DNA of 64,000 bases from a virus. Taxonomy: Duplodnaviria; Caudoviricetes. The DNA lies in IMG/VR virus record IMGVR_UViG_3300042866_001263, one strand, 5' to 3'. Below the pieces are notes generated by a model. The model did no database searches. It saw only the letters and a program-made list of their open reading frames with translations, and was not told where the DNA came from. Both the position numbers and the translations under genes were made by a program. Shown piece by piece: positions 1 to 64,000 of this stretch (positions within the stretch are counted from its first letter, which is position 1; each line of letters opens with the position of its first letter).

Positions 1-746
1 TGAAAAAAGTCATTACAACACTTGGGTTATTATTAACCTTTACTCTTCCAGTTAATGCAGAAAAAGTCATAAAGACTCAACCAACAGTTCCAGCATACAG
101 CCTTGCAGCGATGGGTTGTATGATACTGCTAGAATGCACAGAAGGAGTCGAACAACTTACATCAACATCTTCCATAATTTCTGGAAAAGAGTTTGATACT
201 TTTAGAGAAGAGATAAAATCAATTCTTGTCGGTCTTGATAAACTCGGCGTTCCAGTTTATGTTGCACCATCAAGATATTTTACTCCAAGAACAGTAGGAT
301 TATATAAACCAGAATACAATCGGTTCTTTGTAAATGAAGAATTACTCAAAGACCCTAGAGAGTTTCTAGGAACAATGAGACATGAAGGATGGCACGTTGT
401 TCAAGATTGTATGGGTGGTGGACTGAAAACCTCTTTCATGGCACAAGTTCACCAGGACGCAGAAATACCATCTTGGGTAATGAAAACTACACGACTTGCT
501 TATGAATCTATGGGCCAAAGTCGTGCTGTTCCTTGGGAAGCTGATGCAAATTGGGCAGAAGAACAATCAAATGTGACAGCACAGAAACTAGAAATGTGTG
601 CAAAAGGTCCATTGTGGGAACAGGTTCGTCCAACACCAATGACGATGGAATGGTTAATCGGTTGTGGATGGATGAAAGCACAGGAAGGATATAAAGAATA
701 CACACCAAATAAAAAATCAGATTATTGTGTAGAGGGAAAGTATTAA
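1..746 (+). CDS. Secreted zincin-like metallopeptidase (HExxH); true start lies at the window edge
   Basis: The frame is open upstream of the tracked 111 start, back to base 3, giving (M)KKVITTLGLLLTFTLPVNA, a signal peptide; the window begins TG of a probable ATG. Motif HEGWH plus downstream WEADA. Confidence 0.6.
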   Translation, partial: KKVITTLGLLLTFTLPVNAEKVIKTQPTVPAYSLAAMGCMILLECTEGVEQLTSTSSIISGKEFDTFREEIKSILVGLDKLGVPVYVAPSRYFTPRTVGLYKPEYNRFFVNEELLKDPREFLGTMRHEGWHVVQDCMGGGLKTSFMAQVHQDAEIPSWVMKTTRLAYESMGQSRAVPWEADANWAEEQSNVTAQKLEMCAKGPLWEQVRPTPMTMEWLIGCGWMKAQEGYKEYTPNKKSDYCVEGKY

Positions 747-747
747 C

Positions 748-756
748 ATAAATAAC
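748..756 (+). promoter_or_regulatory. T4-type late promoter (ATAAATA)
   Basis: cATAAATAa lies about 30 nt upstream of the 783 ORF. Confidence 0.55.
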
Positions 757-782
757 TTCAAAGAGGTTAATGAGTTTTTGAG

Positions 783-887
783 ATGTTGGATTTTTTTAAA
801 AAAACTTATAATAAAATAATCCAACATTTTGAAACTAAAAAACTCATTAAAGAACTTAAAAGAGAAGATCCTTTTATATACAAATAA
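783..887 (+). CDS. 34-aa micro-protein ending DPFIYK (copy 1), not in ORF track
   Basis: Hand translation MLDFFKKTYNKIIQHFETKKLIKELKREDPFIYK*; a paralogue lies at 16652-16756. Confidence 0.7.
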   Translation: MLDFFKKTYNKIIQHFETKKLIKELKREDPFIYK

Positions 888-895
888 ATTATATT

Positions 896-1759
896 ATGAT
901 TAATTTGAACACAATTGATTCTATAAGGAATAATGATCTTATTCCTTTTCCAAGCACATTTGTGCATAATTACGGAGAACCTGAAGTAATCCAGAGACCT
1001 TCCGTTGTAGGGTCTTGGGATTTCTATGGAATAGATACTTATGAGTTTTATAAAAAGAATTTAAAAAGACAACCTGAAGACTGGTACTATCGACATAATA
1101 AAATCAAGTACACTGTGAATACTTATGGATATAGAACAAAAGAATTTGAAGACATAGATTGGAAAAATTCAATCGTAATGTTTGGTTGTTCTCATGTATT
1201 TGGAACTGGAAATGATGATAGTCATACTATCCCTTACTTTTTAGAACAGAAGACTGGAATTCCAGTTATAAATCTTGGCGCTGGAGGATCTTCAATACAA
1301 TTCTGTCTTCATAACTCTTTAATGTTATATAAAAAATATGGAGTACCAAAATTAGTTATCTATTGTTGGACAGGAATTACTAGACATCTTATCTATCAAA
1401 AAGATTTTGTTTTGATGAATACAAAGTTTGAAGACATTTATGAACATCCACCAGAAGCAGTTGCAGCAGTTGAAGAATCAACTGGATCTGTTTTAAAACC
1501 TGTTAATGCACCAAAAGTTTTAGATCATTTGATTCCATTTAATATGGTAAATGTTGAGTTGATTAAAAATTTATGGGAGGATAAGTGTCCATTATATGAA
1601 TTTTCGACATTTCCAACAACATCAAAGTTATTAGGATGTGAGTTATATACTCCAATACCTAAAGATTATGGAAGAGATTTAGCTCATTATGGAAGACATT
1701 CCAATAAACTGTTCGCTGAAAAAATTTACAACCATTTAAAAAGTGAAAGACATTTATAA
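896..1759 (+). CDS. SGNH/GDSL-like hydrolase or acyltransferase
   Basis: Block I FGCSHVFG, block II NLGAGGSS, C-terminal DLAH. Confidence 0.6.
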   Translation: MINLNTIDSIRNNDLIPFPSTFVHNYGEPEVIQRPSVVGSWDFYGIDTYEFYKKNLKRQPEDWYYRHNKIKYTVNTYGYRTKEFEDIDWKNSIVMFGCSHVFGTGNDDSHTIPYFLEQKTGIPVINLGAGGSSIQFCLHNSLMLYKKYGVPKLVIYCWTGITRHLIYQKDFVLMNTKFEDIYEHPPEAVAAVEESTGSVLKPVNAPKVLDHLIPFNMVNVELIKNLWEDKCPLYEFSTFPTTSKLLGCELYTPIPKDYGRDLAHYGRHSNKLFAEKIYNHLKSERHL

Positions 1760-2459
1760 CCTAGATTGGGAAAAATATAATACTTCCGTATTCAATTCCA
1801 TATCTTATCAATATTATCCAAAAGAAGAATTGGATCTGCGTCCTGGGATGATGGTAGAACCTTTACTTGAATTGGAAGAGGAAAAAATAATCTATGTATC
1901 GATAGCTAAAAATGCTTCGACCTCGATTATAAATTCTTTAAATTTTACTCCAATAAAAATTCCTTTACAATTGGATTGTCCATTTTTAATAGACATTCCA
2001 GAAAAATATAGGAGTGGATATAAGTATTTTGTTGTTACTAGAGACCCAAAAGAAAGATGGATATCCGGAATAAATGAATTTTTAAATATCTATCACCATC
2101 AAGGAGTTGATTTCGATGGTGATAAGAAAGGATCTCGTAATAAGTTCTTAATGGAATTGAAAAATAATAAATTTATATTTGATGGACACACGGAACCACA
2201 AGTTTCGAGGATGAGATTTTGTTTTAAATATGATCTTGATATAACTTTTTTAAAGCTTGATGAAAATTTAAATGAAAAAATATCAGATATTTTAAAAAGA
2301 AAGATAACAATAACTCGTGATAATACATCTGAAAAATTTGAATTTAAATTAAAAAATTACAAATTCTGTCAAGATATTCTAAATGAGTATTGTATGAAAA
2401 ATAAACACTTCTTGGATTTGTATGAAATGGATTTTTATCTATATAATCATTCTTCCTAA
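1743..2459 (+). CDS. Sulfotransferase (Sulfotransfer_2-like)
   Basis: 5'-PSB-like YVSIAKNASTSI, 3'-PB-like VTRDPKERWISG, and DGHTEPQ. Confidence 0.7.
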   Translation: MKDIYNLDWEKYNTSVFNSISYQYYPKEELDLRPGMMVEPLLELEEEKIIYVSIAKNASTSIINSLNFTPIKIPLQLDCPFLIDIPEKYRSGYKYFVVTRDPKERWISGINEFLNIYHHQGVDFDGDKKGSRNKFLMELKNNKFIFDGHTEPQVSRMRFCFKYDLDITFLKLDENLNEKISDILKRKITITRDNTSEKFEFKLKNYKFCQDILNEYCMKNKHFLDLYEMDFYLYNHSS

Positions 2460-2488
2460 AATCATAAATATTTTGATGAAATAAAATT

Positions 2489-4036
2489 ATGGATAAATCG
2501 AAGGTAATAGACAGAACGGTTATCAATAAAGATATAACATTTTACGATATTACTGAAGAAGGAAAACTTATAAAGTATTCTTATAAAGAATTTGAAAGGT
2601 TAGTAGATCAAATAAAGAATTATTTTCTTTCTAACTACGAAATAAAATTAGGAGAAACTGTTTTAATTGGTTATTACGGAACTTGTTTACGTAAAGTAGC
2701 CAGTGTTTTTGCTTGTCTAGAATTAGGACTTTCCATTTCAATAATTGATTACAACATTACAGTAATCTCACCAGAATCTGCTACTAAAACTAAACTATTA
2801 TCTCCCATACATTATTTTATTTGTGAGGATGATGTGATTGCAAAAAATCATCCTAGGAGTAAGTTTGCTGTTCTTACTAGACATTGTTTAAACACGATTT
2901 ATTTTACAAATATAAAAAAACATCAGTACAATGAAAATATAAATTATGATATAAAAATTGATCCAAAATCAATTGCAATGAGATGTACATCCAGTGGAAC
3001 TACTGGAACTCCAAAGATTATAGAACATAGTCATGATTTTTTGTTTGATGTTTGTCAAAGAAACTCTAAAATGTTCTATGGAAATGTCGTAAATGAAAAA
3101 TGTTTGGGTCATGGTAGCGGTCCAGCTACATATTTTATTCCAACATTGATGTCAAAAGAAGTAAAAAATGTATTCAATTATTGGGGAGATTGTTCTGATT
3201 TCAATGATCAAAAATATTTCATGAGAAATAAAAACATTTTTGATCACATTATGATTCCATATACTTATGATATTGATGGATATTTGTCTGGAATTGATCC
3301 TGAGAATCCTCCATCAAAGACAACAATTTACACTCTATCTACAATTAAAAAAGAATGGATATCTTTTGTAAAAGAAAACAAAATAAAAAATATTATAAGT
3401 TTATTTGGAACTTCGGAAACTAGTGGACCAATATTCATAAATCAAGCAAGTGATAAAAATTTTGTTCAGAACAAATTTAATTTAATAGACGATTATTATA
3501 AAATTTCTTTTGCTGAAAGAAATCTTTTGGAAGTAAATATTCCAATTTATAATCAAAAAGTTTGCACAAATGATCAATTCATAATTAATTCAGATGGATT
3601 TTATCATAATGGCAGAGCGGATTTAATACGAATAAATGATCATGTTGTGGATGTAAATAGTTACAATGAGATATTAAAAGTATTTAAACCTATCATAGAT
3701 TCCAAATTTGTATACGATCCTGCAGTAAATGAAATATACTTAGCTATATGGAAAACTTCTATAGTAGGAAATTCTGAAGAAACTGGAAAATCTAATTTAG
3801 ATATTTTGATAAGGATTATCAATAATAATATAGGAAATGTTTGTTTGGTTCATCATATAAGTAAATATGAAATTTTAGATCCTAAGTTATTTTTTACCGG
3901 AGTTAAAATAGATGATCAATTGTTACGAGACTATTTTAGATCCCATGTAGAGATAAAATCCAATCCTTCAACATTTATTTTGGAACATAAAGAACAATAT
4001 TTAAGAAAATTTGAAGGGTTGGACTTAGATCCATAA
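2489..4036 (+). CDS. Stand-alone adenylate-forming (ANL/AMP-binding) enzyme
   Basis: Core motifs TSSGTTGTPK (A3), FGTSE (A5), TND (A7), GRADLIRIN (A8), GVKID (A10). Confidence 0.75.
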   Translation: MDKSKVIDRTVINKDITFYDITEEGKLIKYSYKEFERLVDQIKNYFLSNYEIKLGETVLIGYYGTCLRKVASVFACLELGLSISIIDYNITVISPESATKTKLLSPIHYFICEDDVIAKNHPRSKFAVLTRHCLNTIYFTNIKKHQYNENINYDIKIDPKSIAMRCTSSGTTGTPKIIEHSHDFLFDVCQRNSKMFYGNVVNEKCLGHGSGPATYFIPTLMSKEVKNVFNYWGDCSDFNDQKYFMRNKNIFDHIMIPYTYDIDGYLSGIDPENPPSKTTIYTLSTIKKEWISFVKENKIKNIISLFGTSETSGPIFINQASDKNFVQNKFNLIDDYYKISFAERNLLEVNIPIYNQKVCTNDQFIINSDGFYHNGRADLIRINDHVVDVNSYNEILKVFKPIIDSKFVYDPAVNEIYLAIWKTSIVGNSEETGKSNLDILIRIINNNIGNVCLVHHISKYEILDPKLFFTGVKIDDQLLRDYFRSHVEIKSNPSTFILEHKEQYLRKFEGLDLDP

Positions 4037-4048
4037 CAACTTAAAAAA

Positions 4049-4324
4049 ATGCATTTACAGATAATGACTAAATTTAACATAGTAAAAAAAAGTTTGATTC
4101 ATTTGGAGTCTAGTAAAGAAACTTATACAAGTCATTTATTATGGGCTTCTTATGCTGGATTTAAAATGATCTTTGTTGGTATTTCCAGTGTGATTCATGG
4201 AATTGTTCCGGCTTTATTCACAGGCACAGCAGCAAGAATGGTCATAGATTTTTATCACCAGAGATTGGTTAATCACCCAAATAAAGAATATGCAGATTAC
4301 ATTGCCAAACAATCGCATATATAA
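4049..4324 (+). CDS. Small membrane protein, DUF6356-like
   Basis: H..ETY..HL pattern, hydrophobic stretch, IHGIVPALF. Confidence 0.55.
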   Translation: MHLQIMTKFNIVKKSLIHLESSKETYTSHLLWASYAGFKMIFVGISSVIHGIVPALFTGTAARMVIDFYHQRLVNHPNKEYADYIAKQSHI

Positions 4325-4367
4325 GTAGAATAATGATACTATCTGAACTTTATTAATAAAATTAGTT

Positions 4368-5705
4368 ATGAGTATAAAATCCAGTAAAACTTTTTGTATG
4401 GCTCCTTGGGTTCATATGAATATAGGACCAAACGGAGATGTTTATCCCTGTTGCATGATGCCTATATGTGGAACAGAGGGAATTGATGAGGACACAAAAG
4501 AAACAACTGATTCAACTGATGAAACAAAAGAAGATGATAAACAATTAATAAATCCTTTGGAGATTGTTGCTACCGAATGTGCTGGTACTCCTAGAGATTT
4601 TAAAATGGGTTCTCTAATGAATGAATCTCTTAAAGAGATTTGGAACAACGAAAAAATGAGAGAACTTCGTAAAAACATGATGGAGGGAAAAGAATCTAGT
4701 TATTGCACATCATGTTACAAAGAAGAAGAAATAGGTCATGGTTCTTTACGATGCAGTATGAATCAGACTTATGCAGAACATTATAAGTATGTTTCAGAAA
4801 CAAAAGAAGATGGAACCTTTGAAAGATTTAATCTTGTCTATTGGGATTTTAGATTAAATAATGTCTGTAATTTTAAATGCAGAATGTGCAGTCCCGGATA
4901 CAGTAGTGCTTGGGAACGTGAAATGCGGAAGGAATTTAATATAGAAGGAGAATACCCAAAAATTGATGTAGATATGGTTCACCAAGATATTGAACCGTTG
5001 TATGATATTGTAGAAGAAGTTTACTTCGCCGGCGGAGAACCTTTAATCACAGACCATCATTATAAAATTCTACGCAAGTTAATTGAAAAAAATAGAAATA
5101 CATCTGTCAGATTATCATATAATACTAATTTTAGTACCTTAAAGTACAAGGATGATAATGTTCTTGAACTATGGAAAAAGTTTCCAAATCTATATTTGTC
5201 TGTAAGTTTTGATGGTACTGGTAAGAAGGGAGAATTAATTCGAAAAGGATTCGATTGGCAAAAGTTCCTAGATAATTTCAAACAATTTAGAAGTAAGTTC
5301 CCCCATACAAACGTAAAGATTAACTATGTCTTTCAAGCCATAAATTGTTTCCATACTATGGATGCCCATAAAGAACTTTATATGAGAGGTATCATTAATA
5401 GTTGGGATGATTTTTCTTTGTGCATATTGCACAATCCCGATTACATGTCAGTTTTAATTCATGATCTTGAATCTAGACGTTTATTGGCTCAAAAAATTAA
5501 ATATCATATAGAAAATTATCTCGTGCCTGCAAAAGCTAAAGAATCAATTAAACAATACATGTCAGTTCTCAAACTTTTGTCCGGTGAAGAAAGAAAAGAT
5601 CTTGTTCCGTATTTTAAATCTTATATGTCTGCACTTGATTGTATAAGAAATGAAAATTCTTTAGAAGTTTTTCCTGAGTTAGAGGGGATTTTAGGAGATG
5701 ATTAA
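4368..5705 (+). CDS. Radical SAM protein with N-terminal SPASM/twitch domain
   Basis: FCMAPW..GDVYPCC..CTSC; CNFKCRMC (CxxxCxxC); YFAGGEP. Confidence 0.85.
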   Translation: MSIKSSKTFCMAPWVHMNIGPNGDVYPCCMMPICGTEGIDEDTKETTDSTDETKEDDKQLINPLEIVATECAGTPRDFKMGSLMNESLKEIWNNEKMRELRKNMMEGKESSYCTSCYKEEEIGHGSLRCSMNQTYAEHYKYVSETKEDGTFERFNLVYWDFRLNNVCNFKCRMCSPGYSSAWEREMRKEFNIEGEYPKIDVDMVHQDIEPLYDIVEEVYFAGGEPLITDHHYKILRKLIEKNRNTSVRLSYNTNFSTLKYKDDNVLELWKKFPNLYLSVSFDGTGKKGELIRKGFDWQKFLDNFKQFRSKFPHTNVKINYVFQAINCFHTMDAHKELYMRGIINSWDDFSLCILHNPDYMSVLIHDLESRRLLAQKIKYHIENYLVPAKAKESIKQYMSVLKLLSGEERKDLVPYFKSYMSALDCIRNENSLEVFPELEGILGDD

Positions 5706-6942
5706 TAAAAATAAAGTCAATGTAAACGGAAAAATTTTTTGTGTTGCACCTTGGTTAGCTTTAGATATTCGACAGGATGGAGAAGTAAAACCATGTTGTG
5801 TCTCTGAATACACTTATGGTGACATTAAGGAAAAACCTTTATGGGAAATTTGGAACGATGAACCAATAAGAAAACTTCGAGAAAATATGTTAAATGATGT
5901 ACCTAGCGAACATTGTCAGGTATGTTATAACAATCAAGCAGCTGGAAAAAGTTCATTAAGAGAAGATTTCATTGGTGATTTATTTTCACAATATAAAAAA
6001 TTAATATATGGAACGAATGATGATTATACAGTAAGTCAACCTACTTTCGTTTGGTGGGATTTGAAATTAAGTAATAAATGCAATTTCAAATGTAGAATGT
6101 GTAGTTGGACTTCAAGTTCCAGTTTTGAGTTAGAACAGAATGGAAAAATTTCTGGGAGATGGAATGCTTCTGAAAAAACGTATGAAGAAGTCGAACAATA
6201 TCTCGGAATGGTTAATCACTTATATTTTTCTGGAGGTGAGTCTTTAATTATAGACGAACATTGGAAAATACTTGATAAACTAATTGAACTTGGTAGAAAT
6301 AATAAGGTTAGTTTGGCATACAATAGTAATTTTAGTAATCTTGTTTATAAAGGCAGACATATCTTTGATATGTGGGATCAATTCAACGAAGATCTGCAAG
6401 TTCACATCAGCGTTGATGGTATTGGTGCGAGAGGGGAATTAATTAGAAAAGGATTTAAATGGGATAGATTTGTTTCTCATGCACAACAATTTAGAGAAAG
6501 ATTTAAAGACAAAGAAGAGACTCACCAATTACACTTTGATTGTACAGTTCAAGCATTAAATATTTTTGAAGTTGTTAAACTTCACCAATATCTTTATACT
6601 AGTGGATTGATGAAAGACATCGATTTCTTCTTTCTAAATTTTATGCAAAATCCAAGAGAAATGTCAGTTTGGATTTTGGATAAACAGACAAAAGAAGCTG
6701 CAAAAGCAAACATAAGAGATCATATAGATAATTTTTTAATTCCTAATAAGTCCAGTAGATCAGTAATCTTCTATGAAAGTCTAATAAAATATATTGATTT
6801 GTATCAGGAACAACATTTGATCCCAGATTTCTTGAGATCAATGCGAAAGTTTGATAAATTACGAAATGAAAGTACTATTCAAACATTTCCAGAGTTTCAA
6901 AGGATCTGGAATGTCATTAAGACTAAACCTAAAACTTTATAA
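5698..6942 (+). CDS. Second radical SAM/SPASM-twitch paralogue
   Basis: FCVAPW..VKPCC..CQVC; CNFKCRMC; YFSGGES. Confidence 0.85.
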   Translation: MINKNKVNVNGKIFCVAPWLALDIRQDGEVKPCCVSEYTYGDIKEKPLWEIWNDEPIRKLRENMLNDVPSEHCQVCYNNQAAGKSSLREDFIGDLFSQYKKLIYGTNDDYTVSQPTFVWWDLKLSNKCNFKCRMCSWTSSSSFELEQNGKISGRWNASEKTYEEVEQYLGMVNHLYFSGGESLIIDEHWKILDKLIELGRNNKVSLAYNSNFSNLVYKGRHIFDMWDQFNEDLQVHISVDGIGARGELIRKGFKWDRFVSHAQQFRERFKDKEETHQLHFDCTVQALNIFEVVKLHQYLYTSGLMKDIDFFFLNFMQNPREMSVWILDKQTKEAAKANIRDHIDNFLIPNKSSRSVIFYESLIKYIDLYQEQHLIPDFLRSMRKFDKLRNESTIQTFPEFQRIWNVIKTKPKTL

Positions 6943-6944
6943 AA

Positions 6945-7094
6945 ATGACGCAAACAATCTCGGATAAAAAGGAAAAGGAACACAAAGAAGAAAGAAAGGA
7001 CAATATCTTTCTAGAAATTCTTTCTAATATTTTTATTCAACTTCCAGTTATAGCTATTGGGTGGATTATCTCACAGTTTACTTCAGAAGGATAA
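6945..7094 (+). CDS. 49-aa membrane micro-protein (cassette copy 1), not in track
   Basis: MTQTISDKKEKEHKEERKDNIFLEILSNIFIQLPVIAIGWIISQFTSEG; paralogue at 32293-32424. Confidence 0.6.
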   Translation: MTQTISDKKEKEHKEERKDNIFLEILSNIFIQLPVIAIGWIISQFTSEG

Positions 7095-7949
7095 TCTAGC
7101 TGATAATTTCTTAGCAATTTTTTTAGCAGGGGCAAAGAGAGACTTAAATCTTTCTTTGCCTTCTTTTGTAAACTTATCTTTGATAACATCATCAATAATG
7201 ATTTTATTATCAATCTCATAGAGAGAATTGATTTCAACTTGATCACGAATGTATTGTTCTACATTAGTTACTTGTTCTACTAAACGAGTTCCTTCTGCAG
7301 AATATTCAAAAACATCTATATGTCCACCTTCTGCCATAACATAATGCAGAACTGGTTTGACTTGTTTAATTTTAATTTTAAATTTATTTTTAGTTGCTTC
7401 CTTAATGATTGGTTCTGCTGCGTTTTTCAGGGCATTCAGAACAGTTGTTGATGCTATAGTAGCAGCAGTGGTAACTACTGCTACAGCACCAGCCGTAGCA
7501 ACAAGAGAAGGATCAGGTAAATTAATATCGATTCCACCGACAGTAAAGGTTGGAGTAGTAGGTTTATCTGCTGGTATCTCAGCAACTGGAACTTGGACAG
7601 AGGGGGTCTGAGTAACTTGAGGCAGTTGAGGTGGAGGGGTTGAATCCGGAAGTCCTCTATTTTTTGCTGCGTCTTCTTGTGCCTGTTTTTCTTTATCCGC
7701 TCTCACAGCAGCATCAAACTCTTCCTGTGTAGGAACATTGATGACTGGATACTTAATGGAAGTATCTGGCATTTCAAATACGGGAAGTGCCATTCCACGA
7801 ACAATTGGAACTTCTACGCTACGAAGTACTGGCTGTTCTATTGTTGAAATGACACTTGGACCATCAATACCAATTTTTGGTATTACCTTAGAATTATTTG
7901 GTATGTTGGCAATTCCATTGGTATTATTTATTGGCGGTATTGGATCCAT
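7083..7949 (-). CDS. Pro-rich single-TM protein (cassette copy 1)
   Basis: Pro-rich N-half, TM SLVATAGAVAVVTTAATIA; paralogue 32416-33282. Confidence 0.7.
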   Translation of the reverse strand: MDPIPPINNTNGIANIPNNSKVIPKIGIDGPSVISTIEQPVLRSVEVPIVRGMALPVFEMPDTSIKYPVINVPTQEEFDAAVRADKEKQAQEDAAKNRGLPDSTPPPQLPQVTQTPSVQVPVAEIPADKPTTPTFTVGGIDINLPDPSLVATAGAVAVVTTAATIASTTVLNALKNAAEPIIKEATKNKFKIKIKQVKPVLHYVMAEGGHIDVFEYSAEGTRLVEQVTNVEQYIRDQVEINSLYEIDNKIIIDDVIKDKFTKEGKERFKSLFAPAKKIAKKLSARLSF

Positions 7950-8493
7950 TTGGATACCTCACAACTATATCGGCACAGATTCTGTAGTATGGACTTTCTG
8001 GGTGAAATGTAATACCAGATTTGATTGCTTCGCCACACTTTAATAGTCTGACTAATTCAAAATCAAGTCTTGCTTTGTCTGCTTCTGCATTTTGTCGTTT
8101 GATTTCAGAACGGGCTCTTTCCTTACAGAGTTCGGTTAGTCCTCCATCTAAAGGAAAGTTGAAACCCATACTTACACCAGCGTTACCATTATGTGATTGA
8201 AATGTTGATGGGTCTTGACTGCCATTCATACTCCCCAATACAAAGGGAGAAAAACTCATGGTTGGTCCTTGGCAACTAACTCCTCCGCCGTAGGTATTGA
8301 CTGCATACGGTCCTTGTAAGACTTGGACAGCTTGGTTAGTAACATTACCTGTAGCGGAAGCAGAAGGGCCAGCGATATTAGTATTACTAGGAGCAGATTG
8401 AGAATAAGCCGCACCATGACATAATACTCCTATTGCGTAAAGACAGATATAGATGTAGTTGTTGATTGTGTTTCTGTGCTTCGATCTATCCAT
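7924..8493 (-). CDS. Exported beta-strand plus coiled-coil protein (cassette copy 1)
   Basis: Signal-like N-terminus, GNVTNQAVQVLQGP, ARLDFELVRLLKCGE; paralogue 33257-33826. Confidence 0.7.
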   Translation of the reverse strand: MDRSKHRNTINNYIYICLYAIGVLCHGAAYSQSAPSNTNIAGPSASATGNVTNQAVQVLQGPYAVNTYGGGVSCQGPTMSFSPFVLGSMNGSQDPSTFQSHNGNAGVSMGFNFPLDGGLTELCKERARSEIKRQNAEADKARLDFELVRLLKCGEAIKSGITFHPESPYYRICADIVVRYPNGSNTANK

Positions 8494-8789
8494 GTTTCTT
8501 TAGCCACTCCAGGTCCGAGATAAGTCTCACTAAACTGGAAAGGGGCACCTTGATTCATAATACTGTAATTTGCTCCTTGTTGAGGAGTGCCAGGAATGTT
8601 AATATTAGTTCCAGTCACAGTGTATGATGTGCCAGTTGTATATTCAACTTGGCGAATTGTTTCTATAACTTTTGTAGTTGATTCGGTTGTCGCGTTGATT
8701 GTACCCCTAGTAAAATTAGGTACAACACTTTCCGCTAGGGCAGGACAAGAAAACCCTAGCAGGAGAAGTCCCGCTAGGATATGTCTCAT
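8430..8789 (-). CDS. Secreted Thr-rich protein (cassette copy 1)
   Basis: Signal peptide ending PALA-ESVVPNFTRG; near-identical paralogue 33763-34122. Confidence 0.75.
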   Translation of the reverse strand: MRHILAGLLLLGFSCPALAESVVPNFTRGTINATTESTTKVIETIRQVEYTTGTSYTVTGTNINIPGTPQQGANYSIMNQGAPFQFSETYLGPGVAKETWIDRSTETQSTTTSISVFTQ

Positions 8790-9247
8790 TTGAATACGCT
8801 TAACTCAACTGTTCTTTGAGCTGTTGCAGTAGTTCCAGGACCACCAGCAGTTACAGTAGGAACACCAGTAGGCGATAATGTACCAGCGAGAGATCCTTTA
8901 TCTCCTGCTAACTGAGTAACACTATCCCCATAAAGGTTGGGAGAAGCAATAACTCCACCACTGACCGACTGAGTGGTGACTGGTGTATCAGCAGCATTGA
9001 AAGTTTCTGAGAAACTGAATGCTTGACCTGGAGTATTAATATTGTAACTTCCGGCACCATTTACGCCACCGAATGTAGTTGCTTGAATATTTGTTCCTGA
9101 AGCAGAATAAGATGCTCCAATTCTTGTTGATTGAACCGCTGCGCCCTGTACACCCAATTGAACGGAATCAGTAATTTTTGATGTAATTTCAGCAGCACTA
9201 ACAGGATTGATTAAGAATAACGAAAAGACGAGTAATAATCTTTTCAT
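8786..9247 (-). CDS. Secreted Gly/Ser/Thr-rich protein (cassette copy 1)
   Basis: Signal peptide ending PVSA-AEITS; paralogue 34119-34580; minus-strand late promoter at about 9272-9278. Confidence 0.75.
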   Translation of the reverse strand: MKRLLLVFSLFLINPVSAAEITSKITDSVQLGVQGAAVQSTRIGASYSASGTNIQATTFGGVNGAGSYNINTPGQAFSFSETFNAADTPVTTQSVSGGVIASPNLYGDSVTQLAGDKGSLAGTLSPTGVPTVTAGGPGTTATAQRTVELSVFK

Positions 9248-9288
9248 TGTTCTATGAATTAGTTGGCAGCTTATTTATCTACTTTATA

Positions 9289-11952
9289 TTATTTTGTGAG
9301 AAATCCCCTAAAAGACACATTACTTATACTTAATGTTCCTTGAAATGGTTCATTGCCAGTTAATGCGTCCCAAATAACAATGGGATCTCCACCTTCTAAA
9401 CTATTTACATTTGCCCAGTTTACATCATTTGCACTGGTTGATTCTACTCCAGTAAAAAATTGAGATGTATCTGCAGTTCCAACACTGTTCCTTAACCAAG
9501 TTCTCACATCTTGCCAAGTCCAAGTACGGTTGTATTGTAACTTAGTTGCAATCAATCCCGTTGCTACTGGACATGCGGAACTTGTGCCACTAAAAGCTTC
9601 ATCATATGAGGTTAATACACTATTAGAAACTCTAGCATTAGCCCCAAAATGAATATCAATTTGACTTGGACTTGCTTCATAAAAAGTTGCTTCATAAACC
9701 ATAGTAGGAGAACCAAGTGTTCCCCCAGTACTATTGGTCCCTTCCCATCTAATTCTATATGTTCTATTTGGAGAAGAACCTTCTGTACCATAATAAATTC
9801 TTTGACAAGAATTATCTGCACAAGACATCATAATTTTTCTGAATGCTGGGTTAGAAAAACTTAATCCATTGAATGCAGTTGATCCTCCACCAAAAGTAAT
9901 GTATGTATTTGTTCCTGGATAAACGATGTTTGTACTGAGTCCAGCAAATTGTATAGTAAATGGTAAAGTTAAGGTCCAAAATCCATCATCATTAGTTCCA
10001 TTAGTTGGAGTTGTTGCAGTGGATGCTAATCCTACAGCACCCAATAAATTTAATTCTAAATCGACAACAGTACCAATACCAGAACTTGTCGTAATTCTTT
10101 TCCCCGTATTTAATAGTAATCGGAAACCACTAGTTCCACTGAGTTCTGCACTGACACTGGCAATTCCAGTGAGTCCACTATCACTTGGAATCACTGATCC
10201 AGTATAAGTATCAGGTCTTGGTTGGTTTACTTGATTAGTTGCACTTAGAGTTCCATCTGCTGGTGCATAACAATCAATTTCATTTCCCATATCACTATAA
10301 TTGACTTTCCATTCTTTGCCAGTTAGATTAAATGCATCATCAAGAGCTCCAATATTGATAACAGGATAAATTAGATTACCTCCACCATCAGTATACATAC
10401 CCAATTGTTGTGGGTATCCTCTTCTGTTAGTCGTATTATATGCAGTAACACCAAATTCCGAATGTGTAGATTCTCCCAGTGTTGCTCCACTTCCAACAGT
10501 ACTCCAATAATTATTGAAATCTGGGTGAGTTTGACTTACTTGTTTTTGGTTGGAGTTCCCTGCTGCAGCAATAAAAATAACTCCGGCATCAATCATCTCT
10601 TTTCCTGCTGTTAATACAGAGTTTGGGAGATGTTCACCCTTCATTCTATTACCATCACCATAAACTCCAACATAATTCATGAATCCTGGCAATGTACTTA
10701 TAGTATAACTGGTTCCTATACCTTGACCACGATAAAAATACCATCCAGTAGTTCTATGAGATGTTGATCTATATCCCCAACTATTACTACTTATTGTTGG
10801 ATTTTTATTTCCATATCTTGGATTGATTCTTTTTGCTTGATGAAACAATTTCATCATGGTGAAATATGGTTCAAAATCTGTACCATCAGTTCCATAAGCA
10901 TTTACTGACCATTTGTTTGCATTATATGCCCATCCTTGAGTCCGGCCAACAGCGTTTGCTGTACACTGAGTACCATGAGTTGTAGTAATAGTTGGTCTAG
11001 CAGAAGAAGAACCATTACAACGAGCTCTCGTGTATGCGGATGTTACAGTAACCGTACCTATTGTAGAAAACCCTACAGATCTCTGCGATGAGTTTGACCA
11101 CCAAGTTCTAGCAACACTTTCTACTGGAACTCTAGTTCCATCCCACCGTAATGTTAATCTAGAAGCTGGCACAGCTTCAAACCATGCTGGATCAATCCAA
11201 TAAGGAGCATCTAAAACAAGATCTAAAAGATCACATGTCCCGTTTGTAGCAGAAGTTGCTAAAGTAGAAAATCCAACCGCTAATGCATTTCTTCCTTTAT
11301 AATCTCTTGGACCAGTTCCTGTTGCATTAGTTTGAAATTCTACATGACCAAACCAACATCCTTCATCACCAACTATGACATCAATATCTGTTCCATCACC
11401 ATATTGTGGAATTACATTGGTTAATATTTGATTTGATCCTGTAGATATGCCCGTATACCACGAATCGGATTTATTAACGCATCTTAGGAGTTGATATCCA
11501 CTTCTGTTTAATTCTGTTGCTCCAGGACTTGCGGGAAGTTGGTTATTATCACTCCAGTTTCTATATTGTCTTGTTGCAGTATTATAACGATTTTTTTTTA
11601 TATATCCCGCATGTAGTTCTTCTGGATCTGGTTTGTACTTGCAAGGATAACTTTCATAATTTTCATGAACATATTCTACTCTTGGATGTTTGAGTAGTTC
11701 ATTTGCTTCTTGGTCTGTCAATAGATAAACAGCCCTAGTTTCACTATGTTCTTTTAAGTCTGCACAATCGCAACATTCATGAGGAATATTGTCTTCTAAA
11801 GTACCATCTTGAACCAAAAGTTCATGGATATATTGCCAATCTTCTGAGGAATAACAACCAACTGCATATAATTTTTTGGCATTTGGATCCGTTGGATACT
11901 CGATACCTAATCCAATTTGATGATCGTATTCTTTTTTGATTTCGTTTTCCAT
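9289..11952 (-). CDS. Subtilisin-like (S8) serine protease, probable virion protein
   Basis: Catalytic motifs DVIVGDEG (Asp), THGTQC (His), AAAGNS (oxyanion Asn), FSGTSSACP (Ser). Confidence 0.8.
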   Translation of the reverse strand: MENEIKKEYDHQIGLGIEYPTDPNAKKLYAVGCYSSEDWQYIHELLVQDGTLEDNIPHECCDCADLKEHSETRAVYLLTDQEANELLKHPRVEYVHENYESYPCKYKPDPEELHAGYIKKNRYNTATRQYRNWSDNNQLPASPGATELNRSGYQLLRCVNKSDSWYTGISTGSNQILTNVIPQYGDGTDIDVIVGDEGCWFGHVEFQTNATGTGPRDYKGRNALAVGFSTLATSATNGTCDLLDLVLDAPYWIDPAWFEAVPASRLTLRWDGTRVPVESVARTWWSNSSQRSVGFSTIGTVTVTSAYTRARCNGSSSARPTITTTHGTQCTANAVGRTQGWAYNANKWSVNAYGTDGTDFEPYFTMMKLFHQAKRINPRYGNKNPTISSNSWGYRSTSHRTTGWYFYRGQGIGTSYTISTLPGFMNYVGVYGDGNRMKGEHLPNSVLTAGKEMIDAGVIFIAAAGNSNQKQVSQTHPDFNNYWSTVGSGATLGESTHSEFGVTAYNTTNRRGYPQQLGMYTDGGGNLIYPVINIGALDDAFNLTGKEWKVNYSDMGNEIDCYAPADGTLSATNQVNQPRPDTYTGSVIPSDSGLTGIASVSAELSGTSGFRLLLNTGKRITTSSGIGTVVDLELNLLGAVGLASTATTPTNGTNDDGFWTLTLPFTIQFAGLSTNIVYPGTNTYITFGGGSTAFNGLSFSNPAFRKIMMSCADNSCQRIYYGTEGSSPNRTYRIRWEGTNSTGGTLGSPTMVYEATFYEASPSQIDIHFGANARVSNSVLTSYDEAFSGTSSACPVATGLIATKLQYNRTWTWQDVRTWLRNSVGTADTSQFFTGVESTSANDVNWANVNSLEGGDPIVIWDALTGNEPFQGTLSISNVSFRGFLTK

Positions 11953-11972
11953 TCTTTAATTATTTAAAAAAT

Positions 11973-14756
11973 TTATGGGACTAAGACGGTACTCAAAACA
12001 CCAGAGTCATCAACAATCAAACGATATTTAGTACCATTTGGAGAAGTTAATATGACGCCTTGAGAGGTATTGATTCCAATTCTTGCATCACCAACAACAG
12101 TAAGTCTTGATGTTGCAATAGTAGTTCCTATGCCAGTGTTTCCACCAATAGTCAAGTCAGTGCTGATTGCAACTCTTGGCGTATTGATACTTATAGTGTC
12201 TGTTGATTCTATGATTGGTGTTCCCGCAGTTACACTATCAAACCTTGAAGCAGTAACTATACCCGTAAACTTACCACTACCAACAACATCAATGTTTGAA
12301 GTTGGTAGTGTAGAACCAATGCCTAGATTAGATCCAGAGTTAATAATAACTGTACCAACACCTGCGGTTGGACCAACACTGATTCTTGTAAATGAACCAG
12401 ATGCTCCGTTAGTACCTAAGTTAATTGTTTTAGTGCTTCCAGATGCAGTAACACCTGCTTGGATATCTGTTGTTTGAGAAACCGTCGAACGACCAAATGT
12501 AATTGCACCAGTACCAGAAGATCCTCCAAGTGTTATGGTCCCTGATGTCTGATTGCTACCAAATACATGTGTTCCTGTAGTATTGCCAGTTAAGTCAAGT
12601 GTAGCAGATGCAGTTAATGTATTTGAAAATGATTGTACTGCAGTGAAAGTCTGAGATAATCCAAGAACTGCTAGAGTATCAGTAGCAGTAATTACAGGTA
12701 AGTTTAAAGTTCTATCCGCAGTAATAGCTCCAGAAGTGATATTGTACTGGAAAGTATTTGCTGAGTTTCTTACTTTTAATCCAGTAGTTAAGAAAGTACC
12801 AATACCAGTTACATTCAGATTAGCTGTTGTTGTGATAGCAGAAACACTAAGTTGTGTAATAATACCAACTCCACCTATGACACTTGTAGAAATTCCTGCG
12901 GAAGTTGCAATACCAGCAGAAGTAGAATAACCAGCGATAGGTGAGTAACTTACATTTACTGTTACTATACCAACAGACTCAGGTGTTACGGAAATTCCTG
13001 TGCCAAAATTAATTGTTCCTGCACTTCCAACTAAAGAATTATCATCATTTACAATGATAGATGTACCTCCACCACCACCTCCAGAAATTAGAACGTTAGC
13101 GATGGAAGAAATTCTTCCATTTGAATCAACAACAATTTGAGGTACTGAAGTTGCATTACCATAAGTGTTTGCTGATGCTCCAGTCAATCCAGTTAAACTG
13201 GATGCAGAACCAATATAAGAAGTTGCTGTAATCACACCAGAAACTCTTACATCTCCACCAACAGTAAGTTTTGATGTTACATTTGTGGTTCCTATACCGA
13301 CACCAGTATTAGTAACTCTTACTTGTTCATTTTCTGCAAGAGTTCCCCCAGCAAATAGGGAAAGATATTTACTTGCAGATGCTGCACCTATTGATAGATT
13401 TCCATCAGACGTATATAAGTATCCATCTAATGCACCGTTGATGGTCCAACTTGTTGTTGTAAATCCAGTATTATTAATACCAAGATCAATGAAGTTAGAA
13501 GTATCTGTACCAGTATCTGTAGTTACAACAATATCACCAGATGCGTTAGTGCCTGAGAGAGAATTCCTTACGTTTAACTGGCCATATCCATTGACACTTG
13601 AAGTAAAATCTGCAATGGCATTTACAAGACCTTGGGTAATTGTAGCACCAATACCACTCACAGTCAATCTATAAGGTGGGTTGCCTGCAGTAGTTCCAAT
13701 GCCTACAGAATCATTGATTGCAACTCCGTTTTGGAAAGTTTGAAACTTTAAAACACTATCATAATAAAGTTCAACTCCAGCGTCATTATTGAAAACACCC
13801 ATTAATGCACCGGATGTTTTCTTTAATTGAATTCCAGTACCACTATCTCTAAGAATTAAATTTCCTGGACTTGCATTATCAATGTAACTATTGTTACCAT
13901 CATGGAAAATTTGCAGTTCATCGGTATCTCCAATTAATAGAGTACTTTCAAAGTGAACAGATTTTTGAAATGTTGAAGCCGCTCCAACGTTAATGGAAGA
14001 AGTAACACCTACTCTATATACATCAATACTTGGTGTTCCAGTGAGTCCTTGAGCTACTGTAGCGATACCAGCAGTGTTTGCATATCCACTATTAGTACTT
14101 CCAGGAACATTAGTAAGTAAAGATCCATCACCAATGAATTGAGTTGCTGTGACTACTCCCACATTAAGGTTTGGTGTTCCAGTAAGTCCCTGAGCTACTG
14201 TAGAGATACCAGCAGTATTTGCATAAGTAGATACTCCAGATACTCCAGATGAGTCCGCGTATAAAGCGGTAGTAACAATTCCAGTGACAGTTATGGATGA
14301 AGCAACTGAAATAGTTACTCTTCCAACTCCATCGGGTCCAGTGGATACAATATTATCACCAAAGTTTAATTCTCTTGCTACTCCTTTTCTGACATTATCA
14401 TCTAATACTTCTAAACCACCTACAAGTGCTGTAACATTTGTAAGTTGAGATCCATCACCCACAAATTGAGTTGCAGTAACTACTCCAGTAGAAGTAATAT
14501 TTCTTACTTCAATGTGTTCTGTAGTTGTAATGCCGGTGTTTAAAATACCACTGACGTTTATTCTTGGGGATCCTGTTAAATTTCTTGCAAGTGTAGAAAT
14601 TCCTGCAGTACTTGCGTAACTTATTAAATTATTTCCATCTCCTATTGTATTGTAAATTTCGGTAAAATTACTATTGATTTTACCCATTGCAATTCTTAAT
14701 GGATCGCCCTGACCATCATTTGGACTACTACCAGTGTTGATCCCGAGTCTAGACAT
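11973..14756 (-). CDS. Tail fibre-like virion protein with gp9/10-like N-terminus
   Basis: N-terminal GINTGSSPNDGQGDPLRIAMGKINSNFTEIY; G/T/S-rich repeats; YAxTAGIxTxAxxLTGxP occurs three times. Confidence 0.75.
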   Translation of the reverse strand: MSRLGINTGSSPNDGQGDPLRIAMGKINSNFTEIYNTIGDGNNLISYASTAGISTLARNLTGSPRINVSGILNTGITTTEHIEVRNITSTGVVTATQFVGDGSQLTNVTALVGGLEVLDDNVRKGVARELNFGDNIVSTGPDGVGRVTISVASSITVTGIVTTALYADSSGVSGVSTYANTAGISTVAQGLTGTPNLNVGVVTATQFIGDGSLLTNVPGSTNSGYANTAGIATVAQGLTGTPSIDVYRVGVTSSINVGAASTFQKSVHFESTLLIGDTDELQIFHDGNNSYIDNASPGNLILRDSGTGIQLKKTSGALMGVFNNDAGVELYYDSVLKFQTFQNGVAINDSVGIGTTAGNPPYRLTVSGIGATITQGLVNAIADFTSSVNGYGQLNVRNSLSGTNASGDIVVTTDTGTDTSNFIDLGINNTGFTTTSWTINGALDGYLYTSDGNLSIGAASASKYLSLFAGGTLAENEQVRVTNTGVGIGTTNVTSKLTVGGDVRVSGVITATSYIGSASSLTGLTGASANTYGNATSVPQIVVDSNGRISSIANVLISGGGGGGTSIIVNDDNSLVGSAGTINFGTGISVTPESVGIVTVNVSYSPIAGYSTSAGIATSAGISTSVIGGVGIITQLSVSAITTTANLNVTGIGTFLTTGLKVRNSANTFQYNITSGAITADRTLNLPVITATDTLAVLGLSQTFTAVQSFSNTLTASATLDLTGNTTGTHVFGSNQTSGTITLGGSSGTGAITFGRSTVSQTTDIQAGVTASGSTKTINLGTNGASGSFTRISVGPTAGVGTVIINSGSNLGIGSTLPTSNIDVVGSGKFTGIVTASRFDSVTAGTPIIESTDTISINTPRVAISTDLTIGGNTGIGTTIATSRLTVVGDARIGINTSQGVILTSPNGTKYRLIVDDSGVLSTVLVP

Positions 14757-14828
14757 TAATTTTCCTCAGTCTTTCCCTATTTTTATATTTATTGATGCTT
14801 ATAACTAGTAATAGAATTATTTGCAGTC

Positions 14829-15266
14829 ATGCAATTCAACTTTCAATTTGATAAAAAGAGACCAGATAAAAAACAACTTATTATAGTTGGAGTTGTAATA
14901 TCAACTATAATCGCAACACTCTCCCAGTGTTCGGGAGTTTCTGAGAATAGACTTTGGGACTTATTGGATGAACTTCAGAGAAAGTATTTTCCACAAACTA
15001 TTCTTAATGACATTATACTTCAAGATCCAGACAAAGTAAATCGTAGAGTTGGTAGAGATATTGATAAGGCTATACGAGATGTAGAAAAAGAATATGATAG
15101 GATTATTGCAGAGTCAGATAGAAAATATAAACCACGATACCTTGAAGAGAAGAACGATGAGTCTTTATGTTACTCGGAGGATTGCAAAAAACTTGCACCA
15201 CCAATCAGAATGTGTTCTCCAGTTTTTGAGAGAACGGATTGTTCCCAGAAACCTGAAGATAAATAA
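14829..15266 (+). CDS. Hypothetical membrane-anchored phage protein
   Basis: ORF with N-terminal hydrophobic segment and a C-terminal Cys cluster. Confidence 0.55.
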   Translation: MQFNFQFDKKRPDKKQLIIVGVVISTIIATLSQCSGVSENRLWDLLDELQRKYFPQTILNDIILQDPDKVNRRVGRDIDKAIRDVEKEYDRIIAESDRKYKPRYLEEKNDESLCYSEDCKKLAPPIRMCSPVFERTDCSQKPEDK

Positions 15267-15300
15267 ATAGAATTATAAAAGTACTTTTTATCGTAGACAA

Positions 15301-16566
15301 ATGAGAGCAGAAGAAGTCAAGGGCCTCATGGAGGCATATTCGCATGTTTATGAGACCCCTGAGGTTTCTGACGAACAAATTTTTGAAGATTGGATGTATT
15401 CATTTGTAGAAGAAGGATATGATTTAAGTGAGTTTGATTGGGACTCTTCTTATGATGAAACTCTTGATGAAGCATTTGGATCTGAATTTGTCCAAAGAGG
15501 TGGTATTGCTGGAGCTCTTGGTAGAGCACAAGCAAGAGCAAAACAAGACGGAGGTGCTTCCAATAGAGCTTGGTTAGGAAATAAAGTTAAAGGTTTCTTT
15601 GATGCACAATCCCGTTTTGTCCAAAGAGGTGGTATTGCTGGAGCTCTTGGTAGAGCACAAGCAAGAGCAAAACAAGATGGAGGTGCTTCCAATAGAGCTT
15701 GGTTAGCAAATAAACTTGGTTTTGGTGGTTCCAACAAACCTGCTGCTAAACCAGCAACACCCGCTAAACCTGCTGCTAAACCTGCTGCTCCTGCAGCTGC
15801 TGCTAAACCTGCTGCACCTGCAGCTTCTGCTAAACCTGCTGCTAAACCTGCTGCTCCTGCAGCTGCTGCTAAACCTGCTGCAACTTCTGCTGCTAAACCT
15901 TCTGCACCAACATCTCCTGCAGCTAAACCCATGTCTGCGATGGACCAGTGGGCAAAAGCAAATCCAAAACTTGCTCAAGCTCAAAAAATTAGACAACAAG
16001 GTGGTTCAAGAGCGGAAGTTAATAAAGTTCTTTATGATAAAGGAACCGCAGCTGCTGAAAAAACTCCTACGGTAGTAAAGGCTGGTGTAGACATCTTCGA
16101 TCTAGTCAAAGGTCACCTTCTAGATGAGGGCTATGCGGACTCTGAGGACGCTGCAATGGTCATCATGGTCAATATGAGTGAAGAGTGGAGAGAGTCTATT
16201 CTAGAGTCTTATAACGTCGAACTTGGTGAATCATCAAAAACAGATGATGCTACAAGAGCACGCATTAAAATGTTTGCTGGTAAGAAAGGAATTTCATTCG
16301 AACCTGGACCAAGATGGGATGCTTCTGCTAATCGTGGAAAGGGTGCTCACTTATCTGATAAACAAGTAGAGAAACAAAGAAGAAAGAAACTTCGTTCAGA
16401 AGAATATATGGATGAAGCCCAAGGAGCTCGTGAAAACCCAGAAGATCATGATAAGGAAGAAAAGAAAAAGTATGAAAAAGTTCGTGGAGAAAAGACCCCT
16501 ATGCCACCAAGAGGTGATAAGCGTAGAGAAGATTTTGAGAAGTGGTATCGTGCTAATGTTCGTTGA
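15301..16566 (+). CDS. Acidic/low-complexity protein with KPAA repeats, possible internal head protein
   Basis: LMEAYSHVY N-terminus, internal duplication, AKPAA repeats; late promoter ATAAATA about 15260-15268. Confidence 0.6.
   Translation: MRAEEVKGLMEAYSHVYETPEVSDEQIFEDWMYSFVEEGYDLSEFDWDSSYDETLDEAFGSEFVQRGGIAGALGRAQARAKQDGGASNRAWLGNKVKGFFDAQSRFVQRGGIAGALGRAQARAKQDGGASNRAWLANKLGFGGSNKPAAKPATPAKPAAKPAAPAAAAKPAAPAASAKPAAKPAAPAAAAKPAATSAAKPSAPTSPAAKPMSAMDQWAKANPKLAQAQKIRQQGGSRAEVNKVLYDKGTAAAEKTPTVVKAGVDIFDLVKGHLLDEGYADSEDAAMVIMVNMSEEWRESILESYNVELGESSKTDDATRARIKMFAGKKGISFEPGPRWDASANRGKGAHLSDKQVEKQRRKKLRSEEYMDEAQGARENPEDHDKEEKKKYEKVRGEKTPMPPRGDKRREDFEKWYRANVR
15487..15706 (+). repeat. 91-bp direct repeat (15487-15577 and 15616-15706), one synonymous mismatch
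   Basis: Read directly; encodes FVQRGGIAGALGRAQARAKQDGGASNRAWL twice. Confidence 0.9.
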
Positions 16567-16586
16567 GAACAATTAAAATATAACCC

Positions 16587-16609
16587 AGGGGGGATATCCC
16601 CCCTTTTTT
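16587..16609 (+). terminator. Intrinsic terminator
   Basis: GGGGGG-ATAT-CCCCCC followed by T6. Confidence 0.85.
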
Positions 16610-16651
16610 AATGTTCGGATAAATAAGTCTAAGTGATTCAAAAAACTTTTA

Positions 16652-16756
16652 ATGATTAGAAAACTTTGGAATCTTATTTCTGACTGGAAAAAAGAAAGAG
16701 ATTTTACTAAAAGACTTAAAAAACTTCAAAAAAGAGATCCGTTTATTTACAAGTGA
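16652..16756 (+). CDS. 34-aa micro-protein ending DPFIYK (copy 2), not in ORF track
   Basis: MIRKLWNLISDWKKERDFTKRLKKLQKRDPFIYK*; its TGA overlaps the GTG of the carbamoyltransferase; late promoter ATAAATA about 16618-16626. Confidence 0.7.
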   Translation: MIRKLWNLISDWKKERDFTKRLKKLQKRDPFIYK

Positions 16757-18177
16757 TTACCTGGGGAATATCTTCCGAAAGTCATAATGCTGCACTTTCT
16801 GTATTCATGAATGACACTCTCATTTTCGCTAGTGAAAGTGAGAGGTTTAGTGGTGTCAAGAATGATCACCAATTAAATGATGGTATAATTGAATATGCAT
16901 TAAAGTTTGGAAAACCAGAACTGGTCTGTTGGTATGAGAACCCGTATAAGAAAACACTTAGACAACTTCTTGCGGGTCAAGGATGGATCCAAAACGTCAA
17001 GAAGTATGTTGATGCTCCAATCAAGTATTATGATCACCATTATACTCATGCTTGTGCTGGTTATTTCACCAGCAAGTTTGATGAATGTTGTGTGGTGGTT
17101 ATTGACGCTATAGGTGAATTCCAAACACTTACTATCTGGGAAGCGAAAGGTAGTAACCTAAAACTAAAATTTCAACGTAGATATCCGCACAGCATCGGAC
17201 TTTGGTACTCTGCAATGACCCAAAGGTGTGGATTGAAACCAAATGAAGAAGAATATATCCTCATGGGCATGTCTGCTTACGGTGATAAGAGACGTTATGA
17301 GGATGCAATCTATGATGATTTTATAGGATGGAGAACGGCAACATTTAATAAAAACTTACATAAAGGTTGTAAGGATTGGAGACCAGATATTAAGAATACT
17401 TTTGATATTGCTGCCGCAACTCAAAGTATCTACGAAACAACATTTAGAGATATTTTACAGAGAGCATCTAATATTGTTGATAGTAAGAACTTGGTCTTGA
17501 TGGGTGGATGTGCATTGAACTGTGTTGCAAATCCAATTGCATATTATTACTTTGATAATGTGTGGATTATGCCTGCACCTGGAGACAATGGATCTGCGAT
17601 TGGTGCTGTACTTGCACATAAGAAGAAACATATTGATTGGCATGGTCCATATCTTGGTTATCATATAAAACCAGTTGCATCAAACGAAGAGATTGTTAAT
17701 CACTTGATGGATCATGGTCTCTGTGGAGTTGCAAGAGGTCGTGCAGAGTTTGGTCCTAGAGCATTAGGTAATCGAAGTTTGTTTGCTGATCCTAGAGATC
17801 AAAAGATTAAATCAATGGTCAACCGTATAAAACAAAGACAACAGTTTAGACCATTCGCTCCTGTGATTATGGAAGAATATGTTCATCAGTACTTTAGAAT
17901 GCCTACAAGTTCTTCACCATATATGCAATATGCGGTGAAATGTAGATACTCTAAAAAGTTTCCTGCAATTGTTCATATAGATAAGACAAGCAGAGTTCAA
18001 ACTATTAATAGACATCAAAACGCAGAACTCTATGATCTTTTGAAATTGTGGAACGAGAAAACTGGTTGTCCTATGTTACTGAATACCAGTTTGAATGTTA
18101 AAGGAAAACCAATGGTAAATGATGAGAAAGATTGTAAGGAATGGGAAGAGACTTACGGAGTTAAGGTGTTTTCATGA
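16753..18177 (+). CDS. Carbamoyltransferase (NodU/CmcH/TobZ family)
   Basis: SHNAA..SERFSGVKND, DHHYTHA, VIDAIGE, GGCALNC, GRAEFGPRALGNRS, LLNTSLN. Confidence 0.92.
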   Translation: MITWGISSESHNAALSVFMNDTLIFASESERFSGVKNDHQLNDGIIEYALKFGKPELVCWYENPYKKTLRQLLAGQGWIQNVKKYVDAPIKYYDHHYTHACAGYFTSKFDECCVVVIDAIGEFQTLTIWEAKGSNLKLKFQRRYPHSIGLWYSAMTQRCGLKPNEEEYILMGMSAYGDKRRYEDAIYDDFIGWRTATFNKNLHKGCKDWRPDIKNTFDIAAATQSIYETTFRDILQRASNIVDSKNLVLMGGCALNCVANPIAYYYFDNVWIMPAPGDNGSAIGAVLAHKKKHIDWHGPYLGYHIKPVASNEEIVNHLMDHGLCGVARGRAEFGPRALGNRSLFADPRDQKIKSMVNRIKQRQQFRPFAPVIMEEYVHQYFRMPTSSSPYMQYAVKCRYSKKFPAIVHIDKTSRVQTINRHQNAELYDLLKLWNEKTGCPMLLNTSLNVKGKPMVNDEKDCKEWEETYGVKVFS

Positions 18178-18929
18178 CTAAAATTTTACTTGCTTTTGGT
18201 GATAGTCACACAGGAGGTGCTGAAATAGATGAACAGTATTCATCTGAGTGTCATGATAGGGCTTATCCTGCACACATAGCTAAACATTATGGGTTTGATT
18301 ATGAAAACTATTCTGCTTGTGGTGGCAGCAATGATTGGATGATCAGACAATTTATGATAAGAATTCAAAATGCTTTGATGAAAAATCAAGAAGTTTTTGT
18401 TCTTTGTAATTTTTGTGAGGCTTCAAGAACTTATATTAAATTGCCAGGAAAACTTCATCATTGTACTTCTTCACACTTATTACAAGACAAAAATACTAAA
18501 AAAGAATTATTAATTGATTCCGATTTTATTGGACCTTATAAAAATTATATAGAAACAAACTCCGACAAATTTTTAAATTTTAAATCTTTATCTCAAATTT
18601 TTACAATACAATCAATATGTGATCAATACAGTATACCATATGTTTTTCATACAAGCACTCATTGGTATGAAGGAAATTGGCAACTAATTAATAAAAAAAA
18701 TTATTTTGGTCATCATGATACCGAAAGAGTAATTTATAACCAAGAAGAATCTTTTAAAAGTTATGCAAATTATTCTTATTGGGGAATAGCGACTCATCAT
18801 CCTGATTGGAAAAATTTAAGATATGATTCAAGATGGTCCATGCACTATCCAGAAGAATACCATAAGTTTTGGGCTCAATTATTAATTAACTTCATTGATG
18901 AACGGGGAATACTTGACACAGCCACTTGA
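18174..18929 (+). CDS. SGNH-like hydrolase or acyltransferase
   Basis: LLAFGDSHTGG, NYSACGGSND, C-terminal SMHYPEE. Confidence 0.6.
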   Translation: MTKILLAFGDSHTGGAEIDEQYSSECHDRAYPAHIAKHYGFDYENYSACGGSNDWMIRQFMIRIQNALMKNQEVFVLCNFCEASRTYIKLPGKLHHCTSSHLLQDKNTKKELLIDSDFIGPYKNYIETNSDKFLNFKSLSQIFTIQSICDQYSIPYVFHTSTHWYEGNWQLINKKNYFGHHDTERVIYNQEESFKSYANYSYWGIATHHPDWKNLRYDSRWSMHYPEEYHKFWAQLLINFIDERGILDTAT

Positions 18930-18995
18930 TGTGCAATAAAATAACTCTGTCAGGGTTCAAGGGATAAATAAGGCTCATATAATTTTAAGAGCTTT

Positions 18996-19433
18996 ATGAG
19001 CTATGAAAACCCTTGGCTCTACAATGGAGAGGTTTTTGAGTCTTCTGATATTCAAGATAATTTTGGTTTTGTTTATCATATTCACTGCAATAAAACTGGT
19101 CGTAGTTATATTGGTCGAAAGTATTTCTGGTCTTTCCGCACACCAAGAGGAAAATCTAGAAAAGTTAAGTCGGAGTCCGATTGGAAAAAGTATTACGGCT
19201 CCTGTCCTGAGCTCAAAGTCGAAGTTGACCTTTGGGGCAAAACATCCTTCAACAGAACAATACTTAGCCTCCATCGAACAAAAGGACAATGTAACTACGA
19301 AGAAACCAGACAACTGTTCTTAAACAATGTTTTGACTGAGGCCCTTGACAACGGAGAACCCAAGTACTACAATAGCAATGTTCTTGGTCGTTACTACAGG
19401 AAGGATTACTTTCATGGAAAACCAACTGATTGA
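18996..19433 (+). CDS. GIY-YIG superfamily nuclease-like conserved cyanophage protein
   Basis: GFVY..YIGRK..SDWKKYYGS pattern. Confidence 0.6.
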   Translation: MSYENPWLYNGEVFESSDIQDNFGFVYHIHCNKTGRSYIGRKYFWSFRTPRGKSRKVKSESDWKKYYGSCPELKVEVDLWGKTSFNRTILSLHRTKGQCNYEETRQLFLNNVLTEALDNGEPKYYNSNVLGRYYRKDYFHGKPTD

Positions 19434-19560
19434 TAGTGTTGAAGATCTAAAAGATAGTATCATTGACCGAATTCATTATCTTGCAGACATGGGGGATTAC
19501 CTTAATGCCTGTGCAGTTTATGAGGAGTTTCGAGAAACGATTCAAGACGCAAATAAGTGA
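19414..19560 (+). CDS. Small hypothetical protein
   Basis: ATG at 19414 (MENQLIDS) is preferred over the tracked 19345 start. Confidence 0.5.
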   Translation: MENQLIDSVEDLKDSIIDRIHYLADMGDYLNACAVYEEFRETIQDANK

Positions 19561-19620
19561 TTGTTAGTAACAAAACTAAATAATCACTTATAATGATCTT
19601 CGTCATGAGATTTTGAAGTG

Positions 19621-19689
19621 ACATTAGAGCCCAGGAAAGTGCCCTCCGAGAGGAGCGGTGTACCCCCTTTCTATTGGGATGTAGAGTTC
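19621..19689 (+). ncRNA. Structured 5' leader of the lysozyme-like gene
   Basis: Nested pairings ACAT/ATGT, CCCA/TGGG, GAAAG/CTTTC and a CTCC-GAGA-GGAG GNRA hairpin. Confidence 0.45.
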
Positions 19690-19700
19690 AATCGGAGTTA

Positions 19701-20366
19701 ATGCAAAATTTCTTTACAGTAGCCCTGCCCCTTCTGGCATCGGTTACAACCACAACGGCAACACTGCCATTCCAGAATTACAAGATGCAAGGGCCGCCGC
19801 CTCCTGTCCCAGGACAAGCGCCCTTTTCCATTATTAAGGAATTTGATCTTGTTAATGGTCAGAAGACAGCAATCCGCGAGGTTGCATTACCAAAGCCAAA
19901 AGAGAAAAGGCTTATTTGTAAAGGGTGTAATGAACATGAACAACTTGCTGTGGATTATTTCCAAGAGCAAGGAATTAAAGACAGAAACGCCCTTGCTACT
20001 ATCCTAGGTAATATTAAGCAGGAATCTATGTTCGTGCCTAATATTTGTGAAGGTGGTAGTAGGACTCAGTACCATCACTGCGGTCGTGGTTATGGTCTGA
20101 TCCAATGGACATCTGCCGATCGTTATTATGGATTGGGTGATTTTGCTAAGAAGTATGGTGGTTCTCCATCAACACTTCCAACGCAACTTCGTTATCTTAC
20201 GAATGAAGTTCAATGGAAACGAATTGAAGACAGGATGAAAACTCCTGGTAAATCTATCAATCGTTACATGGACTATGCGTATAGTTGGATTGGTTGGGGC
20301 ATTCATGGTGCCCGCACATCATATGCTCATGAATATGCTAACCGACTGATCACGGTAGAAGTTTGA
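19701..20366 (+). CDS. Phage tail lysozyme-like (Phage_lysozyme2) muralytic protein
   Basis: ILGNIKQES, GYGLIQWT..R, QLRYL; hydrophobic N-terminus; start ATG 19701. Confidence 0.7.
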   Translation: MQNFFTVALPLLASVTTTTATLPFQNYKMQGPPPPVPGQAPFSIIKEFDLVNGQKTAIREVALPKPKEKRLICKGCNEHEQLAVDYFQEQGIKDRNALATILGNIKQESMFVPNICEGGSRTQYHHCGRGYGLIQWTSADRYYGLGDFAKKYGGSPSTLPTQLRYLTNEVQWKRIEDRMKTPGKSINRYMDYAYSWIGWGIHGARTSYAHEYANRLITVEV

Positions 20367-20390
20367 TACAATAAAATAGGCAGAGGGGGC

Positions 20391-20419
20391 TTGACAAATG
20401 CTCCCTCTCCACCTATAAT
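20391..20419 (+). promoter_or_regulatory. Sigma70-type promoter
   Basis: TTGACA-17-TATAAT upstream of the tRNA trio. Confidence 0.85.
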
Positions 20420-20427
20420 ACTCTCAT

Positions 20428-20504
20428 GTCTTGGTAGCTCAGATGGATAGAGCCACTCACTTCTAATGAGTTGGTCGGGGGTTCGAGTCCCTCCCAAGAC
20501 GCCA
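20428..20504 (+). tRNA. trnR: tRNA-Arg(UCU), encoded CCA
   Basis: Cloverleaf; ACTCA-CTTCTAA-TGAGT. Confidence 0.93.
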
Positions 20505-20587
20505 GCTCCAGTGGTGGAACGGTAGACACAGCGGACTTAGAATCCGCCGCCTTAAAAAGCGTGGAAGTTCAAATCTTCTCTGGAGCA
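20505..20587 (+). tRNA. trnL: tRNA-Leu(UAG)
   Basis: GCGGA-CTTAGAA-TCCGC, long variable arm. Confidence 0.93.
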
Positions 20588-20590
20588 TTC

Positions 20591-20662
20591 GGGCGATTAA
20601 CTCAGCGGTAGAGTGGCCTCCTTACAAGTGGTAAGTCACTGGTTCGAATCCAGTATCGCCCA
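20591..20662 (+). tRNA. trnV: tRNA-Val(UAC)
   Basis: Acceptor GGGCGAT/ATCGCCC, loop CTTACAA. Confidence 0.88.
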
Positions 20663-20689
20663 TAAATTACATTAACTAAATGAATAAAA

Positions 20690-20941
20690 ATGTTATCGAT
20701 AAGATGTCGCATGTGTGGCAAGGAGCTAGAGGCTCACCCAGTCAAAACCAGATCATGTGGTTGTCCAAATATGGCAACCATTTGTGGCGATCAGATTACA
20801 GCAATTGATTTATCTGAAGTTGTATTGCTCAATTCTAACAACAATGTTAAGAAACAACCTTTGTTGTCAAATGCTGACCTAAAATACCAAGAGGAAAGAC
20901 GCAAACGAAAAGTTCGCAAACTAGATTTCGAGGTACGCTAA
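20690..20941 (+). CDS. Small Zn-ribbon-like hypothetical protein
   Basis: CRMC..CGC..C. Confidence 0.6.
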   Translation: MLSIRCRMCGKELEAHPVKTRSCGCPNMATICGDQITAIDLSEVVLLNSNNNVKKQPLLSNADLKYQEERRKRKVRKLDFEVR

Positions 20942-21141
20942 TGATCAATCTACACCAACGCTACAATCATTATCTTCATACTGATAAAAAGCATGATAGA
21001 ATAAATGAAAAAGTGATTGGATATGGTTGGACTGATGATGGAGAAAAACTTACTGGGTACTATGTCTTGACAGAAACCCACAAGTTGTTCTATAATCTAA
21101 AAGAACAATTCCAATACATGGAAGTGTGGCCGAGTGGTTGA
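20941..21141 (+). CDS. Hypothetical protein; 3' end overlaps tRNA-Ser
   Basis: ORF track; coupled to the previous stop. Confidence 0.5.
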   Translation: MINLHQRYNHYLHTDKKHDRINEKVIGYGWTDDGEKLTGYYVLTETHKLFYNLKEQFQYMEVWPSG

Positions 21142-21204
21142 AGGCACTTGTCTTGAAAACAAGCAACGTGAAAGCGTTCGTGGGTTCGAATCCTACCACT
21201 TCCG
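21120..21204 (+). tRNA. trnS: tRNA-Ser(UGA)
   Basis: CTTGT-CTTGAAA-ACAAG, long variable arm. Confidence 0.93.
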
Positions 21205-21223
21205 TTTCTTAACCTCCTTTTAA

Positions 21224-21252
21224 TTGACAAAATCTAAAGAGAGTGTTAAGAT
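21224..21252 (+). promoter_or_regulatory. Sigma70-type promoter of the porin gene
   Basis: TTGACA-17-TAAGAT. Confidence 0.65.
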
Positions 21253-21290
21253 ACTTGAGCCTTAAAGGCATGTCGTTTAATAAAATTTTT

Positions 21291-22799
21291 ATGAAACTCA
21301 ATCAACTGATGCTTGCACCCGTTGCTCTTGGTATGATTGCTCCTGTTGCTGCGAATGCCGCAGATCTCAATATTGCAGCAGTCAATCAATACTCGTCTGA
21401 GCAGGTTACAAGCGTCTCTCAACTGTCTGATGTTCAACCTTCGGATTGGGCATATCAGGCACTTACCAATCTTGTAGATCGTTACGGTTGCGTAGCTGGT
21501 TATCCTAACGGCACTTATGGTGGTGGTAAGGCAATGACCCGTTATGAGGCAGCAGCACTTCTGAATGCTTGCCTTGATCGTGTGACTGAAGTGACTGACG
21601 AACTCCAACGTCTTTCTGTTGAGTTCCGTGAAGAACTTGCAGTAATTCGTGGTCGTGTTGATAAACTGGAAGCAAAGGTTGGTCAACTGGAAGCAACCCA
21701 GTTCTCTACTACCACCAAACTCAAAGGTGAAGCATACTTCACTCTGAATGGTGTTGATGATGCTTACACCAAAACTGGTGCTGGAACTGCTGCTTCCAAC
21801 GTTGGTCACACTGCATTCAACTACGATCTTCGTTTGAACCTTGATACATCTTTCACTGGTAAAGATCTGTTCCGCACTCGTCTTCGTGCTGGTAACTTCA
21901 GTTCTCAACCTTTTGGTTCTTCGTCTTCGCTGTTCAAGCTTGACAAAGCAACCAATACTTCTGATGCTGTGAAGCTTGACCGTCTGTATTATCAGTTCCC
22001 TGCACTTGCTAAGGGCATTACCCTGACCGCTGGTGCTATTGTTGAGAACCATGATATGTTCTGGAAGCCTAGTGCATATGGTCCTCAGATCCTTGACTTC
22101 TTCACTGGAACTGCTGGTGCCCCTGGCGTGTTCAACAAAGCAGAAGGTGCTGGTTTTGGTGTTCAGTATGTCCAACCTGGCAAGAAAGGTGGCGTCATCG
22201 CTGGCGTAAACTATGTTGCTCAAAGTGGTAGCGATAGCACCAAAGGTGTTTTCGATGAGAACGGAGGTATCAACCTCCAAGCTCAACTTGGTTATCGTGC
22301 TCCTCAGTATGGTGCTGCATTCAGCTATCGTTATGGCACTGAAGGAACCCGTATGCGTAACTTCAATGCTGTGAACGGTGGTTCTGCTGCTCTTGCTCTG
22401 GGTCAAACCTCTAACAACTACGCTCTGAATGCCTATTGGCAACCCAAGACTTCTGGTATCATTCCTTCTGTGAGTGGTGCTTATGGTTGGAGTGAAGTTA
22501 GCAAGAATGCTGCTGGACAAGCAACTCCTACTGGTGCTACCAATGCTCAGACTTGGTTTGCTGGTCTTCAGTGGAGCGATGTGTTTGCCAAGGGTAATGC
22601 TGCTGGCGTTGCTGTTGGACAACCTGGCAACTCTACTGCTATCTCTGCTGATGCTACGATGTGGGAAGTCTTCTATAAGTATCGTGTAAGCGATAACATT
22701 AGCGTCACTCCTGCTGTTTTCTATGTCAGCAACAACCAAGCGTTCCAAGGTAACTCTTCTAACGTGGGTGGAGTGATCCAAACCAAGTTCACTTTCTGA
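21291..22799 (+). CDS. som: Cyanobacterial outer-membrane porin (SomA/B, iron-uptake porin family) with SLH domain
   Basis: Signal peptide; SDVQPSDWAYQAL..YGCVAGYP..TRYEAAALLNAC (SLH); coiled coil; QFSTTTKLKGE; C-terminal TKFTF; start ATG 21291. Confidence 0.92.
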   Translation: MKLNQLMLAPVALGMIAPVAANAADLNIAAVNQYSSEQVTSVSQLSDVQPSDWAYQALTNLVDRYGCVAGYPNGTYGGGKAMTRYEAAALLNACLDRVTEVTDELQRLSVEFREELAVIRGRVDKLEAKVGQLEATQFSTTTKLKGEAYFTLNGVDDAYTKTGAGTAASNVGHTAFNYDLRLNLDTSFTGKDLFRTRLRAGNFSSQPFGSSSSLFKLDKATNTSDAVKLDRLYYQFPALAKGITLTAGAIVENHDMFWKPSAYGPQILDFFTGTAGAPGVFNKAEGAGFGVQYVQPGKKGGVIAGVNYVAQSGSDSTKGVFDENGGINLQAQLGYRAPQYGAAFSYRYGTEGTRMRNFNAVNGGSAALALGQTSNNYALNAYWQPKTSGIIPSVSGAYGWSEVSKNAAGQATPTGATNAQTWFAGLQWSDVFAKGNAAGVAVGQPGNSTAISADATMWEVFYKYRVSDNISVTPAVFYVSNNQAFQGNSSNVGGVIQTKFTF

Positions 22800-22853
22800 T
22801 AATTAAACCTTATCATTATTCTTGATACAATCAAGATATAGCATATAGAGGGG

Positions 22854-22882
22854 TTGACATACCCCTCTTTTCTCTATATAAT
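22854..22882 (+). promoter_or_regulatory. Sigma70-type promoter inside a terminator-like hairpin
   Basis: TTGACA-17-TATAAT; the -35 sits in the loop of AGAGGGG/CCCCTCT. Confidence 0.8.
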
Positions 22883-22904
22883 ATAAGTCTTCCTAATTGG
22901 AACC

Positions 22905-23072
22905 ATGACAGAACAAACAATTTCAAAAAAATCAAAGACTTCAAAACGTCTTCTGGTTGCCGCTGCTGCTAGTCTTGCTATTGGTGGCGGACTTGTAAAT
23001 GCTGCTTTGACTAATGAAGGCGAAGGTCTTCTTGGTGAAGGTGTGAAGATGATGCTCCCACAAGCGAGGTAA
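22905..23072 (+). CDS. 55-aa membrane/secreted micro-protein, not in track
   Basis: MTEQTISKKSKTSKRLLVAAAASLAIGGGLVNAALTNEGEGLLGEGVKMMLPQAR. Confidence 0.6.
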   Translation: MTEQTISKKSKTSKRLLVAAAASLAIGGGLVNAALTNEGEGLLGEGVKMMLPQAR

Positions 23073-23077
23073 ATTAA

Positions 23078-23362
23078 ATGTCTAAATCTAATATTGCTAT
23101 TCTTTTTGGTGCTGCTATTGCTATTGCTCTTGGCGCTCCTATTGTAATTCGTGCTCTCACTACTGGTCCTCAAGCAACATCTACTGCTGAGGCTGTTACT
23201 GCTGGTGAAGCAGTTGCTGTTGATGGAGAACTTGCTCCATATCTCACTTGCTTTAAGGTAGAAGAGATCGTTAAAAAACTTGGTGAAGGTAAGGTGGAAT
23301 TCAAAGGTATTCCTGCTCCCCGCCACGTATGCTACAAAGGTGATGCTACTCTGAAACTTTGA
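23078..23362 (+). CDS. Small membrane-anchored protein with a Cys pair
   Basis: N-terminal TM, LTCFK..HVCYKG. Confidence 0.6.
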   Translation: MSKSNIAILFGAAIAIALGAPIVIRALTTGPQATSTAEAVTAGEAVAVDGELAPYLTCFKVEEIVKKLGEGKVEFKGIPAPRHVCYKGDATLKL

Positions 23363-23366
23363 TATT

Positions 23367-24026
23367 ATGTACTTGACGATTGAGGATCTTCTTAGTCAAA
23401 CTGATCTTGACAAAGCAATCAGAATTATTGAAGAAGAAGATCCTAAGTGGTGGGAAGATGGCACTACTACAGCTGGTGTTGCTGCTTCCCAAGTAAAAGT
23501 GAATAAACAACTCAATCAATTCTGTTCTTCATATGAAAAATTGGTTGGACTTGTTGGACATGTTCTTGGTAAGAATTTATTATTCAATTCATTTTCTGTT
23601 CCTAAAAAAATTCATTCTTTTATTTTCAGTAAAACAACTGAAGGTGGAAAGTATGGTGATCATGTTGATAATGCTTTTATTAATGGGCGACGAACTGATC
23701 TTTCATTCACTATATTCTTAAATGATCCAAGTGAATATGAAGGTGGGTATCTAGTATCAGAAGAATTTGATGGTATTAAGTTAAAATCTGGTGATGCCAT
23801 TCTATATCCTTCCTCTACATTACATGAAGTTACTGAAGTTACTTCTGGAACTCGACTTGTTTGTTGTGGTTGGGTTGAAAGTAGAGTTAAAGATCCCTAT
23901 CAAAGGGAGTTGCTTTTTGACTTGAATTCTGCTAAAATGTCTCTGTTGGCAAATCAGGGAAAGACTGAAGAGTTTGATTTGATTTGTAAGTCTCATAACA
24001 ACCTGCTTCGTATGTGGAGCATTTAA
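23367..24026 (+). CDS. piuC: PKHD-type Fe(II)/2-oxoglutarate hydroxylase (PiuC/YbiX family)
   Basis: YGDHVDNA..RTDLSFTIFLNDPSEYEGG..YPSSTLHEV..GTR..WVESRV..RELLFDL. Confidence 0.85.
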   Translation: MYLTIEDLLSQTDLDKAIRIIEEEDPKWWEDGTTTAGVAASQVKVNKQLNQFCSSYEKLVGLVGHVLGKNLLFNSFSVPKKIHSFIFSKTTEGGKYGDHVDNAFINGRRTDLSFTIFLNDPSEYEGGYLVSEEFDGIKLKSGDAILYPSSTLHEVTEVTSGTRLVCCGWVESRVKDPYQRELLFDLNSAKMSLLANQGKTEEFDLICKSHNNLLRMWSI

Positions 24027-24027
24027 T

Positions 24028-24101
24028 CGGAATGTAGCTCAGTTTGGTAGAGCACTCGCTTTGGGAGCGAGATGTCGCAGGTTCGAATCCTGTCATTCCG
24101 A
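24028..24101 (+). tRNA. trnP: tRNA-Pro(UGG)
   Basis: CTCGC-TTTGGGA-GCGAG. Confidence 0.94.
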
Positions 24102-24129
24102 TCTTTAATATATAATTTTTACGTGTCAT

Positions 24130-24375
24130 ATGTCATTCACCATCTATTCAAAACAAGGTTGCCCATTCTGCCAAAAATGTATTGCAGTAATGGAACATGA
24201 AGGGTTTACTCACGTTGTTTATGAACTAGATAAAGACTTTACCAGAGAAGAATTTTACTCTGAGTTTGGTGAAGGATCTACATTCCCACAAATTATGTTA
24301 GATGACATACGACTTGGTGGATGCCGAGAAACTATAAATTACTTACAAGAAAACGATGTCTGCTGTAATGTCTGA
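24130..24375 (+). CDS. grx: Glutaredoxin
   Basis: CPFC, TFPQI..LGGC. Confidence 0.85.
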   Translation: MSFTIYSKQGCPFCQKCIAVMEHEGFTHVVYELDKDFTREEFYSEFGEGSTFPQIMLDDIRLGGCRETINYLQENDVCCNV

Positions 24376-24616
24376 AGAAACAATCGAAATCACAGAATTA
24401 GAACTGGAAAAAAACTTTGATGAGATCATGGAACGTGTGGAGAATGGAGAAACATTCATCATTCGTAGAGATGATGGATCTGCTGTGGCTATGGTCCCAG
24501 CATCTCTCGTTCAGGAAGCAGGAGTTGATCTAAAGACACTTTCCAACGTGGCACAACCCCTTGACAACGATGACGAATTGTGGGATAATTACTTTGATCA
24601 CGACGATGCTTCATGA
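24356..24616 (+). CDS. Phd/YefM antitoxin-like protein
   Basis: ELEKNFDEIMERVENGETFIIRR..AVAMVP fits the Phd N-terminal pattern. Confidence 0.55.
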   Translation: MSAVMSEETIEITELELEKNFDEIMERVENGETFIIRRDDGSAVAMVPASLVQEAGVDLKTLSNVAQPLDNDDELWDNYFDHDDAS

Positions 24617-24852
24617 CCAAACCCACTGTAATCCTTGAACGTTCCCCCTATCGCTATGTCCAGTGTGGTCTCCTAGAGATTAATGGTAAACCTGATTACC
24701 GTATTCAAAAGTTCAACGAATGGACCAAGCGTTATATTGACATGTATTACCTTGACAACCAGATGCAACTTGATGTATGCTTAGAAGATCCTGAGTATAC
24801 AAAGTGGTTAGATCCAGACCCTGAAGTGGGTGCCTATCGTAAGTATGATTGA
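24613..24852 (+). CDS. Conserved cyanophage hypothetical protein
   Basis: YRYVQCG..NGKPDYRIQK. Confidence 0.6.
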   Translation: MTKPTVILERSPYRYVQCGLLEINGKPDYRIQKFNEWTKRYIDMYYLDNQMQLDVCLEDPEYTKWLDPDPEVGAYRKYD

Positions 24853-24857
24853 TTTAT

Positions 24858-25053
24858 AAGTCCTGGAATGACTTAAAACTTATCCTGGTGGAGTCAAATT
24901 TGACCCTATTATGCCCGTGATGGAGACACGTTAACAACCCTGGTCGGGAACCCCCTCGATGAGTTTCCAGTTTCTCTCAAAAACTGGTGGTGCGGATGGG
25001 GTTACTCCCGCCTGGTTTCTTGTTTCCAGTCAAAGAACAAGTGGCGAGCCTGC
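24858..25053 (+). ncRNA. Large structured RNA, resembles the manA RNA motif
   Basis: Hairpins AAGTC/GACTT, CGTG/CACG, CCAGT/ACTGG, GCGG/CCGC; crossing CTGG/CCAG and CTTGTT/AACAAG pairs; manA assignment is from memory only. Confidence 0.55.
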
Positions 25054-25081
25054 TCAACGGGGATTGACCATCCCCATCCCT

Positions 25082-25153
25082 GCGGACATAGTTCAGTGGT
25101 AGAACGCTATCCTTCCAAGTTAGATGTCGTCGGTTCGAATCCGATTGTCCGCT
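25082..25153 (+). tRNA. trnG: tRNA-Gly(UCC)
   Basis: Loop CTTCCAA, acceptor GCGGACA/TGTCCGC. Confidence 0.93.
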
Positions 25154-25228
25154 TATAAAAAATACTTTTTGATCAGTTTTGGGTGGCATAAATAAACCTG
25201 AGAACTAGTATCTATTTGGTAAGTATAA

Positions 25229-28200
25229 ATGGCTGACCGCTTCCCATTAATTGTTAATTCTGTTTCACTGAAGATAGAAGAATTGATATCTGGTGATAAC
25301 TTAAACTTAACTGGCAACAATATTATTGCTGCTAACTCTGGAGGTACTGCGGGACAGTATTTGAAGACTAATGGAACAACAGTTATCTGGGATAATCCTG
25401 GTGATGTATATTTAACTGCTCCTCAAACCATAACAAATAAGACGATTGAATCGTCTATCATTTCTGGAACCACGAATACATTCACGTTCATTCCAAATAG
25501 TGCTCTAGTCAACTCCTCAATTACTGTTAACGGAACTGCTATTTCTTTAGGTGGAACTGTAACAACTCCAGATAATAATACAACCTATACAATTTCTGCC
25601 CAAGATGGTGGTAACGCAGCAACCAAAGTTATTCGTTTGACTTCTGGTGGTAATGCTGGTGCTGGTGTTGATGATGACGTAAGTTTAGTAGCAGGAACAA
25701 ACGTTACATTATCAAGAACTGGCGATGCCATTACAATTAATTCTAGTTACGTTGATACAAATACCGTCACTCGTTTAGCAGCAAGTGGCGGTACTTTAGT
25801 TTCTGGCGATGTAACGATTGCTGCTTCTGGTGCAGCTTCAGTAGCTCAAGTCGGTCAAACCATCACAGTTTCTGCTACTGATACAAACACAGTTACTAGA
25901 CTAAGAGGAACTGCTGCAGGTACATATACATCTGGAGATCTTCAACTTCTTGCTAGTGGCGCTACATCAGTTACTCAATCAGGTTCTGATATTACTATTT
26001 CATCGACAGATACTATAACAAGAGTAAGAGGAACTGCTGGCACATATACATCTGGTGATATTACAATTGCTGCTACTGGATCTTCAACGGTATCACAAGT
26101 TGGTAGCACAATTACAATCAACTCAACCTATGTAGATACTATCACTAGGGTGAGAGGAACAACTGGTGGAACTTATACATCTGGCGATCTAACAATTGCT
26201 GCTGGTGGTGCAACATCAGTAGTTCAATCTGGTTCAACAATCACCATTAGTTCTGTAGATACTAATACCACATATACTGCTGGTACTGCCCTCACTCTAA
26301 CTGGAACAGTATTCTCACTCAAGAATAATGCCAACCTAACTGGCAATAGATTGCTCAAATGGGATAGTGGTAACTCACAGGTAACAAATAGCATTATTTC
26401 TGATGACGGATCCACAATTACTATTGCTGGAGACCTTACAGTTACTGGCTCTACAACTACAGTTTCAAGTCAGACTGTTGTAATTGAAGATGCACAAATT
26501 GAACTTAGAAAAGGATTAAATCTAACAGGAGTTGATGCTGGACTTCAAGTTAATAGAACCACAAACGGTTTAGGTGTTGTCTCAACCTACAGCGTAATGC
26601 AGTGGTTTGAATCTGGTGGATACTGGAGAGTTTATGATGGTTCAGTTGCCAACAGACTGGTAACAGAAGGTGAAACTCAAACTCTCACAAACAAAACTCT
26701 AAGCAATCCAATACTCACTACCCCAACTCTTGGTGCTGCTACAGCTACAACGATCAATGGATTAACAATCTCTCAGACTGTTACAGGAACTCTGACGATT
26801 GCTAACAACAAAACATTAACATGTAACAATACTCTAACCTTCAGTGGAACTGATGCTTCTACAGTTGGTTTTGGTACTGGTGGAACTGTGGTTTACACAA
26901 CCAATAACCTATCAGTATTTGGTTCAACAACTTCTGCACAACTTCGTGGTGTTCTGAGTGATGAAACTGGAACTGGTGTTGCTGTGTTTGCTACATCACC
27001 TAGTTTTACTACTAGTGTATTGAGTGCTAGCACTACCTTTGCTGTCTTCAACACAACAGCAACAACAATTAATGCTTTTGGTGCTGCTACTGCTGTCAAC
27101 ATCGGTGCAACAACTGGAACAACAACGATACGAAATAGTTTAACTGTAAATGGAACAACAAACTTAGGTGACGTTGTTGGTGATGTAGTTAATCTAAATG
27201 GAACTGTGGACTTTGTTAATGCTGACTTCACTATTCGTGGTGGTGGAGCAAACCCAATCGCAATTGGTAGAGGTGGTAACGCTATTGCCACTAACACTAG
27301 AATGGGTTACAACTGTCTGAATTCTAATACCTCTGGTAGTCAGAACGTTGCTATTGGTTATGAAGCTTCGAAGACAATTAACTCTGGTGCAGGAACAGTT
27401 GCTATTGGATATCAGGCACTCACAAATGCAAGTACAGGTCAGAATAACGTTGCTATTGGTAGATCTGCACTTACTGGTATTTTAACAGGTCAAAGAAACG
27501 TTGGCGTTGGATCCAATACTTTAGAAGGAAATACAACTGGAACTGATAACGTTGCTATTGGTTACTATGCTGGTGCTGGTGCTACTGGAAATGGTAACGT
27601 ATTGATCGGACCAGCACCAGATGGTAATAATACAAACGTAACTCACACACCACCAACACCATCAGGAGATAACCAGTTAGTTATTGGTTCTGGTACTGCT
27701 ACTTGGGTTCGTGGTGATGCTAACTTTGATGTTACGCTTCCACAAAATGCAAACGTTGGTGGTAATCTCACAGTTAGTGGTAACTTAATCATTAATGGAA
27801 CCACAACTTCAATCAACACAAACGTATTGAGTGTTGACGATAAACTAATTGATATTGCTGATGTTTCTGCAAGAACATTTACAGCAACTATCGTAAGTAA
27901 TAATGCAAACATTACTGCTATCTCGCCTGTTACGGGACTAATTCCTGGAATGGTTGTTAGCATCTCTACTGCTGGATTGAGTGTTCCTGTTGGCACGACA
28001 ATCGTTTCGATCACCAACAACACCGCTGTATTATCAAACCCAGTTACTGGATCATCTGGCACTGCGACATTTAACGCACAGGGAGCAACAGATACCACAG
28101 CTGACGGTGGTGGTATTCGTATCAAGGGAACCACAGACAAGTCTATCACTTATGTAAATGCTACAACAGCATTCACATCTACAGAACATTTTGACCTTGC

Positions 28201-28999
28201 TACTGGTAAAGCATATAGAATTGGTAACGTTCAGATTGCGAATGGATTAACAACCACAATCGGTCCTACTACTGGTGCTTGGAGTATTGGTGCTGGTGTC
28301 ACAAGTTCTAGTTTAACTTCTGTTGGTTCTCTAACAAGTCTAACTGTAAGTGGAACATCCACTTTTAATTCTGTTGGTAATGCTTCTTCTGGTTCAGTAA
28401 ACTTAACATCTACAGATCCATTCATCAGATATACTGTAAGTGGAGGAACAGCAAATCAAAGTAAATGGGATCTTCGTGCTTACAATAATAGTGGTGGTTA
28501 TTTTACATTCAGAACAGTTAATGATGCTAATACTGTATTTACTGAACGATTAACTATTTCTGCTTCTACTGGTGACGTAACTATGTTTGGCGGTCTTACT
28601 GTTACCACCACAACGAACCTCAAACAGATCACAGAAACTTCTGTAAATAATTTCAATACAACTCTTGCTCCTTCATCTGGAACACTTACTGTAGATACAT
28701 CGGCAGCAACTGTAGTTCTTGGAGATTTAAATGCTTCTGTAACTACTTGGGCATTCACTAATGTTCCAACAGACAACAGTAAGGCAACAACAGTAACTCT
28801 AATTATTGACGGAGATACAGCACAAACCTATGGTGATGCTTGTAGTGTAAATGGTTCCGCTGTTTCAGGTGGAGTTAAGTGGTCTGGTGGTACTGCTCCA
28901 ACAGCAACAAATAATTTCGATGTAATCACATTCACCATCGTAAGAGATGGTGCTGGAACCATCAACGTATTTGGTTCAGGCAATACAAACTTTAGCTGA
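25229..28999 (+). CDS. Long tail fibre / virion structural protein
   Basis: MADRFPLIV N-terminus, four tandem repeats of about 42 aa, NVAIG repeats, G/T-rich; late promoter about 25187-25195. Confidence 0.8.
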   Translation: MADRFPLIVNSVSLKIEELISGDNLNLTGNNIIAANSGGTAGQYLKTNGTTVIWDNPGDVYLTAPQTITNKTIESSIISGTTNTFTFIPNSALVNSSITVNGTAISLGGTVTTPDNNTTYTISAQDGGNAATKVIRLTSGGNAGAGVDDDVSLVAGTNVTLSRTGDAITINSSYVDTNTVTRLAASGGTLVSGDVTIAASGAASVAQVGQTITVSATDTNTVTRLRGTAAGTYTSGDLQLLASGATSVTQSGSDITISSTDTITRVRGTAGTYTSGDITIAATGSSTVSQVGSTITINSTYVDTITRVRGTTGGTYTSGDLTIAAGGATSVVQSGSTITISSVDTNTTYTAGTALTLTGTVFSLKNNANLTGNRLLKWDSGNSQVTNSIISDDGSTITIAGDLTVTGSTTTVSSQTVVIEDAQIELRKGLNLTGVDAGLQVNRTTNGLGVVSTYSVMQWFESGGYWRVYDGSVANRLVTEGETQTLTNKTLSNPILTTPTLGAATATTINGLTISQTVTGTLTIANNKTLTCNNTLTFSGTDASTVGFGTGGTVVYTTNNLSVFGSTTSAQLRGVLSDETGTGVAVFATSPSFTTSVLSASTTFAVFNTTATTINAFGAATAVNIGATTGTTTIRNSLTVNGTTNLGDVVGDVVNLNGTVDFVNADFTIRGGGANPIAIGRGGNAIATNTRMGYNCLNSNTSGSQNVAIGYEASKTINSGAGTVAIGYQALTNASTGQNNVAIGRSALTGILTGQRNVGVGSNTLEGNTTGTDNVAIGYYAGAGATGNGNVLIGPAPDGNNTNVTHTPPTPSGDNQLVIGSGTATWVRGDANFDVTLPQNANVGGNLTVSGNLIINGTTTSINTNVLSVDDKLIDIADVSARTFTATIVSNNANITAISPVTGLIPGMVVSISTAGLSVPVGTTIVSITNNTAVLSNPVTGSSGTATFNAQGATDTTADGGGIRIKGTTDKSITYVNATTAFTSTEHFDLATGKAYRIGNVQIANGLTTTIGPTTGAWSIGAGVTSSSLTSVGSLTSLTVSGTSTFNSVGNASSGSVNLTSTDPFIRYTVSGGTANQSKWDLRAYNNSGGYFTFRTVNDANTVFTERLTISASTGDVTMFGGLTVTTTTNLKQITETSVNNFNTTLAPSSGTLTVDTSAATVVLGDLNASVTTWAFTNVPTDNSKATTVTLIIDGDTAQTYGDACSVNGSAVSGGVKWSGGTAPTATNNFDVITFTIVRDGAGTINVFGSGNTNFS
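25754..26280 (+). repeat. Four coding repeats of about 125 bp (DTxTRxRGT..TYTSGD..) in the tail fibre
   Basis: Visible in the translation. Confidence 0.8.
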
Positions 29000-29007
29000 G
29001 GTCTAAC

Positions 29008-29934
29008 ATGAGCCCATTAGCATTTGGTTTAGGAAGTAGTAGAGCATTTGGCATAGGAAAAGCAACAATACTCCCAGCAGTTCCGTTGAATTGGGAAATG
29101 TTATTAGTTGGTGGTGGCGGAGGTTCTTATGCTCCATGGTATGGTACAGCATCTGATGATGATTTCATTTGGCCAACTTATTCTGGAGGCGGCGGCGGTG
29201 GTGGCGTAAGAACCACCAGCGGAACTACAGCAAACGGAAGTTCTTTATATCTTACTATTGGTGCTGGTGGTGCTGCTGCTGACAACTCTACTGGTAAAGG
29301 AAGTTCTACATATTATGCTTTATCTGCTGGCGGGGCTGCTGTTTTTACATCATTAGGCGGTGGTTCTGGGGGAAGTTCTGGCGCAGATAAAAATGGTAGT
29401 TCTGGCGGTGGTGGTAGTTCTTCTAGGTCATTTGGGTTTCCAACAGTAAGACTTACTGCGGGAACAGGAACTGCTGGTCAAGGTAATAATGGAGGTGGCG
29501 CAAATATCTTGGATTATGGTGGCGGCGGCGGCGGTGGATATGGAGGTGCTGGCACTACTACTAGCGTGGGACCTTTTGGTGGTACTGGAGGCAATGGTGG
29601 TGCCGCATATAATTTAACATCATTTTCTACTACTTCTGATAGTTATGTTGGATGGGGAGGCGGTGGAGCAGGTGAAGGTACTACTGGAGTTAATGGAGAT
29701 CCAACAAATAATCCATTCACAACAAATGCCCCAGCAAATAGTGGCGGTGGTGCTCATGGAGTAACTACTAATTTTTCAGCTTCTTCATCTAGTGGTGGTT
29801 CTGGGGTAGTTGTAATTCGATATCCTGGCACTGTTGCTAAAGCAACTGGAGGAACCATTACATATGTTACAGTGGGCGGAACTGCTTACGTTATACATAC
29901 CTTTATAGGTTCTAATACATTTACTGTTTTATAA
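29008..29934 (+). CDS. Glycine-rich tail-fibre-associated protein
   Basis: LLVGGGGG..GGSGVVVIRYP..ATGG..HTF. Confidence 0.7.
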   Translation: MSPLAFGLGSSRAFGIGKATILPAVPLNWEMLLVGGGGGSYAPWYGTASDDDFIWPTYSGGGGGGGVRTTSGTTANGSSLYLTIGAGGAAADNSTGKGSSTYYALSAGGAAVFTSLGGGSGGSSGADKNGSSGGGGSSSRSFGFPTVRLTAGTGTAGQGNNGGGANILDYGGGGGGGYGGAGTTTSVGPFGGTGGNGGAAYNLTSFSTTSDSYVGWGGGGAGEGTTGVNGDPTNNPFTTNAPANSGGGAHGVTTNFSASSSSGGSGVVVIRYPGTVAKATGGTITYVTVGGTAYVIHTFIGSNTFTVL

Positions 29935-29936
29935 TC

Positions 29937-30191
29937 ATGGCACACTTTGCTAAATTAGACGAGAACAACAAAGTAATCGAAGTTATTGTGGTATCTAACG
30001 ATGATATCGTTGACGAAAATGGAGAAGAAAACGAAGAAGTTGGTATTCAATTCTGTAGAAACATTCAAGGAGAAAATACTAACTGGAAGCAAACCTCATA
30101 TAATGGAAACACTAGAGGAAGGTATGCTGGTATTGGAATGTATTATGATGAAACAATTGATGAGTTTGTTATTCTTGCTGGAGATGAATGA
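29937..30191 (+). CDS. Small tail-fibre assembly-associated protein
   Basis: MAHFAKLDENNKVIEVIVV..WKQTSYN..YAGIG. Confidence 0.65.
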   Translation: MAHFAKLDENNKVIEVIVVSNDDIVDENGEENEEVGIQFCRNIQGENTNWKQTSYNGNTRGRYAGIGMYYDETIDEFVILAGDE

Positions 30192-30805
30192 ATATAAAAT
30201 TACTTGATAATCCATTCCCTCATGTATTAATTGAAAACTTTTATAGTGAAAAAGAGTTAGCATTAATACAAGAAGAAATTAAATTCTTATCATACTCAAA
30301 CAAATTATACAAACCAGGAGTTCATCACACTAGTAATGCAGAACTTACTGAAAGCAGAGCACTACACCTGGAAAGAGCATATGCTATACCAGAGTTATCT
30401 AATATTCTTCAAGTTACAAAGAAGACATTAGATACTCCATTCATATCAACAATCGTAAATAAATGGCCTCATTTATTACGTCTCAGATATGTTAATATGA
30501 TTATCACAAAGTTAAGATACTACCACGATGGAGAGGGATACCAACCTCATACAGATATTGGGCATGAGTTTTTAACCTTCTCATATTTCCACACCACACC
30601 AAAGAAGTTTAGTGGTGGCGAATTATACTTTCCACAATACAAATATCAAGTTGAATGCTCACATAATACTTTCATCTTATTGCCTGGATATGTAGAGCAC
30701 GGCGTAAAGAAAGTATCTATAAATGATGATGCTTATTGGAATGGTGATGGGAGATACTGCATATCTCAGTTTATGAGTGTAAAAAATAGTGATAATTATG
30801 TCTGA
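30188..30805 (+). CDS. 2OG-Fe(II) oxygenase (prolyl-hydroxylase-like)
   Basis: YQPHTD, FSGGELYF, HGV, GRYCIS. Confidence 0.85.
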   Translation: MNIKLLDNPFPHVLIENFYSEKELALIQEEIKFLSYSNKLYKPGVHHTSNAELTESRALHLERAYAIPELSNILQVTKKTLDTPFISTIVNKWPHLLRLRYVNMIITKLRYYHDGEGYQPHTDIGHEFLTFSYFHTTPKKFSGGELYFPQYKYQVECSHNTFILLPGYVEHGVKKVSINDDAYWNGDGRYCISQFMSVKNSDNYV

Positions 30806-31532
30806 ACAAATACATCAAATCTATCACGTAGCAAGGTGTGGTTCTACACTAATGACCTCATTGCTATCTACAGTATGTAAAGCATATGCTGAACCATCCT
30901 GGGCAAAGTCTTTATTGATTGGAACCGATCCATATAAAAACATAGAAAATTTCTATGGGTCTGTTGTTAAGTTTCCAAGCATGACTACTTGCTTTGAAAC
31001 AAACTTTCCTGGAAATAAAGTATTTCTATACAGACCTTTAGCACAACATCTGTGTAAAATTAAATCTGTAGATCCTATATGGGTTAAACAAAGATTATCT
31101 AAAACAGATTATATTTTTAAAAATCACAATCACCCAAAGTTATCTGATTGGAACTCAGAAGATGACTTGGACAAAATAACATACGTGTGGCTGTGTAGCG
31201 TATTTCGTATGTTAGATAGTTCAAATGTTTTGTGGATAACTACGAATGATTTTCTACAAGATAAAAAAGAAACTTTGAGGAAGATATGTAACCACTTTAA
31301 TTTACCAGAAGTAACTGACTTTTCTTTCTGTGATATTGATGTAAAAAAGACAAGATTAAATGGAAGAGATGATACAGTTATCGATACATTTAATCAAACA
31401 GAACACATAGAATACACATTCCCATCATATGGTTTGATAGAAACTAGTATGGCTTTGTATGACCTCGACATACAACGTAGAGTGAATGAGATAAGAGATA
31501 AATTCCTAGAAATAGAACAATTTTTATATTAA
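30798..31532 (+). CDS. Sulfotransferase-like P-loop protein
   Basis: IYHVARCGSTL, LYRP; ATG 30798. Confidence 0.55.
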   Translation: MSEQIHQIYHVARCGSTLMTSLLSTVCKAYAEPSWAKSLLIGTDPYKNIENFYGSVVKFPSMTTCFETNFPGNKVFLYRPLAQHLCKIKSVDPIWVKQRLSKTDYIFKNHNHPKLSDWNSEDDLDKITYVWLCSVFRMLDSSNVLWITTNDFLQDKKETLRKICNHFNLPEVTDFSFCDIDVKKTRLNGRDDTVIDTFNQTEHIEYTFPSYGLIETSMALYDLDIQRRVNEIRDKFLEIEQFLY

Positions 31533-31576
31533 AATCGAACACGTAATAAATATTACGGACCACATCACACGGACCA

Positions 31577-31915
31577 ATGACTAATAAGAAAAACGAAAAT
31601 GCTATGGGACAACTAATTCGTATATGTATTTTGGGTTGGTCTGCGGCTCTTCTAACTGCAAGCTATGCTGGCACTCTATCAAAGATGGATCCAACATTTA
31701 TTGCAACTGTTTTTACCGCCTCTGCTGCGACATTTGGTATCAACACTATGAAGAAAGGCGGTGATGAGGAAGACGAAAAGAAAGAAGAACCTAAGAGAGA
31801 GGAAGTTGTAGAAGCTCCACCTGTTGAACCAGTAGTAGAAGAAGTTGCAGCATCTCTTGAAGAAAGAGTTGAAGCACTTGAGGAAGGTTTCGTACAACCT
31901 CGCACAGGAGCATGA
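31577..31915 (+). CDS. Conserved two-TM cyanophage membrane protein
   Basis: ILGWSAALLTASY..MDPTFIATVFTASAATFGI, acidic tail. Confidence 0.65.
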   Translation: MTNKKNENAMGQLIRICILGWSAALLTASYAGTLSKMDPTFIATVFTASAATFGINTMKKGGDEEDEKKEEPKREEVVEAPPVEPVVEEVAASLEERVEALEEGFVQPRTGA

Positions 31916-32115
31916 TGCAAAAAGTATTTAATGCATTAGCAGTTGCCTCATTTGTATTGAGTGCAACTGCTGTAGGCGCTGGAGTTTATGCTTACATGAA
32001 TAGAGAAACTCTAATCGAGCAAGCAAAGCGTGAGATCATCGAGGCAGTTATGCCTAAAGGTGTCAAAGAAATTCAAGAAAAACTACCTATCAAACTACCT
32101 ATCAAATTGTTCTGA
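31912..32115 (+). CDS. Small membrane-anchored hypothetical protein
   Basis: N-terminal TM, ATGA-type coupling. Confidence 0.6.
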   Translation: MMQKVFNALAVASFVLSATAVGAGVYAYMNRETLIEQAKREIIEAVMPKGVKEIQEKLPIKLPIKLF

Positions 32116-32318
32116 TGTATATTGCTAAGAGAGAAGGGTTTGCTGGAACCTGGGATTACTTCCAAGACAACGTAAATGACAGTCCCAAATGGACAAAGGA
32201 TAAAGAGAAGGCACGTTTGTTTGCAACTCAAGACCAAGCGATGAAACATGCTAACCAGAGTGGTCTATATACTATAATTCTGGAAGTGGTAGATGGCACA
32301 AGCACCAGCGAAGGATAA
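32115..32318 (+). CDS. Hypothetical protein
   Basis: Coupled ORF in track. Confidence 0.5.
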   Translation: MYIAKREGFAGTWDYFQDNVNDSPKWTKDKEKARLFATQDQAMKHANQSGLYTIILEVVDGTSTSEG

Positions 32319-32424
32319 GCGTAAGGAAGAGAAAGATAACATATTTGTTGATATGTTATACAATCTTGTAGTATATCTTCCAGTAGTTATATTCTCTTGG
32401 GTTGTGGATAAATTTTCAGATTGA
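32293..32424 (+). CDS. 43-aa membrane micro-protein (cassette copy 2), not in track
   Basis: MAQAPAKDKRKEEKDNIFVDMLYNLVVYLPVVIFSWVVDKFSD; homologous to 6945-7094. Confidence 0.6.
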   Translation: MAQAPAKDKRKEEKDNIFVDMLYNLVVYLPVVIFSWVVDKFSD

Positions 32425-33282
32425 GAACTTTGCAGATAGTTTTTTAGCAATCTTTTTGGCAGGGGCAAATAGAGGTTTAAATCTCTTTTGCCCTTCTTTT
32501 GTAAATTTTTCTGAGATCACATCATCAATAATGATCTTGTTATCAATCTCATAGAGAGCATTGATTTCAACTTGATCACGAATATACTGCTCTACATTCT
32601 CTACTTGATCTACAAGTTTTGTTCCAGTATCAGAGTATTCAAACACATCTATGTGTCCACTCTCTGCCATCACATAATGTAGAACTGGTTTAACATGTTT
32701 GATCTTGAGTTTGAATTTGCTTTTGGTTGCTTCTTTTATAAGTGGCTCAGCAGCGTTCTTGAGGGTATTGAAGACCGTTGTAGCAGCCATGGTAGCAGCA
32801 GTCGTTACAACTGCCACAGAACCCGCTGTGGCGATTAGGGATGGGTCTGGTAGATCGATCTTCAACCCAGCAACTGTAAATGCAGGAGTTATAGGTTCTG
32901 TTGGAACCTCTATTTGGGGAGTTGTAGGTTGCGGTATTACCTGTTGAATAGAGGGGGGTAGATCTACTGGTTTAGGATCTGGAAGTCCTCTAGATTTTTC
33001 CTCCTTCTGCTCTTGTTCTTTTTGTTTATCTGCTCTTGCAGCAGCATCAAACTCTTCCTGTGTAGGAACATTGATGACTGGATACTTGATTGATGTATCT
33101 GGAGCTTGAAATACAGGTAATGCCAAACCACGAACAACTGGAACCTCTGTTGACCTAACAACTGGAGGATCTATTGTTGGGATAATAGATGGACCACCAA
33201 TGCCAATTTTTGGTATTCCATTGGCATTGTTTGATATATTGGCAATTCCGTTGGCATTACTTATTGGCGGTATGAGATCCAT
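32416..33282 (-). CDS. Pro-rich single-TM protein (cassette copy 2)
   Basis: Paralogue of 7083-7949, same length. Confidence 0.7.
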   Translation of the reverse strand: MDLIPPISNANGIANISNNANGIPKIGIGGPSIIPTIDPPVVRSTEVPVVRGLALPVFQAPDTSIKYPVINVPTQEEFDAAARADKQKEQEQKEEKSRGLPDPKPVDLPPSIQQVIPQPTTPQIEVPTEPITPAFTVAGLKIDLPDPSLIATAGSVAVVTTAATMAATTVFNTLKNAAEPLIKEATKSKFKLKIKHVKPVLHYVMAESGHIDVFEYSDTGTKLVDQVENVEQYIRDQVEINALYEIDNKIIIDDVISEKFTKEGQKRFKPLFAPAKKIAKKLSAKFSI

Positions 33283-33826
33283 TTGGATACCTCACAACTA
33301 CGTCGGCACATATCTTATAGTATGGACTGTCTGGATGAAATGTAACACCAGATTTGATTGCTTCGCCACACTTCAATAGTCTGACTAATTCAAAATCAAG
33401 TCTTGCCTTATCTGTTTCTGCTTTTTGTCTATCTATTTCTACCTTTGCTCTTGACTTACAAAGCTCCATTAGCATTCCATCTAAAGGTACGTTGATACCA
33501 GCAGAGATGCCCCAGTTATGATTTCTGGAAGGAAATGTCTCTGGATCATCACTAGCATTTCCACTTTGCAATACGAATGGAGATAGAGAAAATGTTGCCC
33601 CTTGACAACTCACTCCACCTCCATAAGTATTCAATGCGTATGGACCCTGTAAGACTTGAACTGCCTGATTGGTAACGTTTCCTGTAGCACTCGCACTCGG
33701 ACCAGCAATGTTAGTATTAGATGGAGCAGGAGTACTCTGAGCAAACGCACTACCAGACAATACTACTGCGTAAATACAGAGATTGATGTAGTAGTTGATT
33801 GTGTTTCTGTGCTGCGATCTATCCAT
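33257..33826 (-). CDS. Exported beta-strand plus coiled-coil protein (cassette copy 2)
   Basis: Paralogue of 7924-8493. Confidence 0.7.
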   Translation of the reverse strand: MDRSQHRNTINYYINLCIYAVVLSGSAFAQSTPAPSNTNIAGPSASATGNVTNQAVQVLQGPYALNTYGGGVSCQGATFSLSPFVLQSGNASDDPETFPSRNHNWGISAGINVPLDGMLMELCKSRAKVEIDRQKAETDKARLDFELVRLLKCGEAIKSGVTFHPDSPYYKICADVVVRYPNGSHTANK

Positions 33827-34122
33827 GTTTCTTTAGCCATTCCAGGTCCGAGGTAAGTTTCACTGAACTGGAATGGAGCACCTTGGTTCATGATACTATA
33901 GTTTGCTCCTTGTTGAGGAGTGCCAGGAATGTTAATATTAGTTCCAGTCACAGTATATGATGTGCCAGTTGTATATTCAACTTGACGAATTGTTTCTATT
34001 ACTTTTGTTGTTGATTCTGTGGTCGCATTGATTGTGCCCCTAGTGAAATTAGGCACAACACTTTCTGCTAGGGCAGGTGAAGAAAACCCTAGCAGGAATA
34101 AACCTGCTAGGATATATCTCAT
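33763..34122 (-). CDS. Secreted Thr-rich protein (cassette copy 2)
   Basis: 4 aa differences from 8430-8789. Confidence 0.75.
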   Translation of the reverse strand: MRYILAGLFLLGFSSPALAESVVPNFTRGTINATTESTTKVIETIRQVEYTTGTSYTVTGTNINIPGTPQQGANYSIMNQGAPFQFSETYLGPGMAKETWIDRSTETQSTTTSISVFTQ

Positions 34123-34580
34123 TTGAATACGCTCAGTTCAATACTACGTTGTGCAGTTGCGGTAGTTCCAGCACCACCAGCAGTTACAGTAGGAACACCA
34201 GTAGGTGATAATGTACCAGCAAGAGAACCCTTGTCCCCTGCTAACTGAGTAACACTATCTCCATAAAGGTTGGGAGAAGCAATAACTCCACCGTTAACGG
34301 ACTGAGTAGTGACTGGTGTATCTGCAGCATTGAAGCTTTCTGAGAAACTAAATGCTTGACCTGCTGTATTGATATCATAAGTTCCAGCACCATTTACTCC
34401 ACCAAAGGAGGTTGCTTGAACGTTTGTACCAGAAGCAGAATATGAAGCTCCAATTCGAGTTGATTGTACCGCAGCACCCTGAACGTTTAGTTGAACAGAG
34501 TCAGTAATTCTAGATGTAATTTCAGCAGCACTTACAGGAGTAACAAAGAATAACGAAAAGAGTAAAAGTGATCTTTTCAT
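34119..34580 (-). CDS. Secreted Gly/Ser/Thr-rich protein (cassette copy 2)
   Basis: Paralogue of 8786-9247. Confidence 0.75.
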   Translation of the reverse strand: MKRSLLLFSLFFVTPVSAAEITSRITDSVQLNVQGAAVQSTRIGASYSASGTNVQATSFGGVNGAGTYDINTAGQAFSFSESFNAADTPVTTQSVNGGVIASPNLYGDSVTQLAGDKGSLAGTLSPTGVPTVTAGGAGTTATAQRSIELSVFK

Positions 34581-34626
34581 TGTTCTGTATTATTTGAGAC
34601 CATATTTATTTATCCCGACAAGGAGC

Positions 34627-34655
34627 TTGACATTCCTTTACATTTCCTATATACT
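34627..34655 (+). promoter_or_regulatory. Sigma70 promoter with an HLR1 (RpaB)-like direct repeat over the -35
   Basis: TTGACA-17-TATACT; TTGACATT-CC-TTTACATT matches KTTACAWW-N2-KTTACAWW with one mismatch. Confidence 0.7.
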
Positions 34656-34681
34656 ATTGTTGTAAATCGTTACAAAACGAA

Positions 34682-34876
34682 ATGACTGTTACTACCAATG
34701 ATCGTGGGCAACAGAATATGTGGGCGCAAGAACCTACTATGTACTACGAAAACTACGGGATGGATACTCCCAACCAAGTAAAGGAGAAATATAATGGACG
34801 CTGGGCTATGGTCGGCATTGTTGCTGGTGCTCTTTCTTATGCTCTCACAGGTAAACTCTTCTTCGGCATCTTCTGA
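34682..34876 (+). CDS. hli: High-light inducible protein
   Basis: EKYNGRWAMVG..LTGKLFFGIF. Confidence 0.9.
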   Translation: MTVTTNDRGQQNMWAQEPTMYYENYGMDTPNQVKEKYNGRWAMVGIVAGALSYALTGKLFFGIF

Positions 34877-34962
34877 TGACTGAAGGTTTTTGGACCCTGA
34901 CAACAGTTGCCTTTCTTGTGCTTCTGTGCTATTCTATTGAGAAAGTTACCGAAACTTACTAA
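34876..34962 (+). CDS. 28-aa hydrophobic micro-ORF, not in track
   Basis: [28 protein letters not shown]; overlaps both neighbours by one base. Confidence 0.55.
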
Positions 34963-35255
34963 TGACTGTTTACAACGTTACGCTTCAAACCCCTGATGGA
35001 TCCGAAACGACTATCCAATGTCCTGAAGATCAATATATTCTCGACGCTGCTGAAGAAGCTGGCGTTGATCTACCTTCCAGTTGCCGTGCTGGTGCTTGCT
35101 CTGCTTGTGCTGGCAAACTGATCAGTGGTAGTGTAGACAATTCAGAGCAATCATATCTTGATGATGACCAAATGGAAGATGGTTGGGTGCTCACTTGTGT
35201 GGCATATCCTACTAGCGACTGTGTGATCTTGACCGAACAAGAAGAAAACCTGTGA
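34962..35255 (+). CDS. petF: Plant-type [2Fe-2S] ferredoxin
   Basis: [26 protein letters not shown]. Confidence 0.96.
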
Positions 35256-35461
35256 TGACAACTGGTGATATGTTAGGGCAACTCAGTATTGCCCTTCAAG
35301 AATTGGTAGAGAGTGGTGCTTGGACTAACGGACAAGATCTGGAAGTCAAGATTGCTGGCACACTCAAGAGTGACAAATTTATTGTTATCAAACCTATCAA
35401 AGAAAAACTTATTTGTAACCTTAATCCTGAACTGAAACAACAACATGACCCGAGTACCTGA
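35252..35461 (+). CDS. Conserved hypothetical protein
   Basis: Coupled ORF. Confidence 0.55.
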
Positions 35462-35969
35462 AGTATCTTTTAGAGACCGTCGCCCTTGCTACAATGGTGA
35501 CTATGATTGGTATAACCTTACTACATCTGAAATCTTTGATCAAAAACGTGTGGTTGTGTTTGCTCTGCCTGGAGCATTCACTCCTACCTGTAGCACTTTT
35601 CAACTGCCTGGTTATGATCTAGCATTCAACGAATTCAAGGCACTTGGTATTGATGAAGTGTGGTGTCTGTCTGTGAATGATGCCTTCGTAATGAACGCAT
35701 GGTTCAAATCACAGGACATTCAAAATGTCAAACCTATTCCTGATGGTAGTGGAGACTTTACCTATTCTATGGGTATGTCAGTTGCCAAGTGTAATCTTGG
35801 ATTTGGTTATCGTTCATGGCGTTATGCTATGATTGTGAATGATGGTGAAATTGAAATGATGTTCGAAGAACCTGGAAAAGTCGGAAATTGTCCGATTGAC
35901 CCTTACTCTGTGAGCAGTCCAGAGAATGTACTTGAATACCTCAAAAACACTTATACGAAGGAGAACTAA
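35445..35969 (+). CDS. prx: Peroxiredoxin (Prx5 / type II)
   Basis: FALPGAFTPTCS..LSVNDAFVM..RSWRYAMIV. Confidence 0.92.
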   Translation: MTRVPEVSFRDRRPCYNGDYDWYNLTTSEIFDQKRVVVFALPGAFTPTCSTFQLPGYDLAFNEFKALGIDEVWCLSVNDAFVMNAWFKSQDIQNVKPIPDGSGDFTYSMGMSVAKCNLGFGYRSWRYAMIVNDGEIEMMFEEPGKVGNCPIDPYSVSSPENVLEYLKNTYTKEN

Positions 35970-35970
35970 A

Positions 35971-36090
35971 ATGAAATTTGGATTTACCCCCGAGGCAGAG
36001 ATCCTCAATGCTCGTCTGGCTATGCTTGGTTTTGTAATTGCTGTTGGCACTTACTTCACCACTGGGCAGCTAATCCCTGGAGTGTGGTGA
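35971..36090 (+). CDS. hli: Second high-light inducible protein (39 aa), not in track
   Basis: MKFGFTPEAEILNARLAMLGFVIAVGTYFTTGQLIPGVW; SD AGGAG. Confidence 0.88.
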   Translation: MKFGFTPEAEILNARLAMLGFVIAVGTYFTTGQLIPGVW

Positions 36091-36115
36091 TAAATAAATC
36101 AAATATCGTCGCCGC

Positions 36116-36159
36116 TGGGGCGTCCTCTGCCAACTCACAGAGGATGCCCCATTTTTTTT
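36116..36159 (+). terminator. Strong intrinsic terminator before the psbA promoter
   Basis: TGGGGCGTCCTCTG/CAGAGGATGCCCCA followed by T8. Confidence 0.85.
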
Positions 36160-36184
36160 AGGTAAAAATACCTGACTTTGGGGC

Positions 36185-36235
36185 TTGACAGGTCTGAGGG
36201 GCAGGGGTTATAATAAATAGGTAAACAAATGTTAC
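36185..36235 (+). promoter_or_regulatory. psbA promoter: sigma70 plus overlapping late promoter plus reverse HLR1-like site
   Basis: TTGACA-18-TATAAT, ATAAATA, and minus-strand GTAACATT-TG-TTTACCTA (36218-36235). Confidence 0.65.
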
Positions 36236-36296
36236 GGATCTCTCATAATTCGTTACAAATGTTTTCTTACATGTAAACCTTACTGTCTTACTAACT

Positions 36297-37376
36297 ATGA
36301 CTGCTACTCTCGCTCAACAGCGACAAAGCAATACGTGGGAACAGTTCTGCGAGTGGGTCACCAGTACCGATAACCGCCTTTATGTTGGTTGGTTCGGAAC
36401 CCTGATGATCCCTACTCTTCTCGCTGCTACTATCTGTTTCATCGTTGCGTTTATCGCTGCTCCTCCTGTCGATATCGACGGTATCCGTGAACCTGTTGCT
36501 GGTTCTCTAATGTACGGTAATAACATCATCTCTGGTGCTGTTATTCCTTCCAGCAACGCTATCGGACTTCACTTCTATCCTATCTGGGAAGCTGCCTCTC
36601 TTGATGAGTGGCTATATAATGGCGGACCATTCCAACTGGTGGTCTTCCACTTTCTGATTGGCATTTATGCTTACATGGGTCGTGAATGGGAATTGTCTTA
36701 CCGACTGGGTATGCGTCCTTGGATTTGTGTTGCCTACTCTGCACCCGTTGCTGCTGCTAGCGCAGTGTTTCTGGTCTATCCCTTCGGTCAGGGATCCTTC
36801 TCTGATGCGATGCCTCTGGGGATTTCGGGAACTTTCAACTACATGCTTGTTTTCCAGGCAGAACACAACATTCTTATGCATCCTTTCCACATGCTGGGAG
36901 TTGCTGGTGTCTTCGGTGGTTCTCTTTTCTCTGCTATGCACGGATCTCTGGTCACCTCTAGTCTCGTTCGTGAAACCACAGAAAACGAATCCCAGAACTA
37001 CGGATACAAGTTTGGACAAGAAGAAGAGACCTACAATATCGTAGCTGCTCATGGTTATTTTGGTCGCCTGATCTTCCAATACGCTTCGTTCAATAACTCT
37101 CGTTCACTGCACTTCTTCCTTGCTGCATGGCCTGTAGTTGGCATCTGGTTCACTGCTCTTGGTGTTAGCACCATGGCATTCAACCTCAACGGTTTCAACT
37201 TCAACCAGTCCCTGCTTGATAGTCAGGGTCGTGTGCTCAACACTTGGGCAGATGTTCTGAACCGTGCTGGACTTGGTATGGAAGTGATGCATGAGCGCAA
37301 CGCTCACAACTTTCCTCTCGACCTTGCTGCTGCTGAGAACACGCCTGTTGCTCTCACTGCACCTGCAATCGGTTGA
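36297..37376 (+). CDS. psbA: Photosystem II D1 protein
   Basis: Unmistakable D1 sequence, uninterrupted. Confidence 0.99.
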
Positions 37377-37395
37377 TCTAAAAAAACAAATCATC

Positions 37396-37419
37396 AGGGG
37401 GTCTTCGGACCCCTTTTTT
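37396..37419 (+). terminator. Intrinsic terminator
   Basis: GGGGTC-TTCG-GACCCC followed by T6. Confidence 0.9.
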
Positions 37420-37433
37420 AATCAGGAGGTATA

Positions 37434-38495
37434 ATGGTTTCATCTACGCTTTCACAACCTATTTCGCAGAGAGGATGGTTCGATGTCTTGGATGACTGGC
37501 TTAAACGAGATCGCTTTGTATTTGTGGGCTGGTCTGGACTTCTTCTTTTTCCCACTGCTTATCTGGCCCTTGGTGGCTGGCTTACTGGCACAACGTTTGT
37601 TACCAGTTGGTACACCCACGGGTTGGCGTCTTCTTACCTTGAGGGTGCTAATTTCCTCACGGCAGCTGTGTCTACGCCTGCAGACGCTATGGGTCATTCT
37701 CTTCTTCTACTTTGGGGTCCTGAAGCTCAAGGAGATATTGTCAGGTGGTTCCAACTTGGGGGACTATGGCCTTTCGTGGCACTCCACGGGGCTTTCGCTC
37801 TAATTGGTTTTATGCTTCGTCAGTTTGAGATCGCCCGTCTTGTAGGCATCCGTCCTTATAATGCAATCGCATTCTCTGGTCCTATTGCAGTATTTGTTTC
37901 TGTATTCTTGATGTATCCTCTGGGACAATCCAGTTGGTTCTTCGCTCCTTCCTTTGGAGTGGCAGCGATCTTCAGGTTCCTTCTGTTCCTTCAGGGTTTC
38001 CACAACTGGACCCTTAATCCCTTCCATATGATGGGGGTTGCTGGTATTCTGGGTGGTGCGCTGCTCTGTGCCATTCATGGAGCAACTGTAGAGAATACTT
38101 TATTTGAAGATAGTGAACAAGCAAATACATTCAAAGCATTTGAACCTACACAAGAGGAAGAGACTTACTCGATGGTTACTGCAAACCGCTTCTGGTCACA
38201 GATTTTTGGTATCGCTTTTAGTAATAAGCGTTGGTTGCATTTCTTCATGCTTTTCGTTCCCGTTATGGGTCTTTGGACCTCTTCTATTGGTATTATTGGT
38301 CTGGCTCTCAATCTTCGTGCTTACGATTTCGTAAGTCAAGAGATCCGAGCAGCAGAAGATCCTGAGTTCGAAACCTTCTACACCAAGAACATTCTGTTGA
38401 ATGAAGGTCTCCGTGCTTGGATGGCGCCAGTAGATCAACCACACGAACAGTTTGTATTTCCTGAAGAAGTGTTGCCCCGAGGTAATGCTCTATGA
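37434..38495 (+). CDS. psbD: Photosystem II D2 protein
   Basis: Unmistakable D2 sequence ending [10 protein letters not shown]; SD AGGAGG. Confidence 0.99.
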
Positions 38496-38501
38496 TATAA
38501 T

Positions 38502-38526
38502 GGGGGTCGAAAGACCCTCTTTTTTT
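38502..38526 (+). terminator. Intrinsic terminator
   Basis: GGGTC-GAAA-GACCC followed by a T-run. Confidence 0.85.
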
Positions 38527-38646
38527 ATGTCTCACAATACTGAATACGAAAAGATGCCCGTGTGGGTAATCTGGGCAGGTGTAGGTATGATGGTATTTAC
38601 AATACTTTGCTTTGTCCTATTAACTGTTGGAATGATCTATGATTGA
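38527..38646 (+). CDS. 39-aa single-TM micro-protein
   Basis: ATG 38527: MSHNTEYEKMPVWVIWAGVGMMVFTILCFVLLTVGMIYD. Confidence 0.55.
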   Translation: MSHNTEYEKMPVWVIWAGVGMMVFTILCFVLLTVGMIYD

Positions 38647-38684
38647 GAGGGTACACAACTTAAAAATTTATTGGAATTGAAAAA

Positions 38685-39728
38685 ATGAGAGTTGGATTGA
38701 TTGGACTAGGACGAATGGGTGAAGGAATGTCTCGTCGTATGATGAAGGCAGGAATTGAAGTCTGGGGTTATCGAAGAAACTATGAAAAAGCACAAGAAGC
38801 ATTTGAAAACGGATATGTTAATGGTATTGCAGATACTATACAAAGCCTTGTTCAAGTAGTAAAACATGTTCAGAGTGGAGTATCTGACAAATATGGTCCA
38901 GGAATTTTTCAAATGGTTGTGCCAGCAGAAAATGTAGAGGAGACGATTAATGAGTTACTACGATATTGTGGTGAAGGAGATATTATTATTGATCATGGCA
39001 ATAGCAATTTTAAGGACAGTCGGAAGAGAGCAGAACGTCTGGCAAAAATGGGTATCCAATATATTGATTGTGGCACTAGCGGCGGTGTTTATGGTCTGGA
39101 TCGTGGATACTGTCTTATGGTTGGAGGTGGAGATACTGCAGTCGCCACTTGTAAAAGCATTTTTAATGCCCTCTCCCCAGGAATTACCGCTGCCCCCAGG
39201 ACTCAATTTGACACACTCGTAACTCCTGCTGAATATGGATGGTTGCATTGTGGTGGTCCAGGCGCAGGACACTTTGTAAAGATGGTGCATAATGGTATTG
39301 AGTATGGTATGATGCAGGCATACGCAGAAGGATTTAACATTATTAATAATGCAAATGCAGGTGCAAAGTATGTCAGCGAAGGAGATGCAGAGGTCGCCCC
39401 TATGGCAGATCCAGAAAGTTACTGCTATGATATTAACGTTGCTGAGGTTGCTGAGCTATGGCGTCGTGGTAGCGTTGTTGGTAGTTGGTTACTTGACCTT
39501 ACCGCTGATGTTCTACGGAATGATGGTCAACTTAAACGCTTCTCTGGTGGGGTATCCGACAGTGGTGAGGGTCGTTGGACTGTTTCTGCCGCTGTGGACC
39601 TTGGTGTACCCGCTCCTGTCATTACTACTGCCCTTTACGAAAGATTTAATAGTCGCAATCTGGGTACTTTCGCAGCCAAAGTTTTAAACGGAATGCGTTA
39701 TATGTTTGGTGGGCATCATGTTAGGTAA
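38685..39728 (+). CDS. gnd: 6-phosphogluconate dehydrogenase (short, decarboxylating type)
   Basis: IGLGRMG, IDHGNS, DCGTSGG, KMVHNGIEYG, VSDSGEGRW. Confidence 0.95.
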   Translation: MRVGLIGLGRMGEGMSRRMMKAGIEVWGYRRNYEKAQEAFENGYVNGIADTIQSLVQVVKHVQSGVSDKYGPGIFQMVVPAENVEETINELLRYCGEGDIIIDHGNSNFKDSRKRAERLAKMGIQYIDCGTSGGVYGLDRGYCLMVGGGDTAVATCKSIFNALSPGITAAPRTQFDTLVTPAEYGWLHCGGPGAGHFVKMVHNGIEYGMMQAYAEGFNIINNANAGAKYVSEGDAEVAPMADPESYCYDINVAEVAELWRRGSVVGSWLLDLTADVLRNDGQLKRFSGGVSDSGEGRWTVSAAVDLGVPAPVITTALYERFNSRNLGTFAAKVLNGMRYMFGGHHVR

Positions 39729-39763
39729 TCTAACTTGACAAGTCAAATTAAACCTGATAAACT

Positions 39764-39787
39764 GGGGGTCAAAAGACCCTCTTTTTT
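39764..39787 (+). terminator. Intrinsic terminator, preceded by TTGACA-17-TAAACT (39735-39763)
   Basis: GGGTC-AAAA-GACCC followed by a T-run. Confidence 0.7.
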
Positions 39788-40039
39788 ATGGAAATTATTG
39801 CTTACACTACACCAGGATGTTTCTACTGTGATCAACTAAAAGAACTTTTTAAGCGAGCAGATGTAGAATATCAGACGGTGGTAATTCAATCGGAACAAGA
39901 ACGAGAACAGTTTAGAAAAGACTTTCCTAGGGCTGGAGGATACCCATATGTCTTAGCTGATGGTAAACATGTTGGAGGTTTAGTTGAAACTGCAAAATTA
40001 TTTTTGGAAAAGGGTTTAGTATCATCAAATAAAAAATGA
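39788..40039 (+). CDS. grx: Glutaredoxin-like protein
   Basis: CFYC, YPYV..HVGG. Confidence 0.8.
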   Translation: MEIIAYTTPGCFYCDQLKELFKRADVEYQTVVIQSEQEREQFRKDFPRAGGYPYVLADGKHVGGLVETAKLFLEKGLVSSNKK

Positions 40040-40203
40040 AAGATTTGAAAATAAATAGAGGTATCGAACTCATGCTTAGGGGGGAGAGACCGAAGGTAAA
40101 AGAAAACCAAGACAAAGGTTTTTCAATCAGTAAATTTTTTTCTCTCCTAAAAAGAAAAGTCTACTTCAACTTGGAACTTAGGTGGAGCAAAGAAGATCAG
40201 TAG
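40036..40203 (+). CDS. 55-aa hypothetical protein, not in track
   Basis: MKDLKINRGIELMLRG..; ATGA coupling to the previous gene. Confidence 0.55.
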   Translation: MKDLKINRGIELMLRGERPKVKENQDKGFSISKFFSLLKRKVYFNLELRWSKEDQ

Positions 40204-40217
40204 TTCGGAGTTGAACA

Positions 40218-40445
40218 ATGGCACAGGCAACAATCGTTTACTTTTCAGCAACAGTTTCATTTATCTTTCTGTGTGTTGGAATTATTGCTGGATGGACGGC
40301 AAACGAGAAGCTACATGAGTTCATGTATCGTGGAGAAGTAGAAGAAAGACTTCATCCAGAAATGTATGATGAAGATGGACAATGGATCAACGAGGAACTA
40401 TTATCAGTTCGTTTCGTAGATGAGGACGAATACGACGACGAATAA
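40218..40445 (+). CDS. Small membrane protein with acidic tail
   Basis: TM then LHPEMYDEDG. Confidence 0.6.
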   Translation: MAQATIVYFSATVSFIFLCVGIIAGWTANEKLHEFMYRGEVEERLHPEMYDEDGQWINEELLSVRFVDEDEYDDE

Positions 40446-40470
40446 ATACACTTACGATATGATTTAAATC

Positions 40471-40902
40471 ATGCAATTATTACTCAATGAAGTGCTACAA
40501 AAAGTAAGCAACGCAAAAACAAAACCCGAAAAAGTTAAACTTCTTCAGGAATATAATACCCCAGCACTCAGACAAATTCTGATTGCTAATTTTGATGAGA
40601 GTATTGTATCCATGCTGCCCGAAGGCGAACCTCCATACACCCCCAACGAGGCGCCAGAGGAGACGGAACACACCCGTCTAGTGCATGAGTACCGTAAACT
40701 CTATCTCTTCTTCAAGGGCGGCGCAAACATCTCACAGAGCCGTCGTGAAACTCTTTTTGTTCAACTGCTTGAGGGTTTACAGAAAGGTGAAGCTGAAGTT
40801 CTATGTCTCATGAAAGACAAGAAGATTGGTAAGCGTTGGAAGATCACCAAGCAGTGTGTAGAAGAAGCTTTCCCACAAATTCAGTGGGGGAATAGAAGTT
40901 GA
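40471..40902 (+). CDS. Conserved T4-like protein (DUF6433-like)
   Basis: LPEGEPPY..RKLYLFFKGG..FVQLLEGL..EAFPQI. Confidence 0.65.
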   Translation: MQLLLNEVLQKVSNAKTKPEKVKLLQEYNTPALRQILIANFDESIVSMLPEGEPPYTPNEAPEETEHTRLVHEYRKLYLFFKGGANISQSRRETLFVQLLEGLQKGEAEVLCLMKDKKIGKRWKITKQCVEEAFPQIQWGNRS

Positions 40903-41150
40903 ATATTAAAATCATTCATCAAAATTGTGATCCAACTTTGGCAGAGGATGTAACTTTGCCATACACTGCATACATTGTAAAATATTATGTTGATGAACAA
41001 TATAATTACGATATCGTAATCTGTAATAAGAAAATAGATATCTTTGATTATTATTGGGATAAGTATAGAGAAGGACTTATTGAATTTAAACAAACACAAG
41101 GAAGAGTAAATCCTAAATTGTGGTCTCCAAGTAACAACAAGAAAAAATGA
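40899..41150 (+). CDS. Conserved hypothetical protein
   Basis: Coupled ORF, GRVNPKLW. Confidence 0.6.
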   Translation: MNIKIIHQNCDPTLAEDVTLPYTAYIVKYYVDEQYNYDIVICNKKIDIFDYYWDKYREGLIEFKQTQGRVNPKLWSPSNNKKK

Positions 41151-41413
41151 ACTCAGATCCACACGGCAATTGGTGCGTTTACTATTGTAAAAAAACTGAC
41201 ACTACTGCATGGAGCGTAATGAAATTACGACGTAGTGATGGTGTCATCGTATCAGCAAAAACTTATAATGATGCTTTTAAATTTGTCAAATATCAAGATG
41301 CATTTGATTTTGTTAGACAACTAATTACAGAAGAACCAGAACCAAAATATGATGCAACTGTAAAGAGAATTTGTCTTGCCAGAGAAGATGCTTTTTATCT
41401 TTCAGAAAATTAA
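41147..41413 (+). CDS. Hypothetical protein
   Basis: Coupled ORF. Confidence 0.55.
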   Translation: MNSDPHGNWCVYYCKKTDTTAWSVMKLRRSDGVIVSAKTYNDAFKFVKYQDAFDFVRQLITEEPEPKYDATVKRICLAREDAFYLSEN

Positions 41414-41415
41414 AC

Positions 41416-41447
41416 TGTATTCAAATTTACAAAGTTTGTATTATAAT
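41416..41447 (+). promoter_or_regulatory. NtcA consensus site over the -35 region of a TATAAT promoter
   Basis: TGTA-TTCAAATT-TACA (41416-41431); -10 TATAAT at 41442-41447. Confidence 0.6.
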
Positions 41448-41455
41448 TAGATATA

Positions 41456-41506
41456 CGTTCATTCGCTATTTCCAAATAGCGAACGGAAGTAAGACAACTC
41501 GGAACG
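41456..41506 (+). ncRNA. Glutamine riboswitch aptamer 1 (glnA-type)
   Basis: P1 CGTTC/GAACG, P2 TTCGCTATT/AATAGCGAA, conserved GGAAGTAAG. Confidence 0.85.
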
Positions 41507-41509
41507 GGT

Positions 41510-41678
41510 CGTTCATCTATGGAGACACTCATTCTCACATGCTTACAAGCACACTTGATTGCTGGGAGAGTTAATAAACAAGACATTCCCAGGCAAGCAA
41601 AGAATGATTTGATATGGGAGATCAAACAGATATCTCCAAAGGAGTGTAAGATAGACGCAAAGGTTGACTGAAGGAACG
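41510..41678 (+). ncRNA. Glutamine riboswitch aptamer 2 with a 130-nt P2 loop
   Basis: CGTTCA-TCTAT..ATAGA-CGCAAAGGTTGACTGAAG-GAACG. Confidence 0.7.
41519..41671 (+). CDS. 50-aa ORF nested inside aptamer 2, not in track
   Basis: METLILTCLQAHLIAGRVNKQDIPRQAKNDLIWEIKQISPKECKIDAKVD*. Confidence 0.6.
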   Translation: METLILTCLQAHLIAGRVNKQDIPRQAKNDLIWEIKQISPKECKIDAKVD

Positions 41679-41711
41679 CTCTTTAACCTAAACAACTAAG
41701 GAGAACCTCCC

Positions 41712-41861
41712 ATGTCACAAGCAACATATCGTGGTGTTCAATATGACACCGAAACAAAAAGAGAACAACTAGCAGCAAACTGGCTTCCAGTTATCCAAAA
41801 ACAAATTGAAAAACAGAATAAATTAAAAGAGGCACAACTTGCCATGGCGATGAAAATGTGA
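41712..41861 (+). CDS. DUF4278-like small protein downstream of the riboswitch, not in track
   Basis: MSQATYRGVQYDT.. (YRGVxY motif); SD AGGAG at 41699-41703. Confidence 0.75.
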   Translation: MSQATYRGVQYDTETKREQLAANWLPVIQKQIEKQNKLKEAQLAMAMKM

Positions 41862-41891
41862 TATAATATATTTCCGTGTGAAGGAAGTGAT

Positions 41892-41915
41892 GGGGAGGCG
41901 AAAGTCTCCCCTTTT
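41892..41915 (+). terminator. Intrinsic terminator
   Basis: GGGGAGGC-GAAA-GTCTCCCC followed by T4. Confidence 0.8.
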
Positions 41916-41928
41916 ATTTTGATAAAAA

Positions 41929-42474
41929 ATGAATTTTATACATCATCTAAAAGAAGCCTATCCAAAATCATCTTGCGAAAAGATGATAGAAATATTTGAC
42001 CAGAACAGTCCTTTCGCTGTAAGAGGAACTGCTGGAAAAGAATACCTTGATGACTTAGAATTAACTTTAGAAATTACAGATGCAGATTGCTATTCTGGAC
42101 TGGGAACAGCAGTTTATAAAGCAGTTGATGAATATAAAATTGTGTATCCATTAATCAATACTCACATCTCAAACTGGAAAGTAAATCCATATTGTCAGCT
42201 GATGAGATATGAACCTAACAATTATTATAGTAGGATACATTGTGAGAATGATGGAACCCCAGAATTCTCGACAAGAGTTTTTGCTTGGATGATCTATTTG
42301 AATGACATCCGAGAGGGAGGAGGAACACATTTCGTTTATCAAAATTTTACAGCACAACCAGTAGCAGGAGATCTTTATATTTGGCCTGCTCACTGGACGC
42401 ACTTTCATCATGGAGTTAATGCTCCATATGAAAAAAAGTATATTATAACTGGTTGGGTTGATTATGTGTTATAA
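41929..42474 (+). CDS. 2OG-Fe(II) oxygenase
   Basis: IHCEND, WMIYLND..GGT, WPAHWTHFHHG, KYIITGW. Confidence 0.85.
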   Translation: MNFIHHLKEAYPKSSCEKMIEIFDQNSPFAVRGTAGKEYLDDLELTLEITDADCYSGLGTAVYKAVDEYKIVYPLINTHISNWKVNPYCQLMRYEPNNYYSRIHCENDGTPEFSTRVFAWMIYLNDIREGGGTHFVYQNFTAQPVAGDLYIWPAHWTHFHHGVNAPYEKKYIITGWVDYVL

Positions 42475-42497
42475 TTAGTAGTGTATGTCATGCTACC

Positions 42498-42659
42498 ATG
42501 GACAAGGAAAGATTAAAACTTATAGTTAGAAACTTGAAACTCCTGGTGGAATCGTTAGAATCAGAGATACATTCTGATGTGGATGCTTACAAAGCAGGTC
42601 CTAGGTCAGACAAAATCTATTCTCACGAGGACAACGACGATGATGGTTACCCCGATTAA
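42498..42659 (+). CDS. 53-aa conserved cyanophage protein, not in track
   Basis: MDKERLKLIVRNLKLLVESLESEIHSDVDAY.. Confidence 0.6.
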   Translation: MDKERLKLIVRNLKLLVESLESEIHSDVDAYKAGPRSDKIYSHEDNDDDGYPD

Positions 42660-42870
42660 TTCTGATTGGAGATACAAGGATGATAACTTCCAGAAAAGAA
42701 GTTTTGTTTTGAGTGGATTTGTCAGAATGAAAATATCTTTGACTAAAGATGTATATGAATTTTGTGACTATATTATCAGTCAAGGATACCAATTTGATCT
42801 GGGTTCCTTGAACGTGGTAGATCAACAAATTAGAGAAGAGTTTAAAAAGTATATGGAGGCTTTTAAATGA
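42640..42870 (+). CDS. Hypothetical protein
   Basis: ATG 42640 preferred over the tracked start. Confidence 0.5.
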   Translation: MMVTPINSDWRYKDDNFQKRSFVLSGFVRMKISLTKDVYEFCDYIISQGYQFDLGSLNVVDQQIREEFKKYMEAFK

Positions 42871-43142
42871 GACTGAAGGACACCATTAAGGCAGCAAAGA
42901 AAGCAATAAAGCTTGCGGAAAATAACCCGATGCTGTATACTGATGAGGAGATCGTTTATATGAAGAGAGCACTTCGTCAGGCAAGAATGGATCTCCAACG
43001 CAAACGTGAAAGACTAGGTAAGGGATTTAAGAATGAATCAACAACATGGACAAGTCAAGTTAGTGTCAGTAACGCCACAGGCGGAACAGACGATGGGGTA
43101 CGTGGCGAGGGTGAGCAATCCCCAGAACCAGGAGAACCCTAA
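42867..43142 (+). CDS. Basic hypothetical protein; 3' part overlaps thyX
   Basis: ORF track, coupled start. Confidence 0.45.
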   Translation: MRLKDTIKAAKKAIKLAENNPMLYTDEEIVYMKRALRQARMDLQRKRERLGKGFKNESTTWTSQVSVSNATGGTDDGVRGEGEQSPEPGEP

Positions 43143-43683
43143 CGTCGCTGGTCTGCTCAAGTACTGTATCAAACATAATCATTGGTCGGTATTTGAGCAG
43201 GCACATATGTCGCTTGAGGTTGAAACTAACCGTGGTATCGCAGCTCAGATCCTGCGTCACCGTTCATTTACATTTCAGGAATTTTCGCAGCGATATGCTG
43301 ATACGAACCTGATTACAGAGAACATCCCTCTGCCAGAACTTCGCCGCCAGGATACCAAGAACCGTCAGAATTCTACTGATGATCTTGGTGACTATGTGAA
43401 ACTCAAGTTTCAGGCAGAGATCGCTGAACTCTTTACTCATTCCAACAATCTCTACAAGCGAATGCTTGAAGCAGGTGTGGCAAAGGAATGTGCAAGGTTT
43501 GTGCTTCCTCTGGCAACTCCAACTCGCATTTATATGACAGGATCTGTTCGTTCTTGGATCCACTACATAGATCTTAGGAGTGCTCATGGCACCCAGAAAG
43601 AACATATGGATATTGCTAACGCTTGTAAGCAAGTCTTTATTGAACAATTCCCTATTTGTGCTGAAGCTTTGGAGTGGATTTGA
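43033..43683 (+). CDS. thyX: Flavin-dependent thymidylate synthase
   Basis: HWSVFE, QILRHRSFTFQEFSQRY, ECARFVLP. Confidence 0.96.
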   Translation: MNQQHGQVKLVSVTPQAEQTMGYVARVSNPQNQENPNVAGLLKYCIKHNHWSVFEQAHMSLEVETNRGIAAQILRHRSFTFQEFSQRYADTNLITENIPLPELRRQDTKNRQNSTDDLGDYVKLKFQAEIAELFTHSNNLYKRMLEAGVAKECARFVLPLATPTRIYMTGSVRSWIHYIDLRSAHGTQKEHMDIANACKQVFIEQFPICAEALEWI

Positions 43684-43946
43684 TGGCTACGTATCCTGTA
43701 GTAAATAAACAAACTGGTGAACAGAAAGAAGTTGTCCTCAGTATTCATGACTGGGACCAGTGGAAGAAAGATAATCCCGATTGGGAGAGAGATTGGAGTG
43801 ATCCATCTACTCTTCCTGGATCTGGAGAGGTTGGTGATTGGCGAGACAAGATGAGAAAATCTCATCCTGGTTTCCATGATATCATCAAGAATAAAATTGG
43901 GGCACACGATCCTCGCAACCGAACCATTCACGACAAATATAACTGA
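43683..43946 (+). CDS. Conserved T4-like small protein (FmdB-like)
   Basis: MATYPVVNKQTGE..NPDWER. Confidence 0.6.
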   Translation: MATYPVVNKQTGEQKEVVLSIHDWDQWKKDNPDWERDWSDPSTLPGSGEVGDWRDKMRKSHPGFHDIIKNKIGAHDPRNRTIHDKYN

Positions 43947-43947
43947 T

Positions 43948-44703
43948 ATGCCAGTACGTAAGAAGACAGCTCACAAAGCACCTGGACAAGGTATGAGCTC
44001 AAAGCAAAAGAAACGTCGTAAACCAATTGATGAAGCATACATGCTTCCAGTTGAAGCACTTACTCACAATCAACAACTCTTTTTTGATGAGTGGGATAAG
44101 GGACAGATGCTCTATGCCTATGGTGTGGCAGGTACAGGTAAAACTTTCATTGCTCTGTACAAAGCACTCAAAGATGTGCTGAATGAGTACACACCATATG
44201 AAAAGATTTATATTGTTCGTTCTCTTGTAGCCACACGAGAGATTGGTTTTCTTCCTGGAGACCATGAAGATAAATCTTCTCTCTATCAGATCCCATACAA
44301 GAACATGGTTCAGTCTATGTTCGAGATGCCTGATGACAATTCATACGATATGTTGTATGACAATCTGAAACAACAGGAAACTATCTCGTTCTGGAGTACA
44401 AGTTTCATTCGTGGCACCACCCTTGATAATTCGATTGTAATTATTGATGAGTGCCAGAACTTGAATTTTCACGAACTTGATAGTATAATTACTCGTGTAG
44501 GACAGGATACAAAAATCGTTTTCTGTGGCGATGCTTCACAAACCGATCTTGTAAAGGTTAACGAACGTTCTGGTATTCTAGATTTCCAACGCATTCTTCA
44601 AAGGATGCCTGAGTTTTCACTTATTGAATTTGGTATTGAAGATATCGTCCGTTCTGGTCTAGTCAAGTCTTATATTATTAACAAAATCAATCTTGGTCTA
44701 TGA
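43948..44703 (+). CDS. phoH: PhoH-family ATPase
   Basis: GVAGTGKT, IGFLPG, FIRGTT, IDECQN, GDASQTD, DIVRSGLV. Confidence 0.95.
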   Translation: MPVRKKTAHKAPGQGMSSKQKKRRKPIDEAYMLPVEALTHNQQLFFDEWDKGQMLYAYGVAGTGKTFIALYKALKDVLNEYTPYEKIYIVRSLVATREIGFLPGDHEDKSSLYQIPYKNMVQSMFEMPDDNSYDMLYDNLKQQETISFWSTSFIRGTTLDNSIVIIDECQNLNFHELDSIITRVGQDTKIVFCGDASQTDLVKVNERSGILDFQRILQRMPEFSLIEFGIEDIVRSGLVKSYIINKINLGL

Positions 44704-45395
44704 AATTATTTAATCATGTTGGTGCTCTGACGCCAATTGAACTGGATGCTGTGATGGTAGACGGTAAGCGTTTATATCCAACACCCGATGGACAATTTCC
44801 GTCAGTCACTACCGTGATTGGTAATAACAAGGAAAAGATGGCAGGTATTAGTCGTTGGAGACAACGAGTGGGCGAGGAGAAAGCTAACAGTATTTCTGCT
44901 CGCTCCACTAATCGAGGAACAAAGTATCACTCTATTGTTGAAGACTATTTCAATAACATTCTGGACCTCAAAAAATACCAAAAGTTTCCTCTACCAGTGT
45001 TGATGTTTCAACACAGTCGTGATGTTCTTGATCGGATAAATAACATATACCTTCAGGAAGCCGCCCTGTACTCTAAACATCTTGAGTTAGCAGGTCGTGT
45101 AGATTGTATCGCTGAGTTTGATGGTGAGTTATCTATTATTGATTTCAAAACTGCTGCAGAACCAAAGCGAGAACAATACCTTTACGATTACTTTGTTCAG
45201 GAAACAGCATACGCTTGTATGTTTCAGGAACTTTATGGTTTGCGAGTAAAACAACTCGTGACAATCGTTGCTTGTGAAAATGGAGAAACTCAAGTCAAGG
45301 TGCTTCCACCTAAGAAAGAATATTTCATCAAACTGATGAGTTACATTTCAGAATACCAGGAACGATATGGACAAAAAACAATTATTAGAGGATAA
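44700..45395 (+). CDS. PD-(D/E)xK exonuclease
   Basis: PSVTTV, RGTKYH, AGRVDCIAE..IIDFKT, QETAYA. Confidence 0.85.
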   Translation: MKLFNHVGALTPIELDAVMVDGKRLYPTPDGQFPSVTTVIGNNKEKMAGISRWRQRVGEEKANSISARSTNRGTKYHSIVEDYFNNILDLKKYQKFPLPVLMFQHSRDVLDRINNIYLQEAALYSKHLELAGRVDCIAEFDGELSIIDFKTAAEPKREQYLYDYFVQETAYACMFQELYGLRVKQLVTIVACENGETQVKVLPPKKEYFIKLMSYISEYQERYGQKTIIRG

Positions 45396-45621
45396 ATTTA
45401 TGACATCTGCGAAATTCTCGCAGGAAGTGGAAAAGATTGCTCTAAACAATCCAGATATGAATTATATTGATTCGGTTATCCACTATTGCGAGACAAATGA
45501 AATTGAAATAGATAGTGTAGGTAAGTTGATTAGCAAACCTCTAAAGGAAAAGATCCGCCATGAGGCACAACAACTCAACTTCATCAAGAAAACAAGTCGT
45601 GCCAAGTTGATGTTAGTATGA
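45367..45621 (+). CDS. gp33: Late transcription co-activator
   Basis: YIDSVIHYCE..ISKPLKEKI..AQQLNF. Confidence 0.85.
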   Translation: MDKKQLLEDKFMTSAKFSQEVEKIALNNPDMNYIDSVIHYCETNEIEIDSVGKLISKPLKEKIRHEAQQLNFIKKTSRAKLMLV

Positions 45622-45959
45622 GCTTCTTTCAATCAGAATTAGTCCGTGGTGACATTCAAGAGATGGTGGAACTGCAACAGTTCTGCTTTCGTTCTGCAAT
45701 GAACTTTGTTCTTCTTGATCATGAAAGGAAAGTAGAATACTTTGATGCTCTCGAAAGACTAGTAGAGAAGCAGAAAGTATTTTATTATCGTATCAAACTT
45801 AGCGATGATCCTGAAGCTAAATCTGTTTGTGAAACGATGAAGCAAGGTGTTATCATGTTAGGTGCGACACCTGGAACACCAATTGAAGATATGTTTAATG
45901 AACTTTTGGAGAGAGTTCGCTTCATGAAAGACAAATTGAAAAGTGGCACAGGGGATTGA
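45618..45959 (+). CDS. DUF1825-like conserved cyanophage protein
   Basis: MSFFQSELVR..KQKVFYYRIKLSDDPEA. Confidence 0.7.
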   Translation: MSFFQSELVRGDIQEMVELQQFCFRSAMNFVLLDHERKVEYFDALERLVEKQKVFYYRIKLSDDPEAKSVCETMKQGVIMLGATPGTPIEDMFNELLERVRFMKDKLKSGTGD

Positions 45960-46040
45960 CACCCGACCCTGTGCCCTGCTATTATGAGTAAGTGATTGGG
46001 CGTCACACAAACCAAATCCAAACAAATCCGAGGTAATCCT

Positions 46041-46949
46041 ATGTCCTTTGCTGATCTTAAGCGCAAATCCCAGAACAACTTTGAGTTCCTCCAGAAGGAA
46101 CTTGAGAAGTCTGCCAGTGGTAAAAACGTTGATGAACGTTTCTGGAAACCAGAAGTTGATGCTGCTGGTAATGGTTATGCCGTGATCCGTTTTCTGCCTG
46201 CTCCTGAAGGGGAGACTGTGCCGTGGGCGAAAGTCTATTCCCACGCCTTCCAAGGTCCTGGTGGATGGTATATTGAAAACTCCCTGACTACTCTTAACGA
46301 GAAAGATCCCGTTGGTGAAGTCAACCGTCGTCTGTGGAACAGCGGTGGTGATGATGATAAAGAGACTGCCCGTAAGCAAAAGCGTAAGCTCTCTTACTAC
46401 AGCAACGTCTATGTTGTGAAGGATCCTAAGAACCCTGACAACGAGGGTAAGGTGTTCCTCTATAAGTATGGCAAGAAGATCCATGATAAGATCCTGACTG
46501 CTATGCAACCTGAGTTCCAAGATGAAACCCCTGTAAATGTGTTTGATCTTTGGGAAGGTGCTAACTTCAAACTGAAGATCAAGAAGGTTGCTGGTTACTG
46601 GAACTACGATAGTTCTGAGTTCGATAGTGTCTCTGCTCTCTCTGCAGATGATACTGCACTTGAGAAGATCTGGAAGAGTGAATACTCGCTCGCAGCTTTC
46701 ACTGCTGCTGATAACTTCAAGACCTACGAAGAACTAGAAGCACGACTGAACCTTGTGCTTGGTGTTACTTCCCGTCCTGCTCGTCCTTCCTACAGTGAAG
46801 ATGAGGAAGACTTCGAACCAGTTGCTGAAGCACCTGCATCTTCATTCCGATCTCGTGTTACTGCTGTTCCTACTCCTGTGAAGGAAGAAGCAGTCGTGGA
46901 TGATGACGATGCTCTCAGTTACTTCGCTCGCCTTGCTGAAGAAGACTGA
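46041..46949 (+). CDS. gp32: Single-stranded DNA-binding protein
   Basis: MSFADLK, GNGYAVIRFLP, YIENSLTT, YGKKI, GANFKLK, acidic tail; promoter TTGACA-18-TATTAT at 45956-45985. Confidence 0.95.
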   Translation: MSFADLKRKSQNNFEFLQKELEKSASGKNVDERFWKPEVDAAGNGYAVIRFLPAPEGETVPWAKVYSHAFQGPGGWYIENSLTTLNEKDPVGEVNRRLWNSGGDDDKETARKQKRKLSYYSNVYVVKDPKNPDNEGKVFLYKYGKKIHDKILTAMQPEFQDETPVNVFDLWEGANFKLKIKKVAGYWNYDSSEFDSVSALSADDTALEKIWKSEYSLAAFTAADNFKTYEELEARLNLVLGVTSRPARPSYSEDEEDFEPVAEAPASSFRSRVTAVPTPVKEEAVVDDDDALSYFARLAEED

Positions 46950-46974
46950 TTTCAAAATAGAAACCTGATTTTCG

Positions 46975-47007
46975 TTGGCGGGAAAAAAATTTTCCGCCAA
47001 TTTTTTT
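46975..47007. terminator. Hairpin terminator between convergent gp32 and gp53
   Basis: TTGGCGG-GAAAA..TTTTC-CGCCAA followed by T7. Confidence 0.7.
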
Positions 47008-47018
47008 GTCTAAAAAGT

Positions 47019-47648
47019 TCAACCAGTTTTCTTTAGCTGCTGAGTAACATAGTTACCAGACTTCTTGTAGAGATTTTGCTTTCTGAAATCATCTACAAAT
47101 GACTGTAGATATCTTGGTTTTAGAAGATATACCTTTCTTTTTTTCTCATTCTCTGCTGTGTAATGCTCAATGATTGTAACTGGTCTACACAATTCGTTTC
47201 CAGATTTAGTTACAATTTGACCATTTACGTTTAGTTTATGTGTTTTGTTGTAGAATGCTTGATCTACATGCAATCCATCAGGATATGGACCATATTCATA
47301 AGTTTCGTAGTGATGAATGGTGCCATATGGGTCGCTGAATTCTTTTTCTACTACCTTGGACAATTCATAATTAGTCATTGGCCAGTCGTACTGAGCATTG
47401 ACCATGTTGTTTGTTAGTAAGATAACCCAATCATAGAATGGATTGCCATATAGTTTGTCTGCTAATGTATCTGGTCTTTCACCATCGTTGATTGTATATT
47501 TTGTGAAGAATACAACGTAAGAGAATACTTCATCATTAACTTTGTATCTACGAAAGAAGTTCTTAGCAGTAATGAAGTCTGCTTCAGAGAAAGGATAACT
47601 GATTGGTTTCTCATCGTATGAGATATTGGGAACGATTGAAAAAAACAT
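47019..47648 (-). CDS. gp53: Baseplate wedge subunit
   Basis: DGERPDTLADKLYG..YDWVILL.N. Confidence 0.85.
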   Translation of the reverse strand: MFFSIVPNISYDEKPISYPFSEADFITAKNFFRRYKVNDEVFSYVVFFTKYTINDGERPDTLADKLYGNPFYDWVILLTNNMVNAQYDWPMTNYELSKVVEKEFSDPYGTIHHYETYEYGPYPDGLHVDQAFYNKTHKLNVNGQIVTKSGNELCRPVTIIEHYTAENEKKRKVYLLKPRYLQSFVDDFRKQNLYKKSGNYVTQQLKKTG

Positions 47649-47649
47649 T

Positions 47650-48741
47650 TTAGTATCCTGCGTCTACGTCTTCTCTGAAGATGAGTTTTGTTTCTTGGAA
47701 GTTTAAACTCATTTGATAAGCAACCATGCGACCATCTCTTGTTGTGGAATATGCTCCATCTGGAGTATAATTTACATCAACCTGAGTAAGGGCACACATT
47801 TTATACTGTGGTACATTCTTATTTAAGTCCGAACCTCTCATGAATGTAACTTTTACTAAGTCGGGGACTTTAATAAATCCAGATTGATAACCTATACTAT
47901 CAAATGATTCTTTCAAAGCTTCTGCTCCAGAATTAGCATAGGGAAGCATTGCTTTTTTAAATGTTGTAATAATTTCCTCTATTTGATTAGCTTCGCCTTC
48001 ACTTCTTGGAACTAATTTATACGATAGTGTAAAATTTCTCAGATCCAATCCAGTAAATAATAACTCTGTATTTGGATTGAGAATTACTCCACGAGTACTT
48101 GAAAAAATATCATCTAAAGAAACACTTTCGCCAGTAATTTTGCCAATTGCTGCTGATATTAATTGAGCTCCAGCGATTGTTGTAAATCTATCCAAACCTT
48201 CATTTGCAGTTTCTCCAAAACTTTTGAGTTTTGCCATCATACCTTCACCACCAACAGTTCTCAAAATTCCAGCACCAATATTACTGAAGTTTTTACCAGT
48301 CCAGTTTGCCTTGAAACCAGTTGATATATCTTCTGGCATGTATAGAATAACTGATCCTAAACCAGTTGAATTATATTGCTCAACGGAAGAGTTATACTTT
48401 GCTAAAGATTCTAATCCAAAAGCAGAAGTGCTGCCATCATTTTTAAAAGGAGGATTGTATTCAAAAAATTCAAAAACTACATAATCAGTTTCTGCGCCTA
48501 TTCCTGGTTCACTTGGATAACGTAATGTTGTTTTACTAGCTGTTGATGCGTTTATGCCAGATGCTTTTGGACCAGATATAGTAATTTTTTCTTGATCTTT
48601 TTTTGAATTGGCATTACTTTCAGCATTTGCTACGCCAGCTGGTTTGGAAATACCGCCAGGATTAGTTCCAATTGTTTCGCTTTTTGTTTTAGATCCCCCA
48701 GTTCCTGGGGGATTTGGATTTGCTCCTGGTGTGCCAGCCAT
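47650..48741 (-). CDS. gp48: Baseplate tail-tube cap
   Basis: LNPNTELLF..RNFTLSYKLVPRS..EA; CALTQVDVNYTPDG. Confidence 0.8.
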   Translation of the reverse strand: MAGTPGANPNPPGTGGSKTKSETIGTNPGGISKPAGVANAESNANSKKDQEKITISGPKASGINASTASKTTLRYPSEPGIGAETDYVVFEFFEYNPPFKNDGSTSAFGLESLAKYNSSVEQYNSTGLGSVILYMPEDISTGFKANWTGKNFSNIGAGILRTVGGEGMMAKLKSFGETANEGLDRFTTIAGAQLISAAIGKITGESVSLDDIFSSTRGVILNPNTELLFTGLDLRNFTLSYKLVPRSEGEANQIEEIITTFKKAMLPYANSGAEALKESFDSIGYQSGFIKVPDLVKVTFMRGSDLNKNVPQYKMCALTQVDVNYTPDGAYSTTRDGRMVAYQMSLNFQETKLIFREDVDAGY

Positions 48742-49427
48742 TACTTGCTCATCTCTCTACTTTGTTTTGTTCCGTATCCTTTGATAACTACGTGACCAGT
48801 AAGTTTGTCATAGTATTTGTCAAGCGTTTCCCTCCATACTTCTTCTTTGTTGATTGGAAACTTGATGCCATTCACATCTTTGACAAAATCTTCTGTTGGC
48901 AGAAGAATGGCAGTATCCCATTCAGCAGAGGCAAGATCAATATACAGTCCCTGGACATGATTGTGTATGTATTTATGGAAACATACCTTGGGTATGTCAA
49001 TTTTACCTTCCATTAACTTCTTCACACAAAGTATTCTTTTTTTAATGGGAAGGTAGTGTAAGTTAGCACCCCAGAATTCTTCTTTTGAAGATTTGATTAC
49101 ATAAACAAGAGGAAATCGATCATAATAAGGCAACCATTTCATTTTTGCCTTGTACTCATACATGTAAAGGTGACCTTCGACGACATACTTTCTCAACTCG
49201 TTCTGGTCTTGCTGCTTGGCAATTCCTCCCTTGTCACCTTTCTCATCTAATACATACTTATCAAAATTTTTCTTGTATTTTCCTGCTTCTGATTTGACAG
49301 CAGAAAGATACCAACTATAACTTTTCTTTTCTCCACCAGTTGCTGTTGTTACTCTTTCAAAGAGTGTTTTGTATCCTGGTTCTTTATTAACTTTGTTTTT
49401 TTGAATTTCTGAGAATCCTTGTGCCAT
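48741..49427 (-). CDS. gp2: DNA end protector protein
   Basis: YDRFPLV..FWGANLHYL. Confidence 0.85.
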   Translation of the reverse strand: MAQGFSEIQKNKVNKEPGYKTLFERVTTATGGEKKSYSWYLSAVKSEAGKYKKNFDKYVLDEKGDKGGIAKQQDQNELRKYVVEGHLYMYEYKAKMKWLPYYDRFPLVYVIKSSKEEFWGANLHYLPIKKRILCVKKLMEGKIDIPKVCFHKYIHNHVQGLYIDLASAEWDTAILLPTEDFVKDVNGIKFPINKEEVWRETLDKYYDKLTGHVVIKGYGTKQSREMSK

Positions 49428-49429
49428 TG

Positions 49430-49861
49430 TTATACTCCTAAATGGTCTTCGGTGAGTATCAAGAAGTTCATCTGCCTGTCTTCACAATACTCACGAGCAG
49501 CGGACCATTTAGCTTGGTTCTTTGCGAATGTTAAAACTGCATTACGATAGGCAGTAGTACGTTTATTTTTTTCATTCGGGGGTTGTGTTTGTCTTTTGGG
49601 TTTGATCTCGATAATATATTTGCTTATCGCTCCAGTTTTTTCACGAACTTTAATATAAAAATCTGGATAGTATCGTCTCACTTTTCCATCGGGAGCACGA
49701 TATGGGATGATTACCTCTTCGCTTCCCCACTCCATTATCGAGGGGTTGTTATCACAGAACACCATGAACTTTCGTTCCCATAGCGACCTATAGATAACAC
49801 GAGTTGGATTTCCACGATACTTACTAGGATTTACAGGTTTGTATAACCCAGAGTATGCCAT
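49430..49861 (-). CDS. gp4: Head completion nuclease
   Basis: Start ATG 49861 (MAYSGLYKP); YRSLWERKFM..WGSEE..YYPDF. Confidence 0.9.
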   Translation of the reverse strand: MAYSGLYKPVNPSKYRGNPTRVIYRSLWERKFMVFCDNNPSIMEWGSEEVIIPYRAPDGKVRRYYPDFYIKVREKTGAISKYIIEIKPKRQTQPPNEKNKRTTAYRNAVLTFAKNQAKWSAAREYCEDRQMNFLILTEDHLGV

Positions 49862-49889
49862 AAATATAGTTGTACCAACATAGGTATTT
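49859..49889. promoter_or_regulatory. Overlapping divergent late promoters for gp54 (+) and gp4 (-)
   Basis: ATAAATA on + at 49860-49866; TAAATA on - at 49884-49889. Confidence 0.55.
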
Positions 49890-49892
49890 AGC

Positions 49893-50630
49893 GTGTCAGT
49901 AAATAACTTCATCAATACTATTGCTAAGTATGGCGGAATGTCATACAGTAATAACTTTGAGGTTAAGTTCATTAATCCAAAAGTTACTTTTAATGAGTTA
50001 GATACAATCGTCTCATTATTTTGTGATGAGGCACAATTGCCCAATAGTAATACTGCCCAGGGATCCGTTAATGGATTGTATGTTGGCAGTGGCACTGTCC
50101 AGTATCCACATACACGAGTGTATACTGAGATACAACTTGGATTTATGTTGGATGCTAATCTATCAGCACTAAAATTTTTAAATAAGTGGTTGGATTTTAT
50201 TTTTAGTGGCGATGGTAAGTTAGGAACTGTTCAAGAATGGCAGGATCAGCAAAATAATAAATCTTTAGCGCAATTACAATCTTTAGCAACGACAAGTATA
50301 CGACCAGAAAATAGAGCAGTGCGTCTCAAGTATAGAAATGAATATGCTTGTACTATGTTGATCAGTAAAACGGAGCAAGGACCATACGCAGCAAATCAAA
50401 GAGCTCCAATTACATATGTTCTAGAAAATGCGTATCCATATGCTATTGACGCCATACCACTATCATATGGCAACTCTCAGATAACAAAGGTATCAGCTCA
50501 ATTCTCATATTCAAGACATTATACTGTTCCAAATAATATTACATCTGTTGCTGGAACTCTTGGTGGAATGTACAATCCAACGCAGAGAAGACAAGTTGAA
50601 CAGAGGGTTGTTCCTGGAAAACAAAATTGA
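49893..50630 (+). CDS. gp54: Tail-tube initiator (gp54/gp19-like)
   Basis: SNNFEV, CDEAQLP, YPHTRVY, NAYPYAI..LSYG..FSY. Confidence 0.7.
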   Translation: MSVNNFINTIAKYGGMSYSNNFEVKFINPKVTFNELDTIVSLFCDEAQLPNSNTAQGSVNGLYVGSGTVQYPHTRVYTEIQLGFMLDANLSALKFLNKWLDFIFSGDGKLGTVQEWQDQQNNKSLAQLQSLATTSIRPENRAVRLKYRNEYACTMLISKTEQGPYAANQRAPITYVLENAYPYAIDAIPLSYGNSQITKVSAQFSYSRHYTVPNNITSVAGTLGGMYNPTQRRQVEQRVVPGKQN

Positions 50631-50722
50631 TTTTTCAATTACATGAAATTGGAAAAAAATTTTCCGCCAAAAAATCGTTAAAAAAGACGAACTAAATATA
50701 CATATGATCTGGTCTAAACATA

Positions 50723-51439
50723 ATGGCATTACCACAAGTTGTTCTTCCAACGTATGAGTTGGAAATCCCTTCATCTGGCAAAAAAATCAAATATCGCCCA
50801 TTTGTAGTAAAAGAAGAGAAACTACTTTTGCTGGCACTAGAGACAAATGATGAAAAGCAAGTAGAAGATGCTTTGAAGACTTTATTGAAAGGATGTATCC
50901 AAACAAAAGGCGTCAAAATCGAAGAATTAGCATCATTTGATCTGGAATACATTTTTCTTCAAATTCGTGCTGTTTCTGTTGGTGAAGTCGTTGAGATGAA
51001 TATCACTTGTAGAGATGATGAAGAAACAGTGGTGAAATATAATCTCAATTTGCTTGAAGTAAAGGTAACAAAACCAGAAGGACATTCTAATAAAATTGAA
51101 TTGACTGATAAAATGGGTGTAATTATGAAATACCCAGCATTTGATGATTTTGTGAAAAATTCTATTTTAGGTACTTCAGTAACTGCTGATGGTGTAATTG
51201 AAAATATCGCTTCTTGTATTGATCAGATTTATGATGGTGAAGAAGTCTATGATAGTTCAACGACAAGCAAAAAGGAATTTGTAGATTTTGTTGAAGGCTT
51301 CACAAATCAACAATTTGAGAAAGTTCAGCAGTTTTTCAACGATACTCCAAGACTAGAACATACGTTTTCTATCAAAAATCCCACAACTGGAGTTGTGTCA
51401 GAATACACTATTTCGGGACTAACAAATTTTTTCGGATAG
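50723..51439 (+). CDS. gp26: Baseplate hub subunit / assembly chaperone
   Basis: YELEIPSSGKKIKYRPFVVKEEKLLL, FDLEYIFLQIRAVSVGE, GLTNFF. Confidence 0.9.
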   Translation: MALPQVVLPTYELEIPSSGKKIKYRPFVVKEEKLLLLALETNDEKQVEDALKTLLKGCIQTKGVKIEELASFDLEYIFLQIRAVSVGEVVEMNITCRDDEETVVKYNLNLLEVKVTKPEGHSNKIELTDKMGVIMKYPAFDDFVKNSILGTSVTADGVIENIASCIDQIYDGEEVYDSSTTSKKEFVDFVEGFTNQQFEKVQQFFNDTPRLEHTFSIKNPTTGVVSEYTISGLTNFFG

Positions 51440-51615
51440 CACTCTTCCATAATAGTTTGGAAGGGTATTATAAAACCAACTTTGCCTTGATGCAGCACCA
51501 TAAATATAGCTTGATCGAGATTGAAAATATGATGCCTTGGGAGAGACAAGTTTATACTACTCTTTTAATGCAATACTTGGAACAAGTTAGACAAGAACAA
51601 GAACGAGCAGCGTAA
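51436..51615 (+). CDS. gp51: Baseplate hub assembly protein in the -1 frame, no ATG before its conserved core; not in track
   Basis: IALFHNSLEGYYKTNFALMQHHKYSLIEIENMMPWERQVY..; possible TTG start at 51457. Confidence 0.8.
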   Translation: MALFHNSLEGYYKTNFALMQHHKYSLIEIENMMPWERQVYTTLLMQYLEQVRQEQERAA

Positions 51616-51620
51616 AGCTA

Positions 51621-54395
51621 ATGGCACACGGTTTTCTTACACCACAATCAGTATCTGGAGACAGATTTTGGCAAAATCCAAGGGATCTTTATAATTTATA
51701 TAAAAGAATAAAAGAACTTCTTCCAAAAAAGCAAGGTGGACCAGAAGAAAAAGGTGGATCTTTAGCAACAACACAAAAAGGTGGAATTGTTGATGAAGGA
51801 TTAAAGGCAGTAAGAGTTACTGATATCGGTAGTTCAAATCAACCACCAGCACTAAAAATGCTAAACCAGTCTGCTGTTGCTGGTTTTCTAAAATCTGGAA
51901 TTCCATCATTATCACCTGGAGGTCCAGGTGGTGTATCACCAACAAAAGGTGGAACTTTTACAAATATTCCTGGCATTTCTGCTGCTCCAAAAAAATTAGA
52001 TAGTGAAGCGTTTTTTAAAGCAGCACAAACTGGAGTAGATCCACAAACTGGGAGATACTTAACTTCAGAAGAGAGAAAAGAATATTTAAAGAAATCAAAA
52101 GCACAAATGAATGCTACTGCGAGTGTAGCATCTGCTGGAGCTTCAGGTATTTCAAGTGCTTCACTAGTAACGAAAGGTGATGCGGCAGTTGTAGGATCTG
52201 TAGAAAATCTCACAAATGTAGTTGGTTCTCTAGTTGACGCTGTAAAAGCACAGACAGCAGCAGATAAGCAAATTGCTCAAAATGCAAAAGCATCGGCAGA
52301 AAAGATAGCGAATAGATCTTTAGCAAGAGATGAAGAAAAGGCGTTAGAAGCAGGATCTGATAATTCTGGTTTTATCACACCAACTGGTGGTTTGGGATCA
52401 CTTACTGGCGGCAATCGTGGCGGTGGAGGCGGTGGATTAGGACTAGGAACTGCTCTGGGTGCCGCTGGAAAGATTATTGGTAAAGCTGCTCCTGGTGTTG
52501 GCGCCAGGGGCGTTGCTAGGGCATTACCTAGGGCAGGAGCAGCAGTTGCTGGTAAAGGTGGCGCCAAGGCATTAATGAAAATGGGAGGAAAAACAGCAGC
52601 AAGAATGATCCCAGGTGCTCAAACAGCAATCGGTCTCGGTTTAGCGGGTGAAGCACTAAGTAGGGGAGATATCTTAGGTGCTGCTTTATCAGCAGGATCT
52701 GCTATTCCAGGACCAATTGGATGGGGATTTCTAGCAGCTGATGTTGCTAGAGATTTAACTGGTGGTCAAGGAAAAGGATATGCTAGTGGTGGATTGGTAA
52801 CTGGTGGTAATAGAAGCGTTATTGATGATGTGCCAATTCGTGCCGATGAAGGTGAAGTGGTGATGAGTAATGCCGCTGGTAATACTTGGGGAAGAAGCAC
52901 GTTGTTGGCAATGAATGCCATGGGTGGAGGATCGAATAAACCAACTGGAGGTAGAGGGTATGCTGAAGGTGGTTTAGTTGGTGGAGATAAAGCAAAATCC
53001 AAACAAATGTTTAGATTGTTTGGTGAAGGAATGATTGATGCTCAAAAAGCAAATAGTAGAGATTTTGCGAGAATTCAATCTCAAGGATTGAGGCAATATT
53101 ATGAAAATGAGGGTGGTTTCGAAAAAATGGGAAAAGGTCTTGCTGATGTTTGGGGAAAAATTAAAGGTTTTATGGGTGGATTATTCAGTGCTTTAACTGG
53201 TGGAAGTGCGGCTGCAGCAACAGGAAATCCAGCAGATTATCTTACTGGAGGTGGAGATTTTAGTGGATCTAGCGGACAAGCTCAGGCAATGAATTATTTC
53301 ATGAGCCAAGGTTTAACGAAAGATCAGGCAGCTGGAATTGTTGGTAACTTGATGCAGGAATCAACTGCTGCTATTGATCCAAAGGCAAAAAATGCTTCTG
53401 GACATCGTGGAATTGCTCAGTGGGATGCTAATAGATGGGGCAATTTTGAAAAATGGGCTAAGACAAATAAATTGGATGTTAATAGCAGAGAAGCACAACT
53501 CCAATGGATCATGGAAGAGATGCGAACTGGTTCTGGTGGTTTGAGTTTAAAAACTCTTAAAGGAGCAAAGACTTCTAGAGAAGCTGCTGATCTATTCTTG
53601 ACTAGATTTGAAAGATCTGGAGAAAAAGCAGGATCGGCAGGATATGAAAATAGAATGAACAATGCTGCTAAACTTGCTGCTATTAAAGATTTTGGTAGTA
53701 CTATGGGAGCTGGTGGCGGATCAAAATTAGAAAAAGATATTCTTGCTTTTAGACAAGCTAGAACTAAATTTAAGGTTAGTGGAAATAGAGTTGCTACAGA
53801 TGCGTCTTTTAATCTAGCAATTAGAGAACTTAGAGGAGCTTCTGGTGGATCTAGCATCAATCCACTGGCTGATGATAAAAGTTATCAGGATGTTCACAGA
53901 GGAGAAGCGCATAAAAAAGGATATGGATTTGACGTTCCTATTGCTAACAGAGAACAAGCTGAATTTGTAATTAATTTTTGGAGAGCAAGAGGATATGAAA
54001 CTATTCATGGTAGAGGAGAAGATCCAAGTGGAGGACATGATCACCATGTTCATGTTCAGGCTCCAAAGTCTAAAGCGAAAGAATTTTTAGAAGCAACTAA
54101 ACCAAAACCAAAACCAAAACCAGCACAAGGATCTCCAACAGCAGCACAAACAGGGGCAAGGACAAAAGCAGATTTGATGGGCAGTGCCCGTCAACCAACT
54201 CCTGCTGGACAACAGTTGTCACAAGCATCTACAGAGGATGCTATGACACAAAGAAGAAGAACCAAAGCAGATACAGTAGGAAACACAACAATTATTAATA
54301 ATAATGGTGGCGGTGGCGCTCAAGTAGCATCGGCAGGACCATCGGGTGGATCCAGTTCTATGGGACTGGCTGCTCTAGCACTAAGAGTATCGTAA
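51621..54395 (+). CDS. Tape-measure/baseplate hub-like protein with lysozyme and probable peptidase domains
   Basis: Long Ala/Gly-rich helical protein; AAGIVGNLMQES..GIAQW..FERS; HKKGYGFD..HVH. Confidence 0.7.
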   Translation: MAHGFLTPQSVSGDRFWQNPRDLYNLYKRIKELLPKKQGGPEEKGGSLATTQKGGIVDEGLKAVRVTDIGSSNQPPALKMLNQSAVAGFLKSGIPSLSPGGPGGVSPTKGGTFTNIPGISAAPKKLDSEAFFKAAQTGVDPQTGRYLTSEERKEYLKKSKAQMNATASVASAGASGISSASLVTKGDAAVVGSVENLTNVVGSLVDAVKAQTAADKQIAQNAKASAEKIANRSLARDEEKALEAGSDNSGFITPTGGLGSLTGGNRGGGGGGLGLGTALGAAGKIIGKAAPGVGARGVARALPRAGAAVAGKGGAKALMKMGGKTAARMIPGAQTAIGLGLAGEALSRGDILGAALSAGSAIPGPIGWGFLAADVARDLTGGQGKGYASGGLVTGGNRSVIDDVPIRADEGEVVMSNAAGNTWGRSTLLAMNAMGGGSNKPTGGRGYAEGGLVGGDKAKSKQMFRLFGEGMIDAQKANSRDFARIQSQGLRQYYENEGGFEKMGKGLADVWGKIKGFMGGLFSALTGGSAAAATGNPADYLTGGGDFSGSSGQAQAMNYFMSQGLTKDQAAGIVGNLMQESTAAIDPKAKNASGHRGIAQWDANRWGNFEKWAKTNKLDVNSREAQLQWIMEEMRTGSGGLSLKTLKGAKTSREAADLFLTRFERSGEKAGSAGYENRMNNAAKLAAIKDFGSTMGAGGGSKLEKDILAFRQARTKFKVSGNRVATDASFNLAIRELRGASGGSSINPLADDKSYQDVHRGEAHKKGYGFDVPIANREQAEFVINFWRARGYETIHGRGEDPSGGHDHHVHVQAPKSKAKEFLEATKPKPKPKPAQGSPTAAQTGARTKADLMGSARQPTPAGQQLSQASTEDAMTQRRRTKADTVGNTTIINNNGGGGAQVASAGPSGGSSSMGLAALALRVS

Positions 54396-54399
54396 TATC

Positions 54400-55824
54400 A
54401 TGGCAGAATTTCAATCTACGACAGATTTTAAAATATCATCCATCAGCATAACATCTGCTGACGGAAAGAAGTCCTTTGACATTAAAAATCTCGTTCAGGT
54501 TTTTAATTATGTTGAAAGCACAAATTTTGCTTTTCTGATGGGAACGATGGCGGTTGTTGATAGTGGTGGTCTTATCAACTCTATGCCCATACAAGGTGGT
54601 GAAATAGTAAAGATAAAGATACAAACCAATACCAATCAGTCTGGTGAAGAATATTCATTGCGTGTATGGAAGATTGGAAATAGATATGTAAAAAATCAAG
54701 ATCAATCTTATACACTAGGATTAATTTCCGAAGAGGCATTAAACAATGAATGTGTAAGAGTTGAGGTCCCATTAAATGGAAAACCAGATGAAATTATCGC
54801 AAAACTCTTGAAAGAATACTTAAAGACAGGAAAGCAATTTAATACAGAACCATGTTTATTTGAAACAAAGTTAATCGCTTCTAGAAAAAGAGTTTTTGAT
54901 ATCGCAGCAATGTTGATGCCAAAATCTGTGCCATCATCACAAAAGAGCGTTTCCACTCCAACTTCATCTAAAAAAAGTTCTACGGCAACCGAAGGTCAGG
55001 AACAAACTGTGGGTGGAAGTGCTGGATTTTTCTTCTGGGAAAATAAGAGAGGATTTAATTTTTATTCTGTTGATACTCTTTGTTCTGATACTCCATCTGC
55101 CGAGTATAATGTTCAAACATGGGGTCCATATGTAGAAAAAATACTAAATCGAGATGATGGAGCAGATGATAGATTTACAATTAGTGAAATTACTTTTAAT
55201 TCGGAAGTGGATCTAATATCTGGATTGAGATTTGGTAAGTATTCTACTAAAATGTGCTTTTTTAACCATTCTACTGGTCAATATGATGAGTACGTTTACA
55301 ATATGAAGAATGCTTTTGATGATATGAAGCATTTGGGTAGTCAGGAAGAACCATCAACAGTAAGATTATCTGCTAATAAAACACTAGCAGATTATCCAAC
55401 TAAAATCATGTCCATGCTGTTGGATCATGAAACTTGGTACAACGAAGATAAACCAGCATCTCCCTACGAAAAGGATGGAGCAACAAATCCATCTCAATAT
55501 TCTGATAGACATTTAGAATATGCTGCTCAATCAAAAGCTAGATATGAGACATTATCAAATCAAAGTGTTACAATTGTTATACCAGGAAATTCTCAAATCT
55601 GTGCTGGTGATAAAATAGATATTCGTATCACAAATAAACAACCAAGCAAATTTGCTAAAGATGATCCATTTGATCCAGAATATAGTGGTGTATATCTAAT
55701 CATGGAAGTAACACATTCATATGATACTCTAGTTGGATCAAATGGTAGATTTACAACAACTCTTCGTCTTTCTAGAGATACTCATGGTGCAAAAGATCGC
55801 ATCTCTTATCACGGCACTAAATAA
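54400..55824 (+). CDS. Baseplate hub / tail protein (gp27-like)
   Basis: Position, plus FFFWENKRGFNF and PGNSQICAGD..YSGVYLI..TH motifs. Confidence 0.65.
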   Translation: MAEFQSTTDFKISSISITSADGKKSFDIKNLVQVFNYVESTNFAFLMGTMAVVDSGGLINSMPIQGGEIVKIKIQTNTNQSGEEYSLRVWKIGNRYVKNQDQSYTLGLISEEALNNECVRVEVPLNGKPDEIIAKLLKEYLKTGKQFNTEPCLFETKLIASRKRVFDIAAMLMPKSVPSSQKSVSTPTSSKKSSTATEGQEQTVGGSAGFFFWENKRGFNFYSVDTLCSDTPSAEYNVQTWGPYVEKILNRDDGADDRFTISEITFNSEVDLISGLRFGKYSTKMCFFNHSTGQYDEYVYNMKNAFDDMKHLGSQEEPSTVRLSANKTLADYPTKIMSMLLDHETWYNEDKPASPYEKDGATNPSQYSDRHLEYAAQSKARYETLSNQSVTIVIPGNSQICAGDKIDIRITNKQPSKFAKDDPFDPEYSGVYLIMEVTHSYDTLVGSNGRFTTTLRLSRDTHGAKDRISYHGTK

Positions 55825-55844
55825 TGTAACAGGAGGAAACTAAA

Positions 55845-56057
55845 ATGGAAAACATTGACGTACATATTCAACAAGATAAGAAAATTCTTGATGATCCACA
55901 GACATCCCCACAAGCTCGCAGGCATACACAAGAAGAACTTACCGCTCTAGAAGCATACAAAGAGCGTCATCCAAATGATGATCGTGATCCAACATCACTA
56001 GAACTTTTCTGTGATAGCAATCCAGGTGCTTTAGAATGTAGAGTATATGATGATTGA
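55845..56057 (+). CDS. cp12: Calvin-cycle inhibitor CP12 (phage type)
   Basis: C-terminal LELFCDSNPGALECRVYDD; SD AGGAGG. Confidence 0.88.
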   Translation: MENIDVHIQQDKKILDDPQTSPQARRHTQEELTALEAYKERHPNDDRDPTSLELFCDSNPGALECRVYDD

Positions 56058-58915
56058 GTAATATGGATCAATTATTATCTCAACTCATCCCAACACAGAG
56101 GATTGGCAACGATGGGTTTAATTGGTGGGTAGGTCAAGTAGAAGGAACTGCCGCTGATGAACCAAACAACAAAGGGGGAACTCGCTACAAGGTAAGAATT
56201 GTTGGTGAGCATCCCCAGAGTAAAGAGTTGCTTGATACTAAAGATCTGCCATGGGCAAATGTCATGATGCCCGTGACAGTTCCTTTCATGCCAGGAAATG
56301 AAGGTGGAGCAAATTCACAGTTAAAACCTGGATGCTGGGTTGTTGGATTTTACTTAGATCCAGAAAAACAAAAACCATTGATTATTGGATCAATTGGTCA
56401 AACTCCTGGTGCTACAACAATCGTTAAAAATGCTAGACCAGATGATCTACCATTTACAACCGCTATTCCATCAACTGTAAATCCAGCAACTGATGGACAA
56501 CCAGCTCCAGAAAATCCACAAGGCGGACAATCAGAAGAAACAAACAAAAGCACTGGTGGAATGCCAGATGGCACAACAGGAAAAGATGGAAAACCAAGAG
56601 TTCCTGTCAGTACAAGAAAAGAAGATGGTATAAACAGAGAAAATTGGTGTCAGACAGTAGCAGAGAAGTGCTCTAAAGAAGACATGAAAACAAAAGCAAC
56701 TAGCATATTAAGCGAGTTGTTTAATGAAATCAAAAACAATGGTGGAAACTTAGGATCTTATCTGGTCAATAAATCAACAGGAGCAGTTTATAGTAGTGTC
56801 AATATTGTAAGAAGATATGTCAATAAGTTTTTGACAGTAATTCGTCATTTCATCGCTAAGGTTAAAGGATTTATTATTGACAAATTAAAGGCAGCAGTCA
56901 ACGATTTAATTAAGGCGTTAATCTATCCATCAGAGGAAGGAAATGTCCTAACACCAGTAACTCAATGGTTCAATAATCTCCTCAAAGATCTCGGTTGTAG
57001 AATGGCAGATCTTGGAGATCGTTTGGCTGAGTGGTTGACAAACGTTCTAATGGATCTTGTTAATCAAATCTACAGATCTGTTGCTTGTCAGATTGATACT
57101 CTTGTAAATGGCATTCTTTCAAAGATTAACTCATTAATGAATGAACTTCTAGATGCTGTCTTGGGACCTCTACAAGAGGTTTTACAAGCAATTTCTGGAC
57201 CTCTGGATATTATTGGTGGAGCAATTAGTTTCGTTCTAAATCTTCTTGGTATTTCTTGTTCTGGTCCCGATCAAACATGCGCTAAATATAAGAGTGTTTG
57301 TGTTGATGGTAGTAAGAAGGAAGGAGAAAACGACGAAGACTTCTTGGATAACTTATTATCAAGTATTGACAACTTATTCCCAGCAACTGGTGCAGATTAT
57401 ACACAATATACATGTGCTGAGGCATATTCTGGTGGTCCTTTAGCAATCACGACGATTGGATTTACTGGTGGTGTTCCCATACCAACTGGCAGTGGATCAA
57501 CAACGGAAGCACTCAAGATTATCTACACAATTGATGATATTGATGTAGAAGAAGGAGACGAAGCTACATTTACAGTATCCAGATCTGGATATACCGAAGT
57601 TGCCTCTTCTGTAAATTATAAAACTCTAAAGAAAGGAACTGCTACACCAGGCGTAGATTATTATTCCGACGAGGGAATTCTCGGATTTGCTCCAAATGAA
57701 ACACAAAAGCAAATCAAAGTTAAAACATTCTACAATGTTCAATCAGAGGGAGATGAAGATTTCTTCGTATTTCTCTCATTAAATACTCCAACTCCATCTG
57801 GCGGAGTAAAAACAAATTTCTCTAAAAATATTGGAAGATGTCGTATTGTAGAGAGAAATATTTTAGAACCAGGAAATCCATATACTCCAAAGGATGTAAA
57901 TCCTTTTGGGACACTACCAAATGTATTTCCGCCAGATCAAGTTGATGTATTGGATGATGGTCCTGGTACTAAAGATCCTTCCCAATCAAATAGTGAACTG
58001 ACGCCATCGTACAGAGTTACTTCTGATAGAAGCACTGTAAGGGAAGGTGAATTTGTCATCTATACTATCAGCACAACGAATGTGAAAAATGGTACGATTG
58101 GTTATTATACGTTATCTGGCAATGGAATAACACCAGCAGATATTATTGGCAACAAACTTACAGGAAGTTTTGTTGTAAACAATAATGCCGCTTTTGTGAC
58201 AGTTGGAATTGAAGAAGATAATACACCAGAGGATACAGAAACATTAACATTTACAATCAACGGCACAGGAGCTGCTGTAAGTGTTCTGATTGTTCCTGAT
58301 GATGGAGAAGGAGCAAATCTTGATGATTACGATATATCAATTGGCGACAGTTTGGATACTGTCTTCTCTGGATTTAAGCCACCAACTGTAATTCCATCTA
58401 AGATTATAACAGATGGTAATGGTGGAATTATTGAGATACCTATTGACAATCCTGGTTCTCCATGGGCAGAACCACCATATGTGTTTGTTGGTGGATCTGG
58501 AATTGGAGCCACTGCTACAGCACTATTAGATCAAGATGGTTTCCTCACAGAAATACGTGTAAAATCTAGTGGATATGGTTACAAGAAAAATCTAGCAACT
58601 GATAATGATGTTCGTTGTATTATTGATGCCTTTACTGTTATTAGACCAGGAATTGGATATACTGAAATTCCAGATCTTTACATTAATGGGGAACTTGGAG
58701 TTGCTGAAGCATTGATTGACGATAATGGTTTCGTAATTGGAGCAAGAATTTTAGATAGACAAAGAACATTTGACGAATTCCCTGAGATTATTGTTGTAGG
58801 TGGCGGTGGATATGGAGCAAAACTTCTTCCATCTCTTGCTTGCCTAGATACAGAAGCACTATCTACTATTGGTTCTACTAAGATTGGAACTGGACGTTAC
58901 GTTGATTGCCCATGA
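56054..58915 (+). CDS. gp5: Baseplate hub/spike gp5-like protein, N-terminal OB fold plus Calx-beta-like domains
   Basis: FNWWVGQVE..RYKVRIVG..DLPWA..GCWVVGFYLD; EGDEATFTV..GVDY..EGDEDFFV. Confidence 0.8.
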   Translation: MSNMDQLLSQLIPTQRIGNDGFNWWVGQVEGTAADEPNNKGGTRYKVRIVGEHPQSKELLDTKDLPWANVMMPVTVPFMPGNEGGANSQLKPGCWVVGFYLDPEKQKPLIIGSIGQTPGATTIVKNARPDDLPFTTAIPSTVNPATDGQPAPENPQGGQSEETNKSTGGMPDGTTGKDGKPRVPVSTRKEDGINRENWCQTVAEKCSKEDMKTKATSILSELFNEIKNNGGNLGSYLVNKSTGAVYSSVNIVRRYVNKFLTVIRHFIAKVKGFIIDKLKAAVNDLIKALIYPSEEGNVLTPVTQWFNNLLKDLGCRMADLGDRLAEWLTNVLMDLVNQIYRSVACQIDTLVNGILSKINSLMNELLDAVLGPLQEVLQAISGPLDIIGGAISFVLNLLGISCSGPDQTCAKYKSVCVDGSKKEGENDEDFLDNLLSSIDNLFPATGADYTQYTCAEAYSGGPLAITTIGFTGGVPIPTGSGSTTEALKIIYTIDDIDVEEGDEATFTVSRSGYTEVASSVNYKTLKKGTATPGVDYYSDEGILGFAPNETQKQIKVKTFYNVQSEGDEDFFVFLSLNTPTPSGGVKTNFSKNIGRCRIVERNILEPGNPYTPKDVNPFGTLPNVFPPDQVDVLDDGPGTKDPSQSNSELTPSYRVTSDRSTVREGEFVIYTISTTNVKNGTIGYYTLSGNGITPADIIGNKLTGSFVVNNNAAFVTVGIEEDNTPEDTETLTFTINGTGAAVSVLIVPDDGEGANLDDYDISIGDSLDTVFSGFKPPTVIPSKIITDGNGGIIEIPIDNPGSPWAEPPYVFVGGSGIGATATALLDQDGFLTEIRVKSSGYGYKKNLATDNDVRCIIDAFTVIRPGIGYTEIPDLYINGELGVAEALIDDNGFVIGARILDRQRTFDEFPEIIVVGGGGYGAKLLPSLACLDTEALSTIGSTKIGTGRYVDCP

Positions 58916-59952
58916 CAAAATATTCTTATGCTGCCAGTAAAAGAGTATATGATACCTTATACGCAAATGGTCCAGCAAAACCAACCACACCAGACGAAAC
59001 TCAACAGCTAGATAAAGCACCAAGATACAATACTTGGTACAAAGGTGCTTTAACTAGGTCAGAGATCTATGAAAGAATGTTTCCTGATGGTCAGACTTGT
59101 GCTCTACGCATTGATGGACCTAGTGATGGATTTATCACATTTGATAATACTGGAAGCATTAAAATCGTAACTGGAATACATGATCCAGAGATTGGCGCTG
59201 GCAGTGGAAAATTAGCAATTAGAACCCATGGTCAGCAGCAACAGCATCTTGAAAGAACAGATATTGAATACAGCGCAGGAACAGATGGTGAAGGTCAGGC
59301 GCTGAATATCATTGCTTATGGTGATGTTGTTGAAAGTGCTACTGGAAGTGAGAGGCATATTTACGCACAAAAAATTATTATATCCGCTGCTGAAGAATTA
59401 ATTATAGCAGGACAGACAGTAAAAATTCAAGCTAACAATGGTGCTGGTACTATTGAATTATATGCTGGAAGTGTAGAAAAAACAACTACCAATGATAAGG
59501 AAGTTGTGACAGGTCAAAAGATGACCTTTGGAGCATCCGAGACTACTAATCTACAATTTGATCCTCGTGCTTCTGTCAATTGGATATCACCTGGGCATGT
59601 AAATTGGAAGATACTTGGGGATTATCAGCAGTGGGTTGGTGGGGCGTCTCAACAAGTTATTGCTGGTGGAAAACCAGTTCCTCCACTAATTAAAGATAGA
59701 TCCGAAACATATCAGGTTAGCACCCTTCTTGGTGGTATTAGATTTACTGCTGCTACAGAAGATATCACATTTGCTGCAACAACTGGTGGATTTTATGGTT
59801 ATAGCGTTACTGGTATTGATCTTGCATCTACTACTGGAGATATTCTAATCAGTTCTGGTGCTGGAAGTATTGATATTATCTCTGGAGCTAATGTTAACAT
59901 CACTGCTACTGCAAATGTTGCTATTCAAGGTGCTTTAATTCTTCTCAACTAA
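58912..59952 (+). CDS. gp5 C-terminal spike-like beta-repeat protein
   Basis: Coupled to gp5; repetitive beta-strand C-terminus ending IQGALILLN. Confidence 0.65.
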   Translation: MTKYSYAASKRVYDTLYANGPAKPTTPDETQQLDKAPRYNTWYKGALTRSEIYERMFPDGQTCALRIDGPSDGFITFDNTGSIKIVTGIHDPEIGAGSGKLAIRTHGQQQQHLERTDIEYSAGTDGEGQALNIIAYGDVVESATGSERHIYAQKIIISAAEELIIAGQTVKIQANNGAGTIELYAGSVEKTTTNDKEVVTGQKMTFGASETTNLQFDPRASVNWISPGHVNWKILGDYQQWVGGASQQVIAGGKPVPPLIKDRSETYQVSTLLGGIRFTAATEDITFAATTGGFYGYSVTGIDLASTTGDILISSGAGSIDIISGANVNITATANVAIQGALILLN

Positions 59953-59977
59953 ATATACCAGTAGTGAAGGGGTTTTT

Positions 59978-60304
59978 ATGCTATCTACCCAATATCGTCT
60001 TCGCTTAGAAGCGATCTGTGACAAGATTATAGCACAAGAAGGAGTGAGTTTGGAAGATATGATATGGGCAGAAAAGTTAGCAAAATCCAATAGATCAGCA
60101 GCAACAATTCTCCGTCAAGCAAGAAGAAAAGCAGAAAATCCTGACATGGTTGAGGGAGATATGGATGACTTCTTAAACCAACTTGATATTGGTGGGATTG
60201 GTCACGAAGCAAAAGGTATTGCTCGTTTCAATTCTGTAGATGAAATTGTTGATTTCTTCACAGATGACAGAGACAAACCCGAAGACTGGCGCCAAAGGGA
60301 TTGA
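59978..60304 (+). CDS. Conserved cyanophage hypothetical protein
   Basis: MLSTQYRLRLEAIC..DMIWAEKL. Confidence 0.65.
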   Translation: MLSTQYRLRLEAICDKIIAQEGVSLEDMIWAEKLAKSNRSAATILRQARRKAENPDMVEGDMDDFLNQLDIGGIGHEAKGIARFNSVDEIVDFFTDDRDKPEDWRQRD

Positions 60305-60329
60305 CAGAACCTCAGAAAACGAGTAGGAT
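60301..60329 (+). promoter_or_regulatory. Sigma70-type promoter
   Basis: TTGACA-17-TAGGAT. Confidence 0.6.
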
Positions 60330-60355
60330 AACTCTGTTCACGGTTCGGGTAAGTA

Positions 60356-60559
60356 ATGGCTTTAGGAAAACAAGTTCAAGAGAGCCTTAAAGAGGCAGAA
60401 GCTTCTTTACGTAATGCTCTCGCTTTTGCTGCTAGGCAAGAACGACCAGTAGTATGCAGTCAAATCGCTAAGTTGATTAACGAGATTGACCATATCGGAT
60501 CATTTGATGGTATAATGGATAAGTTAGAGGAGATGACTAATGACAAAGAAAAATTTTAA
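60356..60559 (+). CDS. Small hypothetical protein
   Basis: SLRNALAFAARQERP. Confidence 0.6.
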   Translation: MALGKQVQESLKEAEASLRNALAFAARQERPVVCSQIAKLINEIDHIGSFDGIMDKLEEMTNDKEKF

Positions 60560-60680
60560 GCGCATCGACAGCAAAGGTCATGAGGAAATTTGGGAATGGG
60601 ATGAGACGCCTGAGCTCAAAGCATTCATCAAGTCCCAGACCACTTCAAAAATTGTCACACCCCCTGTGCGCCCTACATAG
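60540..60680 (+). CDS. 46-aa hypothetical protein, not in track
   Basis: MTKKNFKRIDSKGHEEIWEWDETPEL..; SD GAGGAG upstream. Confidence 0.5.
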   Translation: MTKKNFKRIDSKGHEEIWEWDETPELKAFIKSQTTSKIVTPPVRPT

Positions 60681-60716
60681 TATGTGCTATAATTACTAGG
60701 TAATCGAGACGAGACG

Positions 60717-60845
60717 ATGACTACGCTTCCAAACTGGCAACACCACTCCAATAAAGAGCAGAAGCGTAGTCTGAAACCTCAGGCATTACGCCAAGCAAAG
60801 AAACGCAAGCAGGCATTAAAAGCGAAACTATTAGTGCGAATATGA
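60717..60845 (+). CDS. 42-aa basic protein, not in track
   Basis: MTTLPNWQHHSNKEQKRSLKPQALRQAKKRKQALK.. Confidence 0.55.
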   Translation: MTTLPNWQHHSNKEQKRSLKPQALRQAKKRKQALKAKLLVRI

Positions 60846-60871
60846 TACCCTTATAGATGATATCCCTTTGC

Positions 60872-60943
60872 GGGAGTGTCGCCTATGGGTTAAGGCCATC
60901 GCCTTATAAGCGGTAGAACTGGGTTCAAGTCCCAGCATTCCCA
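60872..60943 (+). tRNA. trnI: tRNA-Ile(UAU)
   Basis: ATCGC-CTTATAA-GCGGT; acceptor GGGAGTG/CATTCCC. Confidence 0.85.
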
Positions 60944-60995
60944 TTAGTTAGAGCAGTCGTATAAATAGTATTGATCTAACTAACTAATTAAAAAA

Positions 60996-61373
60996 ATGAT
61001 TGGTAAGTGTGTAACCTGCGAAAAAGAGTTCAAGTATATGCCGTCACAATCGACAGGTAAATACTGCTCTCGCAAATGTCAGCAAGACAACCAAGATCGT
61101 AAATATATTACAGAATGGTTGAACGGCACAAAATCTGGTATAATAAGGGGTAACTCACTCTCTGGTTATGTTAGAAGGCATTTGCTAGAAGAAGCAGAAT
61201 ACAAGTGCTCTCAGTGTAGTTGGTCTGGTGTTAATCCAGTTTCTGGTAATACAACATTAGAAATTGACCACATCGATGGCAATAGAAAAAATGCCAGTAA
61301 AGACAATCTTAGAGTATTATGTCCTAACTGTCATTCGCTAACGCCCACTTATCGAGCATTAAACATCAAGTAG
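60996..61373 (+). CDS. HNH endonuclease inside the tRNA array
   Basis: CSQC..LEIDHIDGNRKN..NLRVLCPNCHS; N-terminal CxxC..YCSRKC. Confidence 0.9.
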   Translation: MIGKCVTCEKEFKYMPSQSTGKYCSRKCQQDNQDRKYITEWLNGTKSGIIRGNSLSGYVRRHLLEEAEYKCSQCSWSGVNPVSGNTTLEIDHIDGNRKNASKDNLRVLCPNCHSLTPTYRALNIK

Positions 61374-61445
61374 CTCCTTTAGCAATCTGGCGAATGCACC
61401 GAACTCATAATTCGGCTAAGGTGGGTTCGATCCCCTCAAGGAGCA
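61373..61445 (+). tRNA. tRNA with CAU anticodon (elongator Met or lysidine Ile2)
   Basis: CCGAA-CTCATAA-TTCGG; no initiator GGG/CCC stem. Confidence 0.85.
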
Positions 61446-61450
61446 CCTAC

Positions 61451-61523
61451 GCCCGTGTAGTCCAGCGGAAGAGACAGAGGACTTAAAATCCTTCCAGGGT
61501 CGGTTCGAATCCGACCACGGGCA
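61451..61523 (+). tRNA. trnL: tRNA with UAA anticodon (Leu) and a short variable loop
   Basis: GAGGA-CTTAAAA-TCCTT; 5-nt variable region; 73 nt. Confidence 0.85.
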
Positions 61524-61567
61524 TTCCTGTGTAAATAGTAACAGGAAATTTTGAGAGATCAAATGTA

Positions 61568-61849
61568 ATGACAACAATTAAGTACACCATCACTCGAAAG
61601 CATGTCTTTGTTGACAACGAACCAGTGTTGATGTATTATATTGAAAATATGCCATTCGCATTTGATCTTTTAGATCAAGATGAAAAACATGACAAATGGA
61701 TTTTGGCTGAAGCAGCACTAAATCAAGAATATACTATGGAAGATATCTTCCGTTATTCTGACTATCTTATCGCTGAAGAATGCCACCCAGTTTTGTTTGA
61801 ATTGCCCTTAGTTAATCCTGAAGTTTTGCCAGATGAACCAGTTTCTTGA
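61568..61849 (+). CDS. Conserved hypothetical protein
   Basis: ORF with late promoter GTAAATA about 61531-61537. Confidence 0.6.
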   Translation: MTTIKYTITRKHVFVDNEPVLMYYIENMPFAFDLLDQDEKHDKWILAEAALNQEYTMEDIFRYSDYLIAEECHPVLFELPLVNPEVLPDEPVS

Positions 61850-62357
61850 ATACCTTGAAGGCACCTTTGCTAACAAACATCAAGCACAGTCTCATCCTAC
61901 TCGTTATGCTCACATTCGTGTAAGTCATCGTCGTATTGGTGAGAAACGGTTTTATGGTGAACAGGCATATAACTATCTTCTAAATAACCCATATCGTCAG
62001 TTTGTAATTGACGTTGAGGTTGAGAAGGGGCAATTTCGTCTCAAAAATTATGAGATTGAAGATCCTAAACGTTTTGCGGAATGTAAAGATCTCGAACTCA
62101 TTACGGACGACATCTTGACATATCGCCAGGGTTGCGATATAATTATTACACAGACTGGACCAGAAATGTTCCAGGGTGGTACATCTACTTGTGAGTGTTG
62201 GGTTGATTGGCAAGGCATAAAAACCTATGTTCAAAATGAAGTCACACTCACAAAAGATGAATACCATGTAGTTGATAAAGGACTACATGCTGAAACCCAC
62301 GAAAAGATTTGGGGTTCCGATTGGGGAGCGTTCAAATTTGTTAGAATGCCCTTGTAG
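61833..62357 (+). CDS. cpcT: T-type phycobiliprotein lyase (CpcT/CpeT)
   Basis: GTFANKHQA, EQAY..PYRQ, GCDI, DKG..IWGS..FKF. Confidence 0.85.
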   Translation: MNQFLEYLEGTFANKHQAQSHPTRYAHIRVSHRRIGEKRFYGEQAYNYLLNNPYRQFVIDVEVEKGQFRLKNYEIEDPKRFAECKDLELITDDILTYRQGCDIIITQTGPEMFQGGTSTCECWVDWQGIKTYVQNEVTLTKDEYHVVDKGLHAETHEKIWGSDWGAFKFVRMPL

Positions 62358-62419
62358 CTCAGTGGTAGAGCAGCGGTTTTGTAAACCGCTGGTCGTCTGT
62401 TCGAATCAGATCGGGGGCT
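62348..62419 (+). tRNA. trnT: tRNA-Thr(UGU)
   Basis: GCGGT-TTTGTAA-ACCGC. Confidence 0.92.
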
Positions 62420-62422
62420 CTT

Positions 62423-62587
62423 GAAAGGACTGGAAATATTCGGTTCTTTCTCGAAATCCTAAGTTTTCTTAGGTCGGGGATTTGATCACCCCCGCTCGTA
62501 GGAACCAAAACCTCTCCTTGGTCTTAGTATTCTGTGTCCAAGTGAAGTAAAGAGGGGGGCTTAAGGTGATGCTCCCCCCTCCTACCA
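62423..62587 (+). ncRNA. Unassigned multi-stem RNA between tRNA-Thr and tRNA-Ala
   Basis: Six complementary stems; the last domain is closed by GTAGGA/TCCTAC and ends in CA. Confidence 0.45.
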
Positions 62588-62590
62588 TTA

Positions 62591-62663
62591 GGGGAATTAG
62601 CTCAGTTGGTAGAGCACCTGCTTTGCAAGCAGGCTGTCAGGAGTTCGAGTCTCCTATTCTCCA
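62591..62663 (+). tRNA. trnA: tRNA-Ala(UGC)
   Basis: CCTGC-TTTGCAA-GCAGG. Confidence 0.95.
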
Positions 62664-62682
62664 TGAGTTTACTATAACTCTT

Positions 62683-62838
62683 ATGTCTCTCATTTCAAAA
62701 CCTGACCGAGATCTCGCCATCGAGGCGCTAGATTTTTACCTTTTCAATAAACAGTATGACATCAGTGAAACAAAAAGAATGGAAATCAACGCCCTTCTTA
62801 ATTGGCTCAAACTGGAAAATTTCAAACATGAAAATTAA
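62683..62838 (+). CDS. Small hypothetical protein
   Basis: ATG 62683 (MSLISKPDR); the tracked start runs through tRNA-Ala. Confidence 0.55.
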   Translation: MSLISKPDRDLAIEALDFYLFNKQYDISETKRMEINALLNWLKLENFKHEN

Positions 62839-62998
62839 TCTCTGGTATTGCGTTGAAATGAAGCAATGGCGCTGGTCTCTTACAGATGATCATCGTCCGA
62901 TTGTTCGCCAAGAAAGCGGACAACGACCACATCTACGTGATGCTATGAATGACATAGCAAATACTGTAGAATATATGATGGACAGTCAACAGTCCTGA
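62828..62998 (+). CDS. Small hypothetical protein
   Basis: ATG 62828 (MKINLWYC..QWRWSL). Confidence 0.55.
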   Translation: MKINLWYCVEMKQWRWSLTDDHRPIVRQESGQRPHLRDAMNDIANTVEYMMDSQQS

Positions 62999-63006
62999 TT
63001 TTTCAT

Positions 63007-63078
63007 TCCCCTATAGCTCAACGGCAGAGCAGAGAGCTGTTAACTCTAAGGTTCCTCGTTCGAATCGAGGTGGGGGAG
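63007..63078 (+). tRNA. trnN: tRNA-Asn(GUU)
   Basis: Loop CTGTTAA. Confidence 0.92.
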
Positions 63079-63081
63079 TTT

Positions 63082-63163
63082 GGGTAGGTGTCCGAGTGGT
63101 TAATGGAAACGGACTGTAAATCCGTCGGCTCCGCCTTCGGGGGTTCGAATCCCTCCCTGCCCA
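63082..63163 (+). tRNA. trnY: tRNA-Tyr(GUA)
   Basis: ACGGA-CTGTAAA-TCCGT, long arm. Confidence 0.92.
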
Positions 63164-63351
63164 TATAAATATACACACAATGGTGAACATCATGTCTAAC
63201 TTCAGCAAGCAAATTGAGATTAAGATTAGCGATTGCCGCCAGGATATCGCCAAATCCCTCCTGCTTGCTAATATGTAACAATCGATACATAAGCAAGATT
63301 TATCAGGGGGGCAGTTGACAAAACCGCCCCCCTATTTTATTGTAGATACAT

Positions 63352-63385
63352 CGGTGGGGGATCCACCACGGTGGGGGATCCACCA
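63352..63385 (+). repeat. Perfect 17-bp tandem duplication CGGTGGGGGATCCACCA
   Basis: Read directly. Confidence 0.9.
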
Positions 63386-63408
63386 GCACCTTGAAAATTT
63401 AATCTCAT

Positions 63409-63481
63409 GGGTCTGTAACTCAGTTGGTAGAGTAGCGGGCTTTTAACCTGTAAGTCGTCGGTTCGAGCCCGACCAGACCCA
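63409..63481 (+). tRNA. trnK: tRNA-Lys(UUU)
   Basis: Loop CTTTTAA. Confidence 0.93.
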
Positions 63482-63484
63482 TTT

Positions 63485-63556
63485 GACCCTATAGTGAAGC
63501 GGTTATCACGCCACCCTGTCACGGTGGTATCACGAGTTCAAATCTCGTTAGGGTCG
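63485..63556 (+). tRNA. trnD: tRNA-Asp(GUC)
   Basis: CCACC-CTGTCAC-GGTGG. Confidence 0.93.
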
Positions 63557-63604
63557 TTGCTACGCTGCCTGTGGAGTGCCCCTCTTTGGCGGTTGTAGCA
63601 TCAA

Positions 63605-63676
63605 GTTCCTATCGACTAGCGGTTAGGTCACCACCCTTTCAAGGTGGCAGCACGGGTTCGAATCCCGTTAGGAATA
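63605..63676 (+). tRNA. trnE: tRNA-Glu(UUC)
   Basis: CCACC-CTTTCAA-GGTGG. Confidence 0.93.
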
Positions 63677-63680
63677 CTAT

Positions 63681-63752
63681 GGAACCGTAGCTCAGCGGTA
63701 GAGCACTCGGCTGATAACCGAGCGGTCACAAGTTCAAATCTTGTCGGTTCCA
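63681..63752 (+). tRNA. trnI: tRNA-Ile(GAU)
   Basis: CTCGG-CTGATAA-CCGAG. Confidence 0.94.
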
Positions 63753-63756
63753 CCTT

Positions 63757-63843
63757 GGAAGATTGGCTGAGAGGTCTAAAGCAACGGTTTGCTAAACCGT
63801 CGAAGGATTAATCCTTCCGTTGGTTCGAATCCAACATCTTCCG
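63757..63843 (+). tRNA. trnS: tRNA-Ser(GCU)
   Basis: ACGGT-TTGCTAA-ACCGT, long arm. Confidence 0.93.
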
Positions 63844-63931
63844 TAGGACTCCAGCAATGTGCTTGCTAGGATATAAAAGACTGACGCCTCCCTCTGCAGA
63901 AAGAGTAACCATCAGGTCAGCGTCCATGTAA

Positions 63932-64000
63932 TCTGAGGTCGCCAAGTGGTAAGGCAGCGGGTTTTGGTCCCGCTATTCGTGGGTTCGAATCCTACTCTCA
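63932..64000 (+). tRNA. trnQ: tRNA-Gln(UUG), truncated by the window end
   Basis: GCGGG-TTTTGGT-CCCGC; T arm complete, acceptor 3' strand cut off. Confidence 0.88.

What the first reader, a model, noticed from the sequence alone, without database searches (positions are those of the whole stretch)
783..887. Twin 34-aa DPFIYK micro-peptides, each leading a tailoring-enzyme cassette
Seen: two ORFs below the track cut-off (783-887 and 16652-16756) are both exactly 34 aa, basic and amphipathic, and end in an identical DPFIYK. The rest of the protein and the DNA have diverged. Each follows an ATAAATA late promoter and is the first gene of an enzyme operon; copy 2 is translationally coupled to the carbamoyltransferase through GTGA. 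Inference: the conserved C-terminal hexapeptide is functional. It could be a RiPP-like precursor with a conserved core, a docking or scaffold peptide that recruits the enzymes to a membrane or virion, or a coupling leader. I know of no characterised function for it.
Basis: partly seen in the sequence, partly recalled or inferred. Interest (0 to 1): 0.82.

Follow-up and report, generated by a model that had tools for sequence, protein, structure and literature searches.

The report
DPFIY micro-protein of phage carbamoyltransferases
The two 34-residue ORFs are real members of a large, uncatalogued, phage-specific micro-protein family with a near-invariant ...RKRDPFIY(K) tail, almost always encoded with, and usually translationally coupled to, one clade of O-carbamoyltransferases; they most likely serve as a peptide substrate or docking partner of those enzymes.

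Summary
Both ORFs (783-887 and 16652-16756) are 34 aa and end in DPFIYK. The window is a freshwater T4-like cyanomyovirus.

- **Family size.** A profile search found 579 clusters (50% identity representatives). No Pfam, PHROG or NCBIfam model matches, and no paper contains the motif.
- **Protein-level selection.** Synonymous codons vary freely at every conserved residue.
- **Phage-specific.** In 596 Gb of cellular genomes only 12 of 86 pattern hits are family members, all on MAG contigs.
- **Gene linkage.** The next gene is a NovN/GdmN/TobZ-type carbamoyltransferase in 55 of 101 loci, 48 of them with an ATGA/GTGA overlap. In 14 loci it is an SGNH/DUF6071-like enzyme. Starting from the enzyme instead, 64 of the 80 closest carbamoyltransferase loci carry the peptide.
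- **Cassette 1.** The enzyme after copy 1 has an SGNH fold. Its best structural match is CgnD, the leader peptidase of the carbamoylated RiPP crocagin.

Best reading (about 0.4): a RiPP-like substrate or scaffold peptide. Rivals are a docking subunit and a translational leader. Function is untested.

The parts
748..754 (+). ATAAATA, T4-type late-promoter-like motif upstream of copy 1
   Evidence: 28 nt before the ATG at 783. Promoter function is inferred, not shown.
783..887 (+). Micro-protein copy 1 (34 aa, ...KREDPFIYK, net charge +4), the 'E-DPFIYK' subtype
   Evidence: HMM E 1.4e-13. Orthologue in contig G001.
896..1759 (+). 287-aa SGNH-fold enzyme (GCS block I, DxxH block V), CgnD-like
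1743..2459 (+). 238-aa protein, no family found
   Evidence: no Pfam or NCBIfam hit. Conserved in the same position in G001.
2489..4036 (+). Adenylate-forming (AMP-binding) enzyme, 515 aa
   Evidence: PF00501, E 1.8e-11.
4049..4324 (+). DUF6356 protein, 91 aa
   Evidence: PF19883, E 2.7e-14.
4368..5705 (+). Radical SAM enzyme with N-terminal twitch/SPASM-like domain
   Evidence: (NF033640, 359.5 bits, cut-off 170).
5698..6942 (+). Second N-twitch radical SAM paralogue
   Evidence: (NF033640, 322.6 bits).
16587..16604 (+). Intrinsic terminator hairpin ending the upstream unit
   Evidence: 7-bp stem with 6 GC pairs, followed by a T run.
16619..16625 (+). ATAAATA late-promoter-like motif upstream of copy 2
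   Evidence: 26 nt before the ATG at 16652.
16652..16756 (+). Micro-protein copy 2 (34 aa, ...QKRDPFIYK, net charge +8)
   Evidence: HMM E 1.9e-13; one long helix (residues 2-28), a break at Asp-Pro, then a short turn; pLDDT 89.6.
16753..18177 (+). O-carbamoyltransferase (Kae1-like N domain plus YrdC-like C domain); GTG start overlaps the stop of copy 2
   Evidence: PF02543 and PF16861. NovN E 2e-83, also GdmN and TobZ; the HHxSH, GGCALN and PGD motifs are conserved.
18174..18929 (+). SGNH/DUF6071-like enzyme (GDS block I), coupled to the carbamoyltransferase
   Evidence: (cluster with DUF6071 hits).

Best explanation
The two ORFs encode a trans-acting micro-protein. It consists of a variable, usually basic amphipathic helix, then a conserved basic stretch (KKRLxELRKR), then an Asp-Pro break and a near-invariant hydrophobic hook, F-I-Y. 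It is made from the same mRNA as a phage clade of NovN/TobZ-type O-carbamoyltransferases, usually just ahead of the enzyme. Ribosomes that finish the peptide restart on the enzyme gene through the ATGA/GTGA overlap, so the peptide should be at least as abundant as the enzyme. I propose that the C-terminal tail is taken up by the Kae1-like transfer domain of the carbamoyltransferase and, where they are present, by the co-encoded SGNH, 2OG-Fe(II), methyltransferase and radical-SAM enzymes. In this model the tail is their substrate or scaffold: a RiPP-like precursor with a C-terminal core, as in crocagin. The basic stretch would act as the recognition element, and the invariant Tyr, the only hydroxyl in the core, is the likeliest acceptor (+43 Da carbamoyl). 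An SGNH enzyme of the CgnD type may then release the modified C-terminal fragment. What is shown: the family exists, is under protein-level selection, is phage-specific and is genetically linked to these enzymes. What is inferred: binding, the modified residue, and any release step.
For: 1. The family is real and large. A profile search finds 579 representative clusters at E<=1e-3.
2. Selection acts on the protein. Arg is encoded by AGA and CGN codons, Leu by CTN and TTR, Pro by all four codons and Ile by all three, at invariant residues.
3. The family is phage-specific. Only 12 of 86 pattern hits in 596 Gb of cellular genomes are members, all on MAG contigs. The other 74 are chance hits, consistent with my rough estimate of about 100 expected from the pattern's degeneracy.
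4. Linkage, starting from the peptide. The next gene is the carbamoyltransferase in 55 of 101 loci, 48 of them overlapping by 4 nt, and an SGNH/DUF6071-like gene in 14. Among 54 loci with at least 3 kb downstream, the enzyme lies within three genes in 43 and within 6 kb in 47.
5. Linkage, starting from the enzyme. 64 of the 80 closest carbamoyltransferase loci carry the peptide, about 50 of them directly adjacent. Four of five checked loci with no peptide within 3 kb have a divergent copy elsewhere on the contig.
6. The peptide is found directly upstream of structurally unrelated tailoring enzymes in different phages: carbamoyltransferase, SGNH, 2OG-Fe(II) oxygenase, methyltransferase, nucleotidyltransferase and rSAM/SPASM. 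That is natural for a shared substrate and harder to explain for a dedicated subunit.
8. The peptide stays coupled to forms of the enzyme that keep only the Kae1-like domain, with intact HHxSH and PGD motifs.
9. Co-fold of the window's carbamoyltransferase with copy 2: weak support. Score 0.52, best of 3 controls 0.00. The pass mark was reached by 58 of 80 solved complexes and 2 of 110 mismatched pairs, but at 0.60 or under by only 7 of those 80 and by both mismatches. The runs agree in at least 72% of contacts, and the partner's pLDDT is at least 60.
10. Ser, Thr and Cys are almost absent from the family (0.9%, 1.6% and 0.1%). Tyr is therefore the only hydroxyl in the DPFIY core.
Against: - No modified peptide has been observed, and translation itself is not shown.
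- The defining crocagin proteins CgnB and CgnE were not identified, and no peptidase or exporter typical of RiPP clusters was seen.
- The CgnD match is at fold level only. A sequence profile does not reach it, and generic SGNH esterases score within about 2 Z units.
- In the commonest context (primase > peptide > carbamoyltransferase > DnaB helicase) no other tailoring enzyme is nearby.
- A characterised phage carbamoyltransferase modifies 5hmC in DNA or RNA and works without any peptide in vitro (PMC8670742).
- Several islands also hold proteins that look like fucosyltransferases to my eye (a TEK motif in alignment A6; not tested). Together with sugar-type enzymes this fits glycan tailoring as well as peptide tailoring.
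- O-carbamoyl-tyrosine in a ribosomal peptide has, to my knowledge, no precedent.
- A net charge of +8 is unusual for a RiPP precursor.
- The co-fold support is weak, and no interface was returned.
Confidence: 0.4

Rival explanations
1. Non-substrate partner. The micro-protein is a small accessory subunit or adaptor. Its C-terminal LRKRDPFIY hook docks onto the Kae1-like domain of the carbamoyltransferase. Kae1/TsaD enzymes use small partners such as TsaB, Pcc1 and Gon7 (my own knowledge). The variable N-terminal helix would tether the enzyme to a membrane surface, nucleic acid or virion, or activate it in the way MbtH-like proteins activate adenylation domains.
For: The 4-nt translational coupling in 48 of 55 loci is typical of stoichiometric partners. 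The co-fold gives weak support (score 0.52 against best control 0.00, with the caveats listed). The peptide is predicted to be a long amphipathic helix of net charge +8. It persists with enzymes that keep only the Kae1-like domain. The N-terminal part is freely replaceable, including by acidic extensions and a roughly 110-aa domain that looks NTF2-like to my eye (L291), as expected for a portable docking motif. The earlier scan note e1-5338040 independently suggested an anchor or adaptor role.
Against: The peptide is also directly coupled to unrelated folds (SGNH, 2OG oxygenase, methyltransferase, rSAM). N-termini that are acidic or globular argue against a general membrane-anchor role. Characterised family members (TobZ, NovN, GdmN and the 5hmC enzyme) need no small subunit.
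Confidence: 0.3
2. Cis-acting translational leader. The nascent C-terminal sequence acts inside the ribosome, as in TnaC, SpeFL or the fungal arginine attenuator peptide. It would stall or release ribosomes in response to a metabolite and so gate re-initiation on the overlapping enzyme gene.
For: Conservation is concentrated in the last 16 or so residues while the N-terminus varies. The stop/start overlap dominates: 93 of 119 loci end in TGA within ATGA or GTGA. By my reading of the sequence there is no purine-rich Shine-Dalgarno element in the DPFIYK codons ahead of the enzyme start. The length (33-41 aa) is similar to SpeFL (my own knowledge).
Against: The distance from the motif to the stop is not fixed. 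Members end in DPFIY, DPFIYK, DPFIYKH or DPFIYNNV, some have longer extensions, and one is a tandem double peptide. 26 of 119 end in TAA without overlap. Some copies lie 140-1400 nt from, or downstream of, the enzyme gene. Copy 1 in this window has no carbamoyltransferase behind it. The motif also sits at the end of a 138-aa protein. The co-fold, though weak, favours a trans interaction.
Confidence: 0.1
3. Independent effector that merely travels with the cassette. In this reading it is a cationic helical peptide acting on a host target (membrane, nucleic acid or a regulator), or a module-boundary element of mobile gene cassettes, with no biochemical tie to the neighbouring enzymes.
For: The peptide is strongly cationic and amphipathic. 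It sits at the 5' edge of hypervariable islands and at a late-promoter/terminator junction in this phage. The peptide-enzyme pair occurs in unrelated phage lineages, T4-like cyanophages and jumbo phages, suggesting a mobile unit.
Against: Linkage to one enzyme clade is too tight and too specific for hitch-hiking (80% of enzyme loci; 47 of 54 peptide loci). It also persists across very different genomic contexts.
Confidence: 0.1

Closest known systems
Crocagin RiPP system (CgnA precursor; CgnC 2OG dioxygenase, CgnD SGNH-type hydrolase, CgnL methyltransferase, CgnI carbamoyltransferase) of Chondromyces crocatus (PMC10070186)
   Same: A short ribosomal peptide with a basic leader and a tiny aromatic core at the extreme C-terminus (I-Y-W there, F-I-Y here). 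It is co-encoded with an O-carbamoyltransferase and an SGNH-fold enzyme. In some phages a 2OG-Fe(II) oxygenase or a methyltransferase is directly coupled to the peptide. CgnD is the best structural match of the enzyme after copy 1.
   Different: No CgnB or CgnE peptide-binding proteins were found. The peptide is longer and more basic. The core has no Trp, so no pyrroloindoline is possible. The commonest phage context holds the carbamoyltransferase alone. The hosts are phages, not myxobacteria. No product is known.
HypF-HypE (carbamoylation of the C-terminal Cys of HypE by a YrdC-like plus Kae1-like enzyme); my own knowledge
   Same: An enzyme of the same superfamily transfers a carbamoyl group from carbamoyl-AMP onto the extreme C-terminus of a protein partner encoded nearby.
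   Different: HypE is a 35-kDa enzyme and the acceptor is a thiol. Here the partner is 34 aa, has no Cys, and ends in Tyr-(Lys). HypF matches the window enzyme only marginally.
C-terminal-Tyr cofactor precursors MftA (mycofactocin) and PqqA; my own knowledge
   Same: Small conserved peptides whose invariant Tyr-containing core, not the leader, is the conserved part. They are processed by rSAM/SPASM enzymes, and every producer makes the same product.
   Different: No MftB/PqqD-type RRE protein, MftC or PqqE was detected. The rSAM enzymes here belong to the N-terminal-twitch family NF033640 and are absent from most loci.
Phage 5-hydroxymethylcytosine carbamoyltransferase (MetaGPA study, PMC8670742)
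   Same: A phage-borne TobZ-type O-carbamoyltransferase. In jumbo-phage-like contigs the peptide-linked enzyme sits inside the replication module, between primase and DnaB.
   Different: That enzyme is larger (63 kDa), is linked to a dCMP hydroxymethylase, and works alone in vitro with no peptide mentioned. I did not search the window for a dCMP-hydroxymethylase gene, and here the enzyme follows a late-promoter-like motif.
Regulatory leader or arrest peptides (TnaC, SpeFL, fungal AAP); my own knowledge
   Same: Short upstream ORFs of 24-34 aa with a conserved C-terminal part that control a downstream metabolic gene.
   Different: The motif's distance to the stop varies. Many copies are uncoupled or distant, and the motif also ends longer proteins.
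MbtH-like proteins of NRPS clusters; my own knowledge
   Same: A small, conserved, cluster-encoded protein that accompanies one enzyme class across many otherwise different gene clusters.
   Different: MbtH proteins are about 70 aa, folded, and bind adenylation domains. There is no sequence or fold relation.

Membership tests
Any catalogued protein family for the micro-protein (Pfam-A, PHROGs v4, NCBIfam r20) | Significant match of the peptides to a curated profile | tested here: not met
   For the 101 members scanned there was no consistent family. The best was phrog_5432 at E 0.04 for one copy, and PriX for 7 members at E no better than 0.003, which I judge to be a low-complexity match.
RiPP precursor peptide, crocagin-like | Short ribosomal peptide with a conserved core at the extreme C-terminus preceded by a basic leader | tested here: met
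   Median length 37 aa, net charge +8, DPFIY followed by 0-3 residues in nearly all members.
RiPP precursor peptide, crocagin-like | Co-location with tailoring enzymes of the crocagin type (carbamoyltransferase, SGNH hydrolase, 2OG-Fe(II) oxygenase, methyltransferase) | tested here: met
   CgnD is the top structural match of window 896-1759.
RiPP precursor peptide, crocagin-like | Paired CgnB/CgnE peptide-binding proteins next to a CgnC dioxygenase | tested here: inconclusive
   None was recognised among annotated neighbours. Profiles of the two commonest unknown neighbour families found nothing in the PDB. No dedicated CgnB/E search was run.
RiPP precursor peptide, crocagin-like | Covalently modified and/or cleaved peptide product | not testable with these tools
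   Needs mass spectrometry.
NodU/CmcH/TobZ O-carbamoyltransferases (window 16753-18177) | Kae1-like N domain plus YrdC-like C domain, above the curated cut-offs | tested here: met
   PF02543 125.7 bits (cut-off 24) and PF16861 177.6 bits (cut-off 27). NovN E 2e-83, GdmN, TobZ.
NodU/CmcH/TobZ O-carbamoyltransferases (window 16753-18177) | Metal-binding His motif (HHxSH) and the conserved Asp residues of the Kae1-like site | tested here: met
   H95, H96, H99, D118 and D278 are invariant, including in the N-domain-only forms.
SGNH/GDSL hydrolase superfamily (window 896-1759 and 18174-18929) | SGNH fold with a block I Ser and a block V Asp-x-x-His | tested here: met
Ribosome-arrest or leader peptide | Fixed register between the conserved residues and the stop codon or stall site | tested here: not met
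   endings include DPFIY, DPFIYK, DPFIYKH, DPFIYNNV and longer; 26 of 119 are uncoupled TAA stops.
N-terminal-twitch radical SAM proteins (window 4368-5705 and 5698-6942) | NCBIfam NF033640 above its cut-off | tested here: met
   359.5 and 322.6 bits against a cut-off of 170.

The most novel reading that the evidence does not exclude
Phages of very different lineages (freshwater and marine T4-like cyanophages, jumbo phages including the cultured Ralstonia phage RsoM2USA) share a previously unrecognised ribosomal-peptide pathway. An invariant DPFIY core at the C-terminus of a 33-41 aa peptide is carbamoylated on Tyr by a dedicated TobZ-type enzyme and, in larger islands, further tailored and clipped. 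The result would be one conserved modified peptide or small molecule made during infection. That would be the first widespread, phage-specific RiPP-like class and the first peptide substrate for this carbamoyltransferase family.
Probability: 0.3. Interest if true: 0.88.

Novelty: new variant of a known kind. Interest (0 to 1): 0.72.

Why it matters
- **Invisible to current annotation.** Micro-proteins under 50 aa are routinely missed. This one is unannotated in the cultured phage RsoM2USA, which has a complete genome.
- **Large but uncatalogued.** The family has hundreds of sequence clusters, a near-invariant motif and a tight link to one enzyme clade, yet it is absent from Pfam, PHROGs, NCBIfam and the searchable literature.
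- **Open question on phage carbamoyltransferases.** These enzymes are common 'auxiliary' genes of cyanophages, and only one phage member has a known substrate (5hmC). A dedicated peptide partner gives a concrete, cheap experimental handle on what the other clade does.
- **If the peptide is the substrate,** phages make a conserved modified peptide during infection, which would be a new kind of viral chemistry.
- **If it is an adaptor,** it would be a new example of a portable docking motif for tailoring enzymes.
- **In either case** the motif is a simple marker for finding these islands in metagenomes.

Tried and rejected
- **Tool limits.** The search for homologous proteins and the search for related loci refuse queries under 40 aa. 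No whole genome is held for the window.
- **Phage record searches.** Megablast of the first 8 kb against phage records found no match. tblastn of the peptides found nothing for copy 2 and two weak hits for copy 1. One of those (MH319727.1) proved real: SDPYIYEE, ATGA-coupled to a carbamoyltransferase.
- **Literature.** 'DPFIY' occurs in no paper. No paper combines RiPP, phage, carbamoyltransferase and precursor peptide.
- **Cultured cyanophages with distant carbamoyltransferases** (about 28-34% identity: P-RSM4, S-SSM7, C48C1) have no family member anywhere in the genome. The peptide therefore belongs to one enzyme clade, not to all phage carbamoyltransferases.
- **Expression.** No RNA holder was listed for the window stretch; all 24 runs are DNA, mostly lake-water metagenomes.
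- **Neighbour annotation.** Sequence searches of the PDB with the rSAM enzyme, the AMP-binding enzyme and profiles of neighbour families A3, A5 and A6 gave nothing useful. The protein atlas had no usable hit for the 359-aa neighbour family.
- **Frameshift fusion.** I considered programmed frameshifting that would fuse the peptide to the enzyme and rejected it. There is no slippery heptamer in the DPFIYK codons (my reading), and synonymous variation there is free.
- **Tandem multi-core precursors.** Only one fused double peptide was seen (P0003). The apparent doubles were weak second-domain artefacts.

Full report
**1. The observation**

Window 783-887 and 16652-16756 (+ strand) each translate to 34 residues ending in DPFIYK. 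The degenerate DNA pattern for DPFIY occurs exactly twice in the 64 kb, against 0.03 expected; none of 100 shuffles reaches two. The two peptides share about 30% identity. Only the last 15 residues align, 9 of 15 identical, and the DNA differs at synonymous positions inside the motif.

The stop of copy 2 overlaps the GTG start of the next gene (AAGTGA). Copy 1 ends 8 nt before the next ATG. Each copy lies 26-28 nt downstream of an ATAAATA motif. The motif is not over-represented in the window as a whole, but by my reading most copies sit just upstream of gene starts. Copy 2 also follows a strong intrinsic terminator. A family HMM finds no third copy in the window.

The window is a T4-like cyanomyovirus carrying psbA, psbD, baseplate hub and tail genes. 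Near-identical DNA is held by lake-water metagenomes.

**2. It is a large family, not a pair**

About 115 of the hits are ORFs of 30-45 aa with the same architecture: a variable N-terminal half, then ...KKRLKELRKRDPFIYK (alignment A1).
- A profile search of 1.84 billion representative proteins found 579 clusters at E<=1e-3.
- The endings show that the conserved unit is [KR]-x-D-P-F-I-Y. The final Lys is usual but can be D, E, R, H or N, or be absent. Rare variants are DPYIY, DPYLY, DNFIY, DPFVY and GPFIY, and Tyr is never replaced.
- No Pfam, PHROG or NCBIfam model matches, and no paper in the library contains the motif.

**3. It is a protein under selection, and it is phage-specific**

Across 103 distinct DNA tails every conserved residue is written with all or most of its synonymous codons: Arg as AGA, CGT, CGA, CGC and CGG; Leu as CTA, CTT, TTA, TTG and CTG; Pro with four codons; Ile with three. 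The constraint is therefore on the amino-acid sequence, not on an RNA element.

The same pattern in 596 Gb of bacterial and archaeal genomes gives 86 hits. Of these, 74 are chance matches inside unrelated frames, consistent with my rough estimate of about 100 expected from the pattern's degeneracy. The other 12 are true members, all on MAG contigs. This is an internal negative control and shows that the family is essentially viral.

**4. What it travels with**

Starting from the peptide:
- The next gene on the same strand is a carbamoyltransferase in 55 of 101 loci, 48 of them with a 4-nt ATGA/GTGA overlap.
- It is an SGNH/DUF6071-like enzyme in 14 loci.
- Elsewhere it is a 2OG-Fe(II) oxygenase, a methyltransferase, a nucleotidyltransferase, an rSAM/SPASM enzyme, a Smr protein or a MazE-like protein.
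- 93 of 119 peptides end in TGA embedded in ATGA or GTGA.
- Among 54 loci with at least 3 kb downstream, the carbamoyltransferase is the first gene in 32, within three genes in 43 and within 6 kb in 47.

Starting from the enzyme, which is unbiased with respect to the motif:
- 64 of the 80 closest relatives of the window's enzyme (52-94% identity) have the peptide within 3 kb, about 50 of them directly upstream.
- Four of five checked exceptions carry a divergent copy, for example EDNFIYK, elsewhere on the fragmentary contig.
- Cultured cyanophages whose carbamoyltransferases are only about 28-34% identical (P-RSM4, S-SSM7, C48C1) have no copy.
- The cultured Ralstonia jumbo phage RsoM2USA has the closest enzyme among deposited phages (46.8%). 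It has an unannotated 36-aa member wedged between genes 201 and 200, followed by an SGNH-like gene and then the carbamoyltransferase.

Two syntenies dominate:
- A: primase > peptide > carbamoyltransferase > DnaB helicase, on contigs related to jumbo phages.
- B: several N-twitch radical-SAM paralogues > a 359-aa unknown > (SGNH) > peptide > (SGNH) > carbamoyltransferase.

In about 12 type-A loci the enzyme is reduced to its Kae1-like N domain, with intact HHxSH, GGCA(M/L)N and PGD motifs, and it is still coupled to the peptide.

**5. The two cassettes of this window**

- **Copy 2** leads the carbamoyltransferase (NovN E 2e-83, also GdmN and TobZ). A coupled SGNH/DUF6071-like enzyme follows.
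- **Copy 1** leads a 287-aa protein with no Pfam hit. Its family is homologous to the DUF6071/SGNH-like family (hhalign 98%, E 1e-13). Its AlphaFold model (pLDDT 90) has an SGNH fold. After it come a 238-aa unknown, an adenylate-forming enzyme, a DUF6356 protein and two radical-SAM enzymes of family NF033640.
- **A related phage.** In contig G001 (138 kb) both peptides and both cassettes are present but only two genes apart. The 'twin cassettes' are therefore halves of one hypervariable island, which in this window is interrupted by about 9.7 kb of mostly minus-strand genes, including a tail-fibre-like one.

**6. Mechanism**

The peptide alone is predicted to be one long helix (residues 2-28) broken at Asp-Pro, then a short turn carrying F-I-Y (pLDDT 89.6). 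The family has median net charge +8 and 33% Lys plus Arg. It has almost no Ser, Thr, Cys or Gly, so Tyr is the only hydroxyl in the DPFIY core.

Co-folding the window's enzyme with copy 2 gave weak support. The score was 0.52 against 0.00 for the best of three controls. The pass mark was reached by 58 of 80 solved complexes and 2 of 110 mismatches, but at 0.60 or under by only 7 of the 80 and by both mismatches. The runs agree in at least 72% of contacts, and the partner's pLDDT is at least 60. No interface was returned.

CgnD is the hydrolase that clips the three-residue C-terminal core (I-Y-W) from the 21-aa, basic-leader precursor CgnA in crocagin biosynthesis. That pathway also uses a 2OG dioxygenase, a methyltransferase and the carbamoyltransferase CgnI (PMC10070186). 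All four enzyme classes are found directly coupled to the DPFIY peptide in one phage or another.

A peptide that sits ahead of unrelated enzyme folds is most simply their common substrate. By my own knowledge, HypF, of the same superfamily, carbamoylates the C-terminus of HypE. I therefore rank a RiPP-like substrate or scaffold peptide first (about 0.4), with the basic stretch as recognition element and Tyr as the likely carbamoyl acceptor.

**7. Why it may be wrong**

- Nothing covalent has been observed.
- CgnB and CgnE equivalents were not found.
- The CgnD link is at fold level only.
- The commonest context has the carbamoyltransferase alone, inside a replication module. One phage enzyme of this type modifies 5hmC and needs no peptide (PMC8670742).
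- The larger islands also look like sugar-tailoring clusters.

A non-substrate docking or activator subunit (0.3) explains the coupling, the co-fold and the replaceable N-terminus equally well. That N-terminus includes acidic extensions and a roughly 110-aa domain fused to the tail in L291. A cis-acting arrest leader (0.1) is weakened by the variable distance from motif to stop and by uncoupled or distant copies. Pure hitch-hiking (0.1) is hard to square with the tightness of the linkage.

**8. Novelty and verdict**

The family is real, very widespread, phage-specific, uncatalogued and unannotated even in a cultured phage. Its function is unknown.

The nearest known logic is a C-terminal-core RiPP (crocagin) or a small enzyme partner, so I class it as a new variant of a known kind. 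It agrees with the pattern found here.

Noticed in passing
window 7082-9247 and 32415-34580: A diverged 2.2-kb direct duplication (78-91% identity, exactly 25,333 nt apart). It carries the same three minus-strand ORFs in each copy (288, 189 and 153 aa). The function of the ORFs was not examined.
   Followed up: no
window 15301-16566 (repeats at 15487-15913): A 421-aa ORF just upstream of copy 2 contains short tandem repeats in the DNA: 9-18-nt periodic GCT/AAA/CCT units, plus a 102-nt unit repeated at 97% identity. This implies an Ala/Lys/Pro-rich low-complexity protein. There is no Pfam hit.
   Followed up: no
L002 2041-2151 (MG752970.1 125998-125891, minus strand): The cultured Ralstonia jumbo phage RsoM2USA has an unannotated 36-aa family member. 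Its start overlaps the stop of gene 201 (ATGA). It is followed by SGNH-like gene 200 and carbamoyltransferase gene 199.
   Followed up: yes
L009 8494-9441, L026 2751-3689, L084, L089, L099, L115, L101, L014, L046, L035: In jumbo-phage-like contigs the 'carbamoyltransferase' between primase and DnaB helicase is only the Kae1-like N domain (312-336 aa) with intact metal-binding motifs. It has no YrdC-like carbamoyl-AMP-forming domain nearby. It is unclear how, or whether, it obtains an activated carbamoyl group.
   Followed up: partly
L291 2534-3001: A roughly 138-aa protein that looks to my eye like an NTF2/SnoaL-type domain ends in ...YKKKLAEYRKRDPFIYR and is ATGA-coupled to the carbamoyltransferase. 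This is a natural fusion of a globular domain to the family's tail. The fold was not tested.
   Followed up: no
L215 (G001:C1:92000-109000): In a related 138-kb phage contig the two cassettes of this window are separated by only two genes. The window therefore carries a roughly 9.7-kb insertion (tail-fibre-like and duplicated genes, 7083-16566) inside one biosynthetic island.
   Followed up: partly
window 4368-6942; cluster 1 in L010, L012, L016, L047, L062, L105 and others: Radical-SAM enzymes whose twitch/SPASM-like Fe-S domain is N-terminal (NF033640) occur as 2-4 tandem paralogues upstream of the peptide in many phage islands. Their substrate is unknown.
   Followed up: partly
alignment A6 (e.g. 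L012 8859-11136, L016, L038, L044): A roughly 365-aa family present in 2-3 paralogues in type-B islands has a conserved F-x-TEKTFKP...DESYD signature. It reminds me of GT10/GT11 fucosyltransferases. There is no Pfam or PDB sequence hit.
   Followed up: no
L217 2171-3004 and L217-L219 at about 5481-5615: In phages whose carbamoyltransferase is 91-92% identical to the window's, the upstream peptide is replaced by a 277-aa radical-SAM protein that is ATGA-coupled to the enzyme. A divergent ...KKEDNFIYK peptide lies about 1.1 kb downstream instead.
   Followed up: partly
P0003 (75 aa): One representative protein is a head-to-tail fusion of two family peptides, each ending in DPFIYK. It could be a lost stop codon or a two-core precursor.
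   Followed up: no

Follow-up and report, generated by a model that had tools for sequence, protein, structure and literature searches.

Organization of the two cassettes

The window, i.e., the whole stretch of 64,000 nucleotides analysed here, comes from a T4-like lake cyanophage in which the cyanophage 'mobile hypothetical gene cluster' is present as two diverged alleles. When the window was compared with itself by blastn, the cassette pair was the sole long repeat found, with 79.2% identity over 2218 nt between 7082-9281 (copy A) and 32415-34612 (copy B). Each copy consists of overlapping minus-strand open reading frames of 153, 119, 189 and 288 aa (genes 1-4) and a convergent small ORF encoding a transmembrane (TM) segment. 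The gene overlaps of 4, 64 and 26 nt are identical in the two copies. The features are as follows:

Copy A gene 1 (153 aa), 8786..9247, minus strand: predicted secreted, Thr/Ser/Gly-rich protein; phrog_564; Syn9 gp167 (T4-GC 237) family
Copy A gene 2 (119 aa), 8430..8789, minus strand: predicted secreted protein; DUF6322; phrog_650; Syn9 gp166 (T4-GC 236)
Copy A gene 3 (189 aa), 7924..8493, minus strand: protein with a signal peptide; phrog_848/1755; Syn9 gp165 (T4-GC 235)
Copy A gene 4 (288 aa), 7083..7949, minus strand: Pro-rich protein with one TM segment; weak phrog_9426 match; Syn9 gp164 (T4-GC 234) family
Copy A convergent small gene (49 aa), 6945..7094, plus strand: K/E-rich head and C-terminal TM segment
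Copy A ATAAATA late-promoter-like motif, 9272..9278, minus strand: 31 nt upstream of gene 1
Copy A hairpin of 12 bp with a T-run after it, 8753..8780, minus strand: in the first codons of gene 2, just past the gene 1 stop
Copy B gene 1 (153 aa), 34119..34580, minus strand
Copy B gene 2 (119 aa), 33763..34122, minus strand: DUF6322
Copy B gene 3 (189 aa), 33257..33826, minus strand
Copy B gene 4 (288 aa), 32416..33282, minus strand
Copy B convergent small gene (43 aa), 32293..32424, plus strand: 100% identical to its counterpart in related locus L006
Copy B two overlapping ATAAATA motifs, 34603..34613, minus strand: 29 and 33 nt upstream of gene 1
Copy B hairpin of 11 bp with a T-run after it, 34086..34113, minus strand: at the start of gene 2
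DUF6450 protein (112 aa), 31577..31915, plus strand: adjoins copy B only; Syn9 gp161 / P-SSP7 PSSP7_043 family
67-aa protein with an N-terminal TM segment, 31912..32115, plus strand: phrog_568 'plasmid stability' (E 2e-16); Syn9 gp162 homolog; copy B only

The initial annotation had reported the same four minus-strand genes, of equal lengths, at both places, and these ORFs are indeed present in both copies. It had also counted the small gene as shared. A convergent TM ORF does accompany each copy, but it lies outside the DNA-level repeat, and 15 of 49 residues are common. The small genes nevertheless belong to a single conserved family, whose products combine a K/E-rich head with a TM segment at the C-terminus. 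Members occur in 24 of the 45 unique related loci with usable flank and overlap the end of the 288-aa gene by 4-12 nt (12 nt in copy A).

A known cyanophage gene cluster

The cassette corresponds to the 'mobile hypothetical genes cluster', T4-GC 234-237 or Syn9 gp164-167 (Sullivan et al. 2010, PMC3037559). The listing in that paper names T4-GC 218, 219, 234, 235 and 237 together with a 'plasmid stability' gene, as Syn9 gp161-gp167. Its File S1 gives the cluster once, as one coordinate pair, in 15 of 16 marine cyanomyoviruses and in none of 10 non-cyanophage T4-likes, and S-PM2 appears there as a phage without the cluster (PMC3037559). None of the four clusters has an entry in the proteomic-data column of its table, in which the virion proteomes of Syn9 and S-SM1 are included (PMC3037559). 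The cassette, for which the initial annotation proposed an assembly of unknown role, is a described, mobile, near-universal cyanophage cluster, a point that this reading had missed. The cassette itself is already known, and the new point is the presence of two copies in one genome. Among the papers searched, none was a functional study of DUF6322 or of Syn9 gp164-167.

In tblastn searches, Syn9 gp165, gp166 and gp167 matched both copies (E 1e-34 to 4e-6), and gp161 and gp162 matched 31595-32049. These searches returned no row for gp164; the link between gene 4 and gp164 comes from 36 homologs in marine loci (local profile search), the position in the cluster and the weak phrog_9426 match. PHROGs 564, 650 and 848/1755 are matched by both the Syn9 cluster and the present cassette. 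In P-SSP7, genes 042-045 correspond to phrog_9426, DUF6450, phrog_650 and phrog_1755/848, respectively, and this module is located between the tail-fibre genes and the small terminase gene. From the gene order of T7, we take this slot to be that of the T7 holin and spanin region.

The 189-aa protein occurs at 465 places in 462 phage records, all labelled Synechococcus, Prochlorococcus, cyanophage, marine or uncultured. S-SSM6a, the only record listed with two places for this protein, proved to have one locus. Among 185,579 species genomes there were 6 cassette loci. In a Nonlabens assembly, one of two assemblies checked, the cassette contig also carries psbA, and a Synechococcus MAG contains a 194-kb cassette contig with a psbA-like frame that includes an in-frame TGA. 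S-PM2 lyses its host despite having no cluster, which counts against a role in lysis.

Divergence and origin of the two copies

The 119-aa proteins of the two copies differ at 4 residues and the 153-aa proteins at 17, in agreement with the initial counts. The 189-aa pair has differences in 45 of 191 aligned columns, and the 288-aa pair in 80 of 291. Third codon positions, which had been described as often different, differ in 25-46% of codons. Three of the four differences in the 119-aa pair lie within the signal peptide, such that the mature proteins are identical at 99 of 100 residues. Change is fastest in the hairpin region of the 189-aa protein, where the two copies share 62% identity, and in the 288-aa linker, where they share 44%. 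Flanking genes remain 90-98% identical among close relatives.

Based on the Nei-Gojobori method, dN/dS is 0.106, 0.041, 0.255 and 0.173 for the 153-, 119-, 189- and 288-aa proteins, with dS between copies of 0.46-1.02. Values this low are not evidence that the two copies have been maintained together. Other phages carry closer relatives of each: of 12 windows compared, another contig was nearer than the sister copy in all 12 for copy A and in 11 for copy B. Copy A falls within a 15-row clade with an SH-aLRT of 98, and copy B lies outside it. AU tests fail to reject a sister relationship of the two copies, with p values of 0.168 (protein tree) and 0.144 (DNA tree). Because each copy resembles cassettes of other phages more closely than it resembles its sister, we infer from these sequence comparisons that the second copy is probably an allele gained by recombination with another phage, not a recent duplication. 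Old alleles of this kind would have earned their low dN/dS mostly as the only copy in a genome. The idea that selection retains the pair for dosage or as heteromeric variants thus does not follow.

The surroundings of the two copies also differ. Copy B is at the usual site, flanked by psbA and, on the opposite side, by the DUF6450 and 'plasmid stability' genes. Among 82 cassette loci, 69 have DUF6450 nearby and 24 have psbA. Copy A is an additional insertion flanked by a radical-SAM and a subtilase-like gene, with neither a DUF6450 nor a phrog_568 gene within 7 kb. This site is filled in only some relatives, a cassette being present at 6 of the 38 loci with a close radical-SAM homolog. The large relatives (96-205 kb) have one cassette each (6 of 6), and among isolates the 119-aa gene is at one place in 205 of 205 records.

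Predicted products

The cassette products are predicted to be exported or membrane proteins, and the evidence supports this assignment. Three of them have an N-terminal signal-peptide pattern; the initial annotation had recognized the export but counted two clean signal peptides. We also weighed a role as a virion part, but the signal peptides and the lack of entries in the proteomic-data column led us to put it aside.

The 119-aa proteins match Pfam DUF6322 (PF19847) with 51.6 (A) and 54.0 (B) bits, above the gathering cut-off of 30.6. The 153-aa proteins score 15.8 and 15.2 bits, below the cut-off, and are non-members by the Pfam rule. A G-x-A-F-x-F-S-E-T core is common to both proteins, and the gene 1 product is a distant paralog of the gene 2 product. 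The C-terminal SVF strands noted earlier are present as ELSVFK and SISVFTQ; S-[IV]-F-x-Q is invariant across the alignment of the 119-aa family, and the 153-aa family of marine phages ends in EITVID. A predicted complex of the mature 153- and 119-aa proteins scored 0.01 (mark 0.32) and gave no verdict.

Two structure models were obtained, both of modest confidence (pLDDT 65.9 and 73.5; pTM 0.36 and 0.32). The 119-aa protein is modelled as one very long β-hairpin with two strands of ~24 residues. Read from the sequence, these strands are polar on both faces, and a lipid-embedded pore is therefore unlikely for this protein. The 189-aa protein comprises a signal peptide, a conserved unstructured segment, a β-hairpin and a 42-residue helix in the model, and contains four invariant or near-invariant cysteines. 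The initial description of a product with hairpin and coiled-coil character fits this pairing of a β-hairpin with a long helix. Fold searches of both models returned nothing at accepted thresholds (Foldseek against the PDB, VIA-wide), and a BFVD search returned only the proteins' own family. Profile searches against PDB sequences gave nothing meaningful (0 hits, and 1 at E 1.7).

The 288-aa protein consists of a Pro-rich N-terminal part, an Ala/Thr/Val-rich TM segment at about residues 147-174 and a Lys-rich C-terminal part, as expected from its earlier description as a Pro-rich single-TM anchor. Its counterpart in P-SSP7 has a TM segment at residues 74-100 of 121 and a basic tail. The topology predicted by the positive-inside rule is N-out, C-in. 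A search of a protein atlas with the 288-aa protein matched only unnamed viral clusters. The DUF6450 protein has one hydrophobic stretch at threshold in a hydropathy scan, a second read from the sequence, and an acidic tail, and would be holin-like in form only.

Expression signals

In both copies, the first gene is preceded at a distance of 29-33 nt by a T4-type late-promoter-like ATAAATA motif, and the DUF6450 gene has one 31 nt upstream. Of 23 instances of the motif, 13 lie 25-42 nt upstream of a same-strand start, compared with ~0.3 expected by chance (our own arithmetic). No sigma-70-like site was found on the cassette strand. The late expression suggested initially is consistent with the motif ahead of both copies, and the timing is predicted from these 7 nt. 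RNAalifold gave no consensus for the hairpin at the start of gene 2, because the two versions of the hairpin are out of register. One 167-nt contig from RNA run X20 aligns to 33161-33327 with 6 differences; it comes from a relative and may reflect DNA carry-over, and was set aside as evidence of expression.

A possible role at lysis

Our leading reading, to which we assign somewhat less than an even chance, is that the cassette is a late, exported module that breaches the outer envelope at lysis and that its second copy arose by recombination. The module would act as follows: (i) It would be made late and exported through Sec, probably with the 153-aa protein in excess. (ii) The 288-aa protein would be anchored in the inner membrane, its basic tail facing the cytoplasm and its Pro-rich arm extending into the periplasm. 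(iii) The 189-aa protein would form a disulfide-bonded hairpin and coiled coil on the periplasm/outer-membrane side, where the 153- and 119-aa DUF6322-type proteins would contribute long β-hairpins. (iv) Together with the holin-like DUF6450 protein, the cassette proteins would breach the outer envelope and do the job of the spanins that cyanophages lack. (v) The allele pair could represent neutral cargo carried by a mobile cassette, or it may be matched to two host envelope types.

In the survey of Kongari 2018 (PMC6139136), 20 of 91 spanin-less phages infect Prochlorococcus or Synechococcus, and an N-out, C-in inner-membrane protein is described there as one that could serve as an i-spanin. 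In 5 cyanophage records searched, the spanin family PF03245 never scored above its cut-off. A search for the T4 holin family PF11031 likewise gave 0 of 5, but the control genomes also gave no match, so this search is uninformative. The tie of the cassette proteins to lysis is our best guess, and the genome slot and predicted export make them candidates. Two copies of one lysis module have no obvious use.

A stronger version appears improbable: the cassette would be a new envelope-breaching machine that replaces spanins, its fast-evolving parts (the 189-aa hairpin and the periplasmic linker of the anchor) fitted to particular host envelopes, and two alleles would allow two host types to be lysed, or rivals to be excluded on them. 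If it were true, host range at the exit step could be studied in this genome as a natural experiment with two alleles.

Alternative explanations

Superinfection exclusion or envelope masking, in which the exported proteins would remodel the periplasm or outer membrane of the infected cell and thereby block adsorption or injection by other cyanophages, with two alleles widening the range of rivals kept out, is unlikely but is the best of the alternatives. A mobile, mosaic cassette whose fastest-changing parts are the 189-aa hairpin and the 288-aa linker, set among the well-conserved flanks of relatives, is what a specificity function might look like; two alleles per genome also make sense for such a function, and the module is dispensable in S-PM2. 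However, an exclusion system would rarely be so universal as to occur in 15 of 16 marine cyanomyoviruses as well as in T7-like cyanophages. Exclusion should also act early, whereas a late-type motif is the only promoter-like signal. PADLOC assigned none of its families to 9 proteins, although its library covers host defence and not phage exclusion.

The initial annotation proposed a trans-envelope or surface-fibre assembly. A fibre, a pilus-like polymer or an envelope channel for uptake or cell-surface change, with the 153-aa protein as major and the 119-aa protein as minor subunit, seems to us more doubtful still. The two secreted subunits, which are paralogous and have conserved strands at both termini, would suit it, as would the strong hairpin just past the first subunit gene, which fits operons that overproduce the first subunit, and the window also encodes an OprB-type porin, so this phage tinkers with the envelope. 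However, T7-like cyanophages carry only one of the two subunits, and a Pfam search of 10 products returned no usher, chaperone, secretin or curli-type family. No pilus, curli or secretin chain appears in the Foldseek or VIA lists, in which all fold matches are weak. TolC chains in the Foldseek list have E values of 0.4-2.3 and probabilities ≤0.57 over 70-130 columns; the VIA-wide comparison matched only the helix (Z ≤4.5), and Pfam OEP gave no match at E 0.1.

Finally, that the second copy is an assembly artefact, a chimeric contig of two related phages, is very improbable: although the window comes from a metagenome-type record, some populations with copy A lack the 21.6-35 kb stretch (run X6 and 47-kb contig G006), and no single read or contig examined spans both copies, the cassette alone is repeated, with sharp ends and no flanking gene doubled, and two further lake metagenome runs, X2 and X3, which may share a sampling campaign with the source, support the assembly. 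Across 15001-35000, all 30 bins are covered by contigs of these runs, with an even depth of about 18 for X2 and 11 for X3; contigs without differences bridge the copy-B boundary at 32416, and 0.93 of the sampled words of the copy-A stretch are present in the runs. The copies cannot be confused in mapping because they are 79% identical and the mapping threshold was 95%.

Significance and comparison with known systems

An envelope-breaching cassette would be a testable candidate for the means by which the abundant cyanophages of Synechococcus and Prochlorococcus pass the outer membrane. Predicted to be exported and of late type, found only in cyanophages, common to T4-like and T7-like members and in the lysis slot of the latter, it is a concrete one. 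The two-copy genome indicates that the cassette moves as a unit of four genes and the small TM gene with its own promoter-like motif, supplies a pair of natural alleles, and reveals where change is tolerated (identity is 99% in the mature 119-aa protein, versus 44-62% in the two variable segments). Even if the function differs, few unexplained gene sets are as widespread as this cassette in cyanophages of seas and lakes.

In its one very long β-hairpin, the 119-aa model resembles the segments from which oligomeric β-tubes are built in pore stems and tail knobs (lysenin, aerolysin, the anthrax PA pore, and the lower collar or knob of phi29 and P68). Unlike these, it has no head domain and its strands are polar on both faces, and the matches are weak (best Foldseek E 3.6e-3 with probability 0.47; best VIA Z 4.2).

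The proposed arrangement resembles spanins (lambda Rz/Rz1, T7 gp18.5/18.7) in that an inner-membrane anchor and one or more outer-side partners would act across the periplasm, and in its coiled-coil-like helix, conserved cysteines, motif-predicted late expression and identical genome slot in T7-like cyanophages. It differs in having no sequence similarity to spanins and in comprising four to five proteins rather than two. No o-spanin lipobox is conserved in the 119-aa proteins, which have GFSC in copy A and GFSS in copy B at this position; the cysteine is unconserved in the 51-row alignment, and the signal peptides of the other exported products end in A-x-A-type sites. The 288-aa protein does not have the i-spanin layout (N-terminal TM segment, type II N-in/C-out topology, periplasmic coiled coil), and the long helix sits in the separate secreted 189-aa protein. 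The missing conserved lipobox and the opposite TM topology count against a spanin-like role.

The closest likeness is to the Sullivan cluster, with which the cassettes share the same protein families, a tight three-gene core plus a TM protein, restriction to cyanophages and a variable genome position; copy B is also linked to the DUF6450 and phrog_568 genes, whereas copy A is without these partners. In the freshwater lineage, the TM-protein gene is on the same strand as the core instead of convergent, and the small TM gene has been added. The present genome further differs in carrying two copies, compared with one coordinate pair in 15 of 15 carriers.

Two diverged copies of a gene cassette

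The window is part of a T4-like cyanomyovirus. Its genes include psbA, psbD, petF, an hli-like ORF, gp32, phoH, thyX, tail tube and baseplate genes. Among isolates it is closest to freshwater Synechococcus phages in the Kyanoviridae, and the runs holding its sequence are lake-water metagenomes. Four overlapping minus-strand ORFs of 153, 119, 189 and 288 aa occur in each of two stretches, 7082-9281 (copy A) and 32415-34612 (copy B), which are 79.2% identical over 2218 nt when the window is compared with itself by blastn; no second repeat of such size was found in the window by this search.

Genes of the cassette (copy A; copy B)
8786-9247; 34119-34580, minus strand: gene 1, 153 aa
8430-8789; 33763-34122, minus strand: gene 2, 119 aa
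7924-8493; 33257-33826, minus strand: gene 3, 189 aa
7083-7949; 32416-33282, minus strand: gene 4, 288 aa
6945-7094; 32293-32424, convergent: small transmembrane (TM) gene, 49 and 43 aa

The initial annotation of two stretches with four minus-strand genes of the same lengths is thus borne out, and so are its counts of residue differences: the two 119-aa proteins differ at 4 residues and the two 153-aa proteins at 17. It also placed a small convergent TM gene with both copies. These ORFs lie outside the DNA-level repeat and have only 15 of 49 residues in common, but they belong to one family (43-52 aa, K/E-rich head, D-N-I-F-x-[DE]-x-L-Y-N core, C-terminal TM) found at the equivalent position in 24 of 45 unique related loci, by manual count from the locus listing. 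As a conserved family at the same spot, they make "five genes, twice" a fair description.

Two other lake metagenome runs, X2 and X3, may share a sampling campaign with the source sample. Their contigs reach all 30 bins of 15001-35000 at flat depth and span the 32416 boundary with zero-difference pieces, and the runs also contain 0.93 of the sampled words from 6500-9700. An assembly artefact is therefore a very improbable source of the second copy. Among the contig pieces of the runs examined, none joins copies A and B, so that their linkage on one molecule is likely but unproven.

Elsewhere in the window, the contigs of three DNA runs (X2, X3 and X6) skip 2346 nt of 16593-18940 and have 27 other letters instead. 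The skipped part contains a carbamoyltransferase gene and the next ORF, and a segE-like GIY-YIG endonuclease gene (18996-19433) starts 56 nt past the end of the gap; a variant lacking the two genes thus co-occurs in the same lakes. The plus strand also encodes a 518-aa protein (21243-22799) with an SLH domain and an OprB-type carbohydrate porin domain (E 1.7e-15) of the cyanobacterial outer-membrane porin type, and an 86-aa ORF (24356-24616), adjoining the glutaredoxin gene, that weakly resembles the Phd/YefM antitoxin (E 3e-5, below the Pfam cut-off).

A known cluster with an unusual second site

The cassette corresponds to a described cyanophage cluster that is widespread. In both copies, genes 1-3 match Syn9 gp167, gp166 and gp165, and two small membrane-protein genes just beyond copy B match gp161 and gp162; gene 4 is assigned to the gp164 family from a local profile search, its position and a weak PHROG match. 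Of the 16 cyanomyoviruses compared by Sullivan et al. (PMC3037559), only S-PM2 lacks the cluster; in six its position varies, and the authors suggested mobility. In rows 230-233 of their File S1, T4-GC 234, 235 and 237 occur in 15 and T4-GC 236 in 12 of 16 cyanophages, each with one coordinate pair per genome, and in 0 of 10 non-cyanophage T4-likes. The proteomic-data column of that table, which takes in the S-SM1, Syn9 and S-PM2 virion proteomes, is blank for all four. S-PM2 had no match to our 119-aa profile, and our literature search found no mention of DUF6322 and no function for these Syn9 genes. The 189-aa family extends to 462 phage records, T7-like cyanopodoviruses among them. A flavobacterial isolate assembly, Nonlabens xiamenensis, has a 188-kb contig with the cassette and psbA on a contig, and so contains cyanophage DNA.

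What is new is a genome with two diverged alleles of the cassette. The 119-aa gene occurs at a single place in each of 205 phage records and the 189-aa gene at 465 places in its 462 records; S-SSM6a, the one record listed with two such places, proved on inspection to have one locus. All six large metagenomic relatives (96-205 kb) have one copy. The setting of copy B is the usual one: 69 of 82 loci have a DUF6450 gene close by and 24 have psbA, although many of the loci do not extend far enough to show both. Copy A is flanked by a radical-SAM/SPASM gene and a subtilase-like gene. Of 38 loci carrying a close homolog of this radical-SAM gene, 6 have a cassette at the site, among them a 47-kb contig in which copy A is the only copy and the equivalents of window 21-38.6 kb are missing; the pattern recurs in run X6. 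The A site is thus an insertion polymorphism in a plastic region.

Adjoining copy A, 2489-6942 (plus strand) encodes an AMP-binding enzyme, a DUF6356 protein and two radical-SAM/SPASM proteins, a run of genes that resembles a small phage-borne set for peptide modification or biosynthesis. Upstream of copy A, 9289-14756 (minus strand) holds an 887-aa subtilase-like ORF (Peptidase_S8, E 8e-13, split match) and a 927-aa ORF without family, preceded at 36 nt by ATAAATA.

Origin of the two alleles

In the 189- and 288-aa genes, each copy is 83-87% identical to relatives in other contigs, versus 73-76% between A and B. Sliding-window comparison finds the nearest sequence to A in another contig, not in B, in all 12 windows; for B the equivalent holds in 11 of 12, with one tie. 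Which relative is nearest changes along the cassette, a sign of mosaicism. In the DNA tree built from 36 whole cassettes, copy A belongs to a 15-row clade (SH-aLRT 98) with copy B outside. A sister relationship of A and B is, formally, not rejected by AU tests (p 0.168 and 0.144), and independent origin is therefore favoured without being proven. Most likely, the two alleles were brought together by recombination.

Purifying selection on both copies, as initially proposed, agrees with dN/dS between A and B of 0.106, 0.041, 0.255 and 0.173 for genes 1-4 (dS 0.46-1.02) and of 0.04-0.21 for each copy against its own nearest relatives. Neither ORF set is disrupted, and every invariant residue is retained in both. 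Because most of this divergence is older than co-residence, these ratios show that both alleles were functional when they came together, not that selection keeps two. The two-allele genome adds something modest but useful to an interesting problem.

Promoter-like motif and hairpin

Both copies carry putative control features.

Upstream and internal features
Copy A: ATAAATA, 31 nt upstream of gene 1
Copy B: ATAAATA, 29 and 33 nt upstream of gene 1
8753-8780 (A) and 34086-34113 (B), minus strand: strong hairpin in the first codons (first 60 nt) of gene 2, eight bases past the gene 1 stop

ATAAATA also precedes several large ORFs and the genes for DUF6450 and the tail tube. The window has 23 instances of it, 13 of them at 25-42 nt upstream of a start on the same strand. 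No sigma-70-like site was found upstream of the cassettes on that strand. The T4 late promoter is given as TATAAAT(A) in the method text of PMC3037559.

The hairpin occurs in relatives as two unrelated sequence versions. Both fold far more stably than synonymous recodings do: for one version the mean z is -4.66 and 26 of 28 sequences surpass 99% of their recodings, and for the other the mean z is -2.42 and 14 of 32 do so, counts that are not independent as the sequences are related to each other. The hairpin might serve in attenuation, mRNA stabilisation or translational coupling; by attenuating or stabilising the transcript it may cause excess synthesis of the first product.

Proteins and possible function

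The products of genes 1 and 2 are distant paralogs with typical signal peptides (VSA|AE, ALA|ES). The 119-aa protein is Pfam DUF6322; its conservation is striking, with 26 invariant columns among 51 sequences of freshwater and marine origin, and these take in V-V-P-N-F at the mature N-terminus and S-x-F-x-Q at the C-terminus. In its model (pLDDT 73.5), strands 28-51 and 94-118 form a long hairpin. The 189-aa protein comprises a signal peptide, a highly conserved but unstructured segment (N-Q-A-V-Q-V-L-Q-G-P-Y), a beta-hairpin and a 42-residue helix (model pLDDT 65.9), with four invariant or near-invariant Cys, an arrangement that fits a disulfide-bonded extracytoplasmic protein. The 288-aa protein has a Pro-rich N-terminal part, a single Ala/Thr/Val-rich TM and a Lys-rich C-terminal part, for which the positive-inside rule predicts an N-out, C-in topology; its P-SSP7 relative (121 aa) has TM 74-100 and a basic tail. 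Identity between A and B is 99% in the mature 119-aa protein and 95% in the conserved segment of the 189-aa protein, versus 62% in the hairpin region of the latter and 44% in the linker of the 288-aa anchor.

Our leading guess is that the cassette would breach the outer envelope at lysis, a role that we consider possible but somewhat less than evenly probable. P-SSP7 genes 042-045 (phrog_9426, the family weakly matched by gene 4; DUF6450; phrog_650; phrog_1755/848) lie between the tail-fibre genes and the small terminase, a slot where T7 has holin 17.5, with spanins 18.5/18.7 nearby. The guess rests on this shared region and on the lack of recognised spanins in cyanophages: the Rz-type profile PF03245 passed its cut-off in none of five cyanophage records, and 20 of the 91 phages listed without identifiable spanin by Kongari et al. 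2018 (PMC6139136) infect Prochlorococcus or Synechococcus, including P-SSP7, Syn9 and S-PM2. The same paper allows that the i-spanin role could be filled by an inner-membrane protein of N-out, C-in topology. Against the lysis guess, S-PM2 lacks the module, the lipobox is not conserved, and a second lysis module has no clear use. Superinfection exclusion is unlikely, and a fibre or channel with another role, akin to the surface-fibre assembly first suggested, slightly more so. Fold and sequence searches with the cassette proteins gave no significant match outside their own family; weak resemblances are to TolC repeats, the stems of beta-barrel pore formers and phage tail knobs.

Follow-up and report, generated by a model that had tools for sequence, protein, structure and literature searches.

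A glutamine-aptamer cassette of freshwater cyanophages with a conserved NtcA-type box at its head

The cassette and its genomic setting

The DNA analysed here, a stretch of 64,000 nt that we call the window, belongs to a T4-like cyanomyovirus from lake water and carries gnd, glutaredoxin, DUF6433, thyX and phoH genes, a wcaG RNA and many tRNAs. The sequencing runs that contain this DNA are DNA metagenomes of lakes or freshwater, the single RNA run listed containing next to none of it, and picocyanobacteria are the likely host group. Between a phrog_6087 gene upstream and a gene for a 2OG-Fe(II) oxygenase downstream lies a compact unit made up of a palindrome of the NtcA type, a promoter, a glutamine-aptamer leader that encloses a small ORF, a second small ORF and an intrinsic terminator (Table 1). 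The ORFs neighbouring this cassette all lie on the same strand, and the terminator scan detected no further terminator on the plus strand between 40800 and 41892, so that same-strand genes upstream are unshielded and read-through into the cassette is possible.

Table 1 Features of the cassette and its surroundings (positions are those of the window)
Feature	Position	Strand	Basis or remark
NtcA-type palindrome TGTA-N8-TACA	41416..41431	.	Direct reading, pattern match, matrix score, conservation
Sigma-70-type core promoter (predicted)	41420..41447	+	Promoter scan, 10/12 matches
Predicted transcription start	41454..41455	+	Placed from the -10, 7-8 nt past TATAAT
Alternative weak -10 TACGTT (TAN3T)	41454..41459	+	23 nt after box TAC
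Glutamine aptamer A	41454..41510	+	Rfam RF01739, full model, 34.4 bits, E 1.6e-5
Aptamer B, or 3' half of a composite aptamer	41510..41679	+	CGUUCAUCUAU at 41510-41520, AUAGACGCAAAGGUUGACUGAAGGAACGC at 41651-41679; encloses the 50-codon ORF
Nested 50-codon ORF (ORF50)	41519..41671	+	ORF list, conserved homologues
49-aa YRG peptide	41712..41861	+	Weakly DUF4278-like; SD AAGGAG at 41698-41703
Intrinsic terminator, cassette end	41892..41911	+	Terminator scan; 8-bp stem, 6 GC pairs, T tract
2OG-Fe(II) oxygenase gene	41929-42474		Adjoins the cassette

A pattern scan of IMG/VR for the cassette returned at least 119 stretches, and for comparison the fetched loci were anchored on the distal aptamer half and identical upstream regions were dropped. 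Among named isolates, blastn finds the cassette in the Synechococcus phages DSL-LC03, DSL-LC02, S-SRM01 and S-CREM1. Its surroundings differ: in DSL-LC03 and DSL-LC02 it follows a small hypothetical ORF downstream of ribonucleotide reductase genes, and at two other loci (L133 and L190) box and cassette stand directly behind tRNA genes. The box thus travels with the cassette through differing genomic contexts, and the best explanation is that the cassette is a mobile small-ORF unit of cyanophages, of which the window site is the regulatory head.

The leader opens with aptamer A, in which P1 is formed by CGUUC (41456-41460) with GAACG (41503-41507), P2 occupies 41462-41483, and the core letters CGUUCA, ACGGAAGUA and GGAACG are all present. 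Its score lies 0.6 bits short of the RF01739 gathering score of 35, and it is therefore absent from a scan at the gathering threshold; on the same model the aptamers of relatives range from 28.9 to 45.3 bits, that of DSL-LC02 reaching 35.6, and 10 of 20 loci clear the gathering score, at 35.4-45.3 bits. P2 pairs 1-4 form in 99-100% of 67 distinct A-type sequences, and pairs 2-4 appear as two to five standard pair types, which constitutes covariation. A previous interpretation of this DNA (hereafter the sequence-only reading) had put a glutamine aptamer at the predicted transcript start, where it is indeed real and conserved, and had let it end at 41506; that end does not hold, as the RNA reads as a tandem or composite aptamer reaching approximately 41679.

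This extension comes from alignment of the window with S-CREM1, whose second aptamer is compact, as it also is in about 16 metagenomic relatives. Directly behind aptamer A, CGUUCAUCUAU supplies a second P1/P2 5' strand, and its partner AUAGACGCAAAGGUUGACUGAAGGAACGC follows some 140 nt downstream. The short form of aptamer B has a covarying P2, and in one compact relative (L116) the best Rfam alignment joins the 5' core of A to the B 3' element GAAGGAACGC across a 46-nt insert, making one aptamer that scores 45.3 bits; the composite fold in compact relatives scores far above aptamer A of the window. Moreover, aptamer A is without the J3/1 GAAG junction, which only the distal 3' half supplies (41670-41679), and B is without GGAAGUA, a division which suggests that the ligand-binding fold may be a composite of A and B. 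Thermodynamic folding of 41455-41715 gives a z-score of -3.3 and recovers P2 of A but not the aptamer junctions, and is consequently no help in choosing between a tandem and a composite form. In other phages aptamer A itself encloses an ORF. A type 2 aptamer (Downstream-peptide, RF01704) ahead of the 49-aa ORF was rejected, as the search gave no match there at E values up to 10.

The nested 50-codon ORF has its AUG inside the P2 strand and its UGA inside the aptamer core. A tblastn search with its 50 residues finds 244 relatives in viral contigs, their alignment displays an in-frame indel and conservative changes, and there is a weak match to phrog_504. The 49-aa ORF matches phrog_545 and phrog_5049, and scores 14.4 bits (E 0.05) against Pfam DUF4278 (PF14105) over residues 3-15 only, below the gathering score of 25.3; three of its relatives reach 20.3-23.3 bits (E 8e-5 to 7e-4), likewise below the cut-off. 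Its N-terminus MSQATYRGVxYDT recurs in the homologues of the four isolates, and "DUF4278-like" here denotes an apparent resemblance through the N-terminal YRGVxYDT, as distinct from membership of the family. Its 22 close relatives include none with a functional name, those with any name being called "hypothetical protein", and none recognised as a host homologue. In the cyanobacterial inhibitor IF17, DUF4278 is the N-terminal part and is dispensable for inhibition of glutamine synthetase (PMC6316151), so that no inhibitor role is implied for the 49-aa peptide.

Promoter geometry and the sign of nitrogen control

The predicted core promoter combines a weak -35 element, TTCAAA (41420-41425), with the -10 element TATAAT (41442-41447) over a 16-nt spacer; the window as a whole holds 14 consensus sigma-70 promoters against 2.4 expected. 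TTCAAA sits within the N8 spacer of the box, 10 nt (aagtttgtat) separate TACA from TATAAT, and another 8 nt separate TATAAT from the CGTTCA of the aptamer at 41456. Two claims of the sequence-only reading, that a perfect TGTA-N8-TACA ends 10 nt before TATAAT and that it covers the -35 region, are thereby confirmed. The four closest relatives (L124, L178, L065 and L191) all retain TATAAT, three of them within an extended -10, TGnTATAAT. The dinucleotide TA stands directly before CGTTCA in 25/31 sequences of the class to which the window belongs (class S, defined below), in 22/67 of class L1 and in 0/15 of class L2, which is compatible with a start at the A preceding CGTTCA. The start predicted in Table 1 is supported by this conservation, by the extended -10 in relatives and by the position of the resulting 5' end, 1-2 nt before P1.

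With this start the box centre falls at -30.5/-31.5, a position that is plausibly repressor-like. For activation, the standard spacing between an NtcA box and a TAN3T element is 20-24 nt, and in the interval 19-24 nt past the box the sole TAN3T is TACGTT, at 23 nt; a start directed by it would lie at approximately 41465-41466, inside aptamer A, and would move the box centre to about -41.5. The claim that the spacing is that of a repressor and not the approximately 22-nt one of an activator is consequently favoured in its first half by the predicted box centre and weakened in its second by TACGTT, and the sequence is compatible with either sign of regulation. According to ChIP-seq and RNA-seq, activated genes have their NtcA sites at -41 to -44 (-41.5), and the sites of repressed Synechocystis genes vary in position and gather to some degree around -30 (PMC5714215); in Anabaena gifA the repressive site lies at -28.5 (PMC6316151). 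On the minus strand there is no TAN3T 19-24 nt from the palindrome, and antisense or divergent use of the palindrome was rejected on that ground.

The distance from the box TAC to the first aptamer (CGTTCA) divides the relatives into three classes. In class S, which includes the window, DSL-LC02 and S-CREM1, it is 24-25 nt in 28/31 sequences; in L1, the largest class (66 sequences, among them DSL-LC03), 44-49 nt; and in L2 (15 sequences), 56-57 nt. L1 and L2 together make up 81/113 relatives, with the box 44-57 nt before the aptamer, and the interval so created commonly holds a consensus promoter, TTGACT-17/18-TATAAT, that the box leaves uncovered (a match of at least 5/6 to TTGACA was counted 38 times, TATAAT 60 times). 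The first AT-rich -10-like element follows the box at 11-13 nt in 74/98 sequences of classes S and L1, and in L2 at 21 nt (TATATA, 13/15), which is within the activator range. On these distances, the box apparently cannot mean the same in all classes unless the upstream AT-rich promoter is the one controlled. The further claim that the locus is expressed only when nitrogen is replete cannot hold across the family, given the uncovered promoter of L1 and L2 and the 21-nt spacing in L2. Most class-S relatives have TATATA as their -10, in ambiguous register, and some of these elements resemble a T4 late promoter (ATAAATA), a promoter type to which repression by occlusion of the -35 would not apply and which those phages may have. 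T4-type late promoters (TATAAATA) number 2 in the window, against 4.6 expected, and were rejected for this locus, where none matches.

The reading of the window to which we give about an even chance of being right is that host NtcA with bound 2-oxoglutarate (2-OG) represses the TATAAT promoter through the box, and that the glutamine-sensing leader sets translation of the small ORFs, in analogy to host gifA/gifB and PMM1846. The transcript of the TATAAT promoter would begin 1-2 nt ahead of the riboswitch leader. In a nitrogen-limited infected cell, 2-oxoglutarate-loaded host NtcA on the box would block RNA polymerase, and under sufficient nitrogen the promoter would be free and glutamine, on binding the leader RNA, would determine how far the small ORFs are translated, the outputs being the ORF50 product and the 49-aa peptide that resembles DUF4278. 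Start site, direction of both controls and peptide function are the elements that we infer.

An unlikely alternative takes the site as an activator, or promoter switch: NtcA centred near -41.5 would drive the TACGTT promoter from a start at about 41465, the transcript would lack the 5' strand of P1, and nitrogen limitation would yield a riboswitch-less RNA with the TATAAT promoter shut. The 23 nt from TAC to TACGTT fall in the 20-24 nt range and the resulting centre agrees with -41.5 (PMC5714215); the fixed distance in class S, its preference for TA before CGTTCA over L1 and L2, and the 21 nt between box and TATATA in L2 point the same way, and NtcA-activated phage promoters have been proposed by Sullivan et al. 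(PMC3037559). However, TACGTT agrees with TATAAT at only 3/6 positions, the aptamer fixes four of its bases, the TA is explained equally well as the -1/+1 start dinucleotide of the TATAAT promoter, L1 departs from the spacing although it is the largest class, and a start within the aptamer would discard a strongly conserved RNA element.

There is a comparably small chance that the site is real and repressive, yet of little effect, with read-through from early genes upstream, or in relatives the second consensus promoter, dominating transcription and the riboswitch acting as the sole effective nitrogen sensor. The unterminated stretch from 40800 to 41892 with its co-directional ORFs, the TTGACT-17/18-TATAAT promoter that many L1 and L2 relatives carry downstream of the box, and the finding of Klahn et al. 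that at gifB the contribution of the riboswitch equals or exceeds that of the promoter (PMC6212724) are all consistent with this. The strong conservation of the box nevertheless argues for selection, and a bound NtcA dimer could itself be a roadblock to polymerase reading through.

Lower again in our estimation, and decidedly improbable, is that one box serves two overlapping promoters about 11 bp, or roughly one helical turn, apart, with NtcA switching between a message with and a message without the riboswitch. Without NtcA, the TATAAT promoter would give a leader with a complete glutamine aptamer; with NtcA and 2-OG, TATAAT would be blocked, transcription would start inside the aptamer from TACGTT, and loss of the P1 5' strand would abolish glutamine sensing. 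Were this true, host nitrogen status would decide whether the message carries a riboswitch at all, and the box distances found among the phages (24-25, 44-49 and 56-57 nt) would reflect re-setting of the switch in evolution. With their three discrete distances from box to aptamer, the cassettes, more than 100 in number, offer a natural series of promoter variants for reporter work.

Identity and conservation of the NtcA-type box

The palindrome is a perfect 16-nt match to the NtcA consensus GTA-N8-TAC in its extended form TGTA-N8-TACA, with TGTA at 41416-41419, the spacer ttcaaatt, TACA at 41428-41431 and the core at 41417-41430. CRP-type sites read TGTGA-N6-TCACA and NtcA-type sites TGTA-N8-TACA; the arms of the box are of the latter type. 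Within the window, counts are suggestive only as evidence against chance: GTA-N8-TAC is observed 20 times against 11.3 expected and the extended form 5 times against 1.5, and in each case 2/100 shuffles reach the count. A weight matrix built from the boxes of 112 other phages gives the site 18.4 bits, the top score of the 64 kb, although 2/20 shuffled windows hold a similar score; it is the only strong matrix site in the window, from which it follows that the box is specific to the cassette and does not serve this phage as a promoter motif in general. Another GTA-N8-TAC (42483-42496), flanked by a TATAAT on one side and by the ATG of the following small ORF on the other, was rejected as an activator site, its motif being broken (GTC) in relative L065.

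Comparison among phages is more telling. An exact GTA-N8-TAC occurs in the 130 nt that precede the first aptamer in 113/119 distinct cassettes among the fetched loci (approximately 95%), whereas the rate elsewhere in the same loci, 2.3e-4 per nt, predicts 0.027 per zone. The arms are fixed across relatives, and the spacer and the AT-rich flanks are variable (consensus AATTGTATCAAATGTTACAAAA). Shared ancestry of the cassettes accounts for part of the arm conservation. A sequence-specific operator of the NtcA type upstream of the aptamer is well supported by these comparisons, and that NtcA is the protein which binds it is what we infer from the form of the arms.

We see only a slight chance that the palindrome is bound by another host protein of the CRP/FNR family or by a phage protein, or that it is an UP-like AT-rich element, the link with nitrogen being coincidental. 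The box of L1 and L2 would lie around -50 to -62 from the consensus promoter, where UP elements and class I activators are located, and its flanks are AT-rich. Against this, an arm G and C at exactly 8-nt spacing in 95% of cassettes indicate a sequence-specific dimer and not an AT tract, the arms are not of the CRP type, the box is not a general promoter motif of the phage, and it accompanies a glutamine riboswitch and a DUF4278 ORF, a class of gene for which NtcA motifs are known in hosts (PMC6212724). A chance match in AT-rich intergenic DNA, for which the similar scores in shuffled windows and the 4 other TGTA-N8-TACA copies at unrelated places might speak, is highly improbable in the face of a motif that recurs at the same place in nearly all distinct cassettes, and recent common descent as the sole source of that recurrence is contradicted by the diverged spacers and flanks.

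Host counterparts and meaning for cyanophage biology

The closest known design is that of the cyanobacterial gif genes. NtcA represses gifA and gifB (PMC5714215, PMC6316151), and in gifB and PMM1846 an NtcA motif placed as for repression goes together with a glutamine riboswitch (PMC6212724, PMC6316151); what the sequence-only reading stated of this system agrees with the literature (PMC5714215, PMC6212724, PMC6316151). Like the phage locus, Synechocystis gifB, which encodes IF17, has an NtcA palindrome on its core promoter, an RF01739-type leader and a DUF4278 YRG ORF (PMC6212724, PMC5714215), and logic of the gifB type would lead one to expect, for the phage, transcription freed at low 2-OG and translation raised by glutamine. 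Unlike gifB, the cassette is viral, its 49-aa ORF appears to be without the IF7-like C-terminal part, which carries arginines that contact glutamine synthetase and inhibits the enzyme, and a 50-codon ORF lies within its tandem or composite aptamer. To call the locus gifB-like is plausible but overstated: NtcA motif, aptamer and DUF4278-type ORF do follow one another in the same order, and the term describes the regulation and not the function of the peptide.

PMM1846 of Prochlorococcus MED4 and the DUF4278 genes of picocyanobacteria share with the phage a short YRG/DUF4278 peptide, an NtcA motif in what is, for the phage, plausibly a repressor position, and a glutamine riboswitch. However, the aptamer of PMM1846 is of type 2 ("Downstream-peptide") and that of the phage of type 1, RF01739 (PMC6212724, PMC6316151), and the NtcA motif of PMM1846 lies over the start site, whereas the phage box lies over the -35 region. 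In its layout the phage locus is a viral instance of a known host regulatory design. An exact scan of 185,579 species genomes for a host copy of the tandem leader (ACGGAAGTA..GGAACG..CGTTCA), a procedure that diverged host copies would escape, gave 6 matches, none of them titled cyanobacteria. They comprise MAG contigs with the titles Acetobacteraceae, Omnitrophota, Bacteroidota and Acidimicrobiaceae, perhaps mis-binned phage DNA, and a single Streptomyces contig, perhaps a chance match.

Several components have been described before. Tandem glnA RNAs (Weinberg et al. 2010, PMC2864571) and glutamine riboswitches of T4-like cyanophages (PMC9964418, PMC9602691) are already known. The genome of S-CREM1 (Zhang et al. 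2023, PMC9964418) contains a homologous cassette in which a tandem aptamer of compact form precedes a 48-aa ORF homologous to the output ORF, and in alignment its upstream region also has GTATCACATTTTAC, 24 nt before the aptamer; unlike the window, it is without the nested 50-codon ORF. The paper on that phage gives the glnA RNA as an Rfam match alone, and mentions no NtcA box, DUF4278 link or promoter geometry (PMC9964418). Intergenic GTA-N8-TAC motifs, as in the window, were reported from T4-like cyanomyovirus genomes by Sullivan et al. (2010), who read them as phage use of the host 2-OG/NtcA signal (PMC3037559); in contrast to the site discussed here, theirs were read as activating promoters, without a link to a riboswitch, repressor geometry or an analysis of conservation across phages (PMC3037559). 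Searchable literature on cyanophages together with DUF4278 or glutamine synthetase inactivating factor does not describe the cassette, and holds no account of an NtcA box and a riboswitch together on a phage cassette, of conservation of the box or of its repressor-type geometry.

The cassette bears on the proposal that cyanophages exploit NtcA and 2-OG (Sullivan et al. 2010), which has so far stood on motif counts alone, and it offers a route to the function of the DUF4278/YRG peptides. If NtcA binds the box, freshwater cyanophages carry a complete two-signal circuit of their hosts, sensing 2-oxoglutarate through a protein and glutamine through RNA, and a phage that times the expression of its own small proteins in this way would be a concrete case of a virus reading the nutrient status of its host.

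Aptamer fold and expression platform

Four P1 strands are present in the window, two reading CGUUC and two GAACG, and all of them match. Because these strands are identical, they permit either two adjacent aptamers or a single composite (the 5' core of aptamer A joined to the 3' half of aptamer B) together with an internal GAACG-GGU-CGUUC hairpin; in compact relatives Rfam favours the composite, at 45.3 bits. Immediately 3' of the last P1 strand lies CUCUUU, which is complementary, with one G-U pair, to the Shine-Dalgarno (SD) sequence AAGGAG, and UCUUUAACC is kept in 4 of the 5 phages aligned. Judged from this complementarity, CUCUUU could be a candidate SD-sequestering element of the expression platform.

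Positions of features in the window and in related loci
Feature	Source	Position
Internal GAACG-GGU-CGUUC hairpin	window	41503-41514
Aptamer B, or 3' half of the composite	window	41510-41679
CUCUUU	window	41679-41684
Candidate SD-sequestering region	window	41679-41703
SD AAGGAG	window	41698-41703
TTGCCA-17-TATAAT promoter	window	41839-41911, with the cassette terminator
TATAAT before 53-aa ORF	window	42469-42474
Second GTA-N8-TAC	window	42483-42496
ATG of 53-aa ORF	window	42498
Third and fourth box-matrix matches	window	63271-63340, with the inverted repeat
TATAAT-loop hairpin	phage DSL-LC03 (L002)	~1470-1500
First aptamer with nested ORF	L136, L139, L107, L142, L090, L021, L097	L136: from ~400 to 150 nt before the 3' half of its aptamer B
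Tandem-aptamer pattern in MAG contigs	L204, L205/L208, L206, L209	

Promoters and NtcA-type boxes

In relatives with a TAC-to-aptamer distance of 44-49 nt (class L1) or 56-57 nt (L2), such as the loci L113, L109, L117 and L071, the TATAAT of a second promoter sits in a hairpin loop. The stems covary, with 24 distinct stem pairs that include G-U wobbles, and the 30 nt before the aptamer have a mean folding energy of -7.0 kcal/mol, versus -1.6 for shuffles. This hairpin, which is absent from the window, could stabilise the 5' end of transcripts that start at the upstream promoter, or could represent a structured promoter.

Elsewhere in the window, a second GTA-N8-TAC falls after a TATAAT and ahead of the ATG that opens a conserved 53-aa ORF, and would be downstream of the predicted start of that promoter. 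It is retained in close relatives but reads GTC in the related locus L065, and the evidence for it is consequently weak. Within the end of the 49-aa ORF there is a near-consensus TTGCCA-17-TATAAT promoter with TG; the cassette terminator follows ~25 nt further on, and the RNA made from this promoter would be very short. In the tRNA region, TGTAACAATCGATACA holds the matches ranked third and fourth on the box matrix, one on each strand, and is followed by the GC-rich inverted repeat ggggggcagttgacaaaaccgcccccc.

Nested ORFs and distribution of the tandem pattern

An ORF is also nested inside the first aptamer in 29-31 of the distinct related cassettes. The order of elements there is CGUUCAUCCUAUGAC, an ORF of ~70 codons, GUGCUAA and then AAUAGGACGGAAGUA. 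The predicted protein has the N-terminus MTKALLLLAWVPLL, resembling a signal peptide, and, as with the window's 50-codon ORF, the AUG lies within the P2 5' strand.

A pattern scan of genome contigs also recovered the tandem-aptamer pattern in contigs of lake MAGs. Their titles name Acetobacteraceae, Omnitrophota, Bacteroidota and Acidimicrobiaceae, but they may be cyanophage contigs mis-binned into the MAGs of heterotrophs.
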